From a virus (Duplodnaviria > Caudoviricetes), in IMG/VR virus record IMGVR_UViG_3300049140_000186, positions 9,783 through 73,782 of that record: a stretch of 64,000 nt of DNA; one strand, 5' to 3'. The notes under the pieces were generated by a model that saw only the letters and a list, made by a program, of their open reading frames with translations, ran no database searches and was not told where the DNA came from. Every line of letters starts with the position of its first letter. Within the stretch, counting starts at the first letter, position 1. Both the position numbers and the translations under genes were made by a program. Shown here piece after piece: positions 1 to 64,000 of the stretch.

Positions 1-105
1 CGAACGCTGGTCTAGCGGCTCCGGGGAAACCCGGACAACCCGCGACGCCTGCTTACGGACAACCTGCCAACGGCTCCCGATCCCTCAACAAAAGGAATCT
101 GGACC

Positions 106-948
106 ATGGCCGACACGGCATTCCAGACACAGTACCGACAGGAATACATCGCTGGCTTCGAATCCGGCGAATCGCCTCTCCGCACGGCGGTTACGACCGA
201 ATTCGTGCGCAAGGGCAATGAAGCCGTCTTTCTCGTCGCCGACAGCGGCGGTGCGGAAGCGGTAACGCGCGGCGCGAACGGCCTCATCACCGCTCGCTCT
301 GACAACCTGAGCCAGACCACGGCCACTCTCGTCGAATGGCACGATCTGGTCCGCAAGACCGACTTCAACGTGTTCGCCTCGCAGGGTGACCAGAAGCGCA
401 TCATGCAGGACACGTCCCTGAACGTGATGAACCGCAAGGTCGATGATGACATCATCACCGAACTGGCAACCGGCACGGTCGACACTGGCGCAGCGGCAAC
501 GGGTTCTCTGACCCTCGTCACCAAGGCTATCGGCATCCTCGGCCTCGCCAAGGTGCCGATTCAGCAGATCGACAACATGTGGGGGCTCATCACTCCCGCC
601 ATGCTTGCCTACCTGATGCGTGATGCGACGTTCTCGTCTCGCGATTACGTCGACATGCAGCCGCTGGCTGGCGGTCCCATCAAGCGCGTTCTGCGCTGGG
701 CGGGCTGCAACTGGCTGATGCACCCGGACCTTCCGGGCGTCGGAACCTCTGCTGAGAAGTGCTTCCTGTTCCATCGCGCGTCCATCGGGCATGCGGTCGA
801 CACGTCGAACCTCGAAAGCAAGGTCGGTTACGACGACGAACAGGGTTACTCCTGGGCTCGTACCTCGGCCTTCATGGGCGCGAAGCTGTTGCAGAACAGC
901 GGCGTCGTTGTCGTCAACCATGATGGCTCTGCCATCGTCGGCGCATAA
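106..948 (+). CDS. Major capsid protein (BPP-1/HTVC010P-like phage capsid family)
   Basis: 280 aa, RBS AAGGAA; N-terminus MADTAFQTQYRQEYIAGFE typical of this capsid family; heads the structural operon. Confidence 0.85.
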   Translation: MADTAFQTQYRQEYIAGFESGESPLRTAVTTEFVRKGNEAVFLVADSGGAEAVTRGANGLITARSDNLSQTTATLVEWHDLVRKTDFNVFASQGDQKRIMQDTSLNVMNRKVDDDIITELATGTVDTGAAATGSLTLVTKAIGILGLAKVPIQQIDNMWGLITPAMLAYLMRDATFSSRDYVDMQPLAGGPIKRVLRWAGCNWLMHPDLPGVGTSAEKCFLFHRASIGHAVDTSNLESKVGYDDEQGYSWARTSAFMGAKLLQNSGVVVVNHDGSAIVGA

Positions 949-961
949 GGAGGGCTGACAC

Positions 962-1219
962 ATGGCCTATGAAACCACCAACCCGCCGAAGTGCGTTCTG
1001 TCCGGCTTCGGCGGTTCCGCTTCGATCTTCGTCTACACGGATGGGGATGCCCATACCGCTGTCGACGAGGCCGGCTACTTCACCAACGGCAAGCTCCTTG
1101 GCATGAAGGTCGGTGACATCGTGTATGTCCAGAACACCACTGGGTACACGACCACGCTGCACTCTGTCAGCGTGGTGTCGGGTGACGCGGCCACCGTCTC
1201 GGCGGCTGTCCTGGCCTAG
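962..1219 (+). CDS. Small virion protein, possible capsid decoration protein
   Basis: 85 aa, RBS GGAGG, directly after capsid gene and before a terminator. Confidence 0.6.
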   Translation: MAYETTNPPKCVLSGFGGSASIFVYTDGDAHTAVDEAGYFTNGKLLGMKVGDIVYVQNTTGYTTTLHSVSVVSGDAATVSAAVLA

Positions 1220-1230
1220 TTCCAGGGCTT

Positions 1231-1262
1231 GGCGGGGGCTGTAACAGGCTCCCGCCTTTTTC
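1231..1262 (+). terminator. Rho-independent terminator after capsid genes
   Basis: GGCGGGGGC-loop-GCTCCCGCC stem followed by TTTTTT. Confidence 0.75.
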
Positions 1263-1290
1263 ATTCATCTGATCCGAAAAGGAAGCCGCT

Positions 1291-1662
1291 ATGGCAAACC
1301 AGAACATGACGGCGCTTGTGCTGGCTAATGCCACGGCAAGCGCGAACGGTGCCGATTTGGAGAACGTGTCCGGCAGGGCCGCGCATGTCGTGATCGACAT
1401 CACTTCGATTACCGGCACGGCTCCGACCGCGACCTTTACGGTGCAGGGCAAAGACCCGAAGTCGGGCAAATACTACACCATCCTGGCATCCGCCGCGCTC
1501 AACGCTGCCGCAACAACGGTTCTGCGCATTGGGCCTGCGCTGACGGCTGCCGCCAACCTCGTCGCAAACGATGTCATGCCGCGCGCCTTCCGCGTGATCT
1601 GCACCACGGGCGGCACAGTGACCGACCTTGATGCAACCGTTGGCGTCTCGCTCGTCGACTAA
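1291..1662 (+). CDS. Hypothetical virion structural protein
   Basis: 123 aa Ala/Thr-rich beta-type ORF with RBS AAGGAAG in structural operon. Confidence 0.6.
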   Translation: MANQNMTALVLANATASANGADLENVSGRAAHVVIDITSITGTAPTATFTVQGKDPKSGKYYTILASAALNAAATTVLRIGPALTAAANLVANDVMPRAFRVICTTGGTVTDLDATVGVSLVD

Positions 1663-1685
1663 ACCCCAACCTGGAGAACAGCCCT

Positions 1686-2120
1686 ATGGCATTGAACGTC
1701 AACGGCCTTCGTGCGGCCGAAAGCAAGCGCGTCGTCTATCGCATCGACCTGGCGGCGGACGTGAAAGTCGAAGACCTGTTGCTGCCCGATTTTTGGGTGC
1801 ACGTCTCCCGACAAATGCGCGTCGATGACCGCATTGAAGTCATGGCCTGTGAACGCAAGTGGTTCGCCGAACTGACGGTGCTGGAAGTTTCCAAAGCCGG
1901 CAACGGTGGCGCTCGGGTGGCCTATATCGTCGGGCCTGTGGCTCTGACGAACGCGGCCGAAGTCGAGAAGCCGGCGACGCATGAAATCCGCTGGGGCGGG
2001 CCGAAGGGTCAATGGCAGATTATGCGCGTCTCTGACAAGGCGGTCGTTAAAGGCGGCATTGAGACAAAGGAAGCGGCATCGACCTGGCTGACCGGGTTTG
2101 CGCTGGAAAAGGCGGCCTGA
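1686..2120 (+). CDS. Hypothetical phage protein
   Basis: 144 aa, RBS GGAGAA, co-oriented in operon. Confidence 0.6.
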   Translation: MALNVNGLRAAESKRVVYRIDLAADVKVEDLLLPDFWVHVSRQMRVDDRIEVMACERKWFAELTVLEVSKAGNGGARVAYIVGPVALTNAAEVEKPATHEIRWGGPKGQWQIMRVSDKAVVKGGIETKEAASTWLTGFALEKAA

Positions 2121-2123
2121 CCG

Positions 2124-2747
2124 ATGGCCGATCGCCTTTCCCTCTATAACGGCGCGCTGATCAAGCTCGGGCAGCCGCGTCTTTCGGCCCTGACGGATGA
2201 GGGCAAGGGGCGGCGTGCGCTCGATGCCTGCTACGACAAGGTAGTCAAGCGCTGCCTGGAAGGCGGCTTCTGGAACTTCGCGCTGCGCTTCGTCCAGTTC
2301 ACGTCTGACCCGTCTTACAATTCGGAATGGGGCTATCAGAAGATTTTCGCGAAGCCGGATGACTGGCTGCGGACTGCCGGCGTCACCTATGACGGGCACG
2401 GGCGTTCGCCGCTGCTCGACTATGACGACAGGCAAGACTTCTGGCTGGCGGATGTCGACCCGATCTATGTCCGGTACGTCTCCAACGATGTCGATTATGG
2501 GCTTGATCTAGGCCGCTGGCCTGAGAACTACACCACCTTTGTCGAATACGACCTGGCGCACGAAACCTGCGAGGAAATCACCGGCTCGGCTGAAAAGAAA
2601 AAGAACCTTGAAAAGGACCGGGAGACGGCCGGCAAGAAAGCATCGAACACGGATGCCATGAATGAGCCGGTGACGCGTTTTGCGCCTCCTGGCAGGCTTG
2701 TGCAAAGCCGTGGTAGCTGGTCGCGCGGGTCGAGCGGCGCTCGATGA
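2124..2747 (+). CDS. Tail tubular protein A (T7 gp11-like adaptor)
   Basis: LSLYNGALIKLGQ...CYD...L...WNFA and PDDWLR motifs; position before tubular B. Confidence 0.85.
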   Translation: MADRLSLYNGALIKLGQPRLSALTDEGKGRRALDACYDKVVKRCLEGGFWNFALRFVQFTSDPSYNSEWGYQKIFAKPDDWLRTAGVTYDGHGRSPLLDYDDRQDFWLADVDPIYVRYVSNDVDYGLDLGRWPENYTTFVEYDLAHETCEEITGSAEKKKNLEKDRETAGKKASNTDAMNEPVTRFAPPGRLVQSRGSWSRGSSGAR

Positions 2748-5473
2748 AGACCAACGTTGCGCTTCTCGCGATGAACCGGGGGCTGGTGTCGTCAACTGCG
2801 CTCGCCCGCGTTGATGTCGATCGCATCCGGCTAAGCGCCGAAACGATGACGAATTGGCTGCCGAAGACGCAAGGGGCAATGTTTCTGCGTCCAGGCTTTG
2901 GATATATCGGCACGAACAAAAACAACGCTTTCGGCGTCGACATTCCGTTTGTCGCCGCGACCGATGACACGGCGCGGCTGGAACTCGCTGACGGCGTGAT
3001 GCGGGTTTGGGTCGATGACGAACTGGTGACGCGCGTTGCGGTCACCACGTCCATCAGCGCGCTAACCTCTTCGGCCAACTGGACCGATCAATCTACCAGT
3101 GGCGGAATCGTCTCGCATGGCGGCTCGGGCCTAACGCTCAACGCGACCAATGTTGGCGGCGAAGCCAAGGTCCAGCAAACTGTCACCTGCTCGGGCTCGA
3201 ATATCGGCAAGCGGCATGCAATCAACATCACCGTAACGCGTGGGCCGGTCACTTTCCGGGTTGGCTCCACCACGGGCGGCGATGAATACATCTCGGAAAC
3301 GACGCTGCGCACGGGCTCGCATAGCTTGGCGCTGACGCCTACCGGGAATTTCTACGTCCAGTTCCAGACCGACAAGGACGTGAACCGGATCGTCGCAAGC
3401 TGTGCCATCGACGCGGCTGGCACGATGGAACTTTCCATCCCCTGGACCGCTGCCGATCTGCCTTTTGTCCGGTACTCACAATCCGCCGATGTGGTCTTCG
3501 TGGCCTGCGACGGTCATCAACAGCGTCGCATTGAGCGGCGGGCTGTCGATAGCTGGTCCGTGGTGCTCTACAAACCGGATACGGGGCCTTTTTTTGCGTC
3601 CAGGACTGCGGCGGTAAAGCTGAAAGTCGGCGCGACCAACGGCAACACGACGTTGACGGCGAACAAGCCGTTCTTCAAGTCGACGCATGTCGGGGCTCTC
3701 TTCCGCCTGTTCAACGAAAGCGTTTCCCAGACGTATTTTCTCGGCGCTGACGGTTCCTTTACGGAGCCGTTCCGGGTGACAGGTGTAATTGACGATTCTG
3801 GCGTAGCCGGCGGCTACAATGACCGAGACTGGACCTATGAAATCAGCGGAACCTGGTCCGGCACGCTGAAATGGCAACGTTCTTTCGATGGAGAGGATAC
3901 AGGCTATAAGGAATTCAGGTACAAGACTGGTGAGACGACGGTCGACATCGCCGCAAATCTCGCGTCCACCGGCAACGAGGACCACGACGACAACGCGGCC
4001 ATCTATTACAAATTGGGTTTTGCCGAAGGAGACTATACGTCCGGCACCGCGACGGTCACGGTTGATTATGACGGCGGTGGCGGCTTTGGCGTCTGCCGGG
4101 TGGTTAGCTTCATTTCGTCAACGGTCGTCAATGTCGAGGTTCTGGATCGCTTCAACACTGCGGAATACACCGACAGTTGGCAGGAAGGCATCTGGTCCGA
4201 TAGGCAGGGCTGGCCCTCGGCTGTAACGCTTCACAAGGGCCGGCTCTGGTGGCTGGGGAAAAGCCGCTTCATCGGGTCTATTTCCGACGATTACGAGAAC
4301 TTTGACCCGGACTTTGAAGGCGACGGCGGCCCGATCAACAGGACGCTCGGGGCCGGGCCGGTCGATACAATCAACTTCTCCCTCTCGCTCGGCCGCCTGA
4401 TCGTTGGCACGTCGGGTTCGGAATACTCGATCAAGTCCACGTCCTTCGATGAACCGCTGACGCCACAGAATGCACAAGCCGGCGACCCGTCAACGCAAGG
4501 GTCACGGCAGGGCTGCGACGCGGCAAAGGTCGATAATCGCGGCATCTTTGCTCAACGCTCCGGGAAGCGCCTGTTTGAACTGATCTTCGACCCGGACACA
4601 TACGAATATGCGCCGCGTGACCTGACGCTGCTCTGTCCGGACCTGACCGGCTCGGCCAAAGTCGTCGGCATGGCGGTCCAGCGGCAACCCGACACGCGCA
4701 TTCACGTCTGGCTCGATGACGGCTCGGCCGTGCTGCTGACCTATGAACCGGCCGAAGAAGTGACTTGCTGGTCGCGTATCGCTCCCGGTGGCTCGGGCTT
4801 TGTCGAGCGGGTCACGGTCCTTCCGGGCGAAGATGAAGACCTGATCTATTACAAAGTGCGCCGTACCGTTAACTCGGCGACAGTGCGCTATACCGAAAAG
4901 ATGGCGCTGGAATCTGAATGCGTCGGCGGCACGATGAACAAGCAGGCTGACAGCTTCGTCATTGTCTCGGCCGTCACGGGAACAACCGTGTCGGGCCTTT
5001 CGCATCTGCGGGGGCATTCGGTCGTGACCTGGGGCGGCGGTGCCTATCTCGGAACCTATACGGTCTCGGCGGGCGGAACCATCACGCTTTCGGCCGCCGT
5101 CACGGCAACCGATGTGTTGGTGGGCCTCGGATATGACGCGCTCTACAAGTCAACCAAGCTGGCCTATGCGGCGGCGGCGGGAACGGCTCTCAACCAATTG
5201 AAGCGGGTCAACTATCTCGGCTGCATCCTACGCAACACGCATAATGACGGGCTCTATTTCGGGCGGGACTTCGACAACATGGACCCGCTGCCGCGTCTGA
5301 TCGACGGGCGGCCGGTCACTACGACCGAAGTCTTTGCCGAATTCGACAAGCCGGCATTCCTCTTCCCTGGCGAATGGGACACTGACAGCCGGCTTTACCT
5401 CAAGGCCTCTGCTCCGAAGCCGTGCGAAATCATGGCTGCGGTCCTGTCTGTGGAAGCGCATGACAAAGTCTAA
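2744..5473 (+). CDS. Tail tubular protein B (T7 gp12-like nozzle)
   Basis: 909 aa; RPGF near N-terminus, QSADV, GWPSAVTLHKGRLW, FDP, YAPRDLTLL, VTCWSR motifs; ATGA overlap with tubular A. Confidence 0.85.
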   Translation: MKTNVALLAMNRGLVSSTALARVDVDRIRLSAETMTNWLPKTQGAMFLRPGFGYIGTNKNNAFGVDIPFVAATDDTARLELADGVMRVWVDDELVTRVAVTTSISALTSSANWTDQSTSGGIVSHGGSGLTLNATNVGGEAKVQQTVTCSGSNIGKRHAINITVTRGPVTFRVGSTTGGDEYISETTLRTGSHSLALTPTGNFYVQFQTDKDVNRIVASCAIDAAGTMELSIPWTAADLPFVRYSQSADVVFVACDGHQQRRIERRAVDSWSVVLYKPDTGPFFASRTAAVKLKVGATNGNTTLTANKPFFKSTHVGALFRLFNESVSQTYFLGADGSFTEPFRVTGVIDDSGVAGGYNDRDWTYEISGTWSGTLKWQRSFDGEDTGYKEFRYKTGETTVDIAANLASTGNEDHDDNAAIYYKLGFAEGDYTSGTATVTVDYDGGGGFGVCRVVSFISSTVVNVEVLDRFNTAEYTDSWQEGIWSDRQGWPSAVTLHKGRLWWLGKSRFIGSISDDYENFDPDFEGDGGPINRTLGAGPVDTINFSLSLGRLIVGTSGSEYSIKSTSFDEPLTPQNAQAGDPSTQGSRQGCDAAKVDNRGIFAQRSGKRLFELIFDPDTYEYAPRDLTLLCPDLTGSAKVVGMAVQRQPDTRIHVWLDDGSAVLLTYEPAEEVTCWSRIAPGGSGFVERVTVLPGEDEDLIYYKVRRTVNSATVRYTEKMALESECVGGTMNKQADSFVIVSAVTGTTVSGLSHLRGHSVVTWGGGAYLGTYTVSAGGTITLSAAVTATDVLVGLGYDALYKSTKLAYAAAAGTALNQLKRVNYLGCILRNTHNDGLYFGRDFDNMDPLPRLIDGRPVTTTEVFAEFDKPAFLFPGEWDTDSRLYLKASAPKPCEIMAAVLSVEAHDKV

Positions 5474-5822
5474 GCCCGAAGTCGTGCCGCTCAAGCATGA
5501 GCATCTGGAACGGTTCTATGGCGCAAGCGGGCGGCATCCGACCGTCAAGGGCATTGCTGCCTTCGTCGATGGCGAACTGATCGCGGTTGCGGGTTTCCGA
5601 TACATGCAGGGGAGCGTCATTGCCTTCTGCGACCTGACGGACAAGGCGCGGCCCTACAAGGTCCAGATGCACAAGTATGCGCTCCTGCTGATGAACGAAG
5701 CCAAGACGCGCCACAAGCGGATCGTGGCGATTTGCGACGAAGACGAACCGACCTCGGCGCGGTGGCTCGCGCGGCTCGGTTTCAAGCCTGGCGAAGGAAG
5801 GTTGTGGGTATGGCGGACTTAG
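5460..5822 (+). CDS. GNAT-like protein (T7 gp13-like, internal virion protein A position)
   Basis: Start moved to ATG 5460; C-terminal SARWLARLGF motif; conserved position after nozzle. Confidence 0.65.
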   Translation: MTKSKPEVVPLKHEHLERFYGASGRHPTVKGIAAFVDGELIAVAGFRYMQGSVIAFCDLTDKARPYKVQMHKYALLLMNEAKTRHKRIVAICDEDEPTSARWLARLGFKPGEGRLWVWRT

Positions 5823-6322
5823 GACTAACAACGCTCCTGTCCCTCGGCGCGACTTTGATTGGCGGTGGCGTCACGGCTGCCGGCACAATTGCGGCCGGCA
5901 ATGCGCAGGAATCGGCCGCTGAGTTTCAGGCTAAGCAGCTTGAACAGCAGGGCAGGGAAGAGCGCGCGGCATCCCAGCGTGAAGCCCAACGCGTCCGCAA
6001 AGAGCGCGATTTCATTCTCTCCCGGCAACAGACGGTAGCGTCGGCGTCCAACCTCGGCGCTCTCGATGAAACCGTCCTCGATCTGGCCGGCGATGTCTCG
6101 GAAGAGGCGGCGTTGCAGGAAGGCTTGATCCGCTACGGCGGCGAAGAGCGTGCGAAGGGCAGGACCGCACAGGCTGCGGCTTCCCGCATGGAAGGCAAGG
6201 CGGCAAAGACCGGTTCACGGTTTAGCGCGGCCGGCACAATCATGGGCTCCATCGGCTCTTTCGGCAGCGAGTGGGCGCGGGCAAATAACAGTCAGCCGCC
6301 GTACCAGTCGAGGTACGCATAA
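5810..6322 (+). CDS. Internal virion/ejection protein (T7 gp14-like)
   Basis: Start moved to ATG 5810; hydrophobic Gly/Ala N-terminus then coiled coil; position. Confidence 0.7.
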   Translation: MADLGLTTLLSLGATLIGGGVTAAGTIAAGNAQESAAEFQAKQLEQQGREERAASQREAQRVRKERDFILSRQQTVASASNLGALDETVLDLAGDVSEEAALQEGLIRYGGEERAKGRTAQAAASRMEGKAAKTGSRFSAAGTIMGSIGSFGSEWARANNSQPPYQSRYA

Positions 6323-9300
6323 ATGGCGCTGAAACTTCCTGGCGCGGAAGACCTCGGCGGGCGTCCAAGCGCCCGGGCTGGGCGTCCTATTGCCTCCTAT
6401 GACACGTCGGCAATCGGGCGTGGTGCTGCGCAACTCGGCTCGGGCATCATGTCGATGGCTGCCGATCTGCGGCAGATGGACGTGAACAAAAAGGCCAAGG
6501 TCGACCAGGCAACGGCATTCGCAACGAAACGCCGTGCGATGGAGTTCGCGGCGACGCAGGAAAAGGCGTTGGTCGAGGCCGGACAGGCGGCGGAACCTGG
6601 TGCCTTCGGCTTCAAGGAAACCTATCAGCAAAGCTACATCGACGCGGCCAAGGAATTTTATCAGTCGGTGCCGGAAGACCTCAAGCCGCAATACGATGTC
6701 GAACTCTTCGACATTGAAAACAAACTGGCGACGCAGGCGCAGACATTCGAAAAGGCGCAGCGGTCGAGCTACTACAAGGCCGAAGTCGACACGGGGCTAA
6801 CCCGGATCGAAAGCGACCTGTACGCAAACCCGGACAGTTTCGAAGAATCCGTCTGGAAGGGTGAGCAGTTCATTGACGCGCTGCCTGATGAAGACATTGG
6901 CCCTATCGAAAAGGAGGCCATGCGCCGGGGCTGGAAGGCCAAGGCGCAGTTGGCGGCGCTGTCCGGCATGAAGCCGGCCGAACGTCTCAGGGCGCTTGGC
7001 GAGGCTCCTGGCGGCGATGACATCATCAATGCGATGATAGGCGTGGAAAGCGGCGGCGACCCGTCTGCTGAGTCTCCTGTGGGCGCTCTCGGCCTGATGC
7101 AAGTCATGCCGGGGACTGCGGCCGAAATCGCGGCGGAAATCGGGGACAGTGGCTTTCCTCGCTCGCCGGAAGCACAAGAGGCCTATCTGAAAGACCCGGA
7201 CGTTTCAGTCAAATACGGCTCCTTCTATTATCAGAAGATGCTTGCCCGCTATGACGGCGATGTCGAGGCGGCGCTTGTGGCCTACAATGGCGGACCCGCT
7301 CGGGCTGATGCCTGGCTGCGGTCGGGGCGCAACGATAGCGTCATCCCGCAAGAGTCCGCCGACTATTACAAAAAGGTCATGGGCCGCGCTGGTAAGCAGG
7401 CCTCGGGCGAAGCTGACGGCAACGCGAATGCCTTCCTGAAAACCCGCCTTGTCGGGCATGGTGACGACCATATCGACGGCATGCGGCCTGAGATGCAAAC
7501 CCGCCTGGCCGCGATGTTCAATTCCGCGCCTCCCGGCATTCGCGAAAAACTCGGCATCTTCTCGGGCGCTCGCTCGGTTGACCGGCAGGCCGAACTATGG
7601 GCGGCGGCGCTCAAGAAATACGGCTCGCCGGAAGCGGCACGCAAATGGGTAGCACCTCCCGGCAAGTCAGCGCACAACCACGGCTCCGCCGCCGACCTGT
7701 CCTATGATGGCAAGTCGCTGGCGCATGCGCCGAAGGAAGTTGTCGCGTGGGTCCATGCCAACGCTGGGAAGCACGGCCTCAAGTTCCCGCTCGGGAATGA
7801 GAACTGGCATGTCGAATTGGAAGAAACTCGGGGCGGCAAGGGCTATCGAGTGGATCCCCGATTTGCCGACATCGATTATGCGTCGCGCGAAGTCATCGCC
7901 GCCAAGGCGCAAAAGGAAGCCGACGACATCGCGGCAACGACCGCGCTGGAAAGCAAGGCGGCTTACCTGGCGCATGACCAGCGCGTCGGGCTCGATATCG
8001 AATTAGGCAACATCGCTACCGAAAACCAACTGCTGGATGACCCGCTGCTAGACGATGGCGACCTGACGAAACACATCAAGGCCTATCGTGCGAAGACCAA
8101 GGAAGAGGCCGACGTGAAGGAACTCGTCGCGGCTATCGTGGTCGGCGACAGGGCTGCCGGCGCGGTGAACGGCTTCGATGTCGACGAACGCAAGAAAGGC
8201 GACAAGGCTTATGAGGCTATTCTGAAAGCTAGCGGCCCGGAGAATGCCGAAGTAGTCACGCAAGCCTTCGTTGCCGGCACTGGCTATGTTCCGAAAGACG
8301 TTCAATCGGCGCTGCGCCAAGGTGCGCTGGCAAGCGACCCTGCCGTCTTCGCCTCGGCAATGTCTCGGGCTGACGCTCTGGAAGTTCTGGCGCCTATTTC
8401 CTTCGGCTCGTTCGAAGGCGGTTCGGACGTGCGTGAAAAGCTCGGCCTGTTCCGGCATTTCGTCAACGACAGGCAAATGTCGGGCGAAGCTGCGGCGGAA
8501 CGCATAATCCGCATGAAAGACCCGGCGCAAAAGGTGAACCGCGAAATCCTGAAACCGGAAGCGGACAAGTTCGTCAAGACGCTGACGGTCGACCAGGTAA
8601 CCGCGGAATTTGATCCCGGCATCTTCGGTGCGGAGCCGGGCGCGGGCGTGATGCCGGTGCAAGTGAACGGGCTCCTGGCCGAATACCGGGAGATTGCCGA
8701 AGAAAAGTTCTATGAGGCGGGCGGCGACACTGGTGCTGCAAAGGCGCTCGCGCTTACCGAACTCAAGACGCGCTGGAACGTCAGCAATGTTTCCGGCAAG
8801 CCGAACCTGATGCGGCTGCCGCCCGAAATCCACTATCCTGCCATCGACGGCGGGCACGAATACCTTCGAACCGATGCGCTCAAGACTGCCGAAAGCTACG
8901 TGGCCGACACGTTTCCGGGGCGCAAGGTCGAGAACGTCGCAATCGTGTCGGACAAGGCGACGCGGGCCGATATCGAAATGGGACGGCCTCCGCGCTATCG
9001 CCTCTTCTACCAGTATCAGGAAAACGGGCAGACACGCTTTGACGAAGTGTTCGAAGGCCTGTGGGGCATGGATGGCAAGGAACTGAAAACCCTTGGCTCC
9101 ACGGCTCAAGAGAATGCAAGGAACCGCTTCCTGCAAACCCGAACGCGCAACGACACTGCCAATCAAGTCGAGCGTGACGCGGCAGTCGAGGCTGAACGCG
9201 CGCTAGACGAAACGGTCGGGCCGGACTGGATGAAGGCGAACGCTGCTGCCGCTGCGCGTGAGCGTGGCCGCATGGACGCTGACACGGTGCGCGCGGGCGT

Positions 9301-9424
9301 TCCTGTGGTGGAACCTGCCGCGCCCGAACCTATCGACCCGGCGACACTCCCTGACACTCCTGGCATGGCGCGCAAGCGGACTATCGACCGCGCCGTGTGG
9401 GGCTCTTCGGAACCTAAGCTGTAA
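6323..9424 (+). CDS. Ejection protein with SLT lytic transglycosylase and M15 (VanY-like) peptidase domains
   Basis: GVESGG...GALGLMQVMPGTA...AYNGG (SLT); SGARS...PGKSAHNHGSAAD...ENWH (M15 Zn motif). Confidence 0.85.
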   Translation: MALKLPGAEDLGGRPSARAGRPIASYDTSAIGRGAAQLGSGIMSMAADLRQMDVNKKAKVDQATAFATKRRAMEFAATQEKALVEAGQAAEPGAFGFKETYQQSYIDAAKEFYQSVPEDLKPQYDVELFDIENKLATQAQTFEKAQRSSYYKAEVDTGLTRIESDLYANPDSFEESVWKGEQFIDALPDEDIGPIEKEAMRRGWKAKAQLAALSGMKPAERLRALGEAPGGDDIINAMIGVESGGDPSAESPVGALGLMQVMPGTAAEIAAEIGDSGFPRSPEAQEAYLKDPDVSVKYGSFYYQKMLARYDGDVEAALVAYNGGPARADAWLRSGRNDSVIPQESADYYKKVMGRAGKQASGEADGNANAFLKTRLVGHGDDHIDGMRPEMQTRLAAMFNSAPPGIREKLGIFSGARSVDRQAELWAAALKKYGSPEAARKWVAPPGKSAHNHGSAADLSYDGKSLAHAPKEVVAWVHANAGKHGLKFPLGNENWHVELEETRGGKGYRVDPRFADIDYASREVIAAKAQKEADDIAATTALESKAAYLAHDQRVGLDIELGNIATENQLLDDPLLDDGDLTKHIKAYRAKTKEEADVKELVAAIVVGDRAAGAVNGFDVDERKKGDKAYEAILKASGPENAEVVTQAFVAGTGYVPKDVQSALRQGALASDPAVFASAMSRADALEVLAPISFGSFEGGSDVREKLGLFRHFVNDRQMSGEAAAERIIRMKDPAQKVNREILKPEADKFVKTLTVDQVTAEFDPGIFGAEPGAGVMPVQVNGLLAEYREIAEEKFYEAGGDTGAAKALALTELKTRWNVSNVSGKPNLMRLPPEIHYPAIDGGHEYLRTDALKTAESYVADTFPGRKVENVAIVSDKATRADIEMGRPPRYRLFYQYQENGQTRFDEVFEGLWGMDGKELKTLGSTAQENARNRFLQTRTRNDTANQVERDAAVEAERALDETVGPDWMKANAAAAARERGRMDADTVRAGVPVVEPAAPEPIDPATLPDTPGMARKRTIDRAVWGSSEPKL

Positions 9425-12400
9425 TGCCGATTCTCACCTATCCAGAAGACCGGCCGGCGCTCGCCTCCTTCCGTGGCATCGACTACGGGCAGGCTGTGGA
9501 AGAGGCCGAACCGGCTCCTGCACTCTCGGCGACGCTGGGCGCTGCCTTCCGGCAGGATAACGTCGTGGGCTCGATCGCCAGCAACAAGCTTGCCGGCATC
9601 GACCTGGCCGAACCAGAAGACGGCTTTACCGGCGAAGTCCTGTGGGCCGACATACAAGGCACGCCATACGAAGAGCATTGGGACCGGTTCTCCACGGTGT
9701 TTAATCGTCGCGCCTTCAATGCGATGAAATCGCAAATCGACATGGAAACGGAAGACCGGCGCACGCTCGCGGCCTCTGGCTGGGCTGGCGTCGCCTCGTC
9801 TTTCGGGGCTGCCGTGTTCGATGTGCCTTCCCTGATACCTGGCGGGGCGCTGGTGCGTGGTGCGACTGCCGGGGCTACCGTGGCAAGGTCCGCGCTCTCA
9901 ACCGCTGCTGCGGGCGTGCTGGGGGCCGGCGTGTCAGAAATAGCATTGCAGGCGACGCAGCAAACCCGGCCGCTGGAAGAAAGCGCGCTGGCCGTTGGCG
10001 GCGGCGCGGTCCTGGGCGGCCTGCTCGGTGCCGGTGTCGGGGCTCTCTACTCCAAGGCTGAACGTGCTGCGGCTCTCCGCGTCATGTCCGAAGCGGCTGC
10101 AAAGCGTCGGGTGGAAGACCAGAACCTGGCCGAACTGCGCGACGGCATCGCGGAAGGGCAAAGCGCTGGCGCGGCGGCGGTCGACCGTCCTGTGCTGGAA
10201 GACTTCGACATTGCGGGCATGGGCGCTGCTGCGGTCGGCAAGGCAACGGCAAAGCTGAACCCGCTCCTGCGGTCGGCGCAAAGCCCGTCAGCGGTGCATC
10301 GGTCGATCATGTCTGAAATGGCCGAAACCGGCTATTATCTCGAACGCAACGCTCGCGGCGAAGGAAGCCTGGCAGTCGAAAGCACGGTCAAATATTGGGA
10401 CCGGGGCGCGCTGACCAAAGGCCTGACCGATATGCGCCAAACCTTCGAAGAGGGGCGCAAGAAAGGCCTTAGCCTAGCTCCTGACAAGTTCCGCGAAGCT
10501 ATCTCGTTCGCGATGCGCCGCAATGACGAAGACGCGTTGAACCCTGCCGTGGCTGACGCCGCGCGTAAGTGGCGCTCAACCCTGTTTGACCCGCTGAAAG
10601 ACGAAGCTATCGAAGTCGGCATTCTGCCTGCCGACGTGCAAGTCAAGACGGCGACCTCATACCTGACCCGCCTATGGAATGCGCCTCGGCTCAATGCCGG
10701 TGAAGGGCGGTTCAAGGAAATCGTGCGTCCCTGGCTCGACGACCAGCTTTCGCAATTGGAGTTCAAGGCCGATGAAATCAGGATCGGCAACCGGATCGTT
10801 GACGCGGAAAAGACCCGTGAGGCGTTCGAAAAGGCAACGACCCGGCTGGATAGCCTGGAAGACCGCTTAAGCGAGCGTAAAGGCTCCAGGGAGCGCAAAG
10901 GAAAGGCGCTGGAAGAGTTGCAGGGCACGCGCTTTGCCGTGATGGCCCAACGCGCTCCTAAGCCTCTGGTGGCCGCTCTGCGTGGCGCTGACGAAACGGC
11001 GGCGATGATTGACGTGGTGCGGGAAGCTCGGAAGGCTGAACGCTCGGCCAACAAGAAAAAGAGCTTCGGCGAACGCAACCCGATCCTCGCGACTATCAGG
11101 GCCAAGGGCGGCGCTCGCGTCGGCTCCAAGCTCGATAACGAACTGCGCGCAATGGGCGTCACGCCTAAGACGAATCCCGGCCTGTTCGTGAAGCGCGGCG
11201 GTATCGGTGATGTCGACAACTTCGTGAAGTCGGAAGACGAGATATTCGCCGATCTACCCGACGATGGGGCCGGCTATGTCAATCCTGTCTCGCTCATGGA
11301 AGCGCTGCGCGATGAACTCGCCGGCAATCCCCTGCGCACTGCCGATGAACTGGCGGCCGATGACATCCTGGAAAACCTCGATGCCGTTGCAAGCGAATGG
11401 CTGGCAAGCGTTGGCCTGCCTGAGAATGCGACCGTGAAGGATGTGCGGGCGCTGATTGGCCGCGTCCTGGGCGCTGAAAGCAATCTGGAAGGCATGGACA
11501 GTCGCATCTCCCGTTTCGAGCGTGAGATTGAAGAGTTCGACGAAGCTACCGACCGCATCGTCAATGAACGCCTCATAAGCGAGACGGAAGCCAAGACGAT
11601 TCGCGAAGAGTTGAACAAGCTCGAAACGGAACTGGAAGCGGTGGCCGATCTGGCGAACGCCTCGCCGCGTGTCTCGCTGGTCGTCGACTATGCCACAACC
11701 CGGCGTGACCTGTTCAAGAACAAGCTGACGGAACGGACCCTGCGCAAGCGTGTCGACGCTCTCAAGCGATTGGAAGCGGAAGGCAACGCGAACGATGAAA
11801 TCCTGGCGGAACTCGCCGCGAAGTCGACCGACCTCGGCCGGCTGCAAGCGGCAATCGAGGGTTTGAAGGCGAAGGCCGACAAGCTGGAACCGATGGTTCC
11901 CAAGGTGAAGCAGGAACTGCCGGAATTTCTCTCGCCGGAAGACCGGGCCGATTATGTCAACGGCATCGTCGACGACATTTTCAGCCAGCTTACCGGGCGG
12001 GCCAATCGCGGCATGCCGTCCTATGACATGACGGTTTCGGCGCGCGGGCCTTTGAAGGAACGAACCTTCAACATCCCTGACCACCTCGTCGAGGAATTCC
12101 TCGAGCATGACATTGAACTGATTGCTCGCCGGTATGCCCGCGTGATGGCTGCCGACGTCGAACTGGCGCGGCTGGACCGTCGCCTGGGCGGACCTGGCAA
12201 GCCTGACCTGCAAGGGCAGATCGATCGCATTCGCGGCGACTATAACGACCTTCGGACGAGCCTTATCGACTCGGCGCTAGACCCCAAGGCAAAGGAAGCG
12301 GAGCTGGCGCGGCTGGCAAAACGTGAGCGCAACGATGTGGATGACGTGGCCGGCGTGCGTGACCTCCTGCGCGGGCAATACAAGGTCGACAGTCAGCACA

Positions 12401-13662
12401 CGAATTTCGCTCGGGTGCTCAAGGGCGCGACCACGTTCAACTTCATGACGAAAATGGGCGGCGTCCTGGTGGCGTCTCTGACCGATGCTGTGCGGCCTGC
12501 CATGGTGCACGGGATGGGCCGCTATATGTCCGAAGGCATCACGCCGCTGCTGACCAATCTCAAGGCTGTGAAGCTTTCTGTCTCGGATGCGAAGCTGCTC
12601 GGCGCGGTCACGGAAAGGACGCTGCAATCTCGCCTCGCGACCATGGCAGAACTGGCGGACCCGTACGCGATGAACTCGCCGTTCGAACGCTTCCTGGATA
12701 ACGCGTCGAATATCTTTTCCAAGATGACGCTGTTGCCGTGGTGGAACGACATGCACAAGTCGATCGCCTCGGTTCTCGTCCAGAACCGGGTGCTTAAAAA
12801 CACGCTCGTCGACTATGAAAAGCTGGATCCCCAAGAACTGCGTTACATGGGCTTCCTCGGCGTCGACAAGTTCATGGCGGAACGGATCGCGAGGCAATTC
12901 CGGGAGTTCGGGCAAGTCGGGGGGAACGTGCACGTTCCCGGTGTGGAAGAGTGGACCGATGAAGGCGCGCGCCGTGCCTTCGCGGCGGCTCTCAACAAGG
13001 ATGTGGATTCGATCATCGTAACGAAGGGCGTGGCTGATGTGCCGCTCTTCTCCCACACGCCGGCCGGCCGGGCGCTACTCCAGTTCAAGACCTTCGCGCT
13101 GGCGTCTAATCAGCGCGTTCTGATGCGCGGGTTGCAAGACGGGCCTGGCTCGATGGTCACGGGCATTGTCGGCATGTCTGCAATTGGCATGCTGATCTAT
13201 TGGCTAAAGCAGCGGGAATCCGGCCGCGAAGTTTCGGACAATCCTGGAACGCTGATGGCGGAAGGCCTGGACCGCTCAGGCATCTTCTCGATTGGGTTCG
13301 AAATCAACAACACCTGGGAAAAGCTGGGCGGGTATGGCCTTTACCGGCTGGCCTCGGGCCGCTTCGCCAGCAAGACGCAACAGCAACCGGCATCGCGCTA
13401 CGTGACCCGCGACACGTTCGGCGCTCTGCTCGGGCCTTCGTTCCAACTTGGTTCCGACGTGGCTCAGACGCTGGCGCTGCCGGCGCGGGTGACAACCGGT
13501 CAATCCGACCTGGCCCCGGCCGACATCAACCGCGCGGTCGGCCTAACGCCTTTCCAGTCGCTGCCGTACTGGCGATGGATAATCGAAGGGGGCTTCGGCC
13601 TCCAGGACAACGCCTCCTTCCGGGGCATCGAACCGGAACTGAAAGAAGCGGTCGACGACTAA
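9424..13662 (+). CDS. Large ejection protein (T7 gp16-like position)
   Basis: 1412 aa, largely helical, last of the internal virion genes; translationally coupled. Confidence 0.75.
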   Translation: MPILTYPEDRPALASFRGIDYGQAVEEAEPAPALSATLGAAFRQDNVVGSIASNKLAGIDLAEPEDGFTGEVLWADIQGTPYEEHWDRFSTVFNRRAFNAMKSQIDMETEDRRTLAASGWAGVASSFGAAVFDVPSLIPGGALVRGATAGATVARSALSTAAAGVLGAGVSEIALQATQQTRPLEESALAVGGGAVLGGLLGAGVGALYSKAERAAALRVMSEAAAKRRVEDQNLAELRDGIAEGQSAGAAAVDRPVLEDFDIAGMGAAAVGKATAKLNPLLRSAQSPSAVHRSIMSEMAETGYYLERNARGEGSLAVESTVKYWDRGALTKGLTDMRQTFEEGRKKGLSLAPDKFREAISFAMRRNDEDALNPAVADAARKWRSTLFDPLKDEAIEVGILPADVQVKTATSYLTRLWNAPRLNAGEGRFKEIVRPWLDDQLSQLEFKADEIRIGNRIVDAEKTREAFEKATTRLDSLEDRLSERKGSRERKGKALEELQGTRFAVMAQRAPKPLVAALRGADETAAMIDVVREARKAERSANKKKSFGERNPILATIRAKGGARVGSKLDNELRAMGVTPKTNPGLFVKRGGIGDVDNFVKSEDEIFADLPDDGAGYVNPVSLMEALRDELAGNPLRTADELAADDILENLDAVASEWLASVGLPENATVKDVRALIGRVLGAESNLEGMDSRISRFEREIEEFDEATDRIVNERLISETEAKTIREELNKLETELEAVADLANASPRVSLVVDYATTRRDLFKNKLTERTLRKRVDALKRLEAEGNANDEILAELAAKSTDLGRLQAAIEGLKAKADKLEPMVPKVKQELPEFLSPEDRADYVNGIVDDIFSQLTGRANRGMPSYDMTVSARGPLKERTFNIPDHLVEEFLEHDIELIARRYARVMAADVELARLDRRLGGPGKPDLQGQIDRIRGDYNDLRTSLIDSALDPKAKEAELARLAKRERNDVDDVAGVRDLLRGQYKVDSQHTNFARVLKGATTFNFMTKMGGVLVASLTDAVRPAMVHGMGRYMSEGITPLLTNLKAVKLSVSDAKLLGAVTERTLQSRLATMAELADPYAMNSPFERFLDNASNIFSKMTLLPWWNDMHKSIASVLVQNRVLKNTLVDYEKLDPQELRYMGFLGVDKFMAERIARQFREFGQVGGNVHVPGVEEWTDEGARRAFAAALNKDVDSIIVTKGVADVPLFSHTPAGRALLQFKTFALASNQRVLMRGLQDGPGSMVTGIVGMSAIGMLIYWLKQRESGREVSDNPGTLMAEGLDRSGIFSIGFEINNTWEKLGGYGLYRLASGRFASKTQQQPASRYVTRDTFGALLGPSFQLGSDVAQTLALPARVTTGQSDLAPADINRAVGLTPFQSLPYWRWIIEGGFGLQDNASFRGIEPELKEAVDD

Positions 13663-13868
13663 CAGGAATCGTCCGACCGGCCGCCCGAAGTCCAGCACTT
13701 TTCCGGGTTTCCCCACTTCGTATCGCTGACGCTTAGGCCGATGCCGAAAACGAGGATGAGCGTGGTGAGGCCGATGGCTGCCCACGGGCAATCGTACTGA
13801 ATCCATAGGCTGAAACGCTTCGCTGCGGACATCCGCACGGGCGTCTTCTGAACTCCAAACGCTTCCAT
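13659..13868 (-). CDS. Small antisense membrane protein (moron)
   Basis: 69 aa with one hydrophobic helix (WAAIGLTTLILVFGIGLSV); fills the gap between ejection and fibre genes. Confidence 0.4.
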   Translation of the reverse strand: MEAFGVQKTPVRMSAAKRFSLWIQYDCPWAAIGLTTLILVFGIGLSVSDTKWGNPEKCWTSGGRSDDSC

Positions 13869-13928
13869 CTCCCGCCTCTCTCAGCCTCGCCAAAAGCGGG
13901 GCCGCTTTCACGTAAGGAGCCTTCAAAT

Positions 13929-15659
13929 ATGGCAACCTCGGCTGTCGATCAGATTACCGGCAACGGTGAAACCGTAGCATACAAGGCTCCGGTGCGGCTA
14001 GCGACCACCGGAAACATCGCTCTCAGTGGTTTACTAACCGTCGATGGCGTCGTGACGGTGGCAGATGACCGCGTTGGCGTCATTGCCCAAACCGACCAGG
14101 AAGAAAACGGCATCTACATTGTTTCCTCTGGCGTCTGGCGTCGGGCTCGCGATTTTGATTCCAGCCGTGACATCACCAAGGGGACGCGCTTTGCCGTCAC
14201 TGATGGCGCGACGCTGGCTGGCTTCGAATACCGGATCACGACGGCCAACCCGATTTCGATTGGAACGAGCAGCATCGTTTTTGCCCGCGCCGATCTGGTC
14301 GGGCAGGCGGCGCTTGAGGCAGACAGGGCAGAAGATGAGGCCGACGAAGCCGAAGCACAAAGGATACTCGCAGAGGCCGCCGCCGCATCGATAACCATTG
14401 GCGGGCAGCCAGTCACTCCCGGCGCGACCGGTTTGGGAATCCTGGCTACGGGGACGAGCGCTGCCTTTTTCCTGGCCGCCGGCATGGAGACCGCGAACGC
14501 CAACGTTGTAGTCGGCTCTGGTGCCGCAGCGGGGATTACGTCGGGGTCCAACTCGGTTGCTGTCGGCAAGAACGCGTTGAACGCTCAGACGACTGGAGGG
14601 CAAACGACAGCGGTAGGTTTCGAGGCCGCAACCGAACTGACGACCGGCACCAACACTACCGTCTTTGGCTACCGCGCACTTTTCAAGGAAACCGTGGGCA
14701 ACAACAATGCTGTGTTCGGCTATCGCGGAATGTTCTTTGCGACTGGTGGCTGCGCAAACAATGTGGCCCTCGGTTACGGCGCGCTGCACGGCGGCCACAA
14801 CACCGAACCGACGAGCAATTTCACCGGCGACAACAATACTGCGGTCGGCTTCGAGTCGATGTATTACTCCGCAACTGGAACGGGCAACGTCGCGGTCGGT
14901 ATGTATGCCCTGAACGGCTCGGACAACCGTTCGCCGCTCACGCCGACCAATTCCGCAAGCCGCAACGTCGCCGTGGGCTTTGAAGCCCTCCAGGTTCTCG
15001 ACACCGGAAACGATAATACGGTTGTTGGCTATCAGGCCGGCGAGGACATGACGACGGGTTCCAACAACGTTCTGATCGGCGAAGAAGCCGGCTCCGCAAT
15101 GACGACCGGATCGCGAAACACTCTGGTTGGCTCTGACACGCATGCGCTGCTGAACGGTGATGACAACATCGTCATCGGCTACGGCGCATCCTGCACGTCC
15201 AGTGCCAACAGCAACCAGATGTCGATTGGCAATCTGCTCCGGGGTAACTTGTCCAGCAAATTCCTGGGCGTGACAGACGGCGCAGCCGCCCCTGCGACGG
15301 CGCTTCATGTCCGACACGCCACACCCATCGTCCGCATTCAGGACAACGACAGCGCGGGCGCAGCGGCAGTGCCGCAAATCCAGCTTTACGATAGCTCCGT
15401 CCGCGTCGGTTTCTTCGGCAAAGCATCATCTGGCAACGCGCATATCTCGATCATCAATGATCAGGCAGGCGGCGACATACTTCTGGAGCCGGGAGCGGGC
15501 GGGTCTGTCGTGCTGCCAGCTTCAACCACATCAGGCGCACCGCTTAGTATGCTTGCGGGCACAGCCCCCACGTCCCCTGTTAACGGCGACATCTGGTTCG
15601 ACGGGACGGATTTGAAAATGCGCGTTGGCGGCGTCACCAAGACTTTCACGTTGGCTTAG
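13929..15659 (+). CDS. Tail fibre with YadA-head-like (NxAVG) repeats
   Basis: N-terminal anchor KAPVRLATTGNIALSG...ENGIY; many NxAVGxxA repeats; C-terminal NGDIWFDG. Confidence 0.8.
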   Translation: MATSAVDQITGNGETVAYKAPVRLATTGNIALSGLLTVDGVVTVADDRVGVIAQTDQEENGIYIVSSGVWRRARDFDSSRDITKGTRFAVTDGATLAGFEYRITTANPISIGTSSIVFARADLVGQAALEADRAEDEADEAEAQRILAEAAAASITIGGQPVTPGATGLGILATGTSAAFFLAAGMETANANVVVGSGAAAGITSGSNSVAVGKNALNAQTTGGQTTAVGFEAATELTTGTNTTVFGYRALFKETVGNNNAVFGYRGMFFATGGCANNVALGYGALHGGHNTEPTSNFTGDNNTAVGFESMYYSATGTGNVAVGMYALNGSDNRSPLTPTNSASRNVAVGFEALQVLDTGNDNTVVGYQAGEDMTTGSNNVLIGEEAGSAMTTGSRNTLVGSDTHALLNGDDNIVIGYGASCTSSANSNQMSIGNLLRGNLSSKFLGVTDGAAAPATALHVRHATPIVRIQDNDSAGAAAVPQIQLYDSSVRVGFFGKASSGNAHISIINDQAGGDILLEPGAGGSVVLPASTTSGAPLSMLAGTAPTSPVNGDIWFDGTDLKMRVGGVTKTFTLA

Positions 15660-16365
15660 CCGACGCCTGCTCTAGGGCGTCAAGCACTTGTGACACGCGC
15701 GTATAGAAGCCGCGCATCGAGGGAATAGCGTGCTCGATGTATGGTTTTCCAGTTTGACCGAAAGTGATGATGGGCCAAAGTGTGTAATGAACCATAGCGT
15801 CTGGCGAGCAATAAAGAAACGTCAAGGTCTTCGTCTTCTCGTCCCACGAATTACGCACTGAAACTTGCCGCCCACCCAAGATTTGAAAGTTGTCTGTCGC
15901 CATCAATGCGGTGCAAGACAGATATCGATGGTTATTCTGGTTTCGTAGATCATTCAGCCGAACCAAGGTTTCATCGCCGCCACGATATGGTTTGAAACTG
16001 AGCATGACTTCGTGAAGGGCGGCCGGGATGTCTCGACATGCACTTTCTTTGAGAATCTTCCTGACATTCTGCTCGTCGCTCCCGAATGGGAACTTGGTTT
16101 TCTCAGGCTTGACGCCGGGCTGCATGGTTGCGCTAGCCGCAAAGACAGCCTGATCGAGAACACTTCGAGCGTTTGTGAAAAAGTCATTTGCAACGACCTG
16201 CATGTCCTCAGGCGGATCTTTCATCGTTGCAGAATGCACCCCATTTTTGATTGTCACCTCATAGGGCTTTGACTGCTGAAACTTCTCGTTTAGGTCTTCT
16301 ATTTCCAGCAAAAACTTTTCAGCTCTGGCTAAGACACGCTTCGGACTGCCGAACATGGACCCCAT
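15646..16365 (-). CDS. Antisense moron, HEPN-like helical protein
   Basis: 239 aa; NARSVLD and RNQNNH (RxxxxH) motifs; homologous to 40744-41556. Confidence 0.6.
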   Translation of the reverse strand: MGSMFGSPKRVLARAEKFLLEIEDLNEKFQQSKPYEVTIKNGVHSATMKDPPEDMQVVANDFFTNARSVLDQAVFAASATMQPGVKPEKTKFPFGSDEQNVRKILKESACRDIPAALHEVMLSFKPYRGGDETLVRLNDLRNQNNHRYLSCTALMATDNFQILGGRQVSVRNSWDEKTKTLTFLYCSPDAMVHYTLWPIITFGQTGKPYIEHAIPSMRGFYTRVSQVLDALEQASAKPT

Positions 16366-16375
16366 CCTTTTGGAT

Positions 16376-16627
16376 TCACTGCTGACGATTGAACAATAAG
16401 CGCAGCAGGTTGGCTGCTCTCTCGTTCACTTCCAGGACTGTGTCCTCAGACAAAGATGCGTCCTCATTCATTTTGATGGCGGTGTCTACGATGGAATCGC
16501 GCTCGGCCTGTGAGAGAACACCCTTGTCTCTGAGGCGAGCCACTAGAACCTGCAACAGTGTTAGGGTCGCTGTGGTTATGTCTTTGTCTTCGAATCTGTA
16601 GGGCATGCCGTAATCAATCCTCCCCAA
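16376..16627 (-). CDS. Hypothetical protein
   Basis: 83 aa, RBS GGGGAGG; part of minus-strand block. Confidence 0.55.
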   Translation of the reverse strand: MGRIDYGMPYRFEDKDITTATLTLLQVLVARLRDKGVLSQAERDSIVDTAIKMNEDASLSEDTVLEVNERAANLLRLLFNRQQ

Positions 16628-16659
16628 GTGGCGAGGTTACACCGGGAGCGCTGCGGAAC

Positions 16660-16908
16660 CTACTCCGATTTCGGCTTATGCCCCGGATGCAGTTCGGCCC
16701 TCGGCGTCTGCATCCACGGCGCTTTGTCGCCAGTGACGGCCTCAATGGCCGTGACGATTGCCGCATTCAGTTCTGTCAGCGCCCGTGATTGGTCGCTCGA
16801 CGGTGCGATGATGGGAGCGCAGCAGGCGCGGTGCAACTCCGTCGCCGCTTTCATGAACCGGTCGATTTCAGGTTGGGTGATGTAGGTGAGTTTCTTACGC
16901 CTGGACAT
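16660..16908 (-). CDS. Hypothetical protein
   Basis: 82 aa, RBS GGAGA; minus-strand block. Confidence 0.55.
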   Translation of the reverse strand: MSRRKKLTYITQPEIDRFMKAATELHRACCAPIIAPSSDQSRALTELNAAIVTAIEAVTGDKAPWMQTPRAELHPGHKPKSE

Positions 16909-16972
16909 GGCAATCTCCGATGGGTTGAGAATCGCCGCACTAGGACATTATTCCTCACAAGCGGGGCTTGGA

Positions 16973-17158
16973 TCAATCCTCGTACTCGGGCTGGATACCG
17001 TGCAGCCTGCAAATCTCACGCAGTTTTTGCCGCTGTCTGACGATGCCGGAGGGAAGACGGACCTCCACGCCAAGGCGCTTCAGCTTGCGAATTGTGGCCT
17101 GAGCGTTGACCACGCGCTTGTCTGAAGTGGCGGGTGAGGTGGGCTGTTCGTCGTTCAT
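16973..17158 (-). CDS. Hypothetical protein
   Basis: 61 aa; minus-strand block. Confidence 0.45.
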   Translation of the reverse strand: MNDEQPTSPATSDKRVVNAQATIRKLKRLGVEVRLPSGIVRQRQKLREICRLHGIQPEYED

Positions 17159-17181
17159 GACGGCCCTTTATTCCTCAGTCG

Positions 17182-17808
17182 CTATTCCGCTGCAAGGGCG
17201 TCCAGATAGGTGGTCTTGGTTCCTGGGATAAGAACATCGAGCGAGACGGTCTGGAACGTGTCGTACTCGCGATTATAGGCGCGCAGGTACACCTTCGCCT
17301 GTGCAGCCATGTCGTTGACGTTTATCTCGCCTTCCAGAATTGCGAGGCAGAGACTGGAAACCACATCGTCTCGTATGAAGCGGGGAAGGCCGCTGGGCAG
17401 AGCAGCCATGGCGCGGCGATAGACTTCTTCCGGTGAGGTTCGGACCCGCCGGATCGAGCACCGTTTGAGCTCATATTTCCTCCATGCAGCCCTGCACACC
17501 TCCGGATGTTTCAATGCGTACTGCCGGTTATATTCGGCGATGTGCTCTTTGTGCGTAGCGCGCCATCGATCTCTTGCGGCTTTGGCCTCGTCTGGGCGCG
17601 ACTGTCTATTCCGCTTCTCGCGTTCGCGCTTTGCTGCCAAATGCGCCTGTCGATACTCGCGCTGGTAGGCCTTTACCTTCTCGGTCTGTTGATAAAGTCG
17701 CTGCTTTTCGCGGTGTTTGGCTCGCCCCTTCGCTGTCTGCTGGTAACGTCGCTGCTTTTCGCGGGCCTTGGCTAGTTCTTCTTCGGTGTGAGGCTTCTTC
17801 GCAGGCAT
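17182..17808 (-). CDS. Basic repeat protein with sigma-region-3-like C-terminus
   Basis: 208 aa; 17-aa REKQRxYQQTxK repeat; ends VSLDVLIPGTKTTYLDALAAE; RBS AGGGGGG. Confidence 0.6.
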   Translation of the reverse strand: MPAKKPHTEEELAKAREKQRRYQQTAKGRAKHREKQRLYQQTEKVKAYQREYRQAHLAAKREREKRNRQSRPDEAKAARDRWRATHKEHIAEYNRQYALKHPEVCRAAWRKYELKRCSIRRVRTSPEEVYRRAMAALPSGLPRFIRDDVVSSLCLAILEGEINVNDMAAQAKVYLRAYNREYDTFQTVSLDVLIPGTKTTYLDALAAE

Positions 17809-17873
17809 AGGTGCCCCCCTGATAGGATCGGTGCCTGCTCAGTACATCCGGCGCAGCTAGGCTCCGCCTGCTT

Positions 17874-17892
17874 GGTTAACAAGTAGTTAACC
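17874..17892. promoter_or_regulatory. Palindromic operator-like site between divergent genes
   Basis: GGTTAAC-N5-GTTAACC perfect inverted repeat. Confidence 0.4.
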
Positions 17893-17947
17893 GACCTTCT
17901 CACCACCCCCGACAACTCGTCTGCTGCCTCGGCGGAAAGGGACATCC

Positions 17948-18700
17948 ATGGACCGCGCGAAATTCTATGGCGTCTTGCGAACGCGCAATTCCGGCCTGTT
18001 CGGAACCTCGCTTTCGAAGTCTCAAGTCGCCGGTATGGAAAACCTGCTGGACGTTTGGGAACGGTACTATGCGGCCGATCCGCTTGACCAGTTGGCTATC
18101 GGCCTCGCCACGTCCTACCTCGAAACGGCGCACACAATGCAGCCGATCAAAGAGCGCGGCGCGCGGGCGTACTTCGACAAATACGAACCTGGAACACGCC
18201 TCGGGAAAATCCTGGGCAACGTCCTGCGAGGCGATGGCTACCGCTTCAGGGGGGAAGGGCACGTCCAGAACACGGGGCGGGGCAATGCTCGCAAGGCTAC
18301 TCAACGCCTCAATGAAGTGTTTGGTCTTGGCATTGATCTTGAGGGCCGACCGGAGATGCGCGGCGATCCGTTCATCTCGGCGCACTCCCTGTTCCTCGGC
18401 TGCCGTGAAGGCTGGTGGACCGGCAAGGCCTGGAGCCATTATCTCGACGGCATCGACGAAAGCGACGCGGAAGACCTTCGGGAGTTCATCGCCTCGCGCG
18501 CCGTGGTCAATGGAAAAGACAAGGCCGAGTTGATCGGCCGGTATGCGCTGGCTTTCGAGCGGGCGCTGAAAGCGGCGGGCTACAGGCCTCGCAAGGCTGC
18601 CCCCGCGCCTTCGGTCCCCGCCAAGCCTTCAACGCGTCTAGCGCCTGCCTCTGACGGCTGGCTGGCATGGTTCCTCGACCTCCTGAAAGGAATAATCTGA
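17948..18700 (+). CDS. Endolysin, glycoside hydrolase family 19-like
   Basis: LATSYLETAHTMQPIKE and GDGYRFRGEGHVQNTGRGN resemble GH19 phage lysins. Confidence 0.8.
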   Translation: MDRAKFYGVLRTRNSGLFGTSLSKSQVAGMENLLDVWERYYAADPLDQLAIGLATSYLETAHTMQPIKERGARAYFDKYEPGTRLGKILGNVLRGDGYRFRGEGHVQNTGRGNARKATQRLNEVFGLGIDLEGRPEMRGDPFISAHSLFLGCREGWWTGKAWSHYLDGIDESDAEDLREFIASRAVVNGKDKAELIGRYALAFERALKAAGYRPRKAAPAPSVPAKPSTRLAPASDGWLAWFLDLLKGII

Positions 18701-18701
18701 C

Positions 18702-18884
18702 ATGGAACGCTTTACGGCGCGTGCGCGCAAATACCTTGTCGCTGGCATGGGCATCGGTCTGCTGATCGGGCTGCGCCATTTGGACATCGACATTCCCGGC
18801 CTGCCTGACATCGTGCGTGACCTGATCGTCGGCGCTGTCGCCATGGAAGCCGTCTATCAAGCGCCGAATGCAGGGGAAGCCTAG
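18702..18884 (+). CDS. Small membrane protein, holin-like
   Basis: 60 aa hydrophobic ORF immediately after endolysin. Confidence 0.5.
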   Translation: MERFTARARKYLVAGMGIGLLIGLRHLDIDIPGLPDIVRDLIVGAVAMEAVYQAPNAGEA

Positions 18885-18886
18885 AG

Positions 18887-19202
18887 ATGAACGAGACGCC
18901 GCAACGCATGGCCGAACTCTCCGAAGAGACACGGGAGTTCCTAAACGACCTGAGCAGGGAAGACATTGCCACGCTGAAAACCGGCCTGCCGCTGATCCGC
19001 ATGATTGTCGGCTTCGGCAAGGTCACGAAATGGCTGGCGATAACCGACGCTCGGCCTGGTCGTCGGCTTCGTCCTGTTATGGGAATCGCTTGTAAAAATC
19101 GTGGCATGGTTTCGGCCTGCGGCCTGGGCCTTTGCTGAATGGCGCGCGCAAGCGGCCGGCACGAGCCCGCGTTCTCTTCGGGAACATATCGGCCCGAGCT
19201 AG
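18887..19202 (+). pseudogene. Lysis-region membrane protein with apparent +1 frameshift at about 19046
   Basis: Removing one G gives KWLAITTLGLVVGFVLLWESLVKIVAWFRP, a clean TM helix; the annotated frame runs into non-hydrophobic sequence. Confidence 0.55.
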
Positions 19203-19270
19203 GTTCGATTTGCGGACCGTAGGGGTCCCAAACTTTCACGGTCCATGGCCTCAGTTATCCCGGGGCCGGA

Positions 19271-19312
19271 GCCCGCCGCACTCCTTGAAACCTTGCGGCG
19301 GGCTTTTCGTTT
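19271..19312 (+). terminator. Rho-independent terminator ending prophage A lysis genes
   Basis: GCCCGCCGCA...TGCGGCGGGC then TTTTCGTTT. Confidence 0.75.
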
Positions 19313-19318
19313 GGGGCG

Positions 19319-19648
19319 TCAGCAGCCCTTGTTCCGCTGAGCGGAGCTGATGGCTATCACTTCGCCTTTGTGCTGCGCGACAGCTCCTTCCTTGTCGCCG
19401 CCTGTAAGACTGCTCATCGGGACGCCTATCAAGAAGACCCCAACGGCGTCGCCGGTCTGCGCCTGCCGCTGTTGCGCGGATACCGCGTTTAGCGCGGTCG
19501 TGGACTTCTGATGCTCGGCCGCCAACTGGTTACAGCTTAACCCTGAATAGGCGTTCACCGGCATCGACATTGGCGTTATGGCGTCTGGTCCCTTCGCGCA
19601 TGCCGTCAACAGCAATGCGGTCGCCAACAGCGCAATCTTCTTCATCAT
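19319..19648 (-). CDS. Lipoprotein (moron)
   Basis: Start moved to ATG 19648/19645; MKKIALLATALLLTAC lipobox. Confidence 0.75.
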   Translation of the reverse strand: MMKKIALLATALLLTACAKGPDAITPMSMPVNAYSGLSCNQLAAEHQKSTTALNAVSAQQRQAQTGDAVGVFLIGVPMSSLTGGDKEGAVAQHKGEVIAISSAQRNKGC

Positions 19649-19701
19649 GATTTGATTCCCCCAATCCCCGATCCAGCATAGCCGCATTTCAATTCGAAAG
19701 G

Positions 19702-20103
19702 CTAGCGGCTCTCTGCCGCTCGGTAGCGGCGCTGCTTCCAATCGTAGGCGACGCCGGCCGGGACGATAAAGCCGTTGCGCGGCAACGTATCCGCCAACTT
19801 GGCGTTTGCGTCTCTGACCCGCCCGGCTTCCTGCTGGCGCTTAGCCTTTCTAATCCTGGGCAAGTCCTGCTCGTGGGTCTTCGCCTCGGCGCATGCGAAG
19901 TGGGCCGGGCCGCAATTGGTGTTCGTGTCCGGGCCTAGCAGGGCCAACGCGCGCTTGTGTTCGATAATCCATCGGTCTTTTTGGCGGTGGATCGGCTTAC
20001 CGCAAAGGCAGCATGGCGCGATGTTGTGGGCCGTGCAGTTCTCCGAAAAGATATGCTGTCGGCGCTGCGGGCTCATGCGGCCTCGGGGCGTGTTGGCGGT
20101 CAT
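19702..20103 (-). CDS. HNH endonuclease
   Basis: CCLCG...IIEHK...TNCGPAHFAC..KT pattern. Confidence 0.75.
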   Translation of the reverse strand: MTANTPRGRMSPQRRQHIFSENCTAHNIAPCCLCGKPIHRQKDRWIIEHKRALALLGPDTNTNCGPAHFACAEAKTHEQDLPRIRKAKRQQEAGRVRDANAKLADTLPRNGFIVPAGVAYDWKQRRYRAAESR

Positions 20104-20396
20104 CTATCGTCCTCACCGACGATACCGCCCTCGTTTTCTAGGATATCGATCCCGCGAACTTCCCGCCGATTGAACTTGAGACGCACGCCTGCACCTCCAC
20201 CGTTCTCAGGAATGAACACGACGCCCGCCGCCTCAAACGTTCTCCGCAATACGTCCAACGTCGCATGCTGCGGTTCGGACCTTCCGGCCTCGAAATTGCG
20301 AATCGTCGCATTTCCTATCTTCGCGGCGTTCGCGAGCTGCTGCTGCGACCAGTTAAGCAGGGCGCGAGCTGCGCGGCATTGGGCTGAGTTCATCAT
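20100..20396 (-). CDS. XRE-family HTH regulator
   Basis: QCRAARALLNWSQQQLA...TIRNFEAG...FEAAGVVF..ENGGGAGVRL, a classic rhizobial XRE family. Confidence 0.85.
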   Translation of the reverse strand: MMNSAQCRAARALLNWSQQQLANAAKIGNATIRNFEAGRSEPQHATLDVLRRTFEAAGVVFIPENGGGAGVRLKFNRREVRGIDILENEGGIVGEDDR

Positions 20397-20416
20397 GAAA
20401 TCACCTTAACACGGAG

Positions 20417-20497
20417 TATCGTTATACGCTAGCCATAGCGAAAATCGCTTGCATTAACGTTAACGAACGCATATCGTTATCCATAGCGATAATCGCT
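20417..20497. promoter_or_regulatory. Divergent control region with duplicated operator
   Basis: CCATAGCGA(A/T)AATCGCT at 20433-20449 and 20481-20497 (core palindrome AGCGA-N3-TCGCT); TATCGTTAT at 20417 and 20472. Confidence 0.55.
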
Positions 20498-20515
20498 AGC
20501 AAGGGAGCTACCCAC

Positions 20516-21067
20516 ATGCCGAACACCGCTGTTCGGGCTGCCGCCGAAGGCATGCCCTCAATCAACCGCCGCCGCGCCATCCTTAGCGCTGGTGCCGCCG
20601 CTGCGGCCTTGGCCGTGACCAGCCTGCCGGCCGAACCGGCGACGGCCGATGCCGAACTGCTCCGGCTCGGCCAAGAGCTTGACAGGCTCCGCCCTGAATT
20701 TATTCCGCTCAAAGACGAGGCCGACGAATTGCTACAGGTCTGGCTAGACGAGTGTCATCGGCGCGGCGTGTCGCTTGACTCCGATGCCTCCCATGCATTT
20801 GCCGAAGAGATTGGTCTCCAAGCGGCGGAACGGCGCGCTCAACCTTTGGAATATGCCGTGGGCCGCACGACAGATGCTATCCTTGCCGCCTCCGCGACGA
20901 CATTGGCGGGGCTTGCAGTGAAGGCAAAGGCACTCCGCCTCGAAGCCTTGCGTAACAGGCCGGAAGTTGAACCGACCGACGCCGAATATGAGGAAATGGA
21001 TTTCGACGAAGAAATGGTCCTGCGCTTCATATTTGAGATAGAGCGTTTGGCGGGAGCGGTGTCATGA
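20516..21067 (+). CDS. Hypothetical protein with twin-arginine-like leader
   Basis: RRRAILSAGAAAAALA; A.TLAGLAVKA motif; RBS AAGGGAG. Confidence 0.65.
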   Translation: MPNTAVRAAAEGMPSINRRRAILSAGAAAAALAVTSLPAEPATADAELLRLGQELDRLRPEFIPLKDEADELLQVWLDECHRRGVSLDSDASHAFAEEIGLQAAERRAQPLEYAVGRTTDAILAASATTLAGLAVKAKALRLEALRNRPEVEPTDAEYEEMDFDEEMVLRFIFEIERLAGAVS

Positions 21068-21339
21068 AGCCTGCTCAACTCGGCGACGCTGACCTATTCC
21101 AGCTTGGCGAGGAAATGAAAGCGGCTCACGCCCGCTGGGCGGCGGCTCCCGATGATAGCGCGGAACCGCTGTTCGCAATTGCAAAGCGCGTCTTTGCCAT
21201 CCCGGCATCGACAGTTGCCGGCATGCTGGTGAAGCTTCGGGTGGATCAGATGCAAGAGGCGTGGGAATATGAAGGCGCGGTTTCGGACGAAGCCATGGCC
21301 TCGGTCGCGGCGGACATCAAGCGCTTGGCGGGGAACTGA
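21064..21339 (+). CDS. Hypothetical protein, short paralogue of the preceding gene
   Basis: LFQLGEE...IPASTVAGMLVK parallels LLRLGQE...ASATTLAGLAVK; ATGA coupling. Confidence 0.6.
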   Translation: MKPAQLGDADLFQLGEEMKAAHARWAAAPDDSAEPLFAIAKRVFAIPASTVAGMLVKLRVDQMQEAWEYEGAVSDEAMASVAADIKRLAGN

Positions 21340-21366
21340 TCAACTGGACAACTTGTCCACGTGAAA

Positions 21367-21397
21367 GCCCGCCACGGTTCGCCCTGGCGGGCTTTTT
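21367..21397 (+). terminator. Terminator hairpin, copy 1 of a 25-bp direct repeat
   Basis: AAAGCCCGCCA..TGGCGGGCTTTTT, potentially bidirectional. Confidence 0.7.
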
Positions 21398-21399
21398 CT

Positions 21400-21636
21400 C
21401 TAGGGGGCGCTATCGGCCCCCGGTCGTTCATCGAACATAACCGCATAGCCCAAGGCGATGGCGGTTTTTGATATTGCAATTGCTAGCTCCTCGTCAGGGG
21501 ACACAAAGTCTCCCGACAGCATCCGGAATTTCCCGATGGCGTTGGAGGTAGACAGCAGCGACCCCCCGTGGGCGATATGGGCACAGGCATTCACCGCCGA
21601 AAGCAGATCGTCTCGATCGAACTTGCTGTTGTCCAT
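21400..21636 (-). CDS. Hypothetical protein
   Basis: 78 aa, RBS GGGGAG, bounded by the two hairpin repeats. Confidence 0.5.
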   Translation of the reverse strand: MDNSKFDRDDLLSAVNACAHIAHGGSLLSTSNAIGKFRMLSGDFVSPDEELAIAISKTAIALGYAVMFDERPGADSAP

Positions 21637-21751
21637 GACAGCTCCCCAAAAGGTCGAGCCCCTTCGATGGTCTCAACCCTTGCCTGCCGACTGGGTTCCA
21701 TCGGGAGAGCCGGCGCGCCGCCTTTGGTACGGAACCAACCATCGTTCGTCC

Positions 21752-21776
21752 CCCGCCACCGTTCGCCCTGGCGGGC
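21752..21776. repeat. Copy 2 of the 25-bp hairpin repeat (24/25 identical to 21368-21392)
   Basis: CCCGCCACCGTTCGCCCTGGCGGGC vs CCCGCCACGGTTCGCCCTGGCGGGC. Confidence 0.8.
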
Positions 21777-21802
21777 CTGATGATCGGCTGGTGTGACATC
21801 CT

Positions 21803-22120
21803 TCATTGGACGGGTTTCGCCGGGCTAGCTCCAAAACCAGCATCGATAATCTGAAGGGCATAAGTTTCGACATAACCAACCATCTCTGCCTTGACCTGAT
21901 CGGGCTCCGTCCCCTCGACGTTGGCCCGTCTAACTGAATTTGAGACGATCTGCTTCATCGCGGACTGAATTCCCGCTTCGGGTGCGAGCTGGTGCAGCAT
22001 TTGTAATGTCGCCTTGAGAACAAACTCTTGAGCTGCAATTTTGCCCTGAATTTCCAGGATCGTGTCACCCTTAATCATCCGTGCACTCCATTGTTTTCCT
22101 TCTTTTTTCTCTATCACCAT
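21803..22120 (-). CDS. Hypothetical protein
   Basis: Helical ORF; start uncertain (22120 or 22078); the longer start overlaps att-arm-like repeats. Confidence 0.45.
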   Translation of the reverse strand: MVIEKKEGKQWSARMIKGDTILEIQGKIAAQEFVLKATLQMLHQLAPEAGIQSAMKQIVSNSVRRANVEGTEPDQVKAEMVGYVETYALQIIDAGFGASPAKPVQ

Positions 22121-22251
22121 GTCGCGCTCATGTCGCACGGACTTGCCGATAGTGGCAGGAAACCCTTGGAAATCAACGGTAGCCATTTGCAACATGGCGC
22201 GACATGAAAGAACGGCGTCAAAGCAAGTCTAGGCGGTTCAAGGGGCTGATT
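22118..22251. other. att-arm-like region of prophage A
   Basis: CATGTCGC twice (22118, 22129), inverted pair GCAACATG/GCGACATG (22189, 22199), IHF consensus AATCAGccccTTG on minus strand (22239-22251). Confidence 0.5.
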
Positions 22252-22268
22252 TCATTAAAGAAAGTGGT

Positions 22269-22342
22269 TGGCTGGGGAACCTGGATTCGAACCAGGACTA
22301 ACGGAGTCAGAGTCCGTGGGTCTACCGTTAACCTATTCCCCA
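22269..22342 (-). tRNA. tRNA-Gln (CTG)
   Basis: TGGGGAATAGGTTAACGGTAGACCCACGGACTCTGACTCCGTTAGTCCTGGTTCGAATCCAGGTTCCCCAGCCA: acceptor stem, CTG anticodon, GTTCGAATC T-loop, encoded CCA. Confidence 0.97.
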
Positions 22343-22386
22343 AAAGGTGATTAAAAACAACCACTTGGCGAAATGGGGCGAGGGGA

Positions 22387-22416
22387 GTTAGACACTCTTT
22401 TTGCCTCGGTTAGACA
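22387..22416. other. Integrase arm-type direct repeats of prophage B
   Basis: GTTAGACA at 22387 and 22409, overlapping the int stop codon, 45 bp from the tRNA 5' end. Confidence 0.5.
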
Positions 22417-23470
22417 AAACTCGTTCCCGTTTCGAGCCGGCTTGTATCACATTTGCCATGTCGATCAATACCCCGGACACGTCCGCGCTCGAAGAATAAT
22501 GCGCCGCCATCTGCGCCGTCTCTTGGCCGAGATAGTCCTTGATCTGATCGAGCGAATAGCCGAGGCCGCGTAGCTCGGCCGCCACTGAGTGGCGCAGGCC
22601 GTGCATGGTCAACCCTTGGTCGGCCAGCTTGCGAGCGACGCACTTCGCGAAATACTTCCTGATCGATGCGGTGAAGCCCATCTCGGTCCATGGCTTCTTT
22701 GCCGAATTCAGGCAGAGCAACGTGACGTCGACATCGGCGACCGGAACGGCATCGAGGTATTCGTCGAGGATCGCCTTCAACTCCCCCAGCACCGGCAGCT
22801 TCATGATCTTGCCGGTCTTGCCGGTTCGAAAGCTGATGTAACCGTGTCGATACGCCATTCGGGGCAGCTTGAGTATGTCGCCGCGGCGAATGCCAAGGAA
22901 GCGTGCCAGGGCCAGCGGCACCTTCAGATGCAGCGGCGCCGCCGCTAGCACATTGGCCCTCTCTGCGGCCGTCCAGGGCCGGTTTTCTTTGCGCCGGTCG
23001 GCGGCGATCTTGGCCTTCTCCAGCTCGAGGCACGGATTGGAATCGACGAGCTCATATTCCTTGCCGTGCCTGAACGCGGATGACAGCATCGCCATCATGT
23101 GATTGGTGAAGGCGCCGCGCTTTTTCTTCACCGTCTTGTCGCGCAACTTGGCCATGAAGCCTCCGGTCATCAGCACGAGCGGCGTGCCTGCAATCGGCTT
23201 CAGATGGTCCATATACTGGTGATAATCGGCGCGGGTGCGCGGTGCGAGATCGGTGAATTTGGGCGACTTCTTGTAGCTTTCGAGCAACCCGCCCAGCGTG
23301 CCGGCCAGCGCCTGCTTCGGCGCATGCAGCTTGTCGAGCCGGTCGATCTCGGCGGCAAGTGCGGTGCCGGTCAATGTCGCGTCGATCGCGGTACCGGACT
23401 TGCGGTGATAGGCGCGCTGGTTCCCGTAGCGGTCCGTGTAGCGCTTAATTCCCTTCACCGTCACCCTCAT
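22388..23470 (-). CDS. int: Tyrosine recombinase / phage integrase
   Basis: GIRRGDIL (R), TGKTG (K), HGLRH (HxxR), LGQ...AAHY (Y). Confidence 0.93.
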   Translation of the reverse strand: MRVTVKGIKRYTDRYGNQRAYHRKSGTAIDATLTGTALAAEIDRLDKLHAPKQALAGTLGGLLESYKKSPKFTDLAPRTRADYHQYMDHLKPIAGTPLVLMTGGFMAKLRDKTVKKKRGAFTNHMMAMLSSAFRHGKEYELVDSNPCLELEKAKIAADRRKENRPWTAAERANVLAAAPLHLKVPLALARFLGIRRGDILKLPRMAYRHGYISFRTGKTGKIMKLPVLGELKAILDEYLDAVPVADVDVTLLCLNSAKKPWTEMGFTASIRKYFAKCVARKLADQGLTMHGLRHSVAAELRGLGYSLDQIKDYLGQETAQMAAHYSSSADVSGVLIDMANVIQAGSKRERVLSNRGKKSV

Positions 23471-23684
23471 CCAGAAGCCCCAGCCAGTCGTCGCCCGTCA
23501 TCGGCTCGGATTTGCTCTGGTTGTCCAGCCACTTGTCAAGCCTCTTCACGTCATACAGCACGCGGGCGCCGATCTTGACCGGGGGGACCGGCACATGGCT
23601 TTTCAACGTGGCGACGCCGACGCCGCAGTAGTTTGCCGCCTCGTTATCCGACAGCATGCGCTTTGTCGGCAAGGGCAGCTTCAC
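23445..23684 (-). CDS. Excisionase-like HTH DNA-binding protein
   Basis: LSDNEAANYCGVGVATL...VLYDVKRLDKWLD; overlaps int start. Confidence 0.75.
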   Translation of the reverse strand: MKLPLPTKRMLSDNEAANYCGVGVATLKSHVPVPPVKIGARVLYDVKRLDKWLDNQSKSEPMTGDDWLGLLDEGDGEGN

Positions 23685-24151
23685 AGCTTGATCTCCTCAC
23701 AAGCGGGGCGGTTGGCGATATCGAGCAGCACGTCGGCATGGCAAGGCTCGCCTGGTTTGCACCAGCAGGCGAGGTTCTTGCCGCGGAGTTCTCGATTGAT
23801 CTCGTCTTGTATAGGAGCCGGACGTTTGGCCACGAGCGTCGGCGAAACCGAGATAGGTTTTTGCTCGCCTGCAACCTCAGCATATAGGCCGCAATCTTCG
23901 GTGCCGATCATGGCCCCGCCGAGGTATTCCTTGAACATGGCAACCGATGCCGCTTGGCGACCGATCCGATCCCCCTTGAAACCATATGAAATCGCAGTCC
24001 AGCAATGGCTGCTATCGCGTAAGTTAAAGGGATTTCCCCATTTCGTTGGACGCGCGACGTTGACCGCCTCGAGGCCGTTGACCTCAAGCGAATGCGCCTG
24101 CAGGTCGAAGCCGCGCCGGCGGGAGAGGCGGAGGCGGACGGGCTTGGTCAT
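23681..24151 (-). CDS. DUF4326-like protein
   Basis: VARPTKWGNPF and ELRGKNLACWCKPGEPCHADVLL motifs. Confidence 0.85.
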   Translation of the reverse strand: MTKPVRLRLSRRRGFDLQAHSLEVNGLEAVNVARPTKWGNPFNLRDSSHCWTAISYGFKGDRIGRQAASVAMFKEYLGGAMIGTEDCGLYAEVAGEQKPISVSPTLVAKRPAPIQDEINRELRGKNLACWCKPGEPCHADVLLDIANRPACEEIKL

Positions 24152-25173
24152 TCGACTTCGCTCTCCCCGGCTTTAGGGCGGGCGGGGAGAGGCATCCAGT
24201 GTGTTGGCTCGAAATCGTATTCGCCGCAGTCGATCAGGTCAGTTATCCATCCCTGAACAGACGAGTGAACGTACCAATACGCCTCGGCTGCAACGGTGTG
24301 GTCACCGTCCAAATGGCAAGGCCACGCTAGAATGCGCGTTCCGTCCTTCGGCGCGGTTTCCATCGTCCGCCACGCCCTCCCGTCCAGCAGGCATGTGTCG
24401 CTGCCGATAGGCTGGGGCGCTGGTGTGGTGGCTAGCGGGTGCGGCGCGTACTCCGCTGGATCGACAGGGCTCTCGCCTTCAATATCCCACCAGTAGCCTT
24501 GCTTGTGATCGGTCCAGACTGCCTCATAAACGCGGCCGTCCTCGTCGCGGACCCAGAAGGTGTCAGAATTGCGCAAGGTGATATCGCCGAAGGTCTGAAC
24601 GGTTGCGATGCTACGATCTGCTTCCGAAATCGGATGCCAGACGATGGCGGTCCCTACAGGCTGGGGCGCTTGGGTGGCGTATGGTGTCGACACACTCTGC
24701 CAGCCCTCTGGCGGGGTGTCGGGCTGGGGTGCTGGAGGGGTGGCTAGCGCGGCAAGGACGTTCCGAAGGTCTTGGGCGCGCACTGATATGGTGATTGCCT
24801 CATCGCGATGCGCCGCCTCGTGAAGCCGCTCAATCGCATCGGCAACTCCAGGGTACACATCCGGTGCGCGGCTAAGGGCGGCGATGGCTTCGGTCAACTC
24901 GCTAAGCATCGCAACGGCGGACGCCCAGTTTTCATCCTCGCCAAACTCCTTTATGGCCGCCAGTTCTTCCCGCGCTCGCTCCACCAGCCCCGAATAGTCA
25001 GACCGAAGCCCGGCTGTGTCACTGCCGATAACGGAGGGGGAGGCGAGCGCGTCGATGGCGTCGGCTAGGGCCTGTAAATCGTCCTCCGCAAGCGTGGCTC
25101 CATAGCAATACGCGATGCGGTTCAGTCGGTCGGGCAGCCCCTCGCCGGGGGTGTCTGATTGAGCGTTGATCAT
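24148..25173 (-). CDS. Modular phage protein with DUF551-like modules
   Basis: WRTMETAPKDG...PTHWMPLP at C-terminus; repeated LATxPAPQP linkers. Confidence 0.65.
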   Translation of the reverse strand: MINAQSDTPGEGLPDRLNRIAYCYGATLAEDDLQALADAIDALASPSVIGSDTAGLRSDYSGLVERAREELAAIKEFGEDENWASAVAMLSELTEAIAALSRAPDVYPGVADAIERLHEAAHRDEAITISVRAQDLRNVLAALATPPAPQPDTPPEGWQSVSTPYATQAPQPVGTAIVWHPISEADRSIATVQTFGDITLRNSDTFWVRDEDGRVYEAVWTDHKQGYWWDIEGESPVDPAEYAPHPLATTPAPQPIGSDTCLLDGRAWRTMETAPKDGTRILAWPCHLDGDHTVAAEAYWYVHSSVQGWITDLIDCGEYDFEPTHWMPLPARPKAGESEVE

Positions 25174-25565
25174 GGCTTGCTTCTCGCGTTTCTGATGATG
25201 ACCATCGCCATGTCGTTGTCGCCCTTGACGCCATAGAGGGCCAAGGCAACATGGAGAGGATCTATGCCGGTTGATTTCCAGTAGGCGCGCTCGTCGCCCA
25301 TGCGCTGCTGTCGGTCGTGCTCGTCGCGGTGCAGCGGAACAGCCCAGCGATCATCCGCCTTTTCCGATTTCCCGCGCTCACGCTTCCCGTAGCGAGGATC
25401 GGCATAGGAGACATGGGCCGCGTCAACCGGACGCTTGCCGGTCACGATACACGGCAGCTCATGCAGCCATTTGAGATAGGTGGCGTCCTTCATTGTTGGG
25501 CGCTTGCTGCCCTTTGCAGGCGCAACGGAGAAGGCTTCGGGGTGTCTGGGGAGACGGAAGGCCAT
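25170..25565 (-). CDS. DUF968-like putative HNH-fold nuclease
   Basis: LPCIVTG...DAAHV...KADDRWAVPLHRDEH. Confidence 0.7.
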   Translation of the reverse strand: MAFRLPRHPEAFSVAPAKGSKRPTMKDATYLKWLHELPCIVTGKRPVDAAHVSYADPRYGKRERGKSEKADDRWAVPLHRDEHDRQQRMGDERAYWKSTGIDPLHVALALYGVKGDNDMAMVIIRNARSKP

Positions 25566-25810
25566 CAGACCAGTTTCTCCCTGATCTTCGGGTCGACGAA
25601 CTGCTCCAGGTCGCCGCGCTCCATTGCATCGGCAAGTTCACGAAGGCCGGCCGGCGTGATCTGAAAGAAGCTGTCGCCGCCCTTGCCTCGGGCTGCGAGC
25701 AGGCCGCGCTTGGTCAGAGACCTCGCTACAGCGTCGCCGACAACGAGCAGACCGAACGGACGGCCGAGTCCGGCGAGTAGTTCGAGTTGATGCTTGCCAA
25801 GGCGGGCCAT
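25565..25810 (-). CDS. Hypothetical protein, winged-helix-like
   Basis: Start moved to ATG 25810; SLTKRGLL...ITPAG. Confidence 0.55.
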   Translation of the reverse strand: MARLGKHQLELLAGLGRPFGLLVVGDAVARSLTKRGLLAARGKGGDSFFQITPAGLRELADAMERGDLEQFVDPKIREKLV

Positions 25811-26016
25811 CAGCGCCACTCCCGCCCACAGGAAGCCGCCAAGCTGGAATTCGTCGCCCGGCGCATGTCGGACAGCAGCGGCCGCCATTCGGCCTTGTGC
25901 GAGCGCCGTTCGTCGATCTGCCGGGCAATCGCGGTCCGCTTGCGCTCTGCGTCTCGGATGATGCGCGCGGCACGGCGGCGAGATAGCCATGCGAGGAAGT
26001 CAGCGAGGGGGCTCAT
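25810..26016 (-). CDS. Hypothetical protein
   Basis: Start moved to ATG 26016; coupled overlaps at both ends. Confidence 0.5.
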   Translation of the reverse strand: MSPLADFLAWLSRRRAARIIRDAERKRTAIARQIDERRSHKAEWRPLLSDMRRATNSSLAASCGREWR

Positions 26017-26792
26017 GACAGCAGCCCCTCCAGATACTTCCGCGCCGCGGCCGCCGCGAGTTCGCCCTTCGCCACCTTGTCGGCCGTCGTCATGCAGGCT
26101 TTGACGAAATCTGCCTCCGTCGGCATGTCCCGTTTCCAGCAGTCCTTGGCGAACTCGATGTTCTTGAGGCGATCCTCGAGCGGCAGGTCTTCCGCCGCGA
26201 GCGCCAGGAATTTGGAAAGGCATTCGCGCTTGTCGGCTTCGCTGGCTTGCGAAACACCGGGAGCCGGCTCCACGGCACCACCACCTTGGCCCGTTTCTGG
26301 ACGCTCGGCTTCCGGCTCCTCCGCTTGCGCGGATGGGTCGGCAGCGGGAGGAGAGGGGGAATCCTCGCCGCTGCCTTCGTCCTCGGCCTGGGGTGAGGCT
26401 TCGGACGGTTCACGAAATTGTACGGGATGGTCCGGGTTCGCGCCGAACTTGAACATCAGTTCGATCAGGTCGGACATCTCTTCCTTGGATAGGTCCGACG
26501 AGGAGGTAGACAGGTTGACGAAGCCATCGCCGTCGATGTTCGGCACAAGGCGAAGTTCTCGCTTCAGCCCGGCCATTAAAATCAGCTTCCAGTCGTCAGG
26601 GGCCAGTTTCAGGCCGTGCCAGCGAACTTGGGTCGCGACTTCCGTCAGCATCGCCCACATCTTGGCGTTCTGCTCGTCGGTGCGGCGGGGAGCTTTGAAC
26701 TCAACCCGCGTTCCCGGCTTCAGCGACCAGCACCAGTCGGCCGCTCTGCGGCGCTGGAATTCGGTGTCGAGTACGACCAAGGCCCGGCTCAT
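26013..26792 (-). CDS. ninB: NinB-family recombination protein with C-terminal extension
   Basis: RRTDEQNAKMWAML.EVA.QV.W.G...W K...SSSDLSKEEMSDLIELM..FGA. Confidence 0.8.
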   Translation of the reverse strand: MSRALVVLDTEFQRRRAADWCWSLKPGTRVEFKAPRRTDEQNAKMWAMLTEVATQVRWHGLKLAPDDWKLILMAGLKRELRLVPNIDGDGFVNLSTSSSDLSKEEMSDLIELMFKFGANPDHPVQFREPSEASPQAEDEGSGEDSPSPPAADPSAQAEEPEAERPETGQGGGAVEPAPGVSQASEADKRECLSKFLALAAEDLPLEDRLKNIEFAKDCWKRDMPTEADFVKACMTTADKVAKGELAAAAARKYLEGLLS

Positions 26793-27400
26793 GCCGCCAC
26801 CTGTTCATAACGGCGGATGCGCTCGACCATCAACGCCAGTTCATCGTTGAACCGATCGACCTCGCCGGCCATGTTTTGGATGTAGTCTTCGTCGCGATAG
26901 ACGCGGACGCGCAGCAAAGGTAGCTTCGGCCAGTAGGAGCAGAAATCCCACCATTCGCGCTCGGCAACCCAGAGATTGCCTTGCACCTGGGCCTTGTGCT
27001 CGGGCGGCAGCCTGTTGAGGATCAGCCGCTCTATTTGGATATGAGCTTCTGCCGTTTTGATCTCGAGGCCGCCGTTGTCGCCGACGAGGCTGTCAGGGCT
27101 GCCGCCCTTCGCGCCGTTGCGGATGAATCCAACGCGCCGGATGCCGGCGTCATGGACGAAGGCATAGAGTTCGCGCGCCTCGTCCTCCATGACGTTGCCG
27201 CGCTCCATCTGCTCGCTTTTGTAGGACGCCATCGGCGCGCCGGTCAGGATCTCTCCGGCCAGCTTGCGCATGTACTCGCTGCGAACTTTACCTTCGCCCT
27301 TCGCCATGACTGTCGCAAACCGTGAGGCGGTCGGCAGTCCGGCACGCACAGCAAACCATTCCGGCGTGCCCTGTTCGATGTCGTCGAAAATCTCGATCAC
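26789..27400 (-). CDS. YqaJ / lambda exonuclease family
   Basis: QGTPEW...TAS...GGSPDSL...LEIK...QVQGNLWV. Confidence 0.9.
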   Translation of the reverse strand: MIEIFDDIEQGTPEWFAVRAGLPTASRFATVMAKGEGKVRSEYMRKLAGEILTGAPMASYKSEQMERGNVMEDEARELYAFVHDAGIRRVGFIRNGAKGGSPDSLVGDNGGLEIKTAEAHIQIERLILNRLPPEHKAQVQGNLWVAEREWWDFCSYWPKLPLLRVRVYRDEDYIQNMAGEVDRFNDELALMVERIRRYEQVAA

Positions 27401-28251
27401 GCCGATTTCCTCCGGCGCATTTCCAAGACCTTGACGGCTTTGTCGAAGTCAGCCGCTGGCAAGTCGGGCACGGACTCGATCTTCGCCCACTGGCAGAAGT
27501 TCGGAGTTGGGGTGGCCGTTTCCTCGCACAGTCGGAGGACGGTCTTGACTTGGTCATCGCTGATCGGGCCGCCATCGATCGACTCCGCCAACTTGCCATC
27601 GTCATCGTGCGCGACCGCGAGCCCCAAGGCGGCCTTCAACGTGTAGCGCTGCAAATAGGTTATCGTTGACCCGATTTGCTGGATCGAGTTCTTGTTGCCG
27701 GATCCATCGCGGCCGGCGGCAAGCGTCGTCTCCTCGTAGTGGCCGTCACGGTGCGCAAGGACGCAAGTCACGCGGACAGGCTGATCGGGTTCCGCCAGCG
27801 TTCGATAACGGTAGGACAGTCCATTCTTGGCGAGGACCGGGCCGACCTGGCGCTCGATCTGCGCGAGGTCTTCGAACTTGTAGTTCGTATCGGATTTGCC
27901 CCCTTTCCCTTCAAACGCCACTCGGCGGTTGGTCAGGATCGGCGCGAACTCTGATTTGGCCGCAGCCATCGCCGCATCGAACGCCTTGCGCGCTTGGTTG
28001 GCTTCCTCCCGGTCGCGTAGGTCCATCATCATTTTGAGGGTTTCGGGATTGACGCCCATTTCCAGCGCGCGGCCGACCATCTCCATCGGAGTCATGGGCG
28101 AACGGTTGGCTGCGGGCGCAACGGCCGTTTCCCGTCGTTCGACCATCGCTTGGCCGGCCTTCTGCACGACCTCTGCGTTGACCTGGCCTATGCTCTGGAT
28201 GCCGTCGACGTCATTGTCGAGGATGTCGATCTGTGCGTTGTGCGTGTTCAT
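27397..28251 (-). CDS. erf: ERF-family single-strand annealing protein
   Basis: YKFEDL...L.KNGLSY...QQIGSTITYLQRYTLKAALGLA...DDDG. Confidence 0.88.
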   Translation of the reverse strand: MNTHNAQIDILDNDVDGIQSIGQVNAEVVQKAGQAMVERRETAVAPAANRSPMTPMEMVGRALEMGVNPETLKMMMDLRDREEANQARKAFDAAMAAAKSEFAPILTNRRVAFEGKGGKSDTNYKFEDLAQIERQVGPVLAKNGLSYRYRTLAEPDQPVRVTCVLAHRDGHYEETTLAAGRDGSGNKNSIQQIGSTITYLQRYTLKAALGLAVAHDDDGKLAESIDGGPISDDQVKTVLRLCEETATPTPNFCQWAKIESVPDLPAADFDKAVKVLEMRRRKSA

Positions 28252-28442
28252 GCTGCTCTCCTGGTAGCGAGGTTCTGTTCCATCTCGCGAAGCAACCTGC
28301 GCAGCTCGTGCGACAGTTCGGATGCGAGCATGATTTCCAAGGCGGCGCGTTGATCCTCACGGGTCGGGCGCCAGAGTTCGCGGGTCGGCGCTTCAAGCGC
28401 GGCGACGGCATTGGCGATGTAGGTGGCTTCGCAGGCGCTCAT
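28248..28442 (-). CDS. Hypothetical protein
   Basis: Start moved to ATG 28442; ends RRAA like neighbouring genes. Confidence 0.45.
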   Translation of the reverse strand: MSACEATYIANAVAALEAPTRELWRPTREDQRAALEIMLASELSHELRRLLREMEQNLATRRAA

Positions 28443-28555
28443 CGCGGCATGTCCAGTGCGGCTACCACCAGCCAGCCGGCGCATATGAGCGCGCATGTCA
28501 GGCGGGGATGGCGGGTGAGCCAGACGCATCCGGAGGTGAGGGCGGCGTCCATCGC

Positions 28556-28966
28556 TCAATCCCCGCTGTCGACGGTCATATCGAGACCGCACTTGGAGCA
28601 ATGGCCGGGATGCCAGCCGCGCCGCGACTGCTCTGCCGTCCCTGTGCCGTTGAACTCGTGCTTGCAGATGGCGAAGCGCATGACGCGCGGTGCCGGCGTG
28701 GGATACGAGGAGCCGTAGCGGACGGCATAACCTTGGCCGTTCAGCCCGCCGCCTTGGCCGCCGGACAGGTAGAACTGCGTCCACTGTTTGCGACCGTCGA
28801 TGCTGGAATATCCCCATTTCGGCGTCCAGCCGTGCCCAACCGAAGCAAGGTCATTCAGGAAGCGAAGCGGGTCGATGTCCTCAATGTTCGGGAGCGGAAC
28901 CTTGCCCTCGACGATCGGCTTCAAATCGTCATCGAACGAATAGCCTTTGCGCTTGTCGGTCATCAC
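28556..28966 (-). CDS. Hypothetical protein
   Basis: 136 aa in early-left operon; C-terminal CKH...CSKC. Confidence 0.6.
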   Translation of the reverse strand: MMTDKRKGYSFDDDLKPIVEGKVPLPNIEDIDPLRFLNDLASVGHGWTPKWGYSSIDGRKQWTQFYLSGGQGGGLNGQGYAVRYGSSYPTPAPRVMRFAICKHEFNGTGTAEQSRRGWHPGHCSKCGLDMTVDSGD

Positions 28967-29151
28967 GAGCGTTCCATCTCTTCGAGTTCCTTGATCGCCC
29001 GCACGGCGATGAAATGAGCGTTCTCAAGACTGCCCTTGGTGCTGGCTATTCCCATGCGGGAATCCAGTTTCCAGTGCTCGATCCAAGCCTTGAGCATGAT
29101 CACGTCTTGGCGGACGCGGGCGGCGGAGAGGGCGGTTTCGGTTGCCATCAC
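28963..29151 (-). CDS. Hypothetical protein
   Basis: 62 aa, coupled overlaps. Confidence 0.5.
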   Translation of the reverse strand: MMATETALSAARVRQDVIMLKAWIEHWKLDSRMGIASTKGSLENAHFIAVRAIKELEEMERS

Positions 29152-29471
29152 GCGCGCCAGTCAAATGAAGAAAGCGCGTAGGCCATCCCGATCTGGTCCA
29201 TGCGCTGCTCGCACTCTGAAATCGCGCGGACCTGTTCGAGGTAGAGCGACAGGCGCCACGGCAGCAGCTTCTCGCAACGCTCGACATGGGCCCGGTTGTG
29301 GACCAGAACGCCGCACGCAAGCAGCTTGTCCCGCTCGTCGATCGTTCTCCGGTACTGCTTCACGAACCGGATGCTCTCGACGACTTCTTGGGAGTTGATC
29401 CGCCATGCATCGGCAAGGATCGGATCGAATGTCGAAGCCGTTGCTGTGTTGATATTGGGGGTGGCGTTCAT
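29148..29471 (-). CDS. First gene of early-left operon
   Basis: Start moved to ATG 29471 with RBS GAGGGA. Confidence 0.6.
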   Translation of the reverse strand: MNATPNINTATASTFDPILADAWRINSQEVVESIRFVKQYRRTIDERDKLLACGVLVHNRAHVERCEKLLPWRLSLYLEQVRAISECEQRMDQIGMAYALSSFDWRA

Positions 29472-29541
29472 GGTTCCCTCATTGCCTTGGTGGCGGTGCC
29501 CGGCAGATCGGCGGAGCTTCTTCGTGCCGGGGTATGAGAGG

Positions 29542-29613
29542 AACGTACGTAATGTACGATAGATAGTCAAGTACGTTTTGTACGATTTTTGTTGCGATCA
29601 GGAATTTGTACGA
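29542..29613 (-). promoter_or_regulatory. PL/OL: leftward promoter with repressor operators
   Basis: TTGACT-N17-TACGTT on minus strand; operators ACGTAC-N5-GTACGA (29543-29559), AAGTAC-N5-GTACGA (29569-29585), weak third (29597-29613). Confidence 0.65.
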
Positions 29614-30124
29614 TTATGTCTGTCGCCGTTGCGATCGCGCTGGCCACTGGCTCGCCGTGCAAGGATTCGCGATGTGGGGGGTTAGATTATCCTACGCCAC
29701 GCACGGGAACTGAGGATCGACAAGCGGTAACATTGTCGTGGCATCGTGTCCCATCCCGGCTCCAGCCGTCAGGACGTGCCAAGGCTCCCAGCTTCCTAGG
29801 GCTCACGCTCGAGGGGGTTTGGGGGTTCTTGGCCGGAACCCTCCCTCACCATCCATCAGAACGAAAGAGCTTACTGGAGGTTAAGCCTTCAAGAGAGTTG
29901 TGAACGTAAACACGCAGGCTCACCGGACGTTTCGATCGGCAACTCCCCTGCCGATCGCGTGCTCCAACAGCAGCGCCACTATCCCTCAATAGAAAGCAAG
30001 GCGTGGGCTGCCCGCCTGGCCCGACGTTGCGAACCGGGCGACCTGGCTCAGTCGCCTTCGTCCGAAATTATCTTCGGAACTTCGGCCTGCCGCCGCGCTT
30101 ATAGTCTCCCGAAGGAGACGCGGC

Positions 30125-30424
30125 ATGAGCGCTACCAAAGAGTTCTTCGAGACATGGCTACAGGAGAACGTCGGCAACCTTCCCGCCAAAGGTGAGGTGA
30201 GCGTTGCCGTCCTGGCTCAGCAATTTGAGCAAGATGCCGAAGCCGCCGGCTATGGTCACGCGGTACGGGAAGACGAGATCGGCAACATCGAGGGCGCCAT
30301 AGAGAAGGCGCTGAATCGAGCTAGGACTGGGGAAGAGGCGCAAGTTGCCGTCCCGGCCGAAGATAGTGATCTGGCGCCCGTCATGGAGGCGCTAGAGGTC
30401 GAGGACGCGAAGAGCGGGCCGTAG
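30125..30424 (+). CDS. DUF768-like rhizobial small protein
   Basis: EFFETWLQENV...LAQQFEQDAEAAGY; RBS AAGGAGA. Confidence 0.55.
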   Translation: MSATKEFFETWLQENVGNLPAKGEVSVAVLAQQFEQDAEAAGYGHAVREDEIGNIEGAIEKALNRARTGEEAQVAVPAEDSDLAPVMEALEVEDAKSGP

Positions 30425-30437
30425 TCGTTGCTTGAGC

Positions 30438-30671
30438 CTAGCCATTTTTGCGGGCTCGCCGTGGTTGCCCCTTCGTCAAGAGATCAACAGCCTGGGTCAG
30501 TAGGTTTACGGCTTTCTGCCTATCGTCATCGCTCAGATCGAACGACCCCGCTAGCCTGGCCGAAATCTCCGCATTGATGCTGCGCTCGTTCTCGGCGGCA
30601 GCGACCTTGAGCCGCTTCATGAGATCCGGCTGCAAACGTACATGAAAACTGGAAGCATCAGGCTGTGGCAT
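30438..30671 (-). CDS. Arc-family ribbon-helix-helix regulator
   Basis: FHVRLQPDLMKRLKVAAAENERSINAEISARL; start moved to ATG 30671. Confidence 0.85.
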   Translation of the reverse strand: MPQPDASSFHVRLQPDLMKRLKVAAAENERSINAEISARLAGSFDLSDDDRQKAVNLLTQAVDLLTKGQPRRARKNG

Positions 30672-30837
30672 GCCCGAGTTATGGCCGAAAGGTTCAGCCG
30701 TCGAAATGGTCCCACTGAGTGGTACATATATCCCACAGCTAGTGCCAATATCCCACCTTAACAGGTAACGGCAAATTCGTACTTGATCGCCCGTCCCAAA
30801 TTGGAACACTGCAATCGGCAGTGGAAAAAAGAATATC

Positions 30838-31149
30838 GTGCGGTTGACTCACCGACAAGGAAAATGTTCCTATTCAGTAGCACGAAGGCGACAGGGGTTT
30901 TTTGGTTTGGGCAAAGAGTGTGCAGAAAGTTCAGGTGCCGGCGTCAGCAGGCGATCGGTTGTTGCAGGGCTGTTCGCTGGCGCCGTGATCATCCCGGCGG
31001 TCGCGGAATCGGCCGTCGACCCATACGAGAGGGTCAGGCTGGATGCCGAAGCCTTAGCGGCCTCGATGAAGGCGCTGCATGGTGGGGAATGGAGCGTCAG
31101 GGCAAACCATGATCGCTGTTACGTCGCCGTCTCGCGCGACTTCTCGTAG
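30838..31149 (+). CDS. Hypothetical protein divergent from Arc gene
   Basis: 103 aa; SRRSVVAG twin-arginine-like stretch; start uncertain. Confidence 0.35.
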   Translation: MRLTHRQGKCSYSVARRRQGFFGLGKECAESSGAGVSRRSVVAGLFAGAVIIPAVAESAVDPYERVRLDAEALAASMKALHGGEWSVRANHDRCYVAVSRDFS

Positions 31150-31478
31150 CGGTCCATTTCGAATTCGGCGAAGTCGATAATGCGCTCCTGAATCTCCGCT
31201 GGTTTACCAGCCGCTCTCGCCAGGACATCACGTAAGCGGTCGAGAGGTGTCTTGGGAGAATCCTCGCTCTCTTCGCCAAAGAGCAGCCAGCCGGCGCGAA
31301 CGCCGAAAAGTCTGGCGTACTGTTCCGCGGCCTTTTTGGAAATCGGCCGGTTGCCATTCTCATGGCTCGTCAGCGTGTGCTGATTGATCTCGCGGATAGC
31401 GCGCGCTGCTTCGGCCGGGCTCTTGAAGCCGGCATCCGCGCGCGCCTTCTGCAGGCGATGTTTGGGCTCTTCCTTCAT
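31119..31478 (-). CDS. CI-like XRE repressor without S24 peptidase domain
   Basis: HRLQKARADAGF...TLTSHENGNR...FGVRAGWLLFGE; divergent from cro-like gene; start moved to ATG 31478. Confidence 0.8.
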   Translation of the reverse strand: MKEEPKHRLQKARADAGFKSPAEAARAIREINQHTLTSHENGNRPISKKAAEQYARLFGVRAGWLLFGEESEDSPKTPLDRLRDVLARAAGKPAEIQERIIDFAEFEMDRYEKSRETAT

Positions 31479-31554
31479 TCGTACAAGATGACCGATTTTT
31501 ATCGTCCAAGGTGTACGATTTTGCCTTGACGTGCCGTCGTACGTATTGTACGAA
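31479..31554 (+). promoter_or_regulatory. OR/PR: three 17-bp operators and rightward promoter
   Basis: TCGTAC-N5-GACCGA (31479), TCGTCC-N5-GTACGA (31502), TCGTAC-N5-GTACGA (31537); TTGACG-N17-TACGAA. Confidence 0.7.
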
Positions 31555-31563
31555 ACTGCGCTT

Positions 31564-31800
31564 ATGAGCGAACCATCATCCATTTCCGACCTCATTTCCA
31601 ATTGGCGGACCATTGCCGAGTTCGCCTCCGACGTCGGTTGCGGCTACGAGGCCGCCCGCAAGATGCGTGACCGCGAAAGCATCGCGCCGGAACATTGGGC
31701 CAAGGTCATCAGCGTCAGCGACGCCAGGGGCATCGAAGGCGTGACATACGAGTGGCTTGCCCGTCGCCGTACAACTCCAGCCGCAGGTGAGGCGGCATGA
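31564..31800 (+). CDS. Cro-like regulator
   Basis: ISNWRTIAEFASDVGCGYEAARKMRDRESIAPEHW; first early-right gene. Confidence 0.75.
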   Translation: MSEPSSISDLISNWRTIAEFASDVGCGYEAARKMRDRESIAPEHWAKVISVSDARGIEGVTYEWLARRRTTPAAGEAA

Positions 31801-31844
31801 TGGCTATCACCTTCACCGCGCCGCCGGAGGAAGGAGCGATTTGA

Positions 31845-32690
31845 ATGCGCTGGCTTCCGCAGGTCTATTTCATCCAGGACAATGCCGGCCTCGTTAAGAT
31901 TGGCTATTCGGCCAATCCGTTGGCCCGGCTCGGCAATCTGCAAAGCGCACACGCGACAGAACTTCGGATCATCCGCGTGATCGACGGGGGAGAGCGCACC
32001 GAAAGGTGGCTGCATCGCCGGTTCGACGATCAGTGGGTGCGCGGAGAATGGTTCAATTTCCACCCCGACATGATGTCGGTGATCCCTCCGGACGAGTTGC
32101 CAGTACGCGGTCAGGTAAAGCCTAAGCTCCGGCTGACCTTGGGCGAATTCCTGAAAATGCAGGATCAGTTCGGGGCGCTTGCCGGCCATGATCGCCTTTT
32201 GGCGCTGACGCTCGTTCAATCGTTCTGGGAAGATGACGTGGCGGCGTTCATCGCGTGGGTGCGAGATCGCGTACAGGCTCCACCCGAAGCCGACCCGCTT
32301 CAATCCACATGGGATGCCGCCGGCGAAGCCGAGCGCGAAGCATTCATGGCGCGGAACAATCTCACGAGATCGGACGGCGGCGCATTCGCTGCAGTGACGG
32401 TGAAGGACCAACGGGCGAACGCCGCTGGCGTTGAACCGTTGCCGTCCGAAGCCAATCCCCCATCGTCCAAGGCTAACTCCTCCCGGCCGAAGGCGATGCC
32501 TGCTCGCGAGGCCGAAACTCCTCCCTCGGTCTCGCGGGCTATCCCATCCAGCGCGTTGAGCAAGGCTGGTCAGATCCGATTGCTCCGCCCGAACTGCCGT
32601 CATGCCGATGACCTCGAGAAATGCGCGGGCTCCGCCCGGAGGCATTGCCGTAGCTGCGAAGTTGCGAGCGCGGAAGGCGAGGCGGCATGA
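31845..32690 (+). CDS. GIY-YIG (T5orf172-like) nuclease domain protein with low-complexity C-terminus
   Basis: VYFIQ...VKIGYS..P..RL..LQ...E..LH..F...RGEWF. Confidence 0.8.
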   Translation: MRWLPQVYFIQDNAGLVKIGYSANPLARLGNLQSAHATELRIIRVIDGGERTERWLHRRFDDQWVRGEWFNFHPDMMSVIPPDELPVRGQVKPKLRLTLGEFLKMQDQFGALAGHDRLLALTLVQSFWEDDVAAFIAWVRDRVQAPPEADPLQSTWDAAGEAEREAFMARNNLTRSDGGAFAAVTVKDQRANAAGVEPLPSEANPPSSKANSSRPKAMPAREAETPPSVSRAIPSSALSKAGQIRLLRPNCRHADDLEKCAGSARRHCRSCEVASAEGEAA

Positions 32691-32875
32691 AACAGGGACA
32701 GCGCCTCAACCTGAAATTCTCGGTAGCCGACAACGACCGCATCATCTCGATGCACAAGGCCGGCTATGCCGTTCCCGACATTCGTGTGGACTTCGCCGGC
32801 GCCTCTGAAATCGAGGTCGACCGCATCATCCGCGAATTCGGTCTTGTCCCCCGCTACAGGAGGGCAAGCGCATGA
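32687..32875 (+). CDS. Hypothetical small protein
   Basis: 62 aa, ATGA coupling. Confidence 0.5.
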   Translation: MKQGQRLNLKFSVADNDRIISMHKAGYAVPDIRVDFAGASEIEVDRIIREFGLVPRYRRASA

Positions 32876-33075
32876 CCTGGGCCGCTCTCTCCGAACTCGG
32901 CTGGACGCTACTGCCGGCCTCCACTGGCGTTGCCGGCTATCTGCTCGGTGGGGCCGCAGCGGCGTATCGCGTCGACAAGCGTCAAGCCGCGCACCGTGAT
33001 CTTTCGGCTCAGCTTCGCCGCCCGGTCGACCTCTACCCGAGTGACGTTTCCGGGTTTTGGGAGGCGCGGCGCTGA
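32872..33075 (+). CDS. Hypothetical small protein
   Basis: 67 aa, ATGA coupling. Confidence 0.45.
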   Translation: MTWAALSELGWTLLPASTGVAGYLLGGAAAAYRVDKRQAAHRDLSAQLRRPVDLYPSDVSGFWEARR

Positions 33076-33280
33076 TGCGAACAGATCGTCGTCATTTGCC
33101 GGCCGATCAAACCGATATTCAAGTTGACGGACCCCGTTTTGCTTCCCGGCTGACCGGAGCCCGTCAATCACCTGAGACCGCATCGTTCACTTCCTTCATC
33201 CCAGCTTTCGACTTTGTGCCGGGCGTACCCGGTTTAGTCGCTGCCTCTGACACGCACAGGTGTAGCGAAGGAAAAATGTC

Positions 33281-33679
33281 ATGCGTGACAAGTGTTCTGA
33301 CAGGGACAGCAAAATGTTTGTAGCGAGTATTGATGACCCGGTTTGGCTTGGCGGCGAAGCCAAGCGAATGGCGACGGAGCTCCTCGAGAAAGAGAAGCGG
33401 CCGATCGGCGATACTATCGAAGCGGCAGCCTATCGGCTCCAGACCCGGCACCGGGTCGCCGTCGCCCCGATCATTCTCCAGTGCTGGAACCGGCCGCCAC
33501 GCGAGATGAAGGTCTCGCGCTGGATGACTGTCTTCTACGTCCACTGGAAGGAGTTCGGCACCAAGGCGGACCAAGCCTACGAGGAAAAGAGGAAAACAAC
33601 GAATGCCCATCCGGCGCTTGTTCGGCTTGCTGATTTTGTGGCTGGCCGAACTCTTCACCAAGAGGAAACCCAGCAATGA
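33281..33679 (+). CDS. Hypothetical protein (CII-like position)
   Basis: 132 aa in early-right operon. Confidence 0.55.
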   Translation: MRDKCSDRDSKMFVASIDDPVWLGGEAKRMATELLEKEKRPIGDTIEAAAYRLQTRHRVAVAPIILQCWNRPPREMKVSRWMTVFYVHWKEFGTKADQAYEEKRKTTNAHPALVRLADFVAGRTLHQEETQQ

Positions 33680-34326
33680 CTGAAACGTCCTACGACCCAT
33701 ACAATCCGCTCGTCCCAGAAAAGGCGGCGAAGAAGAAATCCAGCAGTTCGAAGGTTGTCCCGATCAAGCCCGGACCAGCGGACGATGCGGTCGCCGCGGT
33801 CAATCTCGCGAAATTCCAACGGGCAGCCGAAACGCTGGCGTCGGCAAACGGCGTCTATCGAAACGTCGTCAAGCATGTCGAGGCCAAGGGCATCCACATG
33901 AAGGCGGCGAAGCGAGCCGTCGCCATCGCCAAGTCAGACGACCGCGCCGAGATCGTCGAGGAGTTGAAGCGGCTCACCGAATATCTCGCCATTCTCGGCG
34001 TGCCGTTTACTCGCGAGCAGCTTGATCTTTTCCGCGTCGAGGAGCCGCGCACGCCAGGCACCGACAAGGCAACGGCACAGGGCCGCTATGCCGGCATCAT
34101 GGGCCACGGCAAGGAGGACAATCCCTACGCGATCGACAGCGAGCAGGGCCAAGCCTGGATGGCCGCATGGCACGCCGGCGGCGAAGAGCGCGACCTGATC
34201 TTGGCGCTCGAACCTGCGGAAGGCTCGGAACTGATCAAGGTGACGACGATCCTTTCGAAGAAGCCGCCGAATAGCGGCCAGCGTGCGCGTAGGCCGGCCG
34301 GGAGCCTGTCCCGGCAATCAATTTGA
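33676..34326 (+). CDS. Phage protein with RMF-like C-terminal motif; probable frameshift near 34240
   Basis: AQGRYAG..G....NPY......QAWMAAWHAG; alternative frame ends GDDDPFEEAAE* at 34274. Confidence 0.6.
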   Translation: MTETSYDPYNPLVPEKAAKKKSSSSKVVPIKPGPADDAVAAVNLAKFQRAAETLASANGVYRNVVKHVEAKGIHMKAAKRAVAIAKSDDRAEIVEELKRLTEYLAILGVPFTREQLDLFRVEEPRTPGTDKATAQGRYAGIMGHGKEDNPYAIDSEQGQAWMAAWHAGGEERDLILALEPAEGSELIKVTTILSKKPPNSGQRARRPAGSLSRQSI

Positions 34327-34343
34327 TCTTTGGGGGACCGGGC

Positions 34344-34809
34344 ATGAAAATCTCAAGCATCCTACTTTGGCCGTTCGGCGGAGAACCGTCGATCTCGGGT
34401 GAACTCTCCGGCGCTCAGCGAACGGTTGGAGGCATTCGCCTTCGCCGCCGAGACCGGCATTCTTGATGAAGCGCGGTCATCCGTCGGTGACGCTCTCGAC
34501 AACCTTCGCGGCCTACGAGAGCGCATCCTGGCAACCATCGAACATCACAAGTCCAGAGTGGCGAAGCACGAAGGCGAGCGTTCCGAGTGCGACCGTTCTA
34601 TCGCGGCATTTGAACTGGCGGCTGCCAAGCTCAAAGACACCGACAATCCCCGGCTGGAGCTCGCCCCGAAGGCCAAGGCGGAGCCGGTGCGCGAGGCGGC
34701 GACCTATTCGGGCCCGGGAGAGGTGCCGAAGCCCGCGGACGCGCCGCCAGTCGAGGATGATCCTGCCTTCGACGAGATCGAGGACGAAGAATTGGACGAG
34801 GTCGCCTGA
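34344..34809 (+). CDS. Hypothetical coiled-coil protein; probable +1 frameshift near 34367
   Basis: ATG 34344 with RBS GGGGGA joins the 34399 frame if one T of CTACTTTGG is removed. Confidence 0.5.
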
Positions 34810-35072
34810 TCATCATGCGCCTCATCCTCGGCAAGAAGGGCGGCCTGCTGCGCCGCTCGGGCGAAGGCCCGTCTCGCGTCTTCCGCAGAAATGTCTCCCC
34901 GGAGCGCACGTTGCAAAGCGGTGATTGTCATCTCGTGGATATGGCCAGAGCGCTCCGGCCATTTGTCGTTCGCAAGGCATTTCAGCGCCTCCCAAACAGT
35001 GTGGACCAGGCGAGTTTTGCCGGCCTTGCCGAAGCTGATGCGAACCGGACGATCAAAGCGGATCTGTTTCAT
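34704..35072 (-). CDS. DUF982-family protein (copy 4)
   Basis: FDRPVRI...VHTVWEALKCL...WP...ARRAFARAAQQA. Confidence 0.8.
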   Translation of the reverse strand: MKQIRFDRPVRISFGKAGKTRLVHTVWEALKCLANDKWPERSGHIHEMTITALQRALRGDISAEDARRAFARAAQQAALLAEDEAHDDQATSSNSSSSISSKAGSSSTGGASAGFGTSPGPE

Positions 35073-35129
35073 GGCTTAGTCGAACGTCGGTCGCGTCCCA
35101 ATGTTCCGCACATGAAACCGATCACACCG

Positions 35130-35381
35130 TCAGGCCTCTTCCAGCAGCACGCCGGCCTCGCGGGCGGCCTTGACGAATTCCGCCCAGGCATTGTCGCAGG
35201 TACCCAGGCCGTTGGACGCCTCAATGCAAGCCATACGAGCCCGAAGGTTGACTCGACCCTTGTTCGGCCAACGGGGATCCCGCAGCAATTTCGCGGCCTC
35301 CTCCACAGTGGCGACGCTGATTATCAGTCCGATTTTGCCAAATCGGATAGGCACTGGCGAAGGGAAAAGCTTCATTTTCAT
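35130..35381 (-). CDS. DUF982-family protein (copy 3)
   Basis: FPSPVPI...VATVEEAAKLL...WP...AWAEFVKAAREAGVL. Confidence 0.85.
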   Translation of the reverse strand: MKMKLFPSPVPIRFGKIGLIISVATVEEAAKLLRDPRWPNKGRVNLRARMACIEASNGLGTCDNAWAEFVKAAREAGVLLEEA

Positions 35382-35402
35382 GAGCCGTTGAACTCCAGAC
35401 TT

Positions 35403-35672
35403 TCAAGGCAGTTCCCGTATATCCATGGCGATCAAGACGCGGGCTTCCTCCGCCGCGTCCCTGAAAGCAAGCCGCGCCTCGTCGGGCGTGGCTTCACCCC
35501 GCAAGGCTTCGATCAGCTTCACTGCGGCGCGCTCGCACGCCGGTCCATGCACCGGCCAATCATCGGACATCAGGATTTCTGCGGCCTCCTGAATGGAGGT
35601 GACATTCCGGATGACGCGTCCATGCAGGACTTTCACAGGCGGCCGGAACCAAGTTCTGCGGGGACGGGGCAT
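35403..35672 (-). CDS. DUF982-family protein (copy 2)
   Basis: WFRPPVKV...VTSIQEAAEILM..DWP...ARLAFRDAAEEARVL. Confidence 0.85.
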   Translation of the reverse strand: MPRPRRTWFRPPVKVLHGRVIRNVTSIQEAAEILMSDDWPVHGPACERAAVKLIEALRGEATPDEARLAFRDAAEEARVLIAMDIRELP

Positions 35673-35742
35673 GCATAAGCTCACATTGGACCCATCAACC
35701 ACATTCGGCTGGTGTCTGTTTCTGGGCCGCCGAATGACAAGA

Positions 35743-36006
35743 TCAGGTGAATTTCAGGATGCCGGCTTCACGAGCGGCTTCAACGAAAGCGGAATGGGCG
35801 TCGAGCAACGGCCGCTGCCCTTCCAGAATTTTGAGGCATGTTTCGGTGGCGTCCCGGTGGCGCGGACCGCGGCGCGGCCAGCGGACGTCCAGCAAGGCTT
35901 GGGCTGCGCTTCTAGCGCTGGCGACCGAGCGGGCTACTCCGAGTTCGATTTCGACTGCCTCTGCAAATCTCTTGTCGGGCACTTGCACCTTCCTTTGTTG
36001 GGCCAA
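35743..36006 (-). CDS. DUF982-family protein (copy 1)
   Basis: FAEAVEI...VASARSAAQALL..RWP...AHSAFVEAAREAGIL. Confidence 0.85.
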   Translation of the reverse strand: MAQQRKVQVPDKRFAEAVEIELGVARSVASARSAAQALLDVRWPRRGPRHRDATETCLKILEGQRPLLDAHSAFVEAAREAGILKFT

Positions 36007-36044
36007 CTGAACATCTCGACGGACCCAAAGTTCCGGAGGGGCCT

Positions 36045-36599
36045 GTGATTATTTTGGGCCTCGACATCGCTACGACGACGGGCTTCGCTTGGTATGAGCC
36101 CGGCTCATCGCTGTCATCTATCAAAACCGGCCTGATCAAGGCCGAAGGCGAGAATGCCGAGGAAAAGGCCGCGTCGATCGCGCAGCAGCTCGTGGCGCTG
36201 ATCAAGCCCATGCGGCCGGATTTCGTCGCCGTCGAGCAGCCAATGCGCAACGTGGTCTCGTTCAAGAAGACGAAGCAGACGCTAGCCGGGCCCGTCGACG
36301 AGCAGACGATCAACCCGAACGCGCTGCAGCTTTCCAGCCTGACCGGCGCCGCCATAGCGGTCATCGCTGCCTATCGCATCCCATGGGAGACGATCCCCTC
36401 GTCGACCTGGAGGAAGCATTTCCTCGGCATGGGCCGCTCTCCCGGCTTTGACCGCGCCATGTGGAAGCGCGCCGCGGTCGAGCGCTGCCGGGTTTTCAAG
36501 ATCGCGGTGAAGAACGCCGATGCTGCCGAATCCGTGGGGATCGCGATGGCCGGCGAGGCGACGCAGACATTCAAGATGATCGGGGCGAGGGCTGCGTGA
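36045..36599 (+). CDS. RuvC-fold Holliday junction resolvase-like nuclease
   Basis: IILGLDIATTTGFA...DFVAVEQP...P.STWRK...NADAAES. Confidence 0.75.
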   Translation: MIILGLDIATTTGFAWYEPGSSLSSIKTGLIKAEGENAEEKAASIAQQLVALIKPMRPDFVAVEQPMRNVVSFKKTKQTLAGPVDEQTINPNALQLSSLTGAAIAVIAAYRIPWETIPSSTWRKHFLGMGRSPGFDRAMWKRAAVERCRVFKIAVKNADAAESVGIAMAGEATQTFKMIGARAA

Positions 36600-36604
36600 C
36601 CTTC

Positions 36605-37270
36605 TCAATCATCATCAATAACACTGGTGATCGCCCTTGCGAGACGCTTTTCGTGCTCTTGGCCGAGGACCCGGTACTTGATTTCGAACTCGAACCTCGA
36701 GGCGATGGTCACCGGGTCTGTCACGGGTTCTCCGTTACGCGACAGGTGGATCTTCAGCGATCGCTCGGGTGGTGGCTCGTTATTTCGGTCGGTCCAGCCT
36801 TGGATAAGGAAGCTCCCGCTCTCACCCGCTCTAATTTGAGCGCGCCTGGAGAGGCGGCTCGCATCTTTTTTGTCGCTCAAATCCTCAACGGTAACATCGT
36901 TGCCGTTTCGGATTGTGACGTCGCCCACCATCACCCGCCGTCGGTTCCAGTTCCTGACGGTCAGATAGATCTCGCGCGCGCGCCGGTTGCGGTAAATAAG
37001 GAAATCAGGCTCGGGGTCCCCGACAATAAAAGCCGTCTGGCGACGGGCTTCGACCACCTGGTGCCAAAGGATCGGGAGTGTGACGACGGCAGCGACGAAC
37101 GCCGCCCAGCCACTGAGAGCGCTCACCCATTCTCGGACGCAGTGCTCCTCACCGACAACGCACCACGAGAACTCAGCCAGCACGGACGCCGCGATGAAGT
37201 AGGCGGCAAACCCGCCGACAAGCGGGCCAACAATCACGTTGAACCAAAATATGAATTTCTGCTCCCCCAT
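36605..37270 (-). CDS. Antisense membrane protein (moron)
   Basis: Two N-terminal TM helices (WVSALSGWAAFVAAVVTLPILWHQV) then a soluble beta domain; start moved to ATG 37270. Confidence 0.65.
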   Translation of the reverse strand: MGEQKFIFWFNVIVGPLVGGFAAYFIAASVLAEFSWCVVGEEHCVREWVSALSGWAAFVAAVVTLPILWHQVVEARRQTAFIVGDPEPDFLIYRNRRAREIYLTVRNWNRRRVMVGDVTIRNGNDVTVEDLSDKKDASRLSRRAQIRAGESGSFLIQGWTDRNNEPPPERSLKIHLSRNGEPVTDPVTIASRFEFEIKYRVLGQEHEKRLARAITSVIDDD

Positions 37271-37314
37271 GTCCGTTTGAATAGCATGGGTTCGGATCAG
37301 TTGGCGAGGGTGGC

Positions 37315-37512
37315 ATGAAGCACGCCCGCGACATGAACCCACGCGAGATCGAGCGCATGTGCGCCCGCGTCTATCTCAATGAGGCGCGTCGGCGGCGGGG
37401 GCAGTCTTTTGCCGCCACATTGCTCCAATGGGCGAAGAACGCCCGCAACCGCGCGAACGCGTGGCGGCCCGCTCCACCTGCACAGGGCGATCTGTTCGGA
37501 GGTCGGCAATGA
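37315..37512 (+). CDS. Hypothetical small protein
   Basis: 65 aa ending QGDLFGG; ATGA coupling to helicase. Confidence 0.55.
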   Translation: MKHARDMNPREIERMCARVYLNEARRRRGQSFAATLLQWAKNARNRANAWRPAPPAQGDLFGGRQ

Positions 37513-38948
37513 ACGCTCATCCCCGCGAGTTCCGCGCCCCGCTCCCCGATGCCATTGAGGCCGAACAGGCCCTACTAGGCGCGGTTTTCCTCGACAACTC
37601 CAATTACTGGAAGGTCGCGGGCTTCCTGCAGCCCAAGCATTTCTCCGAGCCGGCGAACGCCTTGGTCTATGAGGTGGTCGGCAAGATGATCGCCGAGGGC
37701 CGGCCGGCCAATCCGCTGACGATCAAGCCGTACATTCCAGCCGCTGACATGATCGGCGAGATCAGTTTCTTCCAGTATGTCATCGAGCTTGGCCGCCAGG
37801 CTGTCGGCGGGGCCGCGGTGTACGAGAACGGCCGCGCGGTGATGGAGATATGGGCCCGGCGGCAGTTGATCGCGGCGGCGCAAGACCTTGAGGCGCTGGC
37901 GCGCAACATGCCGATCGACATGACGCCGGAGAAGATCATCTGCCACACGGCCGGCGACCTCACCAGGATCGCGCAGGAAGGCAACGAACGGGCCGCATCG
38001 CAAAAATATGGCGTGGTGCTGCCGAAGGCCGTCGACAAGGCCGCGAAGGATAGCGGGGACACTGCGTCCCGCATTCCATGGTTCCTGCCGGAGATCACAG
38101 CAGCGCTGGGCGATGTCCGTCGCGGCAACCTCGTCGGGCTCATGTCCGATTCCGGCGGCGGCAAGACCTCGTTCTCTCTCCAGCAGTGCCGGTTTGCGGC
38201 ATCGCGTGGGTTCAAGACGGCGTTCTTCTCCATCGAAATCACGGACGAGGAAGCTGCGCTCCAGGCCGCTGCACAGCAGACGCATATCCCGCTAGGTCGG
38301 ATCGACGCCTTCACGCTCCAGACCAAGGAGAAGGAAGCCCTGGAGGGCGAGATGACCATTTCCGCCGATCTGCCGTTCTACATCGTCGGGTTTGGCGAAT
38401 GCTCGCTTTCGGACGTCCGGATCAAGGCGGAAGCCATGGTCAAGAGCCAGGGGCTGGATTTGATAATGATCGACCACGCCAAGATGATCGCCCTGCCCAA
38501 TCCGAAGGACATCTTCGCCGACCGGGTGAACGCGCTCTACCGAGGGCTTAAGGCGCTGGCAAAGACGCTGAACGTCGCCATCGTCATCCTGATCCAGCGA
38601 AACGATGATTGGAAGAAGCGCTGGCAGTCAGGCGGCATCATCCGCCCGATGATGGGCGACGCCTATGGCGGCTCGGGTGTGAAACAGAACCTCGACGTGT
38701 GGTTCAGCCTGTACCGTCCAGAGCCGCTCTACAAGGAACTGATCCCGCAAACGCAGCGGCAGGAAAAGCGCGAAGAGCTGATCCAGAAATACGAACGCTC
38801 CCGCGGCAAGGCTCAAATCATCAACCACAAACGGCGGCGCGGCGAGCCGGGCGTTTCGCCCGAAATCCGCTTCGAGGCCGAATACACCATGTTCGCATCG
38901 CTGGCCGAAGATTTGCCGCCGGCGTTCGAAGGATTCGAGGGCTTCTGA
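37509..38948 (+). CDS. DnaB-like replicative helicase
   Basis: IEAEQALLGAVFLDN N-domain; GGGKTS Walker A; FFSIE; MIDH; start moved to ATG 37509. Confidence 0.88.
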   Translation: MNAHPREFRAPLPDAIEAEQALLGAVFLDNSNYWKVAGFLQPKHFSEPANALVYEVVGKMIAEGRPANPLTIKPYIPAADMIGEISFFQYVIELGRQAVGGAAVYENGRAVMEIWARRQLIAAAQDLEALARNMPIDMTPEKIICHTAGDLTRIAQEGNERAASQKYGVVLPKAVDKAAKDSGDTASRIPWFLPEITAALGDVRRGNLVGLMSDSGGGKTSFSLQQCRFAASRGFKTAFFSIEITDEEAALQAAAQQTHIPLGRIDAFTLQTKEKEALEGEMTISADLPFYIVGFGECSLSDVRIKAEAMVKSQGLDLIMIDHAKMIALPNPKDIFADRVNALYRGLKALAKTLNVAIVILIQRNDDWKKRWQSGGIIRPMMGDAYGGSGVKQNLDVWFSLYRPEPLYKELIPQTQRQEKREELIQKYERSRGKAQIINHKRRRGEPGVSPEIRFEAEYTMFASLAEDLPPAFEGFEGF

Positions 38949-39286
38949 TGACCACCAAGCCTTGGCGCTCCGGCCATTTCAAGAACGGCTACGTCGGCGA
39001 GTTCCTGCCATGCGGGCAGCGGACCTGGCGCATGGTCAAATCCAATGGCGAGCCGATCATCTTCGCGACGGCCCGTGCAGCCATCAGCGCGGCGGAGAAC
39101 GCATACATCGCCCGGCTTGAGCCGACGATCCGCGCCACGCTGCCGGTCAATCCTGATCGTCTGGAAGCCAAGCTATCGGCAGAGGCGGAGCAGTGGATCA
39201 GATCGAGCCGCGAGGACAAGCAGAAGGCGCAGACGCAACATCGGGCCGGTCGACGGCCTTTGCAGATTTTGACCGGGAGAGCGTGA
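38948..39286 (+). CDS. Hypothetical protein
   Basis: Start moved to ATG 38948, coupled to helicase stop. Confidence 0.55.
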   Translation: MTTKPWRSGHFKNGYVGEFLPCGQRTWRMVKSNGEPIIFATARAAISAAENAYIARLEPTIRATLPVNPDRLEAKLSAEAEQWIRSSREDKQKAQTQHRAGRRPLQILTGRA

Positions 39287-39558
39287 TGGCACGGGATACA
39301 CGAGACCCTGAGAAGCGCCAGGAGTGGAAAGTCAGGAAAAGCCTCGAAATCCGGGCGATGATCCGGGAAGCATCCGAGAACATGAAGGCGGCAGGTGTGC
39401 ACTTGGACGTTTACGATCGCGTCCCGCCTGAACAAGTGGCCGCCCGCAGGATTTGGGACAGTTTCTCCGATAGACGGACCCTGACCGGCAGGTTGCTCGG
39501 CGACCCCATACCGGAGCGGTCCGCATGGTGGGAAAAGCGGATGGAGGCTGCGGAGTGA
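39286..39558 (+). CDS. Hypothetical protein
   Basis: RRTLTGRLLGDPIPERSA motif; coupled overlaps. Confidence 0.55.
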   Translation: MARDTRDPEKRQEWKVRKSLEIRAMIREASENMKAAGVHLDVYDRVPPEQVAARRIWDSFSDRRTLTGRLLGDPIPERSAWWEKRMEAAE

Positions 39559-39995
39559 CAGACCCGCGCGTCCAATCCCTGTGCGACGAGTTCGGCGTGA
39601 TCATCGTGCCGAAATCGGCCTATCCGGGGCCGGGAGAGACGCGCGCCGTCGGCACACTGCAGAAGATCATCGGCCGCCACGGCATGGAACATGCGCGCCT
39701 GGTCATGACGACGCTGGCGGAGACCGAGAACAACAAGCTCGCCTTAGAAGGCGCGGCTTTCGGCGCGGCATCCGATCTGATCCGCGCCAAGCCGGAATGG
39801 GTCGAGGACACCGACAAATGGTATGCGGTGTGGGATCGCTGCCCGGTCGGCGAGCTTCAGGCTCTCACCCACGAGCTCCGCGGCTTCGTCTCGATGCGAA
39901 GCGCTCTCGCTGGGCTCATCTATGAGCGCATGTGGCGCGCGTATGGGCCGCGTTCAATTCAACCTGATTTGCTTGATGATAGGCGGCGGCCATGA
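39555..39995 (+). CDS. Hypothetical protein
   Basis: GTG start coupled to previous stop. Confidence 0.6.
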   Translation: MTDPRVQSLCDEFGVIIVPKSAYPGPGETRAVGTLQKIIGRHGMEHARLVMTTLAETENNKLALEGAAFGAASDLIRAKPEWVEDTDKWYAVWDRCPVGELQALTHELRGFVSMRSALAGLIYERMWRAYGPRSIQPDLLDDRRRP

Positions 39996-40678
39996 ACATA
40001 GGCGACATTGCACAGACCTTCATCCGGGCGGCCGAGATCGACCGCAACACAATGGAGCATGTCGGGCCGGCGGCGTTGCGGGCTCAACAGCTTCCGTATG
40101 TCCATACCTTTGCGGACAAGGCCGGCTGGCGAAAAGAACCCGGCGACAAGCTCGCCAAGGGCGAAGACCCGCTCGCCGACGAGCGCAAGGCATTCTGGGA
40201 GCGCATCGGCCTCATGCCGACGGCGGCCGAGATCAGCGCCATGGAGGTCATATTCGTCTGGCTGACCGGTCTCGGTGACGATTGCGAGCGCCGCGCCCTT
40301 CTGGCTTGGGCCCGGGCAAAGGCAGGTGGCAAATCATTCCGACGCTGGTGCTTCAAGGTCGAGGGCATCCATCCGGAGACTGGCAGAAGGCGGAAAGACC
40401 GCGCTTTGCAGCGGATTTCAGATCATCTGGCCGGAAAACGCGATTTGCATGACGAAAACCGGGAAATCAGGGTGTTGGCATGCGGGCATGAAATCAGCGA
40501 TGTTTCCGATACGATCGCAGAAGATGCGGGCAAGCGTGACGGGCTCAATAGCTGGCTTGCCGACGATGCGTTCACCTCCTTCATTTCAAACGAACCCGCC
40601 TCGGCGTTCTCATGGGCAGCCAAGCGCAACGAGCGCCGGCGCCAGCAAGAGGCGAAGCGGCGGAAGGAGGCGGCATAG
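39992..40678 (+). CDS. Putative late-transcription regulator (Q-like position)
   Basis: Last early gene before terminase; ALLAWARAKAGG..FRRWC helical pattern. Confidence 0.5.
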   Translation: MNIGDIAQTFIRAAEIDRNTMEHVGPAALRAQQLPYVHTFADKAGWRKEPGDKLAKGEDPLADERKAFWERIGLMPTAAEISAMEVIFVWLTGLGDDCERRALLAWARAKAGGKSFRRWCFKVEGIHPETGRRRKDRALQRISDHLAGKRDLHDENREIRVLACGHEISDVSDTIAEDAGKRDGLNSWLADDAFTSFISNEPASAFSWAAKRNERRRQQEAKRRKEAA

Positions 40679-40743
40679 GTTTCAGAGACTTCGCCCAACC
40701 CTCTAGGGGGGCAGGCGCGGCCCCGGTCGCTTAGAAGGCCACG

Positions 40744-41556
40744 TCAAAAAAATGGCCTGAAATACTCCAAAATCAAACGGACCTGGCCAGTGAGTCTCAC
40801 CAGAGTCGGACCAAGCTCAACTAGATCTTCTCCCGCCACAAGCGACACATTTGCCCTTACATCGAAGGTCTGATTGACCTTCACTATGGGGTTCTTCGTT
40901 CGCCACCGGAAAAACACCTCACCTTCTCGGAGGGGAAGAATAACTTCAATATTTGGCTGGACGTTTTGACCTGCGGCTTCTTCAGACGCAAATTCAACTC
41001 CGCCCGCAAAATTCATCGCCGACGTCGCCAACGTTGCGGCGACAGGGGCCCGATGTTTGTCCGAAATATTTATTCGGTGGAGGAGCAGCAAGGGATCATC
41101 CTGCGGCATTCCCTCACAGACACCATCCTGGGTGCGACCGGAGCGCTGAAATGGCTGGATATCGCGTAGCGCGGTCGCTGCCGCGTCAGGGAGCTGCGGT
41201 AGAAGCCCCTTTGTATTTTGGGCGAAATCGGCGGCGGTTACTGAAATCGGGAACTGTATATAGCGAGGTTTTGGCGGTGGGTCGCATTTTAATCGGGCGA
41301 GAGCGTACGTTAAATTGTCGAGCGCGCTGCGGACGTTATGCAAACATTCGCCGGCCGGCAGCCCAAATTGGTCAACTGCCGCTTTCGCCAACGCCTTGAG
41401 GTGAATCTCAAAGCCTAGCCTGTCTGGAAGGAGAGCGCCCACTCCTGTTAGCGGGCTATCGGCCGCCCATTGCTGAACCAATTGGACAAGTTCGTTTGCC
41501 TGGACCTCTGCTCGGTTCACCCGCAAATCAATGGGCTTTAAAAACTCTGCGCTCAC
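40744..41556 (-). CDS. Antisense moron, HEPN-like helical protein
   Basis: HNVRSALDNL, QFP, QPF, NISDKHR; homologous to 15646-16365; start probably GTG 41556. Confidence 0.6.
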   Translation of the reverse strand: MSAEFLKPIDLRVNRAEVQANELVQLVQQWAADSPLTGVGALLPDRLGFEIHLKALAKAAVDQFGLPAGECLHNVRSALDNLTYALARLKCDPPPKPRYIQFPISVTAADFAQNTKGLLPQLPDAAATALRDIQPFQRSGRTQDGVCEGMPQDDPLLLLHRINISDKHRAPVAATLATSAMNFAGGVEFASEEAAGQNVQPNIEVILPLREGEVFFRWRTKNPIVKVNQTFDVRANVSLVAGEDLVELGPTLVRLTGQVRLILEYFRPFF

Positions 41557-41605
41557 CGCCCATTCTTTCTGAAAAACAATCAAACCCCGCCACAGGAAAT
41601 CAAAC

Positions 41606-41902
41606 ATGGCCCGCGGTGGCAATAGACCTGGAGCCGGCCGGAAGCGCGGTGCACCGAATAAAGCATCGGCAGCACGCCAAGCGAAGGTAGCCGCAACCGG
41701 TATCACACCTCTCGACTACATGCTGAAGATCATGCGCGACCCGGAGGCCGACGACGATCGGCGAGACGAGATGGCGAAAGCCGCTGCTCCTTATGTTCAT
41801 CCCAAGCTCGCCTCGGTCCAGCACACCGGCAAAGATGGCGGTCCTATCCAAACCGAGACACGGACATGGAGGGATGTCTTAAGGCAAGAGGGTGACGAGT
41901 GA
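41606..41902 (+). CDS. terS: Terminase small subunit
   Basis: RGG.RPGAGRKRG.PNK...TPLDYML..MRD...AKAAAPYVHPKL. Confidence 0.8.
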   Translation: MARGGNRPGAGRKRGAPNKASAARQAKVAATGITPLDYMLKIMRDPEADDDRRDEMAKAAAPYVHPKLASVQHTGKDGGPIQTETRTWRDVLRQEGDE

Positions 41903-43317
41903 ATGCTCATGCCCCTCTCACCAATCCCGCGCTCTATGACTTCTGGGAGCAGGTATTTCTGGGGCAGGTGGACACTGCCGTCCTTCATGGAGGTCGCTCC
42001 AGCTCTAAAACGAGGGATACTGCTTGCCAGCTTGTCAGGCTGATCGATCACGTTCCGGTCAAGATGCGCGTGCTGTGCATCAGGCGTTTTCAGAACCGCA
42101 TTCAGGAATCGGTCTATACCGAGCTTAAGTGGGCGATCAATCACCTCGGGTTGAGCGGTTCGTTCGCCATCCAGAAGACGACGATCATCCACATTCCCTC
42201 GGGTTCGGAGTTCATCTTCTACGGCATCGAGCGCAACCTTGAGGACATCAAGGGCACGTCCGATATCGACATTCTTTGGGTTGAGGAGGCGGAAAAACTC
42301 ACTGAGGATCAGTGGATCGTCATCGCGCCGACCATCCGTAAGGAAGACAGCCTGGCGATACTGCTGTTCAACCCGAAATTCGTCACGGACTATGTGTGGC
42401 GCAACTTCGTCGTGAACGTTCCGCCACATTGTGTCGTCAGGCGCATAAATTACACGGAGAACCTGTTCCTCTCGCAGAAGGCTTTGCGCGACATCGCCTT
42501 GATGAAGGATCGCGATCCCGAGACCTTTGAGCACATCTACGGGGGTGTACCGCTAGGGGATAGCGAGCTTTCGATATTCAAACGCCGTTGGCTCGATGCC
42601 TGCGTGGACGCCCACAAGGTGCTGGGCATCAAGCTTACGAGCCGAAATATCGTAGGCTTCGATCCCGCTGACGATGGCGAGGACAAGTGCGCCACGGCCG
42701 ATAAGATCGGCGGCGTGTTTGCAGATGCCGAGGACTGGTCGTCGGGCAAGGATGAACTCGTCCAGAACGCCAAGCGTGTCTGGGCCAAGGCGAAGAACCT
42801 AAAGTCCTCCGTTTCCTACGACACGATCGGCGTCGGCGCGTTCGTCGGTGGCTATATAGACGAGCAGAACAAGGCCAACAAAGCCGACGTGGGGCATCAT
42901 GCCTTCCATGCTGGCGGCGCGGTGATGGACGGCGACAAGCCGAGCGATCCGCACAACAAGAATAGCCCGCTGAACAAGGACGAATATCTGAACCTCAAGG
43001 CGCAGGCTTGGGCGAATACGGCCCGCAGGGCGATGTTGACGTTCAACGCCATCACCCGAGGGCAGCCAATCAAGCCAGAGGATATTCTGTCGTTCTCGTC
43101 CGAAATGGGCGCTCAGAAACTGGATGCGCTGTTCACCGAACTGTGCGTGCCATGGTGGGTGGAACGCGAAGGCAAGAAGCGCGTCGTGCCGAAGGTGAAG
43201 CTCAAGAAGGACTTGGGCGTGAAGTCGCACAACCTCGCTGACGCGGTGATCGCCGCTGACAATGTAAATATGGCGGGCGCCTACACCATCGCCGACCTGA
43301 AGAAAGCCTTCGCATGA
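41899..43317 (+). CDS. terL: Terminase large subunit, PBSX family
   Basis: HGGRSSSK Walker A, WVEEA Walker B, FNP, GFDPADDGED, SHNLADA. Confidence 0.93.
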   Translation: MNAHAPLTNPALYDFWEQVFLGQVDTAVLHGGRSSSKTRDTACQLVRLIDHVPVKMRVLCIRRFQNRIQESVYTELKWAINHLGLSGSFAIQKTTIIHIPSGSEFIFYGIERNLEDIKGTSDIDILWVEEAEKLTEDQWIVIAPTIRKEDSLAILLFNPKFVTDYVWRNFVVNVPPHCVVRRINYTENLFLSQKALRDIALMKDRDPETFEHIYGGVPLGDSELSIFKRRWLDACVDAHKVLGIKLTSRNIVGFDPADDGEDKCATADKIGGVFADAEDWSSGKDELVQNAKRVWAKAKNLKSSVSYDTIGVGAFVGGYIDEQNKANKADVGHHAFHAGGAVMDGDKPSDPHNKNSPLNKDEYLNLKAQAWANTARRAMLTFNAITRGQPIKPEDILSFSSEMGAQKLDALFTELCVPWWVEREGKKRVVPKVKLKKDLGVKSHNLADAVIAADNVNMAGAYTIADLKKAFA

Positions 43318-44690
43318 ATGATCTCGTCAAACCGCGTATCCGCATGCATGCGGACGGCACGGTCACGTTCATGGACGGCTTTGCCAATCTCCTGTCGGGG
43401 CTTGGCCTCGGCAATCCGAAGACCGCGGCGAACACCTATCTGCTGAATTGCTCGCAACAGGATCTCGAATCGGCCTACCGCACGTCGACCTGGTTCGGCA
43501 AGATCGTCGATATCCCGGCCGATGATGCGACCCGGGCATGGCGCTCATGGCAGGCCGACAAGGAACAGATCGAGCTTCTGGAGGCGGAGGAGAAGCGCCT
43601 GCAGGTCAGGCAGAAGGTGCGCCAGGCGCTGATCTGGTCGCGCCTGTACGGTGGCGCCGTGATTATCCCCGGCGGTCTGCCCGGTGCGCCTGACAAGCCG
43701 TTGCCGATCGATCGCGTGGGGAAGGGGACCATCAAGTTCCTGACCGTGCTGCACCGGTTCGACGACATCACGCCGCTTAGCGTTGTCCGCGATCCGCTGA
43801 GCGAGTTCTACGGGCAGCCGGAGTACTGGACCATCAACGGCCAGAGCGGCCAGCAGACGACGCTCCACCCGTCCCGCGTCATCCTCGTGAACGGCCGCAA
43901 GACGCCTTCACGGCTCGGCGGCGAGGAAATCTGGGGCGATAGCGTCTGGATGCACCTCGAGGACGCGGTGCGCAACGCTGACGCCGGCGCTGCTGTTGTC
44001 GGCGCGCTGATGCAGGAAGCCAAGATCGACGTCGTCCGTGTCCCCGACATGATGATGGGCATGGCGACCGCTGAATATGAAGCGGTCATGATGAAGCGCT
44101 TCCGCATGGCGGCGATGCTGAAGAGCGTTTCCAACGTGCTGCTGCTCGACAAGGATGACGAGTGGGATCAGAAGCAGATCACATGGGCCGGCATTCCCGA
44201 TGTGGTGACGCTGCTGCTCACCATCCTGTCCGGCGCGGCCGACATTCCGGTGACGCGCCTGATCGGGACCAGCGCCAAGGGGCTGAACGCCACGGGTGAG
44301 GGCGATCTGCGGAACTACTACGACAACGTCAATGCCAAGCAGGATCTGGTCCTGTCGCCCGCGCTGACGCCGCTCGACGAAATGCTGATCCGTTCCGCGC
44401 TCGGCTCCCGGCCGGCCGAGGTCTGGTATTCTTGGAAGTCGCTATTCCAGCCGACCGACAAGGAACAGGCCGAAGTCGACAAGCTGGAAGCCGAGACGAC
44501 GAACATCTACGCGACCTCCGGGCTTCTGCCTACCGATGCGCTCGCCAAGACGGTTCAAAACCGCATGATCGAAAGCGGCCGCTGGCCCGGCCTTGAGCAG
44601 GCGCTTGAGGAATCGAAGATGGAGCTTGAGGCTCCCGATCCGGCAGAGGATCCGGACGCAGAGCCAGGCGACCGCATTGAGGAGATTTAG
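43314..44690 (+). CDS. Portal protein (DUF1073 family)
   Basis: IVDIPADDATRAW, WSRLYGGA, LHPSRV, ADIPVTRLIG.S.KGLNATGEGDLRNYYD. Confidence 0.9.
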   Translation: MNDLVKPRIRMHADGTVTFMDGFANLLSGLGLGNPKTAANTYLLNCSQQDLESAYRTSTWFGKIVDIPADDATRAWRSWQADKEQIELLEAEEKRLQVRQKVRQALIWSRLYGGAVIIPGGLPGAPDKPLPIDRVGKGTIKFLTVLHRFDDITPLSVVRDPLSEFYGQPEYWTINGQSGQQTTLHPSRVILVNGRKTPSRLGGEEIWGDSVWMHLEDAVRNADAGAAVVGALMQEAKIDVVRVPDMMMGMATAEYEAVMMKRFRMAAMLKSVSNVLLLDKDDEWDQKQITWAGIPDVVTLLLTILSGAADIPVTRLIGTSAKGLNATGEGDLRNYYDNVNAKQDLVLSPALTPLDEMLIRSALGSRPAEVWYSWKSLFQPTDKEQAEVDKLEAETTNIYATSGLLPTDALAKTVQNRMIESGRWPGLEQALEESKMELEAPDPAEDPDAEPGDRIEEI

Positions 44691-44929
44691 CGGGAGCGCG
44701 CCGCCATTTCTCTCAACAGCATTTCGGCCATCGCTGCGACCTCCTGCAGGTCATACTCGTTGCCTTCTGCGTCGATCTCCTGGCCGCTGTGCCTCATTCT
44801 GATATCGAGTGCATCAGGCGGCTCTGCGTAGCGGTGCGTCGAAAAGGCCGCTCCGGTGCCACGATGCTGCACCTCTTGGTCGCTAATTACCTCGAATTGA
44901 TCTCTCGTCACTGGCGTCGTCGACATCAT
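44687..44929 (-). CDS. Small antisense hypothetical protein (moron)
   Basis: 80 aa with RBS GGAGG, inserted between portal and head morphogenesis genes. Confidence 0.55.
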   Translation of the reverse strand: MMSTTPVTRDQFEVISDQEVQHRGTGAAFSTHRYAEPPDALDIRMRHSGQEIDAEGNEYDLQEVAAMAEMLLREMAARSR

Positions 44930-44990
44930 CGGTCCTCCGTTTCACAGACCATATCCGATGCTAGGCTCGGCGCGAACTGCGGATTTTTTA

Positions 44991-45812
44991 ATGAAAATCG
45001 ACCTCCGCCGCATGGCTAAGGCGCAGGGCATCCGCAAGCCTCGCATTGAGACCGCCGCCATTGTGACCACCAAGGCGCAAGCCGACGATCTGGCGCGGCT
45101 CTACATTCGCACGGTGCGGATATGGGCCGTTGGCGCCCGCGACCGCATCAAGCCTGCCTATGCCCGCGCGCTGACAGAGCAGAAGGCAATGGGCGGCCTG
45201 ACGCTGGACAGGGCCGGCGATGTGGAAGTCGAGATCGAGGCCGTGAACAACGAGGCGGTCCGCTCGATCTTCACATTTCGCGGGCTGCTTCAATCATGGG
45301 CCGAGACCATCCAGTCTTGGCACATGCGCCGGTTCGTCTCGCAACTGGTCTATTCGACGAATGTGGACCTCTCGACGCAGATGCATGCCGGCGAGGTGCA
45401 GGAGACGATAGAGGACGTGCTCGCCCGCAACATGGCGCTGATCCGCGACGTATCGGACCAGGCGCGGGGTCGGATTTCCGACATCCTGTTCCGCGGGCTG
45501 CAGAACCGAACGCCGGTCAAGGAAGTGGCGGCAGAGATCGCCAAGGTGACGGGGCTTGCGCGCACGCGGGCATTGAACATCGCCAGCGACCAGACCGTGA
45601 AGCTTTCGGCCTCGCTCGATCGCCAGCGGCAATTGCAGGTCGGCATGACCAGCTTCGAATGGCGGCATAGCGGGAAGCTGCATTACCGGCCCGCGCACAA
45701 GGCGAGGAACGGCAAGGCGTTCGCCTGGAACAGCGATGTCGCCCGCAACGATGCGCCCGGCATGGCTCCGTTCTGCGGATGCAAGACCAAGGGCGTGCTG
45801 GAACTGGATTGA
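44991..45812 (+). CDS. Head morphogenesis protein (SPP1 gp7 / Mu gpF-like)
   Basis: RALNIASDQT.KL...FEWRHSG...RPAH...NGK.F.W...PG..PFCGC. Confidence 0.85.
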   Translation: MKIDLRRMAKAQGIRKPRIETAAIVTTKAQADDLARLYIRTVRIWAVGARDRIKPAYARALTEQKAMGGLTLDRAGDVEVEIEAVNNEAVRSIFTFRGLLQSWAETIQSWHMRRFVSQLVYSTNVDLSTQMHAGEVQETIEDVLARNMALIRDVSDQARGRISDILFRGLQNRTPVKEVAAEIAKVTGLARTRALNIASDQTVKLSASLDRQRQLQVGMTSFEWRHSGKLHYRPAHKARNGKAFAWNSDVARNDAPGMAPFCGCKTKGVLELD

Positions 45813-46219
45813 TGGCGGTCAAAGGCTCTCAGCGCCACGCCGCGCGGCTCAAGGCCATGCGTCAGGTCAGCCAGCAGGTAACGGCCGCGCTTTACAGTGC
45901 CGGTCAGGATATCGAGCTCGACGCCGAACAGTCGATCACCATGGGCTCAGTCAGCGGATCCGGTCACGTCCCGTCCGCTCCGGGCCAGCCGCCGAACGCC
46001 GATACGCGGTTTCTGGACAGCAATATCGAGACCACGATCGAGGGGCAAAACCCGCCGACCGTGCACGTGACATCGAATGCGCCATACTCGGCAGCGCTCG
46101 AATACAGCACATCGAAAATGGCCGAACGCCCGTTCATGCGGCCGGCAACCGAGAAAAACCGCGCCAAGGTAGGCCGCAAGGTCGCCAACGCCGTCCGCGT
46201 GACGATCAGGAGAGGATGA
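45812..46219 (+). CDS. HK97 gp10-like protein
   Basis: SAPGQPPNADT..L..NI...APYSAALEYSTSKM.ERPFMRPA. Confidence 0.75.
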   Translation: MAVKGSQRHAARLKAMRQVSQQVTAALYSAGQDIELDAEQSITMGSVSGSGHVPSAPGQPPNADTRFLDSNIETTIEGQNPPTVHVTSNAPYSAALEYSTSKMAERPFMRPATEKNRAKVGRKVANAVRVTIRRG

Positions 46220-46590
46220 TGGCAGACAGCTTTCTGGATACCGCTGGCGGCCTTCAGCAGGTCGCCGACGTCAATGTCGTGATCAAGGACCAGCAGCTCT
46301 ATGTGGCTACCGATGGCTCGATGCAGTCTGCCTTGGCCATCACTGCCGGAGCAGGCGGGGCCGTGGTGACGGACGGCGAGAACACGCTCGTCAGCAACTC
46401 GGCCCTCACCGAATCCGCCAACGGCACGCTAGAAGTCGCGAATGGCATCTTGGTTGGCGTGACGCTCGACCCTTCGGTTTTCATCGTCGGGGATGCAATG
46501 GCGCTGCAGGTCCCGGTGAACGGCACCTATGTCGATACCGTGAATTTCGCCGTTTCCAATGGCGTGATCACGGCCATAACGCTCAGCTAG
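46216..46590 (+). CDS. Beta-rich hypothetical virion protein
   Basis: Start at 46216/46219 with RBS GGAGAGG. Confidence 0.6.
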   Translation: MMADSFLDTAGGLQQVADVNVVIKDQQLYVATDGSMQSALAITAGAGGAVVTDGENTLVSNSALTESANGTLEVANGILVGVTLDPSVFIVGDAMALQVPVNGTYVDTVNFAVSNGVITAITLS

Positions 46591-46598
46591 AGGCAGTC

Positions 46599-47720
46599 AT
46601 GAACTTCACCGACGCTGTATCCGTCGCGGGAACGCGCCGGCTTGATGACGGCTATCTGGTCGCGACGGCGCGCTCTGTCCGCACAGGCATCCAGATATAT
46701 TCCGGCTCAGAAGTCGGCAAGCCTGAACTGGCGACGGTCAGGGTCTATCGCGCGCCCGACCAGGTGTTCGCACAGGACAGCCTGCAGTCGTTCAGCCACG
46801 CACCGATCACGAACGACCATCCCTCGGAAGGGGTGACGTCCGACAACTGGAAGGCTCTTGCCGTCGGCGAGGTCAGCACTGCCGCCAAGCGCGACGGAGA
46901 ATGGGTCGTGCTGCCGCTGATCCTGAAGGACGCTGCGGCCATCCAGGCGGTTGTAGACGGCAAGAGGGAACTGTCGGCCGGCTATACCTGCGAACTCGAC
47001 TTCACGCCCGGCGTCACCGCCGACGGCGAACCCTTCGACGCGCAACAGCGTAATATCAAGATCAACCATCTCGCGCTCGTCGATCGGGCTCGGGCCGGTT
47101 CACAGGCTCGCATCGGTGATGCGAATTCGTGGGGCATCAGCCCCGTCCACATTCCCGAAAAGGAAAAACCCATGACGCTCAAGACGGTTACCGTCGATGG
47201 CATCCCTGTTGAAGTGACCGATCAGGGTGCCACGGTCATCACCACGCTGCTGCAGCGCCTCGCTGACGCGGCAAAGAAGGTTTCGGATGCCGAGACCGCT
47301 CACAACACGGCCATCGCTGCCAAGGACGCGGAGCTCGCCAAGAAGGATGCCGAGATCGACGACCTGAAGGGCAAGGTTCTCGATGCCAAGGCAATCGATG
47401 CGAAGGTCACCGCCCGCGCCGACCTGATCACCAAGGCCAAAGCCGTCGCTCCCGATATCCAGACGGACGGCAAGTCCGATGACGATATCCGCAAGGCTGC
47501 CGTCGTCGCCAAGCTCGGCGATGCCGCGATCAAGGACAAGCCGCAGGCCTATATCGACGCCCGCTTCGATATCCTCGCCGAGGATGCCGGTAGCGCCGAC
47601 ACGGTCCGCGATGCCATAACGCATCTGCGGCCGGGCACGAACCTCTCTGACGCGGCCAAGCTCGAGAAGGACGCTCACGCGGCCTATCTGGCCCGCTTCG
47701 ATCGCAAGAAGTCGGCGTAA
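46599..47720 (+). CDS. DUF2213 head protease/scaffold protein
   Basis: DGYL...RTGIQIY...YRAPDQVF...PIT.DHP...ELSAGY...NHLALVDRARAG. Confidence 0.88.
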   Translation: MNFTDAVSVAGTRRLDDGYLVATARSVRTGIQIYSGSEVGKPELATVRVYRAPDQVFAQDSLQSFSHAPITNDHPSEGVTSDNWKALAVGEVSTAAKRDGEWVVLPLILKDAAAIQAVVDGKRELSAGYTCELDFTPGVTADGEPFDAQQRNIKINHLALVDRARAGSQARIGDANSWGISPVHIPEKEKPMTLKTVTVDGIPVEVTDQGATVITTLLQRLADAAKKVSDAETAHNTAIAAKDAELAKKDAEIDDLKGKVLDAKAIDAKVTARADLITKAKAVAPDIQTDGKSDDDIRKAAVVAKLGDAAIKDKPQAYIDARFDILAEDAGSADTVRDAITHLRPGTNLSDAAKLEKDAHAAYLARFDRKKSA

Positions 47721-47754
47721 GCGCCGGCTCCCTCACCATTCACCGCAACCTGAT

Positions 47755-47778
47755 GGCCGGCCACTGAGCCGGCCTTTT
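47755..47778 (+). terminator. Hairpin / weak terminator
   Basis: GGCCGGC-CACTGA-GCCGGCC-TTTT. Confidence 0.5.
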
Positions 47779-47795
47779 CAATTGGAGAGAAGCGA

Positions 47796-48266
47796 ATGCC
47801 TCCCCTTCAGACGACTATCCCGACTTCCATGGCTGCCGGGGCCGTTGGCCGCCGACAGAATATGGAGGAGTGGAACGGCCTCACCGGTCTGGCGGAAGAT
47901 ACCGTCGCCAACCCGATCGGCTTTGCCCAGCCCGTCATGCGCGGAACCGCAGGCGAGCAGGTCAAGAAGTACGCCGCTGCCGGAAACTTCCGCGGCATCA
48001 CCGAAGCCGATGTCACCATCGGCGCTGACACTTATCCCGAGGGCTACAACGTCCCCGTGATGGAAAGCGGCGTGATCTGGGCGCTCGCCGGCGGCGCGTG
48101 CACGGCCGGTGGCCTTGTTTACTGGATCGCTGCCTCTGGCAAATACACCAGCACGGTCGGCACAAACCTGCTGATCCCGAACGCCGAGTTCGACAGCGCT
48201 GCCGCTGCCGATGGCGATCTCGTGCTGATCCGCCTGCGTCGCATCCCTGCGGCTCCGGCCCCGTAA
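47796..48266 (+). CDS. Capsid cement/decoration protein
   Basis: IGFAQPV..G...FRGI...VMESG.IW; position before major capsid protein. Confidence 0.75.
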   Translation: MPPLQTTIPTSMAAGAVGRRQNMEEWNGLTGLAEDTVANPIGFAQPVMRGTAGEQVKKYAAAGNFRGITEADVTIGADTYPEGYNVPVMESGVIWALAGGACTAGGLVYWIAASGKYTSTVGTNLLIPNAEFDSAAAADGDLVLIRLRRIPAAPAP

Positions 48267-48322
48267 CCCCTCAACGACCGAACGCCGCGAGGCAGTCCAG
48301 TCCCTTAGAAGGAACCTTTTCC

Positions 48323-49327
48323 ATGCACTTCAACATCCTCGACGCGGATCCGGCGCTGGTCTTCAGCTTCGCGCGTCAGCAGAGCCATGTGCTCAATGCC
48401 CGCATTTACGAGATCGAGTATCCCGAAATGGATTACGCCGCTCTCGTGCCGATCAACCGGGATTATCCCGAATGGGCGTCGGGCGTCGACACCTTGATCG
48501 GCGACATCGTCGGTAAGGCCGAGTGGCAGTCCGGCTATGCCAAGGACATCCCGCTCGCCGACACCACGCTCGCCATGGTGTCGACCAGCTTCGACATGTA
48601 CGCGGTCGGCTATCAGTGGAATATCGAGGAGCTCGGCAAAGCCGCGTTCCAGGGTTTTCCGCTGACCAACCGACGCGCCGAGGCCGCGCGCCGTGCTTCC
48701 GAGGAGTTCCTCTGGAATAACGTGCTCACCGGCTCGACCACGAAGAAGTGGACCGGGCTGATCAACAGCTCCTACATCACCCCTGTGTCGGCTCCGAACG
48801 ACGGCACCGGTGCCACCACGGCTTGGGTGAACAACTTGGGCGTCGGTCAGAAGACGCCGGAGCAGATCGTCCGCGACATCAACATCATGATCATGGGGCC
48901 GATTGCGAACCCTGATCAGGTGATCACGAGCTCGCTTGCGGATACCCTTCTGCTGCCGTCGCTGGCCTACCGGTACATCGCCGGAACCCCCTACGGCGTC
49001 ACCAGCCCCGGCATGTCGATCCTGCAGTACGTCATGTCCAACAACGTCTACCGGCTGCGCACCGGCCGCGATCTCATGATCCGCGACCTGGCTGAACTGT
49101 CGCGTGCAACAACTGTTGGCATTGCCGGCGGCGGCCGCGGCATCGGCTACCGCAACAGCGTGGACGTGCTCGAGCTTCCGCTGCCGATGGCGTTCCGCTT
49201 CCTGCCTGTCTACCAGGACGGTCCGCTCAACTTCGTCGTGCCGGGCATCTCCCGTACCGGCCCGATCGACGTCAAGCGTCCGCTGTCGATGCGCTACCTC
49301 GACGGCATCACGCCTGTCCCGGCCTGA
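48323..49327 (+). CDS. Major capsid protein (DUF2184 family)
   Basis: IYEIEYPE, YQWNIEEL.KA...G.PL, TGLIN, GGRG..YRN...LELP.P; start ATG 48323 with RBS AAGGAA. Confidence 0.85.
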   Translation: MHFNILDADPALVFSFARQQSHVLNARIYEIEYPEMDYAALVPINRDYPEWASGVDTLIGDIVGKAEWQSGYAKDIPLADTTLAMVSTSFDMYAVGYQWNIEELGKAAFQGFPLTNRRAEAARRASEEFLWNNVLTGSTTKKWTGLINSSYITPVSAPNDGTGATTAWVNNLGVGQKTPEQIVRDINIMIMGPIANPDQVITSSLADTLLLPSLAYRYIAGTPYGVTSPGMSILQYVMSNNVYRLRTGRDLMIRDLAELSRATTVGIAGGGRGIGYRNSVDVLELPLPMAFRFLPVYQDGPLNFVVPGISRTGPIDVKRPLSMRYLDGITPVPA

Positions 49328-49390
49328 TCGGCAACATGATCGCGGCCTCGGCTCCGGCCGGGGCCGTTCTTTCCCACCGGAGAAACGGCA

Positions 49391-49708
49391 ATGCACACGA
49401 TCAAAAATCTCGTCAACTCGCCGTATGACATTCGGCTGGTAGACGGGACAACTGCCCGCCTGCCGGCGCGCGGCGAGCTCACGGTCGACGTCGATCCGAT
49501 GCATCTGCCGCTCTATCGGACGCTCGGCTATTTTCAGCTTACCGAAATTGAGGGCAATCCGAAGAAGGCTACTGTCCTTCCCGACGAGGAAAAGGCTCAA
49601 CTTGCGAAGCTGCGCGCCGAATACGCCGAATTGACCGGCAAGAAGCCGTTCGGCGGCTGGAAGGCCGAAGAACTGCAGAAGCGCATCGACAAGGCGCTGG
49701 AGGGCTGA
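49391..49708 (+). CDS. Small head-associated protein with HeH/LEM-like tail
   Basis: LRAEYAELTGKKPFGGWKAEELQKRI. Confidence 0.65.
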   Translation: MHTIKNLVNSPYDIRLVDGTTARLPARGELTVDVDPMHLPLYRTLGYFQLTEIEGNPKKATVLPDEEKAQLAKLRAEYAELTGKKPFGGWKAEELQKRIDKALEG

Positions 49709-49710
49709 CC

Positions 49711-50181
49711 GTGGCCGCCTACGATCCGGTCACGCCTGCCGAATTCAAGGCAGCGAAACCGCAATTTGCTGCGGTTGATGATGCCGTGGTTCAGAGCTAT
49801 CTCGACATGGCCGCGCGCGTCGTCGACCAGTCGTGGACCGCTGGCGACTATAAGAACGCCATCATCGCTTTCGCCTGCCACCTGATGACGCTGGAAGGGC
49901 TCGGCACCGATGCCGCAAGCCAGTCGCATGCGTCCGGTGCAGCCGAATATGAGAGCATCAAGTCCGGCGTCCTGACGCTGACCCGGTTCCGTGCCGCTGC
50001 CGGCGCGACCACGCCCTACATGGACTGGCTGAATTCAACGCCTTGCGGGAAGTATTTCGTGTTCCTGCTGAGGCTCAATCGGGGCGGTCCGCGTGTCGCG
50101 ACCGTCTCCACTGCAATGCCGAGCGGCTACGCCAAGGATTGGTGCGGCCCGGCATATGGCTGGCCCGGGGTGTTTTACTGA
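49711..50181 (+). CDS. Head-tail connector (DUF4054-like)
   Basis: EFKAAKPQFA...A..FACHLMTL...LNSTPCGKYF. Confidence 0.75.
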   Translation: MAAYDPVTPAEFKAAKPQFAAVDDAVVQSYLDMAARVVDQSWTAGDYKNAIIAFACHLMTLEGLGTDAASQSHASGAAEYESIKSGVLTLTRFRAAAGATTPYMDWLNSTPCGKYFVFLLRLNRGGPRVATVSTAMPSGYAKDWCGPAYGWPGVFY

Positions 50182-50555
50182 TGGCCGGCCTTCTCGACAC
50201 GAATGCGCTGCAGGGCATCTTCGGCTCTGTCCTGTCGTCGATCTATGGCGACGGGCAGTTGATCCGCGTGACGATGGTGCGCCAGCCGGGCGGAAGCAGC
50301 ATCCCGGTCGAGCAGGCGCCCGTACCGATTAAAGTGCAGGTCGACGCCTGCACTGAAGCGATGCGCCAGCAGCCGGGCTACACCGATACCGATGTGCGCC
50401 TGCTGATCCTCCAGAGCGGCGTTGCGGGAGCGAAGCCGACAACCGACGACATCGTGATCGCGCAAGGCCAGCGCCGTAAGCTCTTCGGCATCACCGAAGA
50501 TCCGGCGAGGGCTTATTGGGAAATGCGCGGAATAAGGGATGCGACCGATGGCTGA
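50181..50555 (+). CDS. Head closure/completion protein
   Basis: Start moved to ATG 50181; DVRLLILQ...P.TDD.V...DPARAYWE. Confidence 0.65.
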   Translation: MAGLLDTNALQGIFGSVLSSIYGDGQLIRVTMVRQPGGSSIPVEQAPVPIKVQVDACTEAMRQQPGYTDTDVRLLILQSGVAGAKPTTDDIVIAQGQRRKLFGITEDPARAYWEMRGIRDATDG

Positions 50556-50720
50556 TCGCTGGTTCCGTGTCACCGCCGAGCGCTTCGACTGGATCATTCG
50601 TCCCGGCCTGATGAAGTCGTTTCGCAAGGGCCAGATCGCCTACGAGCCGACGGCCTGCGTCGAATATGGCCTGTCCATCGGTGCGATCGAGACCATCGCC
50701 AAGCCGAAGAACGCCAAGGA
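50548..50720 (+). pseudogene. Small virion gene running into the deletion junction
   Basis: MADRWFRVT...KPKNAK then sequence switches to tail-spike-like DNA. Confidence 0.5.
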
Positions 50721-51472
50721 ACGTGTTCAAGGTCCGAAAGACTGCGGGCGGCTACGAAAACAAAATCCAGTCAACGATTGTCGTCAGCGGGCAGGGGGGC
50801 AATGACGGAACCTATGCGTTCTGGACTGCCGCGCCAATTTCGACGGGCGGGAAACTGTACTGCACCGGCTATCGGACTAGCGGTCCCTACACCGTCACCG
50901 CACTGTTTGAAAGCAGCAACGGCGGATGGGATTGGACATTTACGGCCATCATTGCGTCGGACCCCACCAAAGCATTTTCGGAAGCCGCGATTGTCAAGTG
51001 TCTCAACGGCGATATGGTGGCAGTTATTCGAGAGGATAGCGGCGCTGGTCGCCCTCTCTACCTATCGCGGTCTGCCACTGGCGTTACATCGTGGACAACA
51101 CCCGCCCTATTGTCGGGAATCCAGGGAACGCAGCCGTGCCTTCTCCTCCTGCCGGACGGTGACATTCTCTTGCTGGTTGGACACAGGACGGGCGGCTCTG
51201 GACTGGATGTCTCAGGGGTGCTGAACGAGGCAGGGCTTGCCAACATAACTGGCATCGCATGCTGGCGTTCGACCAACAACGCGGCGTCGTGGACAAACCG
51301 GGTTATCCTCGCCCCCATGTGGTCAACAGACGGTGGGCAACCGATGGCGGTTAGTCTCGACGTTGGGAGAGTTGGCATGCTCTGCTATCTAGCGCCCGGC
51401 GCAACCAACGCTGATTATGGCGTGGAGCCAGGGATTTACTGGATCACGTTCAACGGCGACAACATCGTTTGA
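50720..51472 (+). pseudogene. 3' remnant of a BNR/Asp-box (sialidase-like) tail spike
   Basis: No credible own start; Asp-box-like SSNGGWDW, RSATGVTSW, RSTNNAASW; FSEAAIVK.LNGDMVAVIRE. Confidence 0.65.
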
Positions 51473-51481
51473 TCTTCTAGT

Positions 51482-51685
51482 TTATCGCCTGCGCAAGAGG
51501 TTAGCGCGCGGGGCCGGTTGATAGTTGTAGACGCGAGGCGCGTCCTTTTCGCCTTCTTCTTCGAGCTCTTCGTTGTCTTCTTCCCAATCGGCAGCATCAT
51601 CGAAAGTTCGCTGAGTGAGCAGGTAGCGCTCATACTCATCGTCGTTCATGTCGTTCAAAATGGCTGGGTCGATGGGTTTAGGCAC
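51482..51685 (-). CDS. Small acidic hypothetical protein
   Basis: 67 aa, RBS GGAGGAA. Confidence 0.5.
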   Translation of the reverse strand: MPKPIDPAILNDMNDDEYERYLLTQRTFDDAADWEEDNEELEEEGEKDAPRVYNYQPAPRANLLRRR

Positions 51686-51720
51686 GGTGCTTCCTCCGTA
51701 GGGTTGGGCGGGTGCGTTCT

Positions 51721-54700
51721 TTATGCAATCTTCCTCTGCTGGTGGTCGTGCATCTCATTCGCACTCGCCAGCTGCCGTGTTGCAGGCATCGCGGGGATTC
51801 CTTCCAGAACTCTATCAACGGCGATTGTGACGTAAGGATCTCCGTTGACGATGAGTTCGCTCAGTTTCGCTTCATCCCACTTTGGGATGCCGACATTGTC
51901 ATTGGTGATTGGGCGCCGGCTATAGGTATTCGGGAGGGCCACATCCTCGGTTCCCATATAGTGCAGCAGCCCCATCGCCTTTCTCCTGAGCGCTTTTGAC
52001 GGCGGTCTCATGTGCTCTTGCGTTAACATCCGGGAATAATGCTCCCTGTCAACGGGGTAGTGCAGGTCGACCGGATAATCATGCCGGCCAAAGTGTGAAC
52101 ACATCACCACTGGAATTCCCAGACCGGTCAGTTCCAGGCAGGATGTTCCATTCCAGAGAACAGCGAGATCAATCAACCCGGCGATCTCGTTGACGTTGTA
52201 ATCCGTGTGTCCCAGCACAATGACATTTTCAGGAAGGGACGATGAGATAAGGTCCTCAAGTCTTTCGGTGAGATCCAGTGCAATCTCTGGCCGGAGTTCA
52301 TGAGGGTGAGGTTTGATCAGCAGCAGAGTGTCGGTACCTGCGACGGACTCGATCGAGTGGTTCAGCCAATCGGTCATATCGATATGAGCCGGGCCGCCGT
52401 CATAAGGTACGGCAAGATCGCACGGAACTTTGCCCAAGCAGCAAACGACGCGACGGCCGACCTTGCGCGCCTCAAGAATTCTCTCGTGAGCAGGGGCCTG
52501 GATGTCGACGAGGCGGCGGTTGCGGTTTTCATTGATCATCAGATCGAACCGCCGATCGATCTCCTCCGATTTGCGATTGGCCCGATACCATTTCTCAAAG
52601 CGGGGACGGATAGCCAAAAATGGAGCGCGGCAAGTCTTGTGAAGGGTCATGTCGACCACGGCCATTGAGCCGGAATATTTGCTTCCAAGGTTCGAGTAAT
52701 AGTTTTCATACGCTACACTGGCCGAGACGTAGCGCAAATTCGGAAGGTCGCGGGACAGGGCGAAATCTCGGATTACCGAATAGGGACTGACGTGGCTGTT
52801 GCTGCCAATGAGGATAATCGGCTGGCTCGTCGATTTTGCCACGGCTTCGACTTCAAGGCACTTTCGCAGCATGTAGTCAGATGACCTAAGGAGGTGGTCA
52901 AACTGCTCCTTTATGACCGCATCATCCAGTGTGATCGTCGCACGGCGGAACTTGGTGGAAAGCCGCTCATAGATCCCCTGGTAAAAGTTCACGCCGCAAG
53001 CCTCGACCAACCTCGCTGGCCAGTCGACATGCCAGTCGAGTTCCACGTTACCGTCTGTTCTGTCTTGGATTGCGCAATTGAAAAGGCTGCCAGCCGGGCC
53101 AGAAATCCCTGGACTGTCCAGCACACCTTCGAGAAGCGAGCCTACCGCATAACCCTGGCGCTTCAGTTCGACGAGGATAGGGCCAACCAGGGCGAGAGTA
53201 TTGAAACAGTTGAGCGAGGCAAGAAGCGCGACCCCTGCGGGATCGCTCGGCTGGGGCATCGAATTGATGATCCGGCTGGTCTGGTCGAGAAACCTCAGGC
53301 GCTCCAGCTTGGTCTGCACTGCAACGCGGTTCTCCAGTTTGTCGTCGGGCACGACCGTCGTGTTGATACGATGGTAGGCCTCCATGAAGCTTGAGCGTTT
53401 CCACGCCAGCGACCCGGCCAACTTGTGTTTCAGCTGCGTGAGAGCCGGCTGCTCATTGGGAGTTGGCTCGAGGTCCACGTCGTGCGGCGATTGAGATGTG
53501 CGCAGTCGGAACTCACAAATTTCGACATCCGCCGGCGTCATAAGCGGCCACAGAACCCTAATTTCCTCCTCTTCCAAGATTCTGAGTCGGATGATCTGTG
53601 CAGCAATTATCGAGGTCAGGGAAGATTGTTTCAAGGCTTCTTTACGATAAGGCGCGTTGCCGGCGACAACGCTGATCGCTTCACGAATGCCCGATGCATC
53701 AGAGTTGACGACGTGGAATGCAAGATCTGGCAAACCAGCAGGAAGCCCGGGGATCCCCGCAAGGGAAGACCTCAATTGCTCAGCAATTCGGCTTCTGATG
53801 TTCTTGCGGGCTTCGGCGTCCCGCTCGACTTTGAACGGATGTTGGTTTGTTAGAAGGCCGAGCCTAATCAGTGTAAGGGGGCTAATTCCCTCCATCCCAT
53901 TCAGTATTTTGGCCGCCACCTCATACTGGAGACTGCCGAGCGCCAAGCGGAAGTAAGATCTGGCAAGGTTATGGTCGAGGATTGTTTTCATCCTGGAAAT
54001 TGGGACCTTCGGGAAGGAACTGATGGACCGACCGTTCAGATTCTTCAGGCCGACAACAAGCGTTTCGATAAAAGCTTTGCAGTCGCGTTTGGCGATATGC
54101 CTGCCGCGCGGCCCGTTAAACCAGTCGATGTAGAACTCAATGACCTGTTTTAGATCGTCATATCTGACCATGTCGCGGAAAAAGATGATCAGAGACGGGA
54201 AAATGCCGATGAACGCTCTCGCGGTCATCGCCTCAGCGGTTGCTTCCAAGCTTTGCCTCAAAGGCTCAGAGCGAATGAGGGTAGCCAGCATTGACCCGAA
54301 GGGGGAACTCCGCATTTCTTCGATGAACAGGGGCGAGATATCGTCCAGCGCGGCGACCGAGTTCTCGCCTTCCATGAAGGGGAGTTGGGTGGCTTCATCG
54401 ATCTTTCGCTGAAGCGCGGTGCCTCGGAAGAATGATGCAAATCGAGGCTGAGCAGAAAGATAAAGAAATGCGAGAGCGCCTTCCACGGATATGGGGGCTC
54501 TGGTCACGGGGCAGCGATAGTGCTGTCCAACTATATAAGTTGATGCGAACGAGTTCGCCGTGGGGTTTTCATTCGGACGGGCTGGAGTAAGACGCCAGAC
54601 TTTGAGGCAGAGTTCTGCTCGGTCATTGTCCGGTGCGGTCGGCGTGTCCTTGGCCCGCCGCCATCTACGATGACGCATCACGTGCAGATCGAGGTTAGTT

Positions 54701-54861
54701 GAAAGGTCGACGGGGGCGAAATAAGCCTCCCTTAAAATCCGATTTCGGATGTCCCGAACTACACCGACCTGGATGGCAGCCTTTAGCAAGGGCCTGAGTA
54801 CGCCGCTGTTCCTGTGGTAAATATCAACGACCGCCATGGCAAATTTCGATGTTCTCGACAT
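51721..54861 (-). CDS. Large capsular polysaccharide synthesis protein with KpsS/KpsC-like C-terminal domain (moron 1)
   Basis: LGKVPCD...LLIKPHPHE...WNGTSCLEL..LGIPVV..S; start moved to ATG 54861. Confidence 0.7.
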   Translation of the reverse strand: MSRTSKFAMAVVDIYHRNSGVLRPLLKAAIQVGVVRDIRNRILREAYFAPVDLSTNLDLHVMRHRRWRRAKDTPTAPDNDRAELCLKVWRLTPARPNENPTANSFASTYIVGQHYRCPVTRAPISVEGALAFLYLSAQPRFASFFRGTALQRKIDEATQLPFMEGENSVAALDDISPLFIEEMRSSPFGSMLATLIRSEPLRQSLEATAEAMTARAFIGIFPSLIIFFRDMVRYDDLKQVIEFYIDWFNGPRGRHIAKRDCKAFIETLVVGLKNLNGRSISSFPKVPISRMKTILDHNLARSYFRLALGSLQYEVAAKILNGMEGISPLTLIRLGLLTNQHPFKVERDAEARKNIRSRIAEQLRSSLAGIPGLPAGLPDLAFHVVNSDASGIREAISVVAGNAPYRKEALKQSSLTSIIAAQIIRLRILEEEEIRVLWPLMTPADVEICEFRLRTSQSPHDVDLEPTPNEQPALTQLKHKLAGSLAWKRSSFMEAYHRINTTVVPDDKLENRVAVQTKLERLRFLDQTSRIINSMPQPSDPAGVALLASLNCFNTLALVGPILVELKRQGYAVGSLLEGVLDSPGISGPAGSLFNCAIQDRTDGNVELDWHVDWPARLVEACGVNFYQGIYERLSTKFRRATITLDDAVIKEQFDHLLRSSDYMLRKCLEVEAVAKSTSQPIILIGSNSHVSPYSVIRDFALSRDLPNLRYVSASVAYENYYSNLGSKYSGSMAVVDMTLHKTCRAPFLAIRPRFEKWYRANRKSEEIDRRFDLMINENRNRRLVDIQAPAHERILEARKVGRRVVCCLGKVPCDLAVPYDGGPAHIDMTDWLNHSIESVAGTDTLLLIKPHPHELRPEIALDLTERLEDLISSSLPENVIVLGHTDYNVNEIAGLIDLAVLWNGTSCLELTGLGIPVVMCSHFGRHDYPVDLHYPVDREHYSRMLTQEHMRPPSKALRRKAMGLLHYMGTEDVALPNTYSRRPITNDNVGIPKWDEAKLSELIVNGDPYVTIAVDRVLEGIPAMPATRQLASANEMHDHQQRKIA

Positions 54862-55022
54862 GTGCTGTGCCTCGAATGTCAGCGTGAGTAGCCCCCAATG
54901 GAGACAGCCTTGGAGCCGCGCCAAGGTTATCCATGGAAGGGCGGCTCGGGGCTTACAAGACCGTCGAGCGATCAGTTCTTCCGTGACGTGGTTTCCTGAA
55001 CCGGCTTTCGCTGCGCCCTTTA

Positions 55023-55101
55023 GCTCCTCTCGCACAAGCTTTCTAAAAACTCAACGCTGAAAGGATCAGCCATGGACAAGACCGTTCCCGCCGGAGCGGC
55101 G
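55023..55101 (+). repeat. Endolysin leader repeat, copy 1 (79 bp, 76/79 identical to copy 3, includes first 10 codons)
   Basis: GCTCCTCTCGCACAAGCTTTCTAAAAACTCAACGCTGAAAGGATCAGCCATGGACAAGACCGTTCCCGCCGGAGCGGCG. Confidence 0.95.
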
Positions 55102-55293
55102 GAAAAGGCGCTGTTCGTCGCCGGCTGCATCGCGGCTTCTGGCTCGACCGACATTCGCATGTCAGAAGGCGTTTACCGAAGCATTGAGTCCGGAGCATCA
55201 AACCCTCCTGCGACATCCATCAACGCCAGCGCCGTCAATGTGGTTCAGGCCGACAACTTGGTGTCGTCCGGTATCACTGCGACTTATCCGTAG
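55072..55293 (+). pseudogene. Chimera: endolysin N-terminus (MDKTVPAGAA) fused to an unrelated 3' gene remnant, possibly a fibre/spike end
   Basis: First 10 aa identical to the 59221 endolysin, remainder unrelated and beta-rich. Confidence 0.7.
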
Positions 55294-55306
55294 GAGAAAA
55301 AATATC

Positions 55307-55528
55307 ATGCAGGAGAAAACGGTTTGGATCGGCGACACGCAGGTGAAGGTCGGCGATCGGCTGACGACGATCGACAGCATCCGAGTTGAGGTGGTCGCCA
55401 TCGATGATATGAGCGGCAAATTGCAGCTTATGTCGGTCGCTGAAGATGAAGGACTGAGAGCCGTCCAAAACGCGACTCTCGATCTCTTCAATCCAGCGCA
55501 ACGCATCGGCGCGGTAATCAGAGAATAA
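55307..55528 (+). CDS. Small hypothetical protein
   Basis: 73 aa, RBS AGGAGA overlapping the previous stop. Confidence 0.55.
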   Translation: MQEKTVWIGDTQVKVGDRLTTIDSIRVEVVAIDDMSGKLQLMSVAEDEGLRAVQNATLDLFNPAQRIGAVIRE

Positions 55529-55585
55529 CGACCCGCAGGGGATTTGGCGGCAGAGTTTTCAGTGTTTTACCCGATGAGCGCACGG

Positions 55586-57613
55586 TCAAAAGATTTCGAC
55601 TTGATCGGTTCCAAGGAACGGCTGGAATGAGGCGTCGTCGCGGAGCCGCTCGGCGAGATATTCGATTCCAAAACTCGTTAAGTGAAACTGATCCCAGAAC
55701 AGCGGTTTGCCGACATCGTCATCGAGCCAGAGCCGACAGACTTCTCCGGGGCAGAAGACCGGCTCGACGTCGATGTACGTGATCTGGTGCTTTTCGGCGA
55801 GCTTGCGGGCGGCGGCGCTGATCTTCTCATAGCTCCATGGAACCATCGATTTATCTGACTCCAGGACCTTCGTCTGAATTTCATCGCCCACGGCTGATCT
55901 ACGAACAAACACAGCCGGCGGGGCACGAAATACGGGCGTGACGCCGACCATATAGATCTGACCGAACCGCTCGCGTATAGGCGCGAGGCCTTTAGATACC
56001 GATGTCCACTCTTTGGCGCGATAGCGGAATGCAAGAACCACCGCCTCGATGTTGATAGCTGCCTTAGCTCGATCGAGCACATCGAGAATGCCAGAGAAAC
56101 AATGTCTTCGCGCCACCACCACGTCGGCGGGCACGCAACTGGATTGGTGGAGCATTAGGAAGTTGGTCTGTGGGAACGCTTGTTTAAGGCTGTGGAACGT
56201 ATCTCTTCCGACGCTATCGCCGATGATCAGGACGTTACGGTCAGATGCCTGCTGCGTCAGGCAGGCGACCAGCCGCTCCGGCGTGTTTCCTAAATCGTAG
56301 CTGCACGTCACGTCCTGATTTCCGCTGCCTTCGAGCGGTTGACTCTTGCCGTTGAAGTTTAGGTTGAAGTGTTCTTTGTAGAATTCGTCCTCGGCTTTCA
56401 GTGTAGCGAGGATTGCCCCATGCGGCCCAAAGACCGTCTCCAGCCGATAGATCGCCAAGGCTGGTACGAGCCCTGGGAGCGCAAGAATAATGCTTGCAGC
56501 GAGAGCTGTGGCGAAAAGGCCATAGGCGCCTCGTCGGGACGGCAAAACCGTTTTGCGCCGGATGGGGTTCTCAAGATAGCGCAACGACAGGAATGCGAGC
56601 CCCAGCCCGACGACAGCGCCTGCCAATTGCGGCAGAGGCGAGTATTCGTCGGTAACGATCGGAAATAAAAGCGGCACGAAAACTGCAATTGGCCAATGGA
56701 ATAGATACCATGCATAGGAGACCCGACCAACTTGGACGAATGGCTCCGATTTCAGCACATTGCTGATCATGTCTTTCCCGGATGTTCCAGCCCAAATTAT
56801 CAGCGCCGTTCCTAGGACGGGCACTACAGCGGTCGGTCCCGGGAAAGGAAGGCCTTCGTGATAACCGAGGACGGCAACCCCGATCATGAGAGCACCGATA
56901 TAGCGAGCCCAAACGGCGGCTCTGATATTCGCGCAGCCGGCGATGCCTACGGCAAGAAGACAGCCGACGAGCAGTTCCCAAAAGCGGGCAAGCGAGTTGT
57001 AGAATGCGTTGTTGGCGTCGTCAGCCATTATCAGGTAGGCGGCATAACCAAAGGAAACGGTCGCTATTGCGGCGAGAGCTGGGACCAGCTTGGTTGGAAC
57101 CTTCCGTTTTAGGACTATGAGGATCGCCGGAAAGACAATGTAGAACTGCTCCTCGATCGCCAGGGACCACATATGTAGGAGCGGCTTCGACAGAGCATCC
57201 CCATCGAAATAGTCAATTTGAGAGAAGAAGAACCAATTCGACGTTGCGGTGAGCACGCTCAGAAAGCTTTGGGAAAACTCCTCATAGTGAGCGGGATCGA
57301 GCAGGATAGTGGCCGCGGTCCACGTGACAACGAGCATCGCTAGCAGCGGCGGGGCAAGCCTGCGGATTCGGCGCTCATAAAAGCGGCCGTAGGTAAATGT
57401 TCCGGAGCTGATCTCTGAGACGATGATGGAGGTGATCAGGTAGCCGCTGATCACAAAGAAAACATCGACCCCTACAAAACCTCCACTCCATGTTGTGAGG
57501 CCCGCGTGGAAGAGAACGACCGGGACAATCGCGACTGTGCGCAAACCGTCGATCTCAGGCCTGTAAATAGGACGATTATCACTATCGTGACGTGCGTAGG
57601 TGTGAGTATCCAT
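55586..57613 (-). CDS. O-acyltransferase, acyltransferase-3 plus SGNH domain, OafA-like (moron 2)
   Basis: YRPEIDGLR, GVDVFFVISGYLIT, LLHMWSLAIEEQFY; SGNH IIGDS...DQFHL. Confidence 0.92.
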   Translation of the reverse strand: MDTHTYARHDSDNRPIYRPEIDGLRTVAIVPVVLFHAGLTTWSGGFVGVDVFFVISGYLITSIIVSEISSGTFTYGRFYERRIRRLAPPLLAMLVVTWTAATILLDPAHYEEFSQSFLSVLTATSNWFFFSQIDYFDGDALSKPLLHMWSLAIEEQFYIVFPAILIVLKRKVPTKLVPALAAIATVSFGYAAYLIMADDANNAFYNSLARFWELLVGCLLAVGIAGCANIRAAVWARYIGALMIGVAVLGYHEGLPFPGPTAVVPVLGTALIIWAGTSGKDMISNVLKSEPFVQVGRVSYAWYLFHWPIAVFVPLLFPIVTDEYSPLPQLAGAVVGLGLAFLSLRYLENPIRRKTVLPSRRGAYGLFATALAASIILALPGLVPALAIYRLETVFGPHGAILATLKAEDEFYKEHFNLNFNGKSQPLEGSGNQDVTCSYDLGNTPERLVACLTQQASDRNVLIIGDSVGRDTFHSLKQAFPQTNFLMLHQSSCVPADVVVARRHCFSGILDVLDRAKAAINIEAVVLAFRYRAKEWTSVSKGLAPIRERFGQIYMVGVTPVFRAPPAVFVRRSAVGDEIQTKVLESDKSMVPWSYEKISAAARKLAEKHQITYIDVEPVFCPGEVCRLWLDDDVGKPLFWDQFHLTSFGIEYLAERLRDDASFQPFLGTDQVEIF

Positions 57614-57744
57614 GCTCCCCCGAACAGGTCTGAAGGCGGCTTAAATCTAACTTGCGATCTCCAAGCTAATGAAATTCGGCCAGTTCCCGCGCTGACAAAT
57701 GAAATTCCTCCTGGACTGCCGCTGGTGCCCTCGCCCAACGCCAC

Positions 57745-57794
57745 CCTCTCGCACAAGCTTTCTGAAAACTCAACGCTGGAAGGATCAGCCATGG
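57745..57794 (+). repeat. Endolysin leader repeat, copy 2 (50 bp, 49/50 identical to copy 3, ends at ATGG)
   Basis: CCTCTCGCACAAGCTTTCTGAAAACTCAACGCTGGAAGGATCAGCCATGG. Confidence 0.95.
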
Positions 57795-57843
57795 CATGTT
57801 TCCGAGACAGATGGAGCCAAATGGATCAGGCGATCATCTATAA

Positions 57844-59007
57844 CTAATTCAATCGCATCTCGATGTACGTCGAGGGGTTCACCGGGTTGGCATTGTTGCG
57901 CTGGGTGAAATCGTAGACGCGACGGATCGTTTGCACCCGAGGGCGGGCGGCGAAGCTGTCAATAAGACCCAAAGCGTTGCGGTTGTAGCCCAGCCGCCAG
58001 GAGTTCAGCGCGGCATTCAGGGCTTGAGTGTACTCGCTAGCGATGTCGTCTGTGCGCCTGCGAGAAAGAGCCTTCCATGTCTCTTCGTCACCGTCCTCGC
58101 GCGCCTTTAGCAGCTCGGGGAATCGTTGCCAGCCGATAGGCTCGCAATGAACCAGGAACGTCGGATTCTTGCGAGCGAGAATTTGCGTATAAAGTTCGCC
58201 GGATATGGTCTCCACCTGCTCAATTGAATGATGCGAAAAGATGAGAGCCGAGGCGTCATCGGGGATCATCGAAATTTCGGGACTCAGATAATTGAAATGA
58301 TGGGCCGACAGGGGAAGTCCTTCGTGCTCCGCGATCATTTGCATCAATCCGACGCCGGCGTCTGTGTATTCCAGACCCCATAGCTTCTTGCCATGCACCC
58401 TGATGCCCATCTGAATACTAAGGTCAAATAGGTTCCAGCCGGGTCCCGCGCCCAACTCCACTACATGGGTAACCTTGCGCGAGAGCAATTCGACTGCCCG
58501 AAGCGGATCGAAGTTCGAAGCAGCGGTGTACCGGCCGCCCGCTACGGCCAGCCGGATGTTTGGAATGCCCTCAGCGTCCAACTCCAGCCCGCGATCACGG
58601 AGATAGGCGGTCGCCGGGGCTGAGGATACACGATTTTCTCCTTTGGCCCGATGGAGCGGCGGGCGCATTGAAGCAAGGACATGAGCGAGCGTCTCGCCCG
58701 CCTCGAATTTATTGCGGACTCCTGCGATGCGCTTGCCCCAATGGGCCTCGTAGCTCTCCTTGACGTGTTCTGCATCCGCTCCTGTTTTCGTGGCGGGGAT
58801 CACGGCGAGGAATGCCTTGTCTGATTGGGCGAGGCGCTTGGCTCGAATTTCCGCAGCCTTGTTTGCTGCCGCTGTGTTTTTTTTGGCTTGGGCCGCCTTT
58901 ATCTGCCGTTGCTTCTCCTGGGCTTTTGCTTGACGCCGCGCCTGCTGTTCCGCTTTCCGCAAATCCGGGAACATACGCAACACTGCGCGCCGAACCAAAT
59001 TCTTCAT
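57844..59007 (-). CDS. Class I SAM-dependent methyltransferase-like protein (moron 3)
   Basis: VVELGAGPG motif I, GLEYT, FSHHSIEQV; start 59007 or 59046. Confidence 0.7.
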   Translation of the reverse strand: MKNLVRRAVLRMFPDLRKAEQQARRQAKAQEKQRQIKAAQAKKNTAAANKAAEIRAKRLAQSDKAFLAVIPATKTGADAEHVKESYEAHWGKRIAGVRNKFEAGETLAHVLASMRPPLHRAKGENRVSSAPATAYLRDRGLELDAEGIPNIRLAVAGGRYTAASNFDPLRAVELLSRKVTHVVELGAGPGWNLFDLSIQMGIRVHGKKLWGLEYTDAGVGLMQMIAEHEGLPLSAHHFNYLSPEISMIPDDASALIFSHHSIEQVETISGELYTQILARKNPTFLVHCEPIGWQRFPELLKAREDGDEETWKALSRRRTDDIASEYTQALNAALNSWRLGYNRNALGLIDSFAARPRVQTIRRVYDFTQRNNANPVNPSTYIEMRLN

Positions 59008-59171
59008 CGGTGAAATCCCCTCCATTTCGCCGGCGACATTATGCAACTTGCACCAAGGCGCAATAGTTCTCTTCAGGCTTACCCTTGAGCGCTCTGTGTC
59101 TGGGTTAGCCCCGCCGCTCCGCCTGTCGGCGGGAGCGGCGAAAGCTTTCCCTCAGAAAACCACGTCACCAC

Positions 59172-59250
59172 GCTCCTCTCGCACAAGCTTTCTGAAAACT
59201 CAACGCAGGAAGGATCAGCCATGGACAAGACCGTTCCCGCCGGAGCGGCG
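59172..59250 (+). repeat. Endolysin leader repeat, copy 3 (attached to the intact endolysin)
   Basis: Same sequence as copies 1 and 2, continuing into the 280-aa ORF. Confidence 0.95.
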
Positions 59251-60063
59251 CTGCTGCTCGGCTTCATTTACGAGACCGAGACGAGCTGCAAGCCGCCGCA
59301 GTGCTATGAGTCGATCTACGCCAACAAACAAGGCAAGCTTCCGAAGCCGCTGACGAAGATGACGCTCGACGAGGTGATCGCCTCGCAGCGCCGCTGGTCG
59401 AAGAACCACGGATCGTCCGCAGCTGGGGCTCCGCAGTTCATGCGAAACACGCTGCTCGGCCTGATGGCGGAACTCGGCTTGTCCGGATCGCAAATCCTCG
59501 AGGGCGATCTGCAGGATCGGCTCGCCTATCACCTGCTCAAGCGCCGCGGTTGCGAGGCGTTCGTCGCCGGCAAGATCAGCCGCACCGAGTTCGGTAAGCG
59601 GCTGGCGCAAGAATGGGCTTCCTTTCCCGTCCTCGCTCCAACCAAGGGCGCGCACCGCAACGTGAAGCGCGGCCAGACCTACTACCTCGGCGACAAGCTC
59701 AACAAGCAGCTGGTCACCCCAGAGATGGTCGAGACGGTGCTTGACCGGGTGAAGGCGGTTGCGGCGGCGTCTGTGCAACCGGAGCCGAAAACAGAGCCGA
59801 TTCAGCAACCGGCGCCTGCCCCTGTTATCGTCGAGAAGCAGGTCATTGCCGATCCGGGCGAACTGGAGCAGCACCCGGCCAAGAGCAAGACCGTCTGGCA
59901 GTGGATCATCACGACCGTTCTCGTGCCGGTCCTCGCCGTGTTCCAGGACTGGCGCGTCCAACTCGCCATCGTCCTGATTATAGCGGCCTTCGCCGCCTAC
60001 GCGATCAAGCGCCGCGTCGACCTGTTCAAGGCCGTGAAGGCGCTCAAGAGCGAGCTGGGCTGA
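59221..60063 (+). CDS. Endolysin, lysozyme-like muramidase with C-terminal TM segment
   Basis: IYETE...MTLDEVIA.Q...SSAAGAPQFM.NTL...LAQEWASFP. Confidence 0.85.
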   Translation: MDKTVPAGAALLLGFIYETETSCKPPQCYESIYANKQGKLPKPLTKMTLDEVIASQRRWSKNHGSSAAGAPQFMRNTLLGLMAELGLSGSQILEGDLQDRLAYHLLKRRGCEAFVAGKISRTEFGKRLAQEWASFPVLAPTKGAHRNVKRGQTYYLGDKLNKQLVTPEMVETVLDRVKAVAAASVQPEPKTEPIQQPAPAPVIVEKQVIADPGELEQHPAKSKTVWQWIITTVLVPVLAVFQDWRVQLAIVLIIAAFAAYAIKRRVDLFKAVKALKSELG

Positions 60064-60209
60064 TGGGCGGGAACGACACTCGTTTCCTGGCCTGGGTGTT
60101 TCTGCGGGCAGCGCCCGGCCTCGCGTGGCGGATCGCGCTGTACTACTGGCCGGTGTCTCTGGCGATCGGCGCGGTGCTGATCTGGGGAGTGTTCCAATGT
60201 TTCCGCTGA
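60063..60209 (+). CDS. Small membrane protein (holin-like)
   Basis: 48 aa hydrophobic; ATG overlaps endolysin stop. Confidence 0.5.
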   Translation: MGGNDTRFLAWVFLRAAPGLAWRIALYYWPVSLAIGAVLIWGVFQCFR

Positions 60210-60469
60210 ACTGGTTTTCCGCCTGCGCTGGCGCGCTTGTCGCCACCGCCGCGACCTTCGGCGCCATGTCAGCCTGGACGGCGCTGGTGACCTTGCCTGC
60301 CGTCAAGGCGGAGACGCGCGCCATCGTCGAGGCCGAAGCCGCCAAGCGCACCGAAACCGCAATCAACGAGGTATCCTCCGATGCTGAAAAAGCTCGCTTC
60401 ATGCGCCGCTATTGCCGCGACCTTGGCCGGCTGTACGACTTCGAGCGCAATACATGCCGGGACGCCTGA
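60197..60469 (+). CDS. Inner-membrane spanin-like protein
   Basis: N-terminal TM, coiled coil, C-terminal Cys pair; overlapped by a lipoprotein ORF. Confidence 0.6.
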   Translation: MFPLNWFSACAGALVATAATFGAMSAWTALVTLPAVKAETRAIVEAEAAKRTETAINEVSSDAEKARFMRRYCRDLGRLYDFERNTCRDA

Positions 60470-60629
60470 CCTGGCGCGCGCCGCCCGCTCAATCGCCGGC
60501 ACATCACTGATCGGCGCGAAGGGCGCGACGCCGGCCGATCAGGACGCGATCGACGATACGGCGGCCGGGCTGTGCGGGGCGAGATCGTGGACGGCGACGG
60601 AATGCGCGCGACACGGGGCGGGCCGGTGA
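60381..60629 (+). CDS. Outer-membrane spanin-like lipoprotein
   Basis: MLKKLASCAAIAATLAGC lipobox, overlapping the previous gene in another frame (Rz/Rz1-like). Confidence 0.6.
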   Translation: MLKKLASCAAIAATLAGCTTSSAIHAGTPDLARAARSIAGTSLIGAKGATPADQDAIDDTAAGLCGARSWTATECARHGAGR

Positions 60630-61009
60630 GAGAAGCCAGCCTGAACGAAATCTACAAGCTGGTTGGCGAACTCACCAGCACTACGAAAGCGATCAACGAT
60701 AAAGTCGACGATCTCAAGAAGGACATGGGCGATTCCGAGGTGGCCAGCGCCACCAGCCGCGCCAATGTCCATCGCCGGCTTGACGAGGTGGTGCTACGGA
60801 CAACCCACCTCGAGACGGACATGCTGTCGGTCAAAAACAAGGTTGAAGGCGTGGAGGCCGTGACCGAAGACGTCATTTCGCTTCGCCAGCAGGCGCTCGG
60901 CGCCGGCACGCTCGGCCACTGGCTCATCAAGATTGGCATTACCGTCGTCGGCTTCGCCGGCTGGGCGATCGGGATCTATACCTATCTGACCGGCCGGCCA
61001 CCGCCCTGA
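60626..61009 (+). CDS. DUF1515-like coiled-coil membrane protein
   Basis: SRANVHRRLDE...GAGTLG...C-terminal TM; GTG start 60626. Confidence 0.6.
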   Translation: MREASLNEIYKLVGELTSTTKAINDKVDDLKKDMGDSEVASATSRANVHRRLDEVVLRTTHLETDMLSVKNKVEGVEAVTEDVISLRQQALGAGTLGHWLIKIGITVVGFAGWAIGIYTYLTGRPPP

Positions 61010-61033
61010 GCTGACCGGGTGGGGGGAGTAAAC

Positions 61034-61069
61034 AAAGCGTCGCGCGAAAGGCGCGGGCTTTTGCGCTTT
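61034..61069 (+). terminator. Possible terminator after lysis genes
   Basis: CGCGC-GAAAG-GCGCG followed by GCTTTTGCGCTTT. Confidence 0.4.
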
Positions 61070-61312
61070 CAGCCGTCCAATGAAACATTGTTCGTCATTT
61101 ATTTTTTACGACTTGACGCTAATGCAGACAGGGGGGTGATATTTCAGTTGATTGAAGGGCTCTTGTTGTGAAGCAGGTAGATCATTCTGAAAAGTCCCAG
61201 ATCGCCTTTGACGTGTTGTTTCTCTTAGGGTCTTCCGGTCTGGTTAGTGGTTATTCGCCTGTACGACAGGTATTATCGCAGGAACCAAGTCCGCGATCAT
61301 TCCGCAAAATAG

Positions 61313-61339
61313 GCCCGCCAAGTCGGCGGGCTTTTTGCG
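61313..61339 (+). terminator. Rho-independent terminator
   Basis: GCCCGCC-AAGTC-GGCGGGC-TTTTT. Confidence 0.75.
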
Positions 61340-61348
61340 TTTCAGGGA

Positions 61349-64000
61349 CTACCGCTTGACTACAAAGGCTTGCCCCTGGGGCAGTTCGATTGGCTTCTCT
61401 GACTTGTCTGCGAAAAACTCGTCCATCGCTTTGCGCGCACCTGGATAGGCACCGCTTCCGTAGTCATCGCACACGATCATGCCGTGACGCTTTAGACGAG
61501 GATAAAAGAACTCGAGGGAGTCAAGCGTAGGCTGGTAGAGATCGACATCGATGTGAACCAGAGCAAACTTCCTTGCTTTCACTTCGTGGAAGCGATCTGG
61601 AATCCAACCCGGCATAATCTGGACATTCGGCCAGGCCTGAAATGTGTTCCTGACCTTTTCCACATTTCCTGCGAACACACGCTTGCCGCTCGTTGCGTCG
61701 ATCGCACTGGCGATGGTGTCTTTGCCTGCAACAGGATCAGAAAGCCCTTCAAATGAATCGAACAAGAAGAAACGGCGTTCAGTGGTCAGTGCGTGCAGCA
61801 TAAAAAGCGCAGATTTGCCCTCCCGGACACCGCATTCGGCAACATCACCTTCGACATCCGCGATGCTGCGCAGAGATGATTGAAGGAAAAAGCACCGAAT
61901 ATCCGGAATACCGGGCACTTTGACAAGGGATTTGGCATTCACGAAATAGTCCTGATGCTGCCAAACCATGTGCGCGGGGATCGTGTGAAGGGCCGCTTTG
62001 TCTTCGTCGGTCTTGCCACGGATCTTCAGAGTGGCATAATCGATCTTGCCCTCCAGCTTCTCCAACCGAGCCACCAGGCTCTTTTCAAGCTTGCTGATTT
62101 TGTTTTGAAGAGGTTTCGTGAAGTTCGTCTGTGCGACAGGAACCATGGTTGCTGGAGCGGCCCTCAAGCCCAAGCTTCGGACGACTCGTTTCAAACGGCT
62201 ACGCAAGCTCGATTCCATCAGTGTTCCCCTCTCGTGTCGTCGCACTTCCTGAATAGCTGCCTTTACGGAACCCGCAAGTCCCTCGGCGGGTTCTCCTGCT
62301 ATTATCTTTACGGACGGCGCCCACAATTCGTGGGCTCTTCCCGGCGTAACTCGCCACGCGGCCTCAAATGGATGCGCAGGACAGATTACGTTTGCGCCAA
62401 CTGCTCCGGCCATGTGCTGCGTCGTGCCTGGGAGGCTAATTATCAGGGGCAATGAAGCTAGCAGCGCAAACATTTCTTCCAGATCGTTTTTTACATCGAT
62501 GCCGGTAGGAAGCCGCGCGAACGCTGGGTCGCTCGCAATCAGTTTTTGTTCGTCATCAGTGAGACCGTATTGAAGCGGAACAATCTTCATCCCCAATCCG
62601 GATAGCGCTGGAAGCCATTCACCCAACTTCGTCTGCTTGTGCTGCGCGGCGTGCGACTGAAGATCCGACCGCCAGAAGAGTCCGATGAGGTCCACGCCTC
62701 CGGAGCGGTGGACCCATTCACGCCACTTGGTGACGAGATCGGCGCGTGGCGAAATGTGGTTGCCGGTAGCTGGCACATCTGAAGGACTTCTGCGGAAGAC
62801 GGCCGCGAATTGCTTCAGATCGGCGACATAATCAGCGTCTCGGACCAGGCCAATGGAAGACGAATCAAGCCGCCTAACAAGGGCCCGGTCTATCCCAGGA
62901 ACGGGGTCATTAATGTTGACGCCGCGAAACTCAACGTCCGGAAAGCTGCGAGAAAGAATCGTTTGTAAACGCTCGTCGCATAGCATCGTGACATGCGCGA
63001 ATATTTTTGAGATTGCGGGTAACAAGCTCGCAAAGCGGACCTCGTCTCCAAGGCCCATTACGCAAACGATGGCGCACGTCCCATCCATTTTCTTGCCGCT
63101 ATCCCGCGCAGCGTTGAGCTGGTCAATCGTTACGGTCTTGAGGCCCATCGCCGCGATCGCCTTTACCCCGGGGCCTTGCCAGTATGGGAGATAAGCATCC
63201 TCCAATCGGCCATTGAGAACGTTGGCGTAGACGGAAGTTGCTTCGTTCTGGTCTTCGGTCGGGCATTCCGCACTTCGATTCTTTAGAGCGTCCAGAGCTG
63301 CATCTCCGCGTCGAAGAGCGATGTTGCTTTTCGCAATCGTAAGATAGAGCGCTCCTTTTTCCTTCGCTGTAAGAGCGTTTCCTTGGGCCAGGGCATCATG
63401 CGCGGCCAAGCAAGCTTCCTCGAAGCGGTCCAGCCAGAACAAAACGTCAGCCTTCGTCGCGAGAAGTCGAGGATCGGAACTGATGTGAAGGGCTTTATTC
63501 AAGACCGATAATGCCTCGCTAGCCCGGCCAACCTGGAGAAGCTGCACGCCGAGTGTCGCGGCTGCCGCCGCGTTTGTTTTGGCTCTCGGGGCTAACCGTC
63601 TGAAATGCTCTCCTTGAAGTCTGTCACGAATGGTCCCATTCCGCATCGATACTGTAACATTGAAGAAGCCGCGGCCCTCCGGCTGAACGGTCAGTAGCGC
63701 TTCAATCAGAGGTCTCGCGGCTTCCTCATCGCCAGCTGCAATTAAACGGCGTGCGAGCAAGAGTGCTGCCTTGCTCCGCCCATGCTCATATAGCTTCAGC
63801 TGGGCTCCTAGCTTTTCTGTTTCTTCAGAGGTCGGAGGTGTTCCCGTCAGGTAAGTCGACAGCGTGTGTTCCAATTGCGCTCGGACCTGCGCGAGCGTTT
63901 GATTCTTCGATTCGATGTTGTCACCTTCCCGCGCCAGAACCTCGGGTATCGAGGAAGCACCGATGGCGCCTAAAGCAAAACTCTTAAACATGCCACGCAT
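61349..64000 (-). CDS. TPR + GT9-like glycosyltransferase + TylF/NovP O-methyltransferase fusion (moron 4); may extend past the window edge
   Basis: MGLGDEVRFASLL, IGLFWRS, LQYG, HMAGAVG (TPR-GT9/FlbA-like); GDVAECGV..G.S, FDSFEGL, VHIDVDLY, CDDYG (TylF family). Confidence 0.8.
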   Translation of the reverse strand: MRGMFKSFALGAIGASSIPEVLAREGDNIESKNQTLAQVRAQLEHTLSTYLTGTPPTSEETEKLGAQLKLYEHGRSKAALLLARRLIAAGDEEAARPLIEALLTVQPEGRGFFNVTVSMRNGTIRDRLQGEHFRRLAPRAKTNAAAAATLGVQLLQVGRASEALSVLNKALHISSDPRLLATKADVLFWLDRFEEACLAAHDALAQGNALTAKEKGALYLTIAKSNIALRRGDAALDALKNRSAECPTEDQNEATSVYANVLNGRLEDAYLPYWQGPGVKAIAAMGLKTVTIDQLNAARDSGKKMDGTCAIVCVMGLGDEVRFASLLPAISKIFAHVTMLCDERLQTILSRSFPDVEFRGVNINDPVPGIDRALVRRLDSSSIGLVRDADYVADLKQFAAVFRRSPSDVPATGNHISPRADLVTKWREWVHRSGGVDLIGLFWRSDLQSHAAQHKQTKLGEWLPALSGLGMKIVPLQYGLTDDEQKLIASDPAFARLPTGIDVKNDLEEMFALLASLPLIISLPGTTQHMAGAVGANVICPAHPFEAAWRVTPGRAHELWAPSVKIIAGEPAEGLAGSVKAAIQEVRRHERGTLMESSLRSRLKRVVRSLGLRAAPATMVPVAQTNFTKPLQNKISKLEKSLVARLEKLEGKIDYATLKIRGKTDEDKAALHTIPAHMVWQHQDYFVNAKSLVKVPGIPDIRCFFLQSSLRSIADVEGDVAECGVREGKSALFMLHALTTERRFFLFDSFEGLSDPVAGKDTIASAIDATSGKRVFAGNVEKVRNTFQAWPNVQIMPGWIPDRFHEVKARKFALVHIDVDLYQPTLDSLEFFYPRLKRHGMIVCDDYGSGAYPGARKAMDEFFADKSEKPIELPQGQAFVVKR

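Follow-up and report, generated by a model that had tools for sequence, protein, structure and literature searches.

Three antisense cassettes of predicted glycan-modifying enzymes, each closed by an endolysin leader, in a defective rhizobial prophage

Three intact genes for predicted glycan-modifying enzymes are arranged in succession in a tail-less, defective prophage of a soil rhizobial bacterium. All three are antisense to the phage genes around them, and each is followed by a copy of the leader of the phage endolysin gene. The array is located in a stretch of 64,000 nucleotides from the IMG/VR record IMGVR_UViG_3300049140_000186 (to be referred to as the window). The history that we favor, with moderate confidence, is serial capture of the units by unequal or illegitimate exchange beside the conserved leader, and we infer the order and the mechanism of the events. 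The features of the region, in window coordinates, are as follows.

50539–50706, plus strand: 5′ stub of about 56 codons from the gene after the Hc1-like head-closure gene (from head-module homology)
50707–50711, no strand: junction J0, the tail-module deletion joint; left-parent homology ends at 50706 and BNR-gene homology (locus L207) begins at 50712
50712–51472, plus strand: 3′ remnant of a BNR_2/sialidase-family gene, about 245 of about 370 codons, the last two-thirds (from homologs and DNA)
51721–54864, minus strand: cassette gene 1 (p1104), intact; likely start M58 at 54864, giving 1047 residues
54939–55018, plus strand: 80-nt intergenic element with inverted-repeat ends (GGGCGGC...GCCGCGCCC), directly upstream of leader copy 1
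55023–55101, plus strand: leader copy 1 and the first 10 endolysin codons (MDKTVPAGAA); junction J1 lies between 55101 and 55102
55102–55293, plus strand: 3′ remnant of a donor phage's last tail-module gene, joined in-frame to the endolysin stub (73-residue ORF, 55072–55293)
55307–55528, plus strand: small ORF, 73 residues, carried along with the tail-gene remnant (from homology to prophage L210)
55586–57613, minus strand: cassette gene 2, predicted AT3-SGNH O-acetyltransferase, 675 residues, intact (from Pfam and PHROG)
57745–57794, plus strand: leader copy 2, which stops at ATGG; junction J2 is between 57794 and 57795
57844–59046, minus strand: cassette gene 3 (p400), predicted class I SAM-dependent methyltransferase, intact; likely start at 59007 or later
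59172–59250, plus strand: leader copy 3, running on into the intact endolysin (from pattern match and repeat finder)
59221–60063, plus strand: endolysin, 280 residues (phrog_90 endolysin, 6.4e-32)
60381–61009, plus strand: rest of the lysis module, a phrog_19660 protein and a DUF1515 protein, syntenic 3′ of endolysin homologs

The leader copies and the assembly

A degenerate pattern for the 50-nt repeat finds three direct matches on the plus strand with no mismatches (55026–55075, 57745–57794 and 59175–59224), with none expected by chance (100 shuffles). With the repeat finder, copies 1 and 3 have 79 nt in common at 96% identity, including the first 10 endolysin codons, and copy 2 diverges directly after ATGG. 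The left edges of the three copies agree to within 3 nt. Three positions vary among the copies (55045, 55058 and 55060, in the coordinates of copy 1), and the longest exact identity between any two of them is 41 nt (55061–55101 and 59210–59250). Comparison of the window with itself by blastn found no further DNA repeats in the 64 kb. The three direct copies reported in a preliminary description of this sequence are thus real, and its coordinates for copies 1 (55023–55101) and 3 (59172–59250) as well as its breakpoints are correct. The endolysin coding sequence is retained for 30 nt in copy 1 and for 4 nt in copy 2, and only copy 3 reaches the intact gene. The leader of copy 2 is followed by an 18-codon ORF that overlaps the 3′ end of p400.

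No promoter-like site was found in any leader copy by a consensus scan, and the promoter/terminator scan was at or below shuffle expectation. The sole hairpin in the leader copies is a weak one of 5 bp, on the minus strand of copy 1. Neither the leader nor the 80-nt element folds better as RNA than shuffled sequences do (z-scores of −1.4 to +0.6), and Rfam has no match within 54700–55300, the segment that includes leader copy 1 and the 80-nt element. The consensus scan also gave no convincing promoter or terminator sites at the cassette borders. A two-way terminator-like hairpin (61311–61333) closes the lysis module. The exact leader pattern is absent from the viral, genome and metagenome contig collections, and a megablast search with 50600–60100 gave no match among the GenBank phages.

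The assembly was checked with Logan contigs, which are consistent with the array. Those from runs X1 and X2 cover all segments with even depth (20.1, 21.6 and 17.1 across the three units in X1) and span J0, J1 and J2. They break only inside the repeats, because k is 31. Runs X3 and X4 cover the region only partly, and a contig of X3, which comes from another study and has 8 mismatches in 481 nt, bridges 57447–57927, from the 5′ end of the AT3 gene through leader copy 2 to the 3′ end of p400. J2 is therefore present in a second study.

It is extremely unlikely that the array is an artifact, with separate phages or strains of a soil metagenome falsely concatenated through their common leader. 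The record does consist of soil metagenome data, the Logan contigs do break at every repeat, and runs X1 and X2, which hold the region best, may be its source sample, so they do not count as independent support. A false join within the repeat, however, would connect the leader to the endolysin rather than to a tail gene's 3′ end. Contigs in two runs span the sequences at J1 and J2, which are unique, J2 was found in a diverged copy as well, the depth is even across the units, and the longest exact repeat of 41 nt is shorter than a read. Joints that skip a unit or close a circle between repeat copies are not seen in the contigs, in which rare forms would not be visible.

Cassette enzymes and tail-gene remnants

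Measured against its homologs, each of the three cassette genes is full length. The first, p1104, has 375 relatives, many of which contain about 1300 residues, with an N-terminal Capsule_synth domain (PF05159), and adjoin pseudaminic-acid genes. The p1104 protein has no Pfam match, and hence no match to the Capsule_synth profile (PF05159/GT107). Its C-terminal domain is homologous to the C-terminal half of the 1300-residue proteins, outside the PF05159 domain that makes up their N-terminal half. The top PDB matches of the AF2 model (pLDDT 92) are GT-B glycosyltransferases. Among them are the KpsC β-Kdo transferases 6mgd and 6mgb, with a probability of 1.00 but TM-scores of only 0.25–0.48, which generic GT-B enzymes equal. 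A K-P-H-P-x-E motif is invariant in 32 sequences. The C-terminal 520 residues or so can be modeled as a predicted KpsC-like GT-B glycosyltransferase domain.

The second cassette gene matches PF01757 (1.1e-28, 100.7 bits with a cut-off of 31) and PF19040 (3.5e-22, 79.8 bits with a cut-off of 27). It also matches phrog_6705, 'O-antigen acetylase', over its full length (1.3e-128, positions 8–640 of 647). The predicted protein has an N-terminal Acyl_transf_3 membrane domain and a C-terminal SGNH domain, the arrangement of an AT3-SGNH enzyme of the OafA/Oac type.

The third cassette gene, p400, matches no Pfam model. It has 19 relatives, one of which is named a class I SAM methyltransferase by NCBI, and an E-x-G-x-G-P-G motif, the glycine-rich SAM motif, is invariant in these relatives. 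The top PDB matches of its AF2 model (pLDDT 89) are all SAM methyltransferases, with a probability of 1.00. The Rossmann-like fold of the model and the motif point to a class I SAM-dependent methyltransferase. A 50% homolog is located in a KPS/pseudaminic-acid locus (L141). A 91% ortholog, on L140, has DNA in common with the window only as far as the stop codon at 57842.

The GC content falls from 0.63 to 0.54 in the cassette region. GC3 is 0.64–0.66 for the three cassette genes and 0.64–0.67 for all of 50719–59171, versus 0.73–0.84 for the capsid gene, the head-closure gene and the endolysin of the phage core. In base composition, the cassette genes therefore have the deviation that is characteristic of morons, and their antisense orientation implies independent transcription. 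As judged from their sequences, the three enzymes most likely modify a capsule or O-antigen of the lysogen that is of the nonulosonic-acid or Kdo type. We infer both their expression and this putative glycan target, the latter because homologs are located in KPS/pseudaminic-acid loci. Such lysogenic conversion would most likely block adsorption.

The plus-strand pieces ahead of cassette genes 1 and 2 are remnants of fiber-region genes. To the left of the array, the gene of the 5′ stub continues in relatives as a tail-terminator-like protein, which is followed by a full siphovirus tail module. In L147, for example, the tail terminator, major tail protein, tape measure protein and fibers come next. 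In the window, homology to ten head-module relatives ends at about 50706–50718, and GC3 in the frame of the stub changes from 0.83 to 0.38 past 50718. DNA homology to L206 and L207 begins at 50712–50720, which corresponds to codon 124 or so of the intact BNR gene. Head-module relatives have a tail module at the position of J0, and the prophage has lost this module entirely, which makes it defective.

The prophage adjoins another prophage at a tRNA-Gln, and the sole recombinase seen is a phage integrase (22388–23470). For prophage B, plain decay is a better account than a tail-stealing satellite, given its length of about 39 kb, its truncated tail-terminator gene and its close tailed relatives. 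The head-module relatives G001–G005 do not have this endolysin.

The BNR remnant has 17 homologs of 295–387 residues, at up to 73% identity and 100% query coverage, with precomputed PF13088 assignments, and the Atlas places 50712–51472 in BNR clusters at 0.96. The N-terminus of the listed ORF (50666–51472) is artificial. A full-length, six-bladed BNR/sialidase propeller of about 360–390 residues is not present, and the remnant is below Pfam detection. A word-index search for proteins longer than the remnant found none, and a later 'near' search gave the intact forms, which contain 360–387 residues and PF13088. The BNR gene is located directly 3′ of tail-fiber genes in three phages (L205, L206 and L207).

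The remnant in the second unit comes from a different tail gene. Its segment 55123–55290 is 44% identical to the C-terminal 57 residues of the last tail-module ORF (at most 413 residues) of prophage L210, which is located 3′ of the tape measure and distal tail proteins. The small ORF at 55307–55528 is 39% identical to a 76-residue ORF immediately after this tail gene in L210, and its composition is coding-like (GC1/2/3 of 0.62/0.35/0.66). The proposal that such remnants are derived from the fiber region holds for both units. On the other hand, the uniform layout of remnant, antisense glycan gene and leader that had been proposed for every unit is found in units 1 and 2 only. Unit 3 has the intact antisense gene and the closing leader but no remnant, as just 47 nt separate ATGG from the p400 stop codon.

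The leader in relatives and the history of the array

In Rhizobium phages, homologs of the endolysin bear the annotation lysozyme-like protein or endolysin, and 132 related loci were found. A tblastn search with the remnants and the cassette genes against 130 loci around these homologs gave nothing upstream of the endolysin, so those phages have only the lysis module in common with the prophage. Leader copy 1 lies within a conserved module that extends over about 135 nt and occurs in one small genus. Copies of the 80-nt element, 85–96% identical, are present in four of five genomes of one genus and in three of 401 genomes of the family sample, and genome G378 carries five of them. The summed contig depth at 54989, within the element, is about five times that of its surroundings in run X1. 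The BNR protein and the DNA of 55076–55600 are absent from the five genomes of the leader-bearing genus.

The order of antisense glycan gene, element and leader is seen with four different genes, in the window and in L179, L180 and L184. In L179, L182 and L195 the leader is duplicated: a first leader and a stub of at most 13 codons are followed by a small antisense ORF for a membrane protein, then by a second leader and its gene. Events of the same shape are thus found in these relatives and at J1 and J2, with all three breakpoints within about 40 nt after a leader ATG. The leader duplication in relatives, the 135-nt module and the loss of the tail module go beyond the preliminary description.

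As support, that description had named relatives with a lone moron between a full tail spike gene and an intact endolysin. A single antisense glycan gene before a lysis gene is found in two relatives. L206 has an antisense AT3 gene between the tail-fiber genes and the endolysin and holin. L179 has an antisense AT3-like gene followed by the element, the leader and the endolysin, and the genes adjoining on that side are bacterial rather than tail genes. No relative was found with the fiber and endolysin genes directly adjacent. L205 has p1104-like and p400-like genes after its fiber and BNR genes.

In the history that we favor, a single hot slot between the last tail-fiber genes and the lysis genes would have recombined repeatedly in a lineage of temperate rhizobiophages. 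This slot would house antisense glycan-modifying genes of lower GC content, and its right border would be the conserved leader of about 50 nt, at times preceded by the 80-nt element. Twice, a genome with the order glycan gene, leader and endolysin would have been joined, just inside the 5′ end of the endolysin (+30 and +4), to the fiber-region 3′ end of another genome with a different glycan gene. The joins would be unequal or illegitimate, possibly anchored by homology in the leader. Each event would have added one unit and one leader copy, and only the last leader would still drive the endolysin. A separate deletion (50707–50711) would have removed the tail module.

The endolysin stubs of 30 nt in copy 1 and 4 nt in copy 2 indicate that every cassette gene formerly preceded a leader and an endolysin start without any gene in between. 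Insertion of the AT3 unit into an existing p400–p1104 operon was rejected because of the leader with endolysin stub beside p1104 and the leader with ATGG beside AT3. The p1104-like and p400-like genes are adjacent in L205 and L180, however, so p1104 and p400 may have a common history, against a strict model of one gene per phage. The 'three related phages' of the preliminary description and the order of events are putative, because no near-identical donor or sister phage (none above about 70% DNA identity) and no exact leader match were found in the collections.

The array may also have arisen by collapse of three related prophages that were integrated head-to-tail at one attachment site. Large deletions, each from just inside the endolysin to the end of the next prophage's fiber region, would then have been combined with selection to keep the conversion genes. 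One such large internal deletion is already present (J0), the element adjoins another prophage at the tRNA-Gln, and all junctions spare the cassette genes. We nevertheless regard this history as unlikely. It needs two deletions of about 35–40 kb, both with their left ends within 30 nt of the endolysin start, and a similar breakpoint in the separate event of the relatives. Random deletion predicts no such clustering unless selection against extra endolysin copies is added, and there is no att, integrase or head-gene remnant between the units. Of the two mechanisms that the preliminary description had posed, the clustered breakpoints tend to favor capture next to the leader over collapse. The clustering may also reflect survivorship alone rather than leader-guided recombination, since long repeats are lost by looping out whereas short ones persist.

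As a third possibility, the leader may itself move as an active regulatory cassette, alone or together with the 80-nt element, in the manner of the PeSLs of T4-type phages. Circles of a gene and a leader, formed by recombination between leaders, would re-insert at any leader. The left edges of the three copies within 3 nt of each other are consistent with this, as are the duplicated leaders around an antisense ORF in relatives. In several genomes of one genus, the leader and the element also turn up next to unrelated genes, one case being a non-phage polysaccharide locus with IS transposases on its flanks, and PeSLs offer a precedent (PMC2839356). Insertion by homology, however, would leave units bounded by the leader alone. 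The units carry differing endolysin stubs (+30 and +4) and a fiber-gene remnant, which makes the joints illegitimate, and the leader has no promoter/terminator signature. Circle or skip joints are likewise missing from the contigs, though these would not display rare forms. Overall, we consider this mechanism very improbable.

In a broader proposal, in which we have little confidence, the leader of about 50 nt and its 80-nt companion would actively capture cassettes in temperate rhizobiophages, as a mobile regulatory module with a PeSL-like function. Recombination or nicking just after the ATG would repeatedly bring in antisense surface-glycan genes, some of them from phages and others from the capsule loci of bacteria. 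The products would be expandable, recombinase-free arrays and loop-out circles of a gene plus a leader.

The processes behind serial capture are already known (illegitimate recombination, moron acquisition and prophage decay), and the case concerns a single defective prophage in soil metagenomes. The array is a tidy example of how phages collect host-altering genes, and is not fundamentally new. Moron gain is ordinarily deduced just from the presence or absence of genes among phages. Here the scars are legible, with endolysin stubs on one side, fiber-region 3′ ends on the other and a common leader. They reveal the threefold extension of one slot, with breakpoints that cluster by a short conserved intergenic sequence. 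The array provides a concrete, testable model for the assembly of multi-enzyme surface-conversion sets by temperate phages. Rhizobial K-antigens are important for symbiosis and phage sensitivity. The region couples a phage-borne sialidase-like tail protein with putative modifiers of a nonulosonic-acid capsule, which suggests a receptor/counter-receptor pairing in rhizobia.

Comparison with known systems

Morons, described in lambdoid and other temperate phages by Hendrix and colleagues, are extra genes between neighbors of related phages, with deviant composition and independent transcription. The cassette genes resemble them in their GC3 (about 0.65, compared to about 0.8 for the core), their antisense orientation and their plausible expression in the lysogen. 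They differ in that three are located in successive copies of one slot, each with the leader of the downstream gene and stubs of the flanking genes. Because the units keep these, the insertion history can be read.

Temperate phages also carry seroconversion modules, such as the oac O-acetyltransferase of Sf6, gtrABC of P22 and SfX, and the multi-gene sets of Pseudomonas D3 and Salmonella epsilon15. As in these, glycan-modifying enzymes of a prophage, including an AT3 O-acetyltransferase, are located by receptor-binding or lysis genes, and the phage's own receptor is probably altered. In the present case, the putative target is of the capsule type with nonulosonic acid or Kdo, and the enzymes come from separate slots rather than one operon.

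The PeSLs of T4-type phages, which are lytic myoviruses, combine a strong sigma-70 promoter with a terminator stem-loop (Arbiol et al. 2010, PMC2839356; Comeau et al. 2014, PMC4122927). Both systems have short conserved intergenic motifs around non-essential genes in a plastic region, and PeSL recombination shuffles, adds and removes genes. In comparison, the prophage belongs to a temperate phage, and its joints are illegitimate rather than purely homologous. In its leader copies neither a promoter nor a stable hairpin was detected, and hence no PeSL-type pair of sigma-70-like promoter and terminator stem-loop.

The array had been called integron-like, and tandem single-gene units parted by short repeats are indeed common to both. 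This is an analogy only, as no integron integrase, attI or attC-like fold is seen and the only recombinase is the phage integrase. Moreover, each repeat here is a copy of a resident gene's leader, the breakpoints are not constant, and the cassette genes are encoded on the strand opposite the repeats.

Homology-facilitated illegitimate recombination (de Vries and Wackernagel) was reportedly described for bacterial transformation. There, too, a short conserved sequence serves as the anchor on one side, and the joint on the other side forms without homology. The coinciding left edges and variable right breakpoints of the leader copies fit such a process, which is known from bacterial transformation and would here have operated in phage–phage exchange.

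Three copies of the endolysin leader and their joints

The 50-nt pattern that was first noticed as a triple repeat is found in exact matches on the plus strand at 55026-55075, 57745-57794 and 59175-59224 (0 in 100 shuffles). Three positions vary among these leader copies, and the longest exact identity for any pair is 41 nt. With a repeat finder, copies 1 and 3 extend to 79 nt (55023-55101 and 59172-59250, 96% identical), and copy 2 diverges immediately past the ATGG. A blastn comparison of the window with itself gives no further repeats besides the leader copies. In an alignment with the flanks, the left edges of the three copies agree to within 3 nt, and the right edges are located at +30 (copy 1) and +4 (copy 2) from the ATG, as had been claimed in the preliminary description.

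Two soil-metagenome runs contain 99% of the sampled words from 54000-60000, and as the possible source of the record they do not provide independent support. The Logan contigs of both runs cover every segment at even depth (20.1, 21.6, 17.1 and 15.2 in run X1), with contig breaks confined to the repeats, as k=31 assembly requires. The unique junctions at ~50709, 55101/55102 and 57794/57795 are each crossed by contigs of both runs. A third run, which belongs to another study, yields a contig that bridges 57447-57927 (the 5′ end of the AT3 gene, copy 2, and the 3′ end of the p400 gene), with 8 mismatches in 481 nt. If the shared leader had caused a false join, it would run into an endolysin rather than into the 3′ end of a tail gene, and such an assembly artefact is therefore unlikely.

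Antisense genes and plus-strand remnants

The three units carry the following antisense genes.

Antisense genes of the three units
51721-54864, minus strand: p1104; likely start M58; 375 relatives
55586-57613, minus strand: AT3 and SGNH O-acetyltransferase (PF01757, PF19040); full-length match to phrog_6705, 'O-antigen acetylase'
57844-59046, minus strand: p400, class I SAM methyltransferase family; rare, 19 proteins

Each gene is full length relative to its homologues, and the label of 'glycan-modifying' proposed for them holds for all three, based on their families, structure models and homologue context. Acetyltransferases related to the AT3 protein are present in phages of Pseudomonas, Salmonella and others. 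Many relatives of p1104 are ~1300 aa long and combine an N-terminal PF05159 domain with a C-terminal region of ~520 aa that p1104 shares, and their genes are often directly downstream of NeuB/PseI-type genes. The model of the p1104 C-terminal domain (pLDDT 92) finds its matches, at low TM-scores, among GT-B glycosyltransferases, KpsC beta-Kdo transferases included. For p400, one of the 19 family members is labelled class I SAM methyltransferase by a source, and the top PDB matches of the structure model (with alignment, pLDDT 89) are all SAM methyltransferases. A 50% homologue of p400 belongs to a capsule locus that also encodes KpsD-like export, a Capsule_synth protein of 1305 aa and the complete pseudaminic-acid pathway. 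As this homologue context points to nonulosonic-acid/Kdo polymers, the putative target is a capsule or O-antigen containing nonulosonic acid or Kdo.

Each unit had also been thought to contain the remnant of a receptor-binding gene. A remnant is present in units 1 and 2, which begin with the 3′ ends of fibre-region genes, but not in unit 3, which has none and only 47 nt between the ATGG and the p400 stop codon. The DNA identity of a 91% p400 orthologue to the window also ends at this stop codon. The orthologue's JGI soil contig (L140, 7-2787) has a 49% paralogue in tandem after it, so that two members of this methyltransferase family are paired in a different arrangement.

The unit 1 remnant (50712-51472) aligns along its full extent, at 73% identity, with the C-terminal two-thirds of PF13088 (BNR_2, sialidase family) proteins of 360-387 aa. 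Atlas likewise indicated the BNR/sialidase family, and the DNA homology to two intact BNR genes starts at their codon ~124. An intact BNR gene is located directly after the tail-fibre genes in three phage contexts (L205, L206 and L207). In L205, a P2-like prophage of Chelativorans sp. ZYF759 (10001-14720), a p1104-like gene (712 aa) and a p400-like gene (348 aa), both antisense, come next. This prophage repeats the window's three families in matching order and orientation, and has neither the AT3 unit nor the leader copies. The glycosyltransferase and methyltransferase genes adjoin here without AT3, which suggests that the two enzymes function together. In L206, a podovirus-type contig, the genes after the fibre region are an antisense AT3 gene, then a GH108 endolysin and a holin.

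In unit 2, residues encoded by 55123-55290 match the last 57 residues of the final tail-module ORF of prophage L210, and 55307-55528 matches the small ORF after it. In L210 this final ORF comes after the genes for the tape measure and distal tail proteins and, by its position, may encode a receptor-binding protein. Genome G002, a complete head-module relative, has a 695-aa antisense ORF of unknown family right after a beta-helix tail spike (L157, 4944-7031), which resembles a further case of such a filled slot.

The missing tail module of element B

The window corresponds to bases 9783-73782 of an IMG/VR provirus record. This record of 73,782 bases contains two prophages, elements A and B.

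Landmarks of the two prophages
2744-15659: element A podovirus virion module (tail protein, ejection proteins, tail spike)
17948: element A, its own endolysin
22269-22342: complete tRNA-Gln, between the two prophages
22388-23470: element B integrase, its first gene
48098-49327: element B capsid
50043-50555: element B Hc1-like head-closure protein

Element B also encodes a DnaB-like helicase, large terminase, portal and DUF2213 protein. Its head module is matched gene for gene in ten related viral contigs, with synteny extending into the ORF at 50539 for its first ~56 codons. In L147, a complete relative, the equivalent of this gene continues, and tail genes come after it (tail terminator, major tail protein, tape measure protein, distal tail protein and fibres). 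The window loses homology to the head-module relatives at 50706, an unrelated gene provides the match from 50712 onward, and GC3 in the old frame drops from 0.83 to 0.38. The deletion joint (50707-50711) fuses a truncated tail-terminator-like gene to the truncated BNR gene. This switch in homology, the drop in GC3 and the tail genes of L147 indicate that element B is, by its sequence, a defective prophage that has lost the entire tail module, a loss omitted from the preliminary description. Integrase, replication, packaging, head and lysis genes are present in element B (22388-61340), and the tail module is absent.

Near its right end, prophage A has short stretches (20515-20575, 21364-21398 and 22114-22183) that recur with 81-100% identity in L179, L183 and L207, downstream of lysis modules or a BNR gene. 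Shared att or prophage-end sequences are the probable explanation.

The leader in related genomes and a proposed origin of the array

Endolysin homologues are common in rhizobial prophages (up to 62% identity), and what they share with the window is limited to the ribosome-binding site and ~30 bases at the start of the coding sequence. The leader proper is found only in one small genus (4 of 5 representative genomes; 3 of 401 family-sample genomes), where it is often preceded, as at window copy 1, by an intergenic 80-nt element with inverted repeats at its ends (GGGCGGC...GCCGCGCCC).

Copies of the 80-nt element and gene orders with the leader (glycan genes on the minus strand)
Window, 54939-55018: element before leader copy 1; p1104, element, leader
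L179, 10021-10101: AT3-like gene, element, leader, ahead of endolysin; adjoins bacterial genes
L180, 9885-9964: p1104-like and p400-like genes, element, leader; bacterial polysaccharide locus flanked by IS transposases
L181, 9967-10046: element
L183, 1562-1641: element
L184: relative of the 61349-64000 gene, element, leader
L191, L193, L194: element

The order of minus-strand glycan gene, element and leader is thus seen with four different genes. The element is 85-97% conserved and limited to one small genus. Genome G378 contains at least 5 copies, and the putative source metagenome also has multiple copies. It also occurs without the leader, and often lies just upstream of minus-strand polysaccharide genes. 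Rfam has no match for it, and its folding is not significant; a MITE/REP-like repeat and a regulatory site are both possible identities. The ORF at 61349-64000 (minus strand, open-ended, 883+ aa), after the lysis module, matches phrog_36377 and has a methyltransferase-like C-terminus; its relatives are found inside a tail-fibre region (L206, 4320-6593) and beside the 80-nt element (L184, 8823-9692).

L179, L182 and L195 carry the leader twice, on either side of a short antisense ORF that encodes a membrane protein of ~40 aa, with a stub of up to 13 codons after the first leader copy. A leader copy with a 5′ stub and an antisense insert is therefore a recurrent pattern, and all three breakpoints (the two in the window and that of the relatives' event) are within about 40 nt past the leader ATG. 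The ~40-aa ORF (L179 10140-10300, L195 1540-1720, L182 6270-6450) has one hydrophobic helix and a basic tail, is located just upstream of a lysis gene, and could encode a small toxin or a protein of the holin/antiholin type. The window contains no homologue of this ORF.

The copy-1 and copy-2 leaders, on the upstream side of the cassette genes, still bear 30 or 4 nt of endolysin, and because of this each cassette gene must formerly have been directly in front of an endolysin. To the right of the joints at 50707-50711 and 55101/55102 are the 3′ ends of fibre-region genes. The simplest account is two unequal, illegitimate exchanges between genomes with different genes in the same slot, each of which would add 'fibre remnant, glycan gene, leader', followed by a separate internal deletion that would take out the tail genes. 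Recombination tied to the leader is favoured over random deletion in tandem prophages, since the left edges coincide and the breakpoints are packed just after the leader. The same breakpoint picture could also be produced by survivorship, only short direct repeats being stable, and the collapse of tandem prophages is a less favoured but plausible alternative. An active cassette mechanism like that of PeSL (PMC2839356) is possible though less likely; scans of the leader found neither a promoter nor a terminator, there is no Rfam family for it and its folding is not significant, and homology accounts for the joints only in part.

Taken one by one, the components are familiar: morons, seroconversion enzymes, illegitimate recombination and prophage decay. 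The unusual aspect is the legible record, with one slot present three times and stubs on both sides, and the tie of this slot to a conserved leader that is itself duplicated in relatives.
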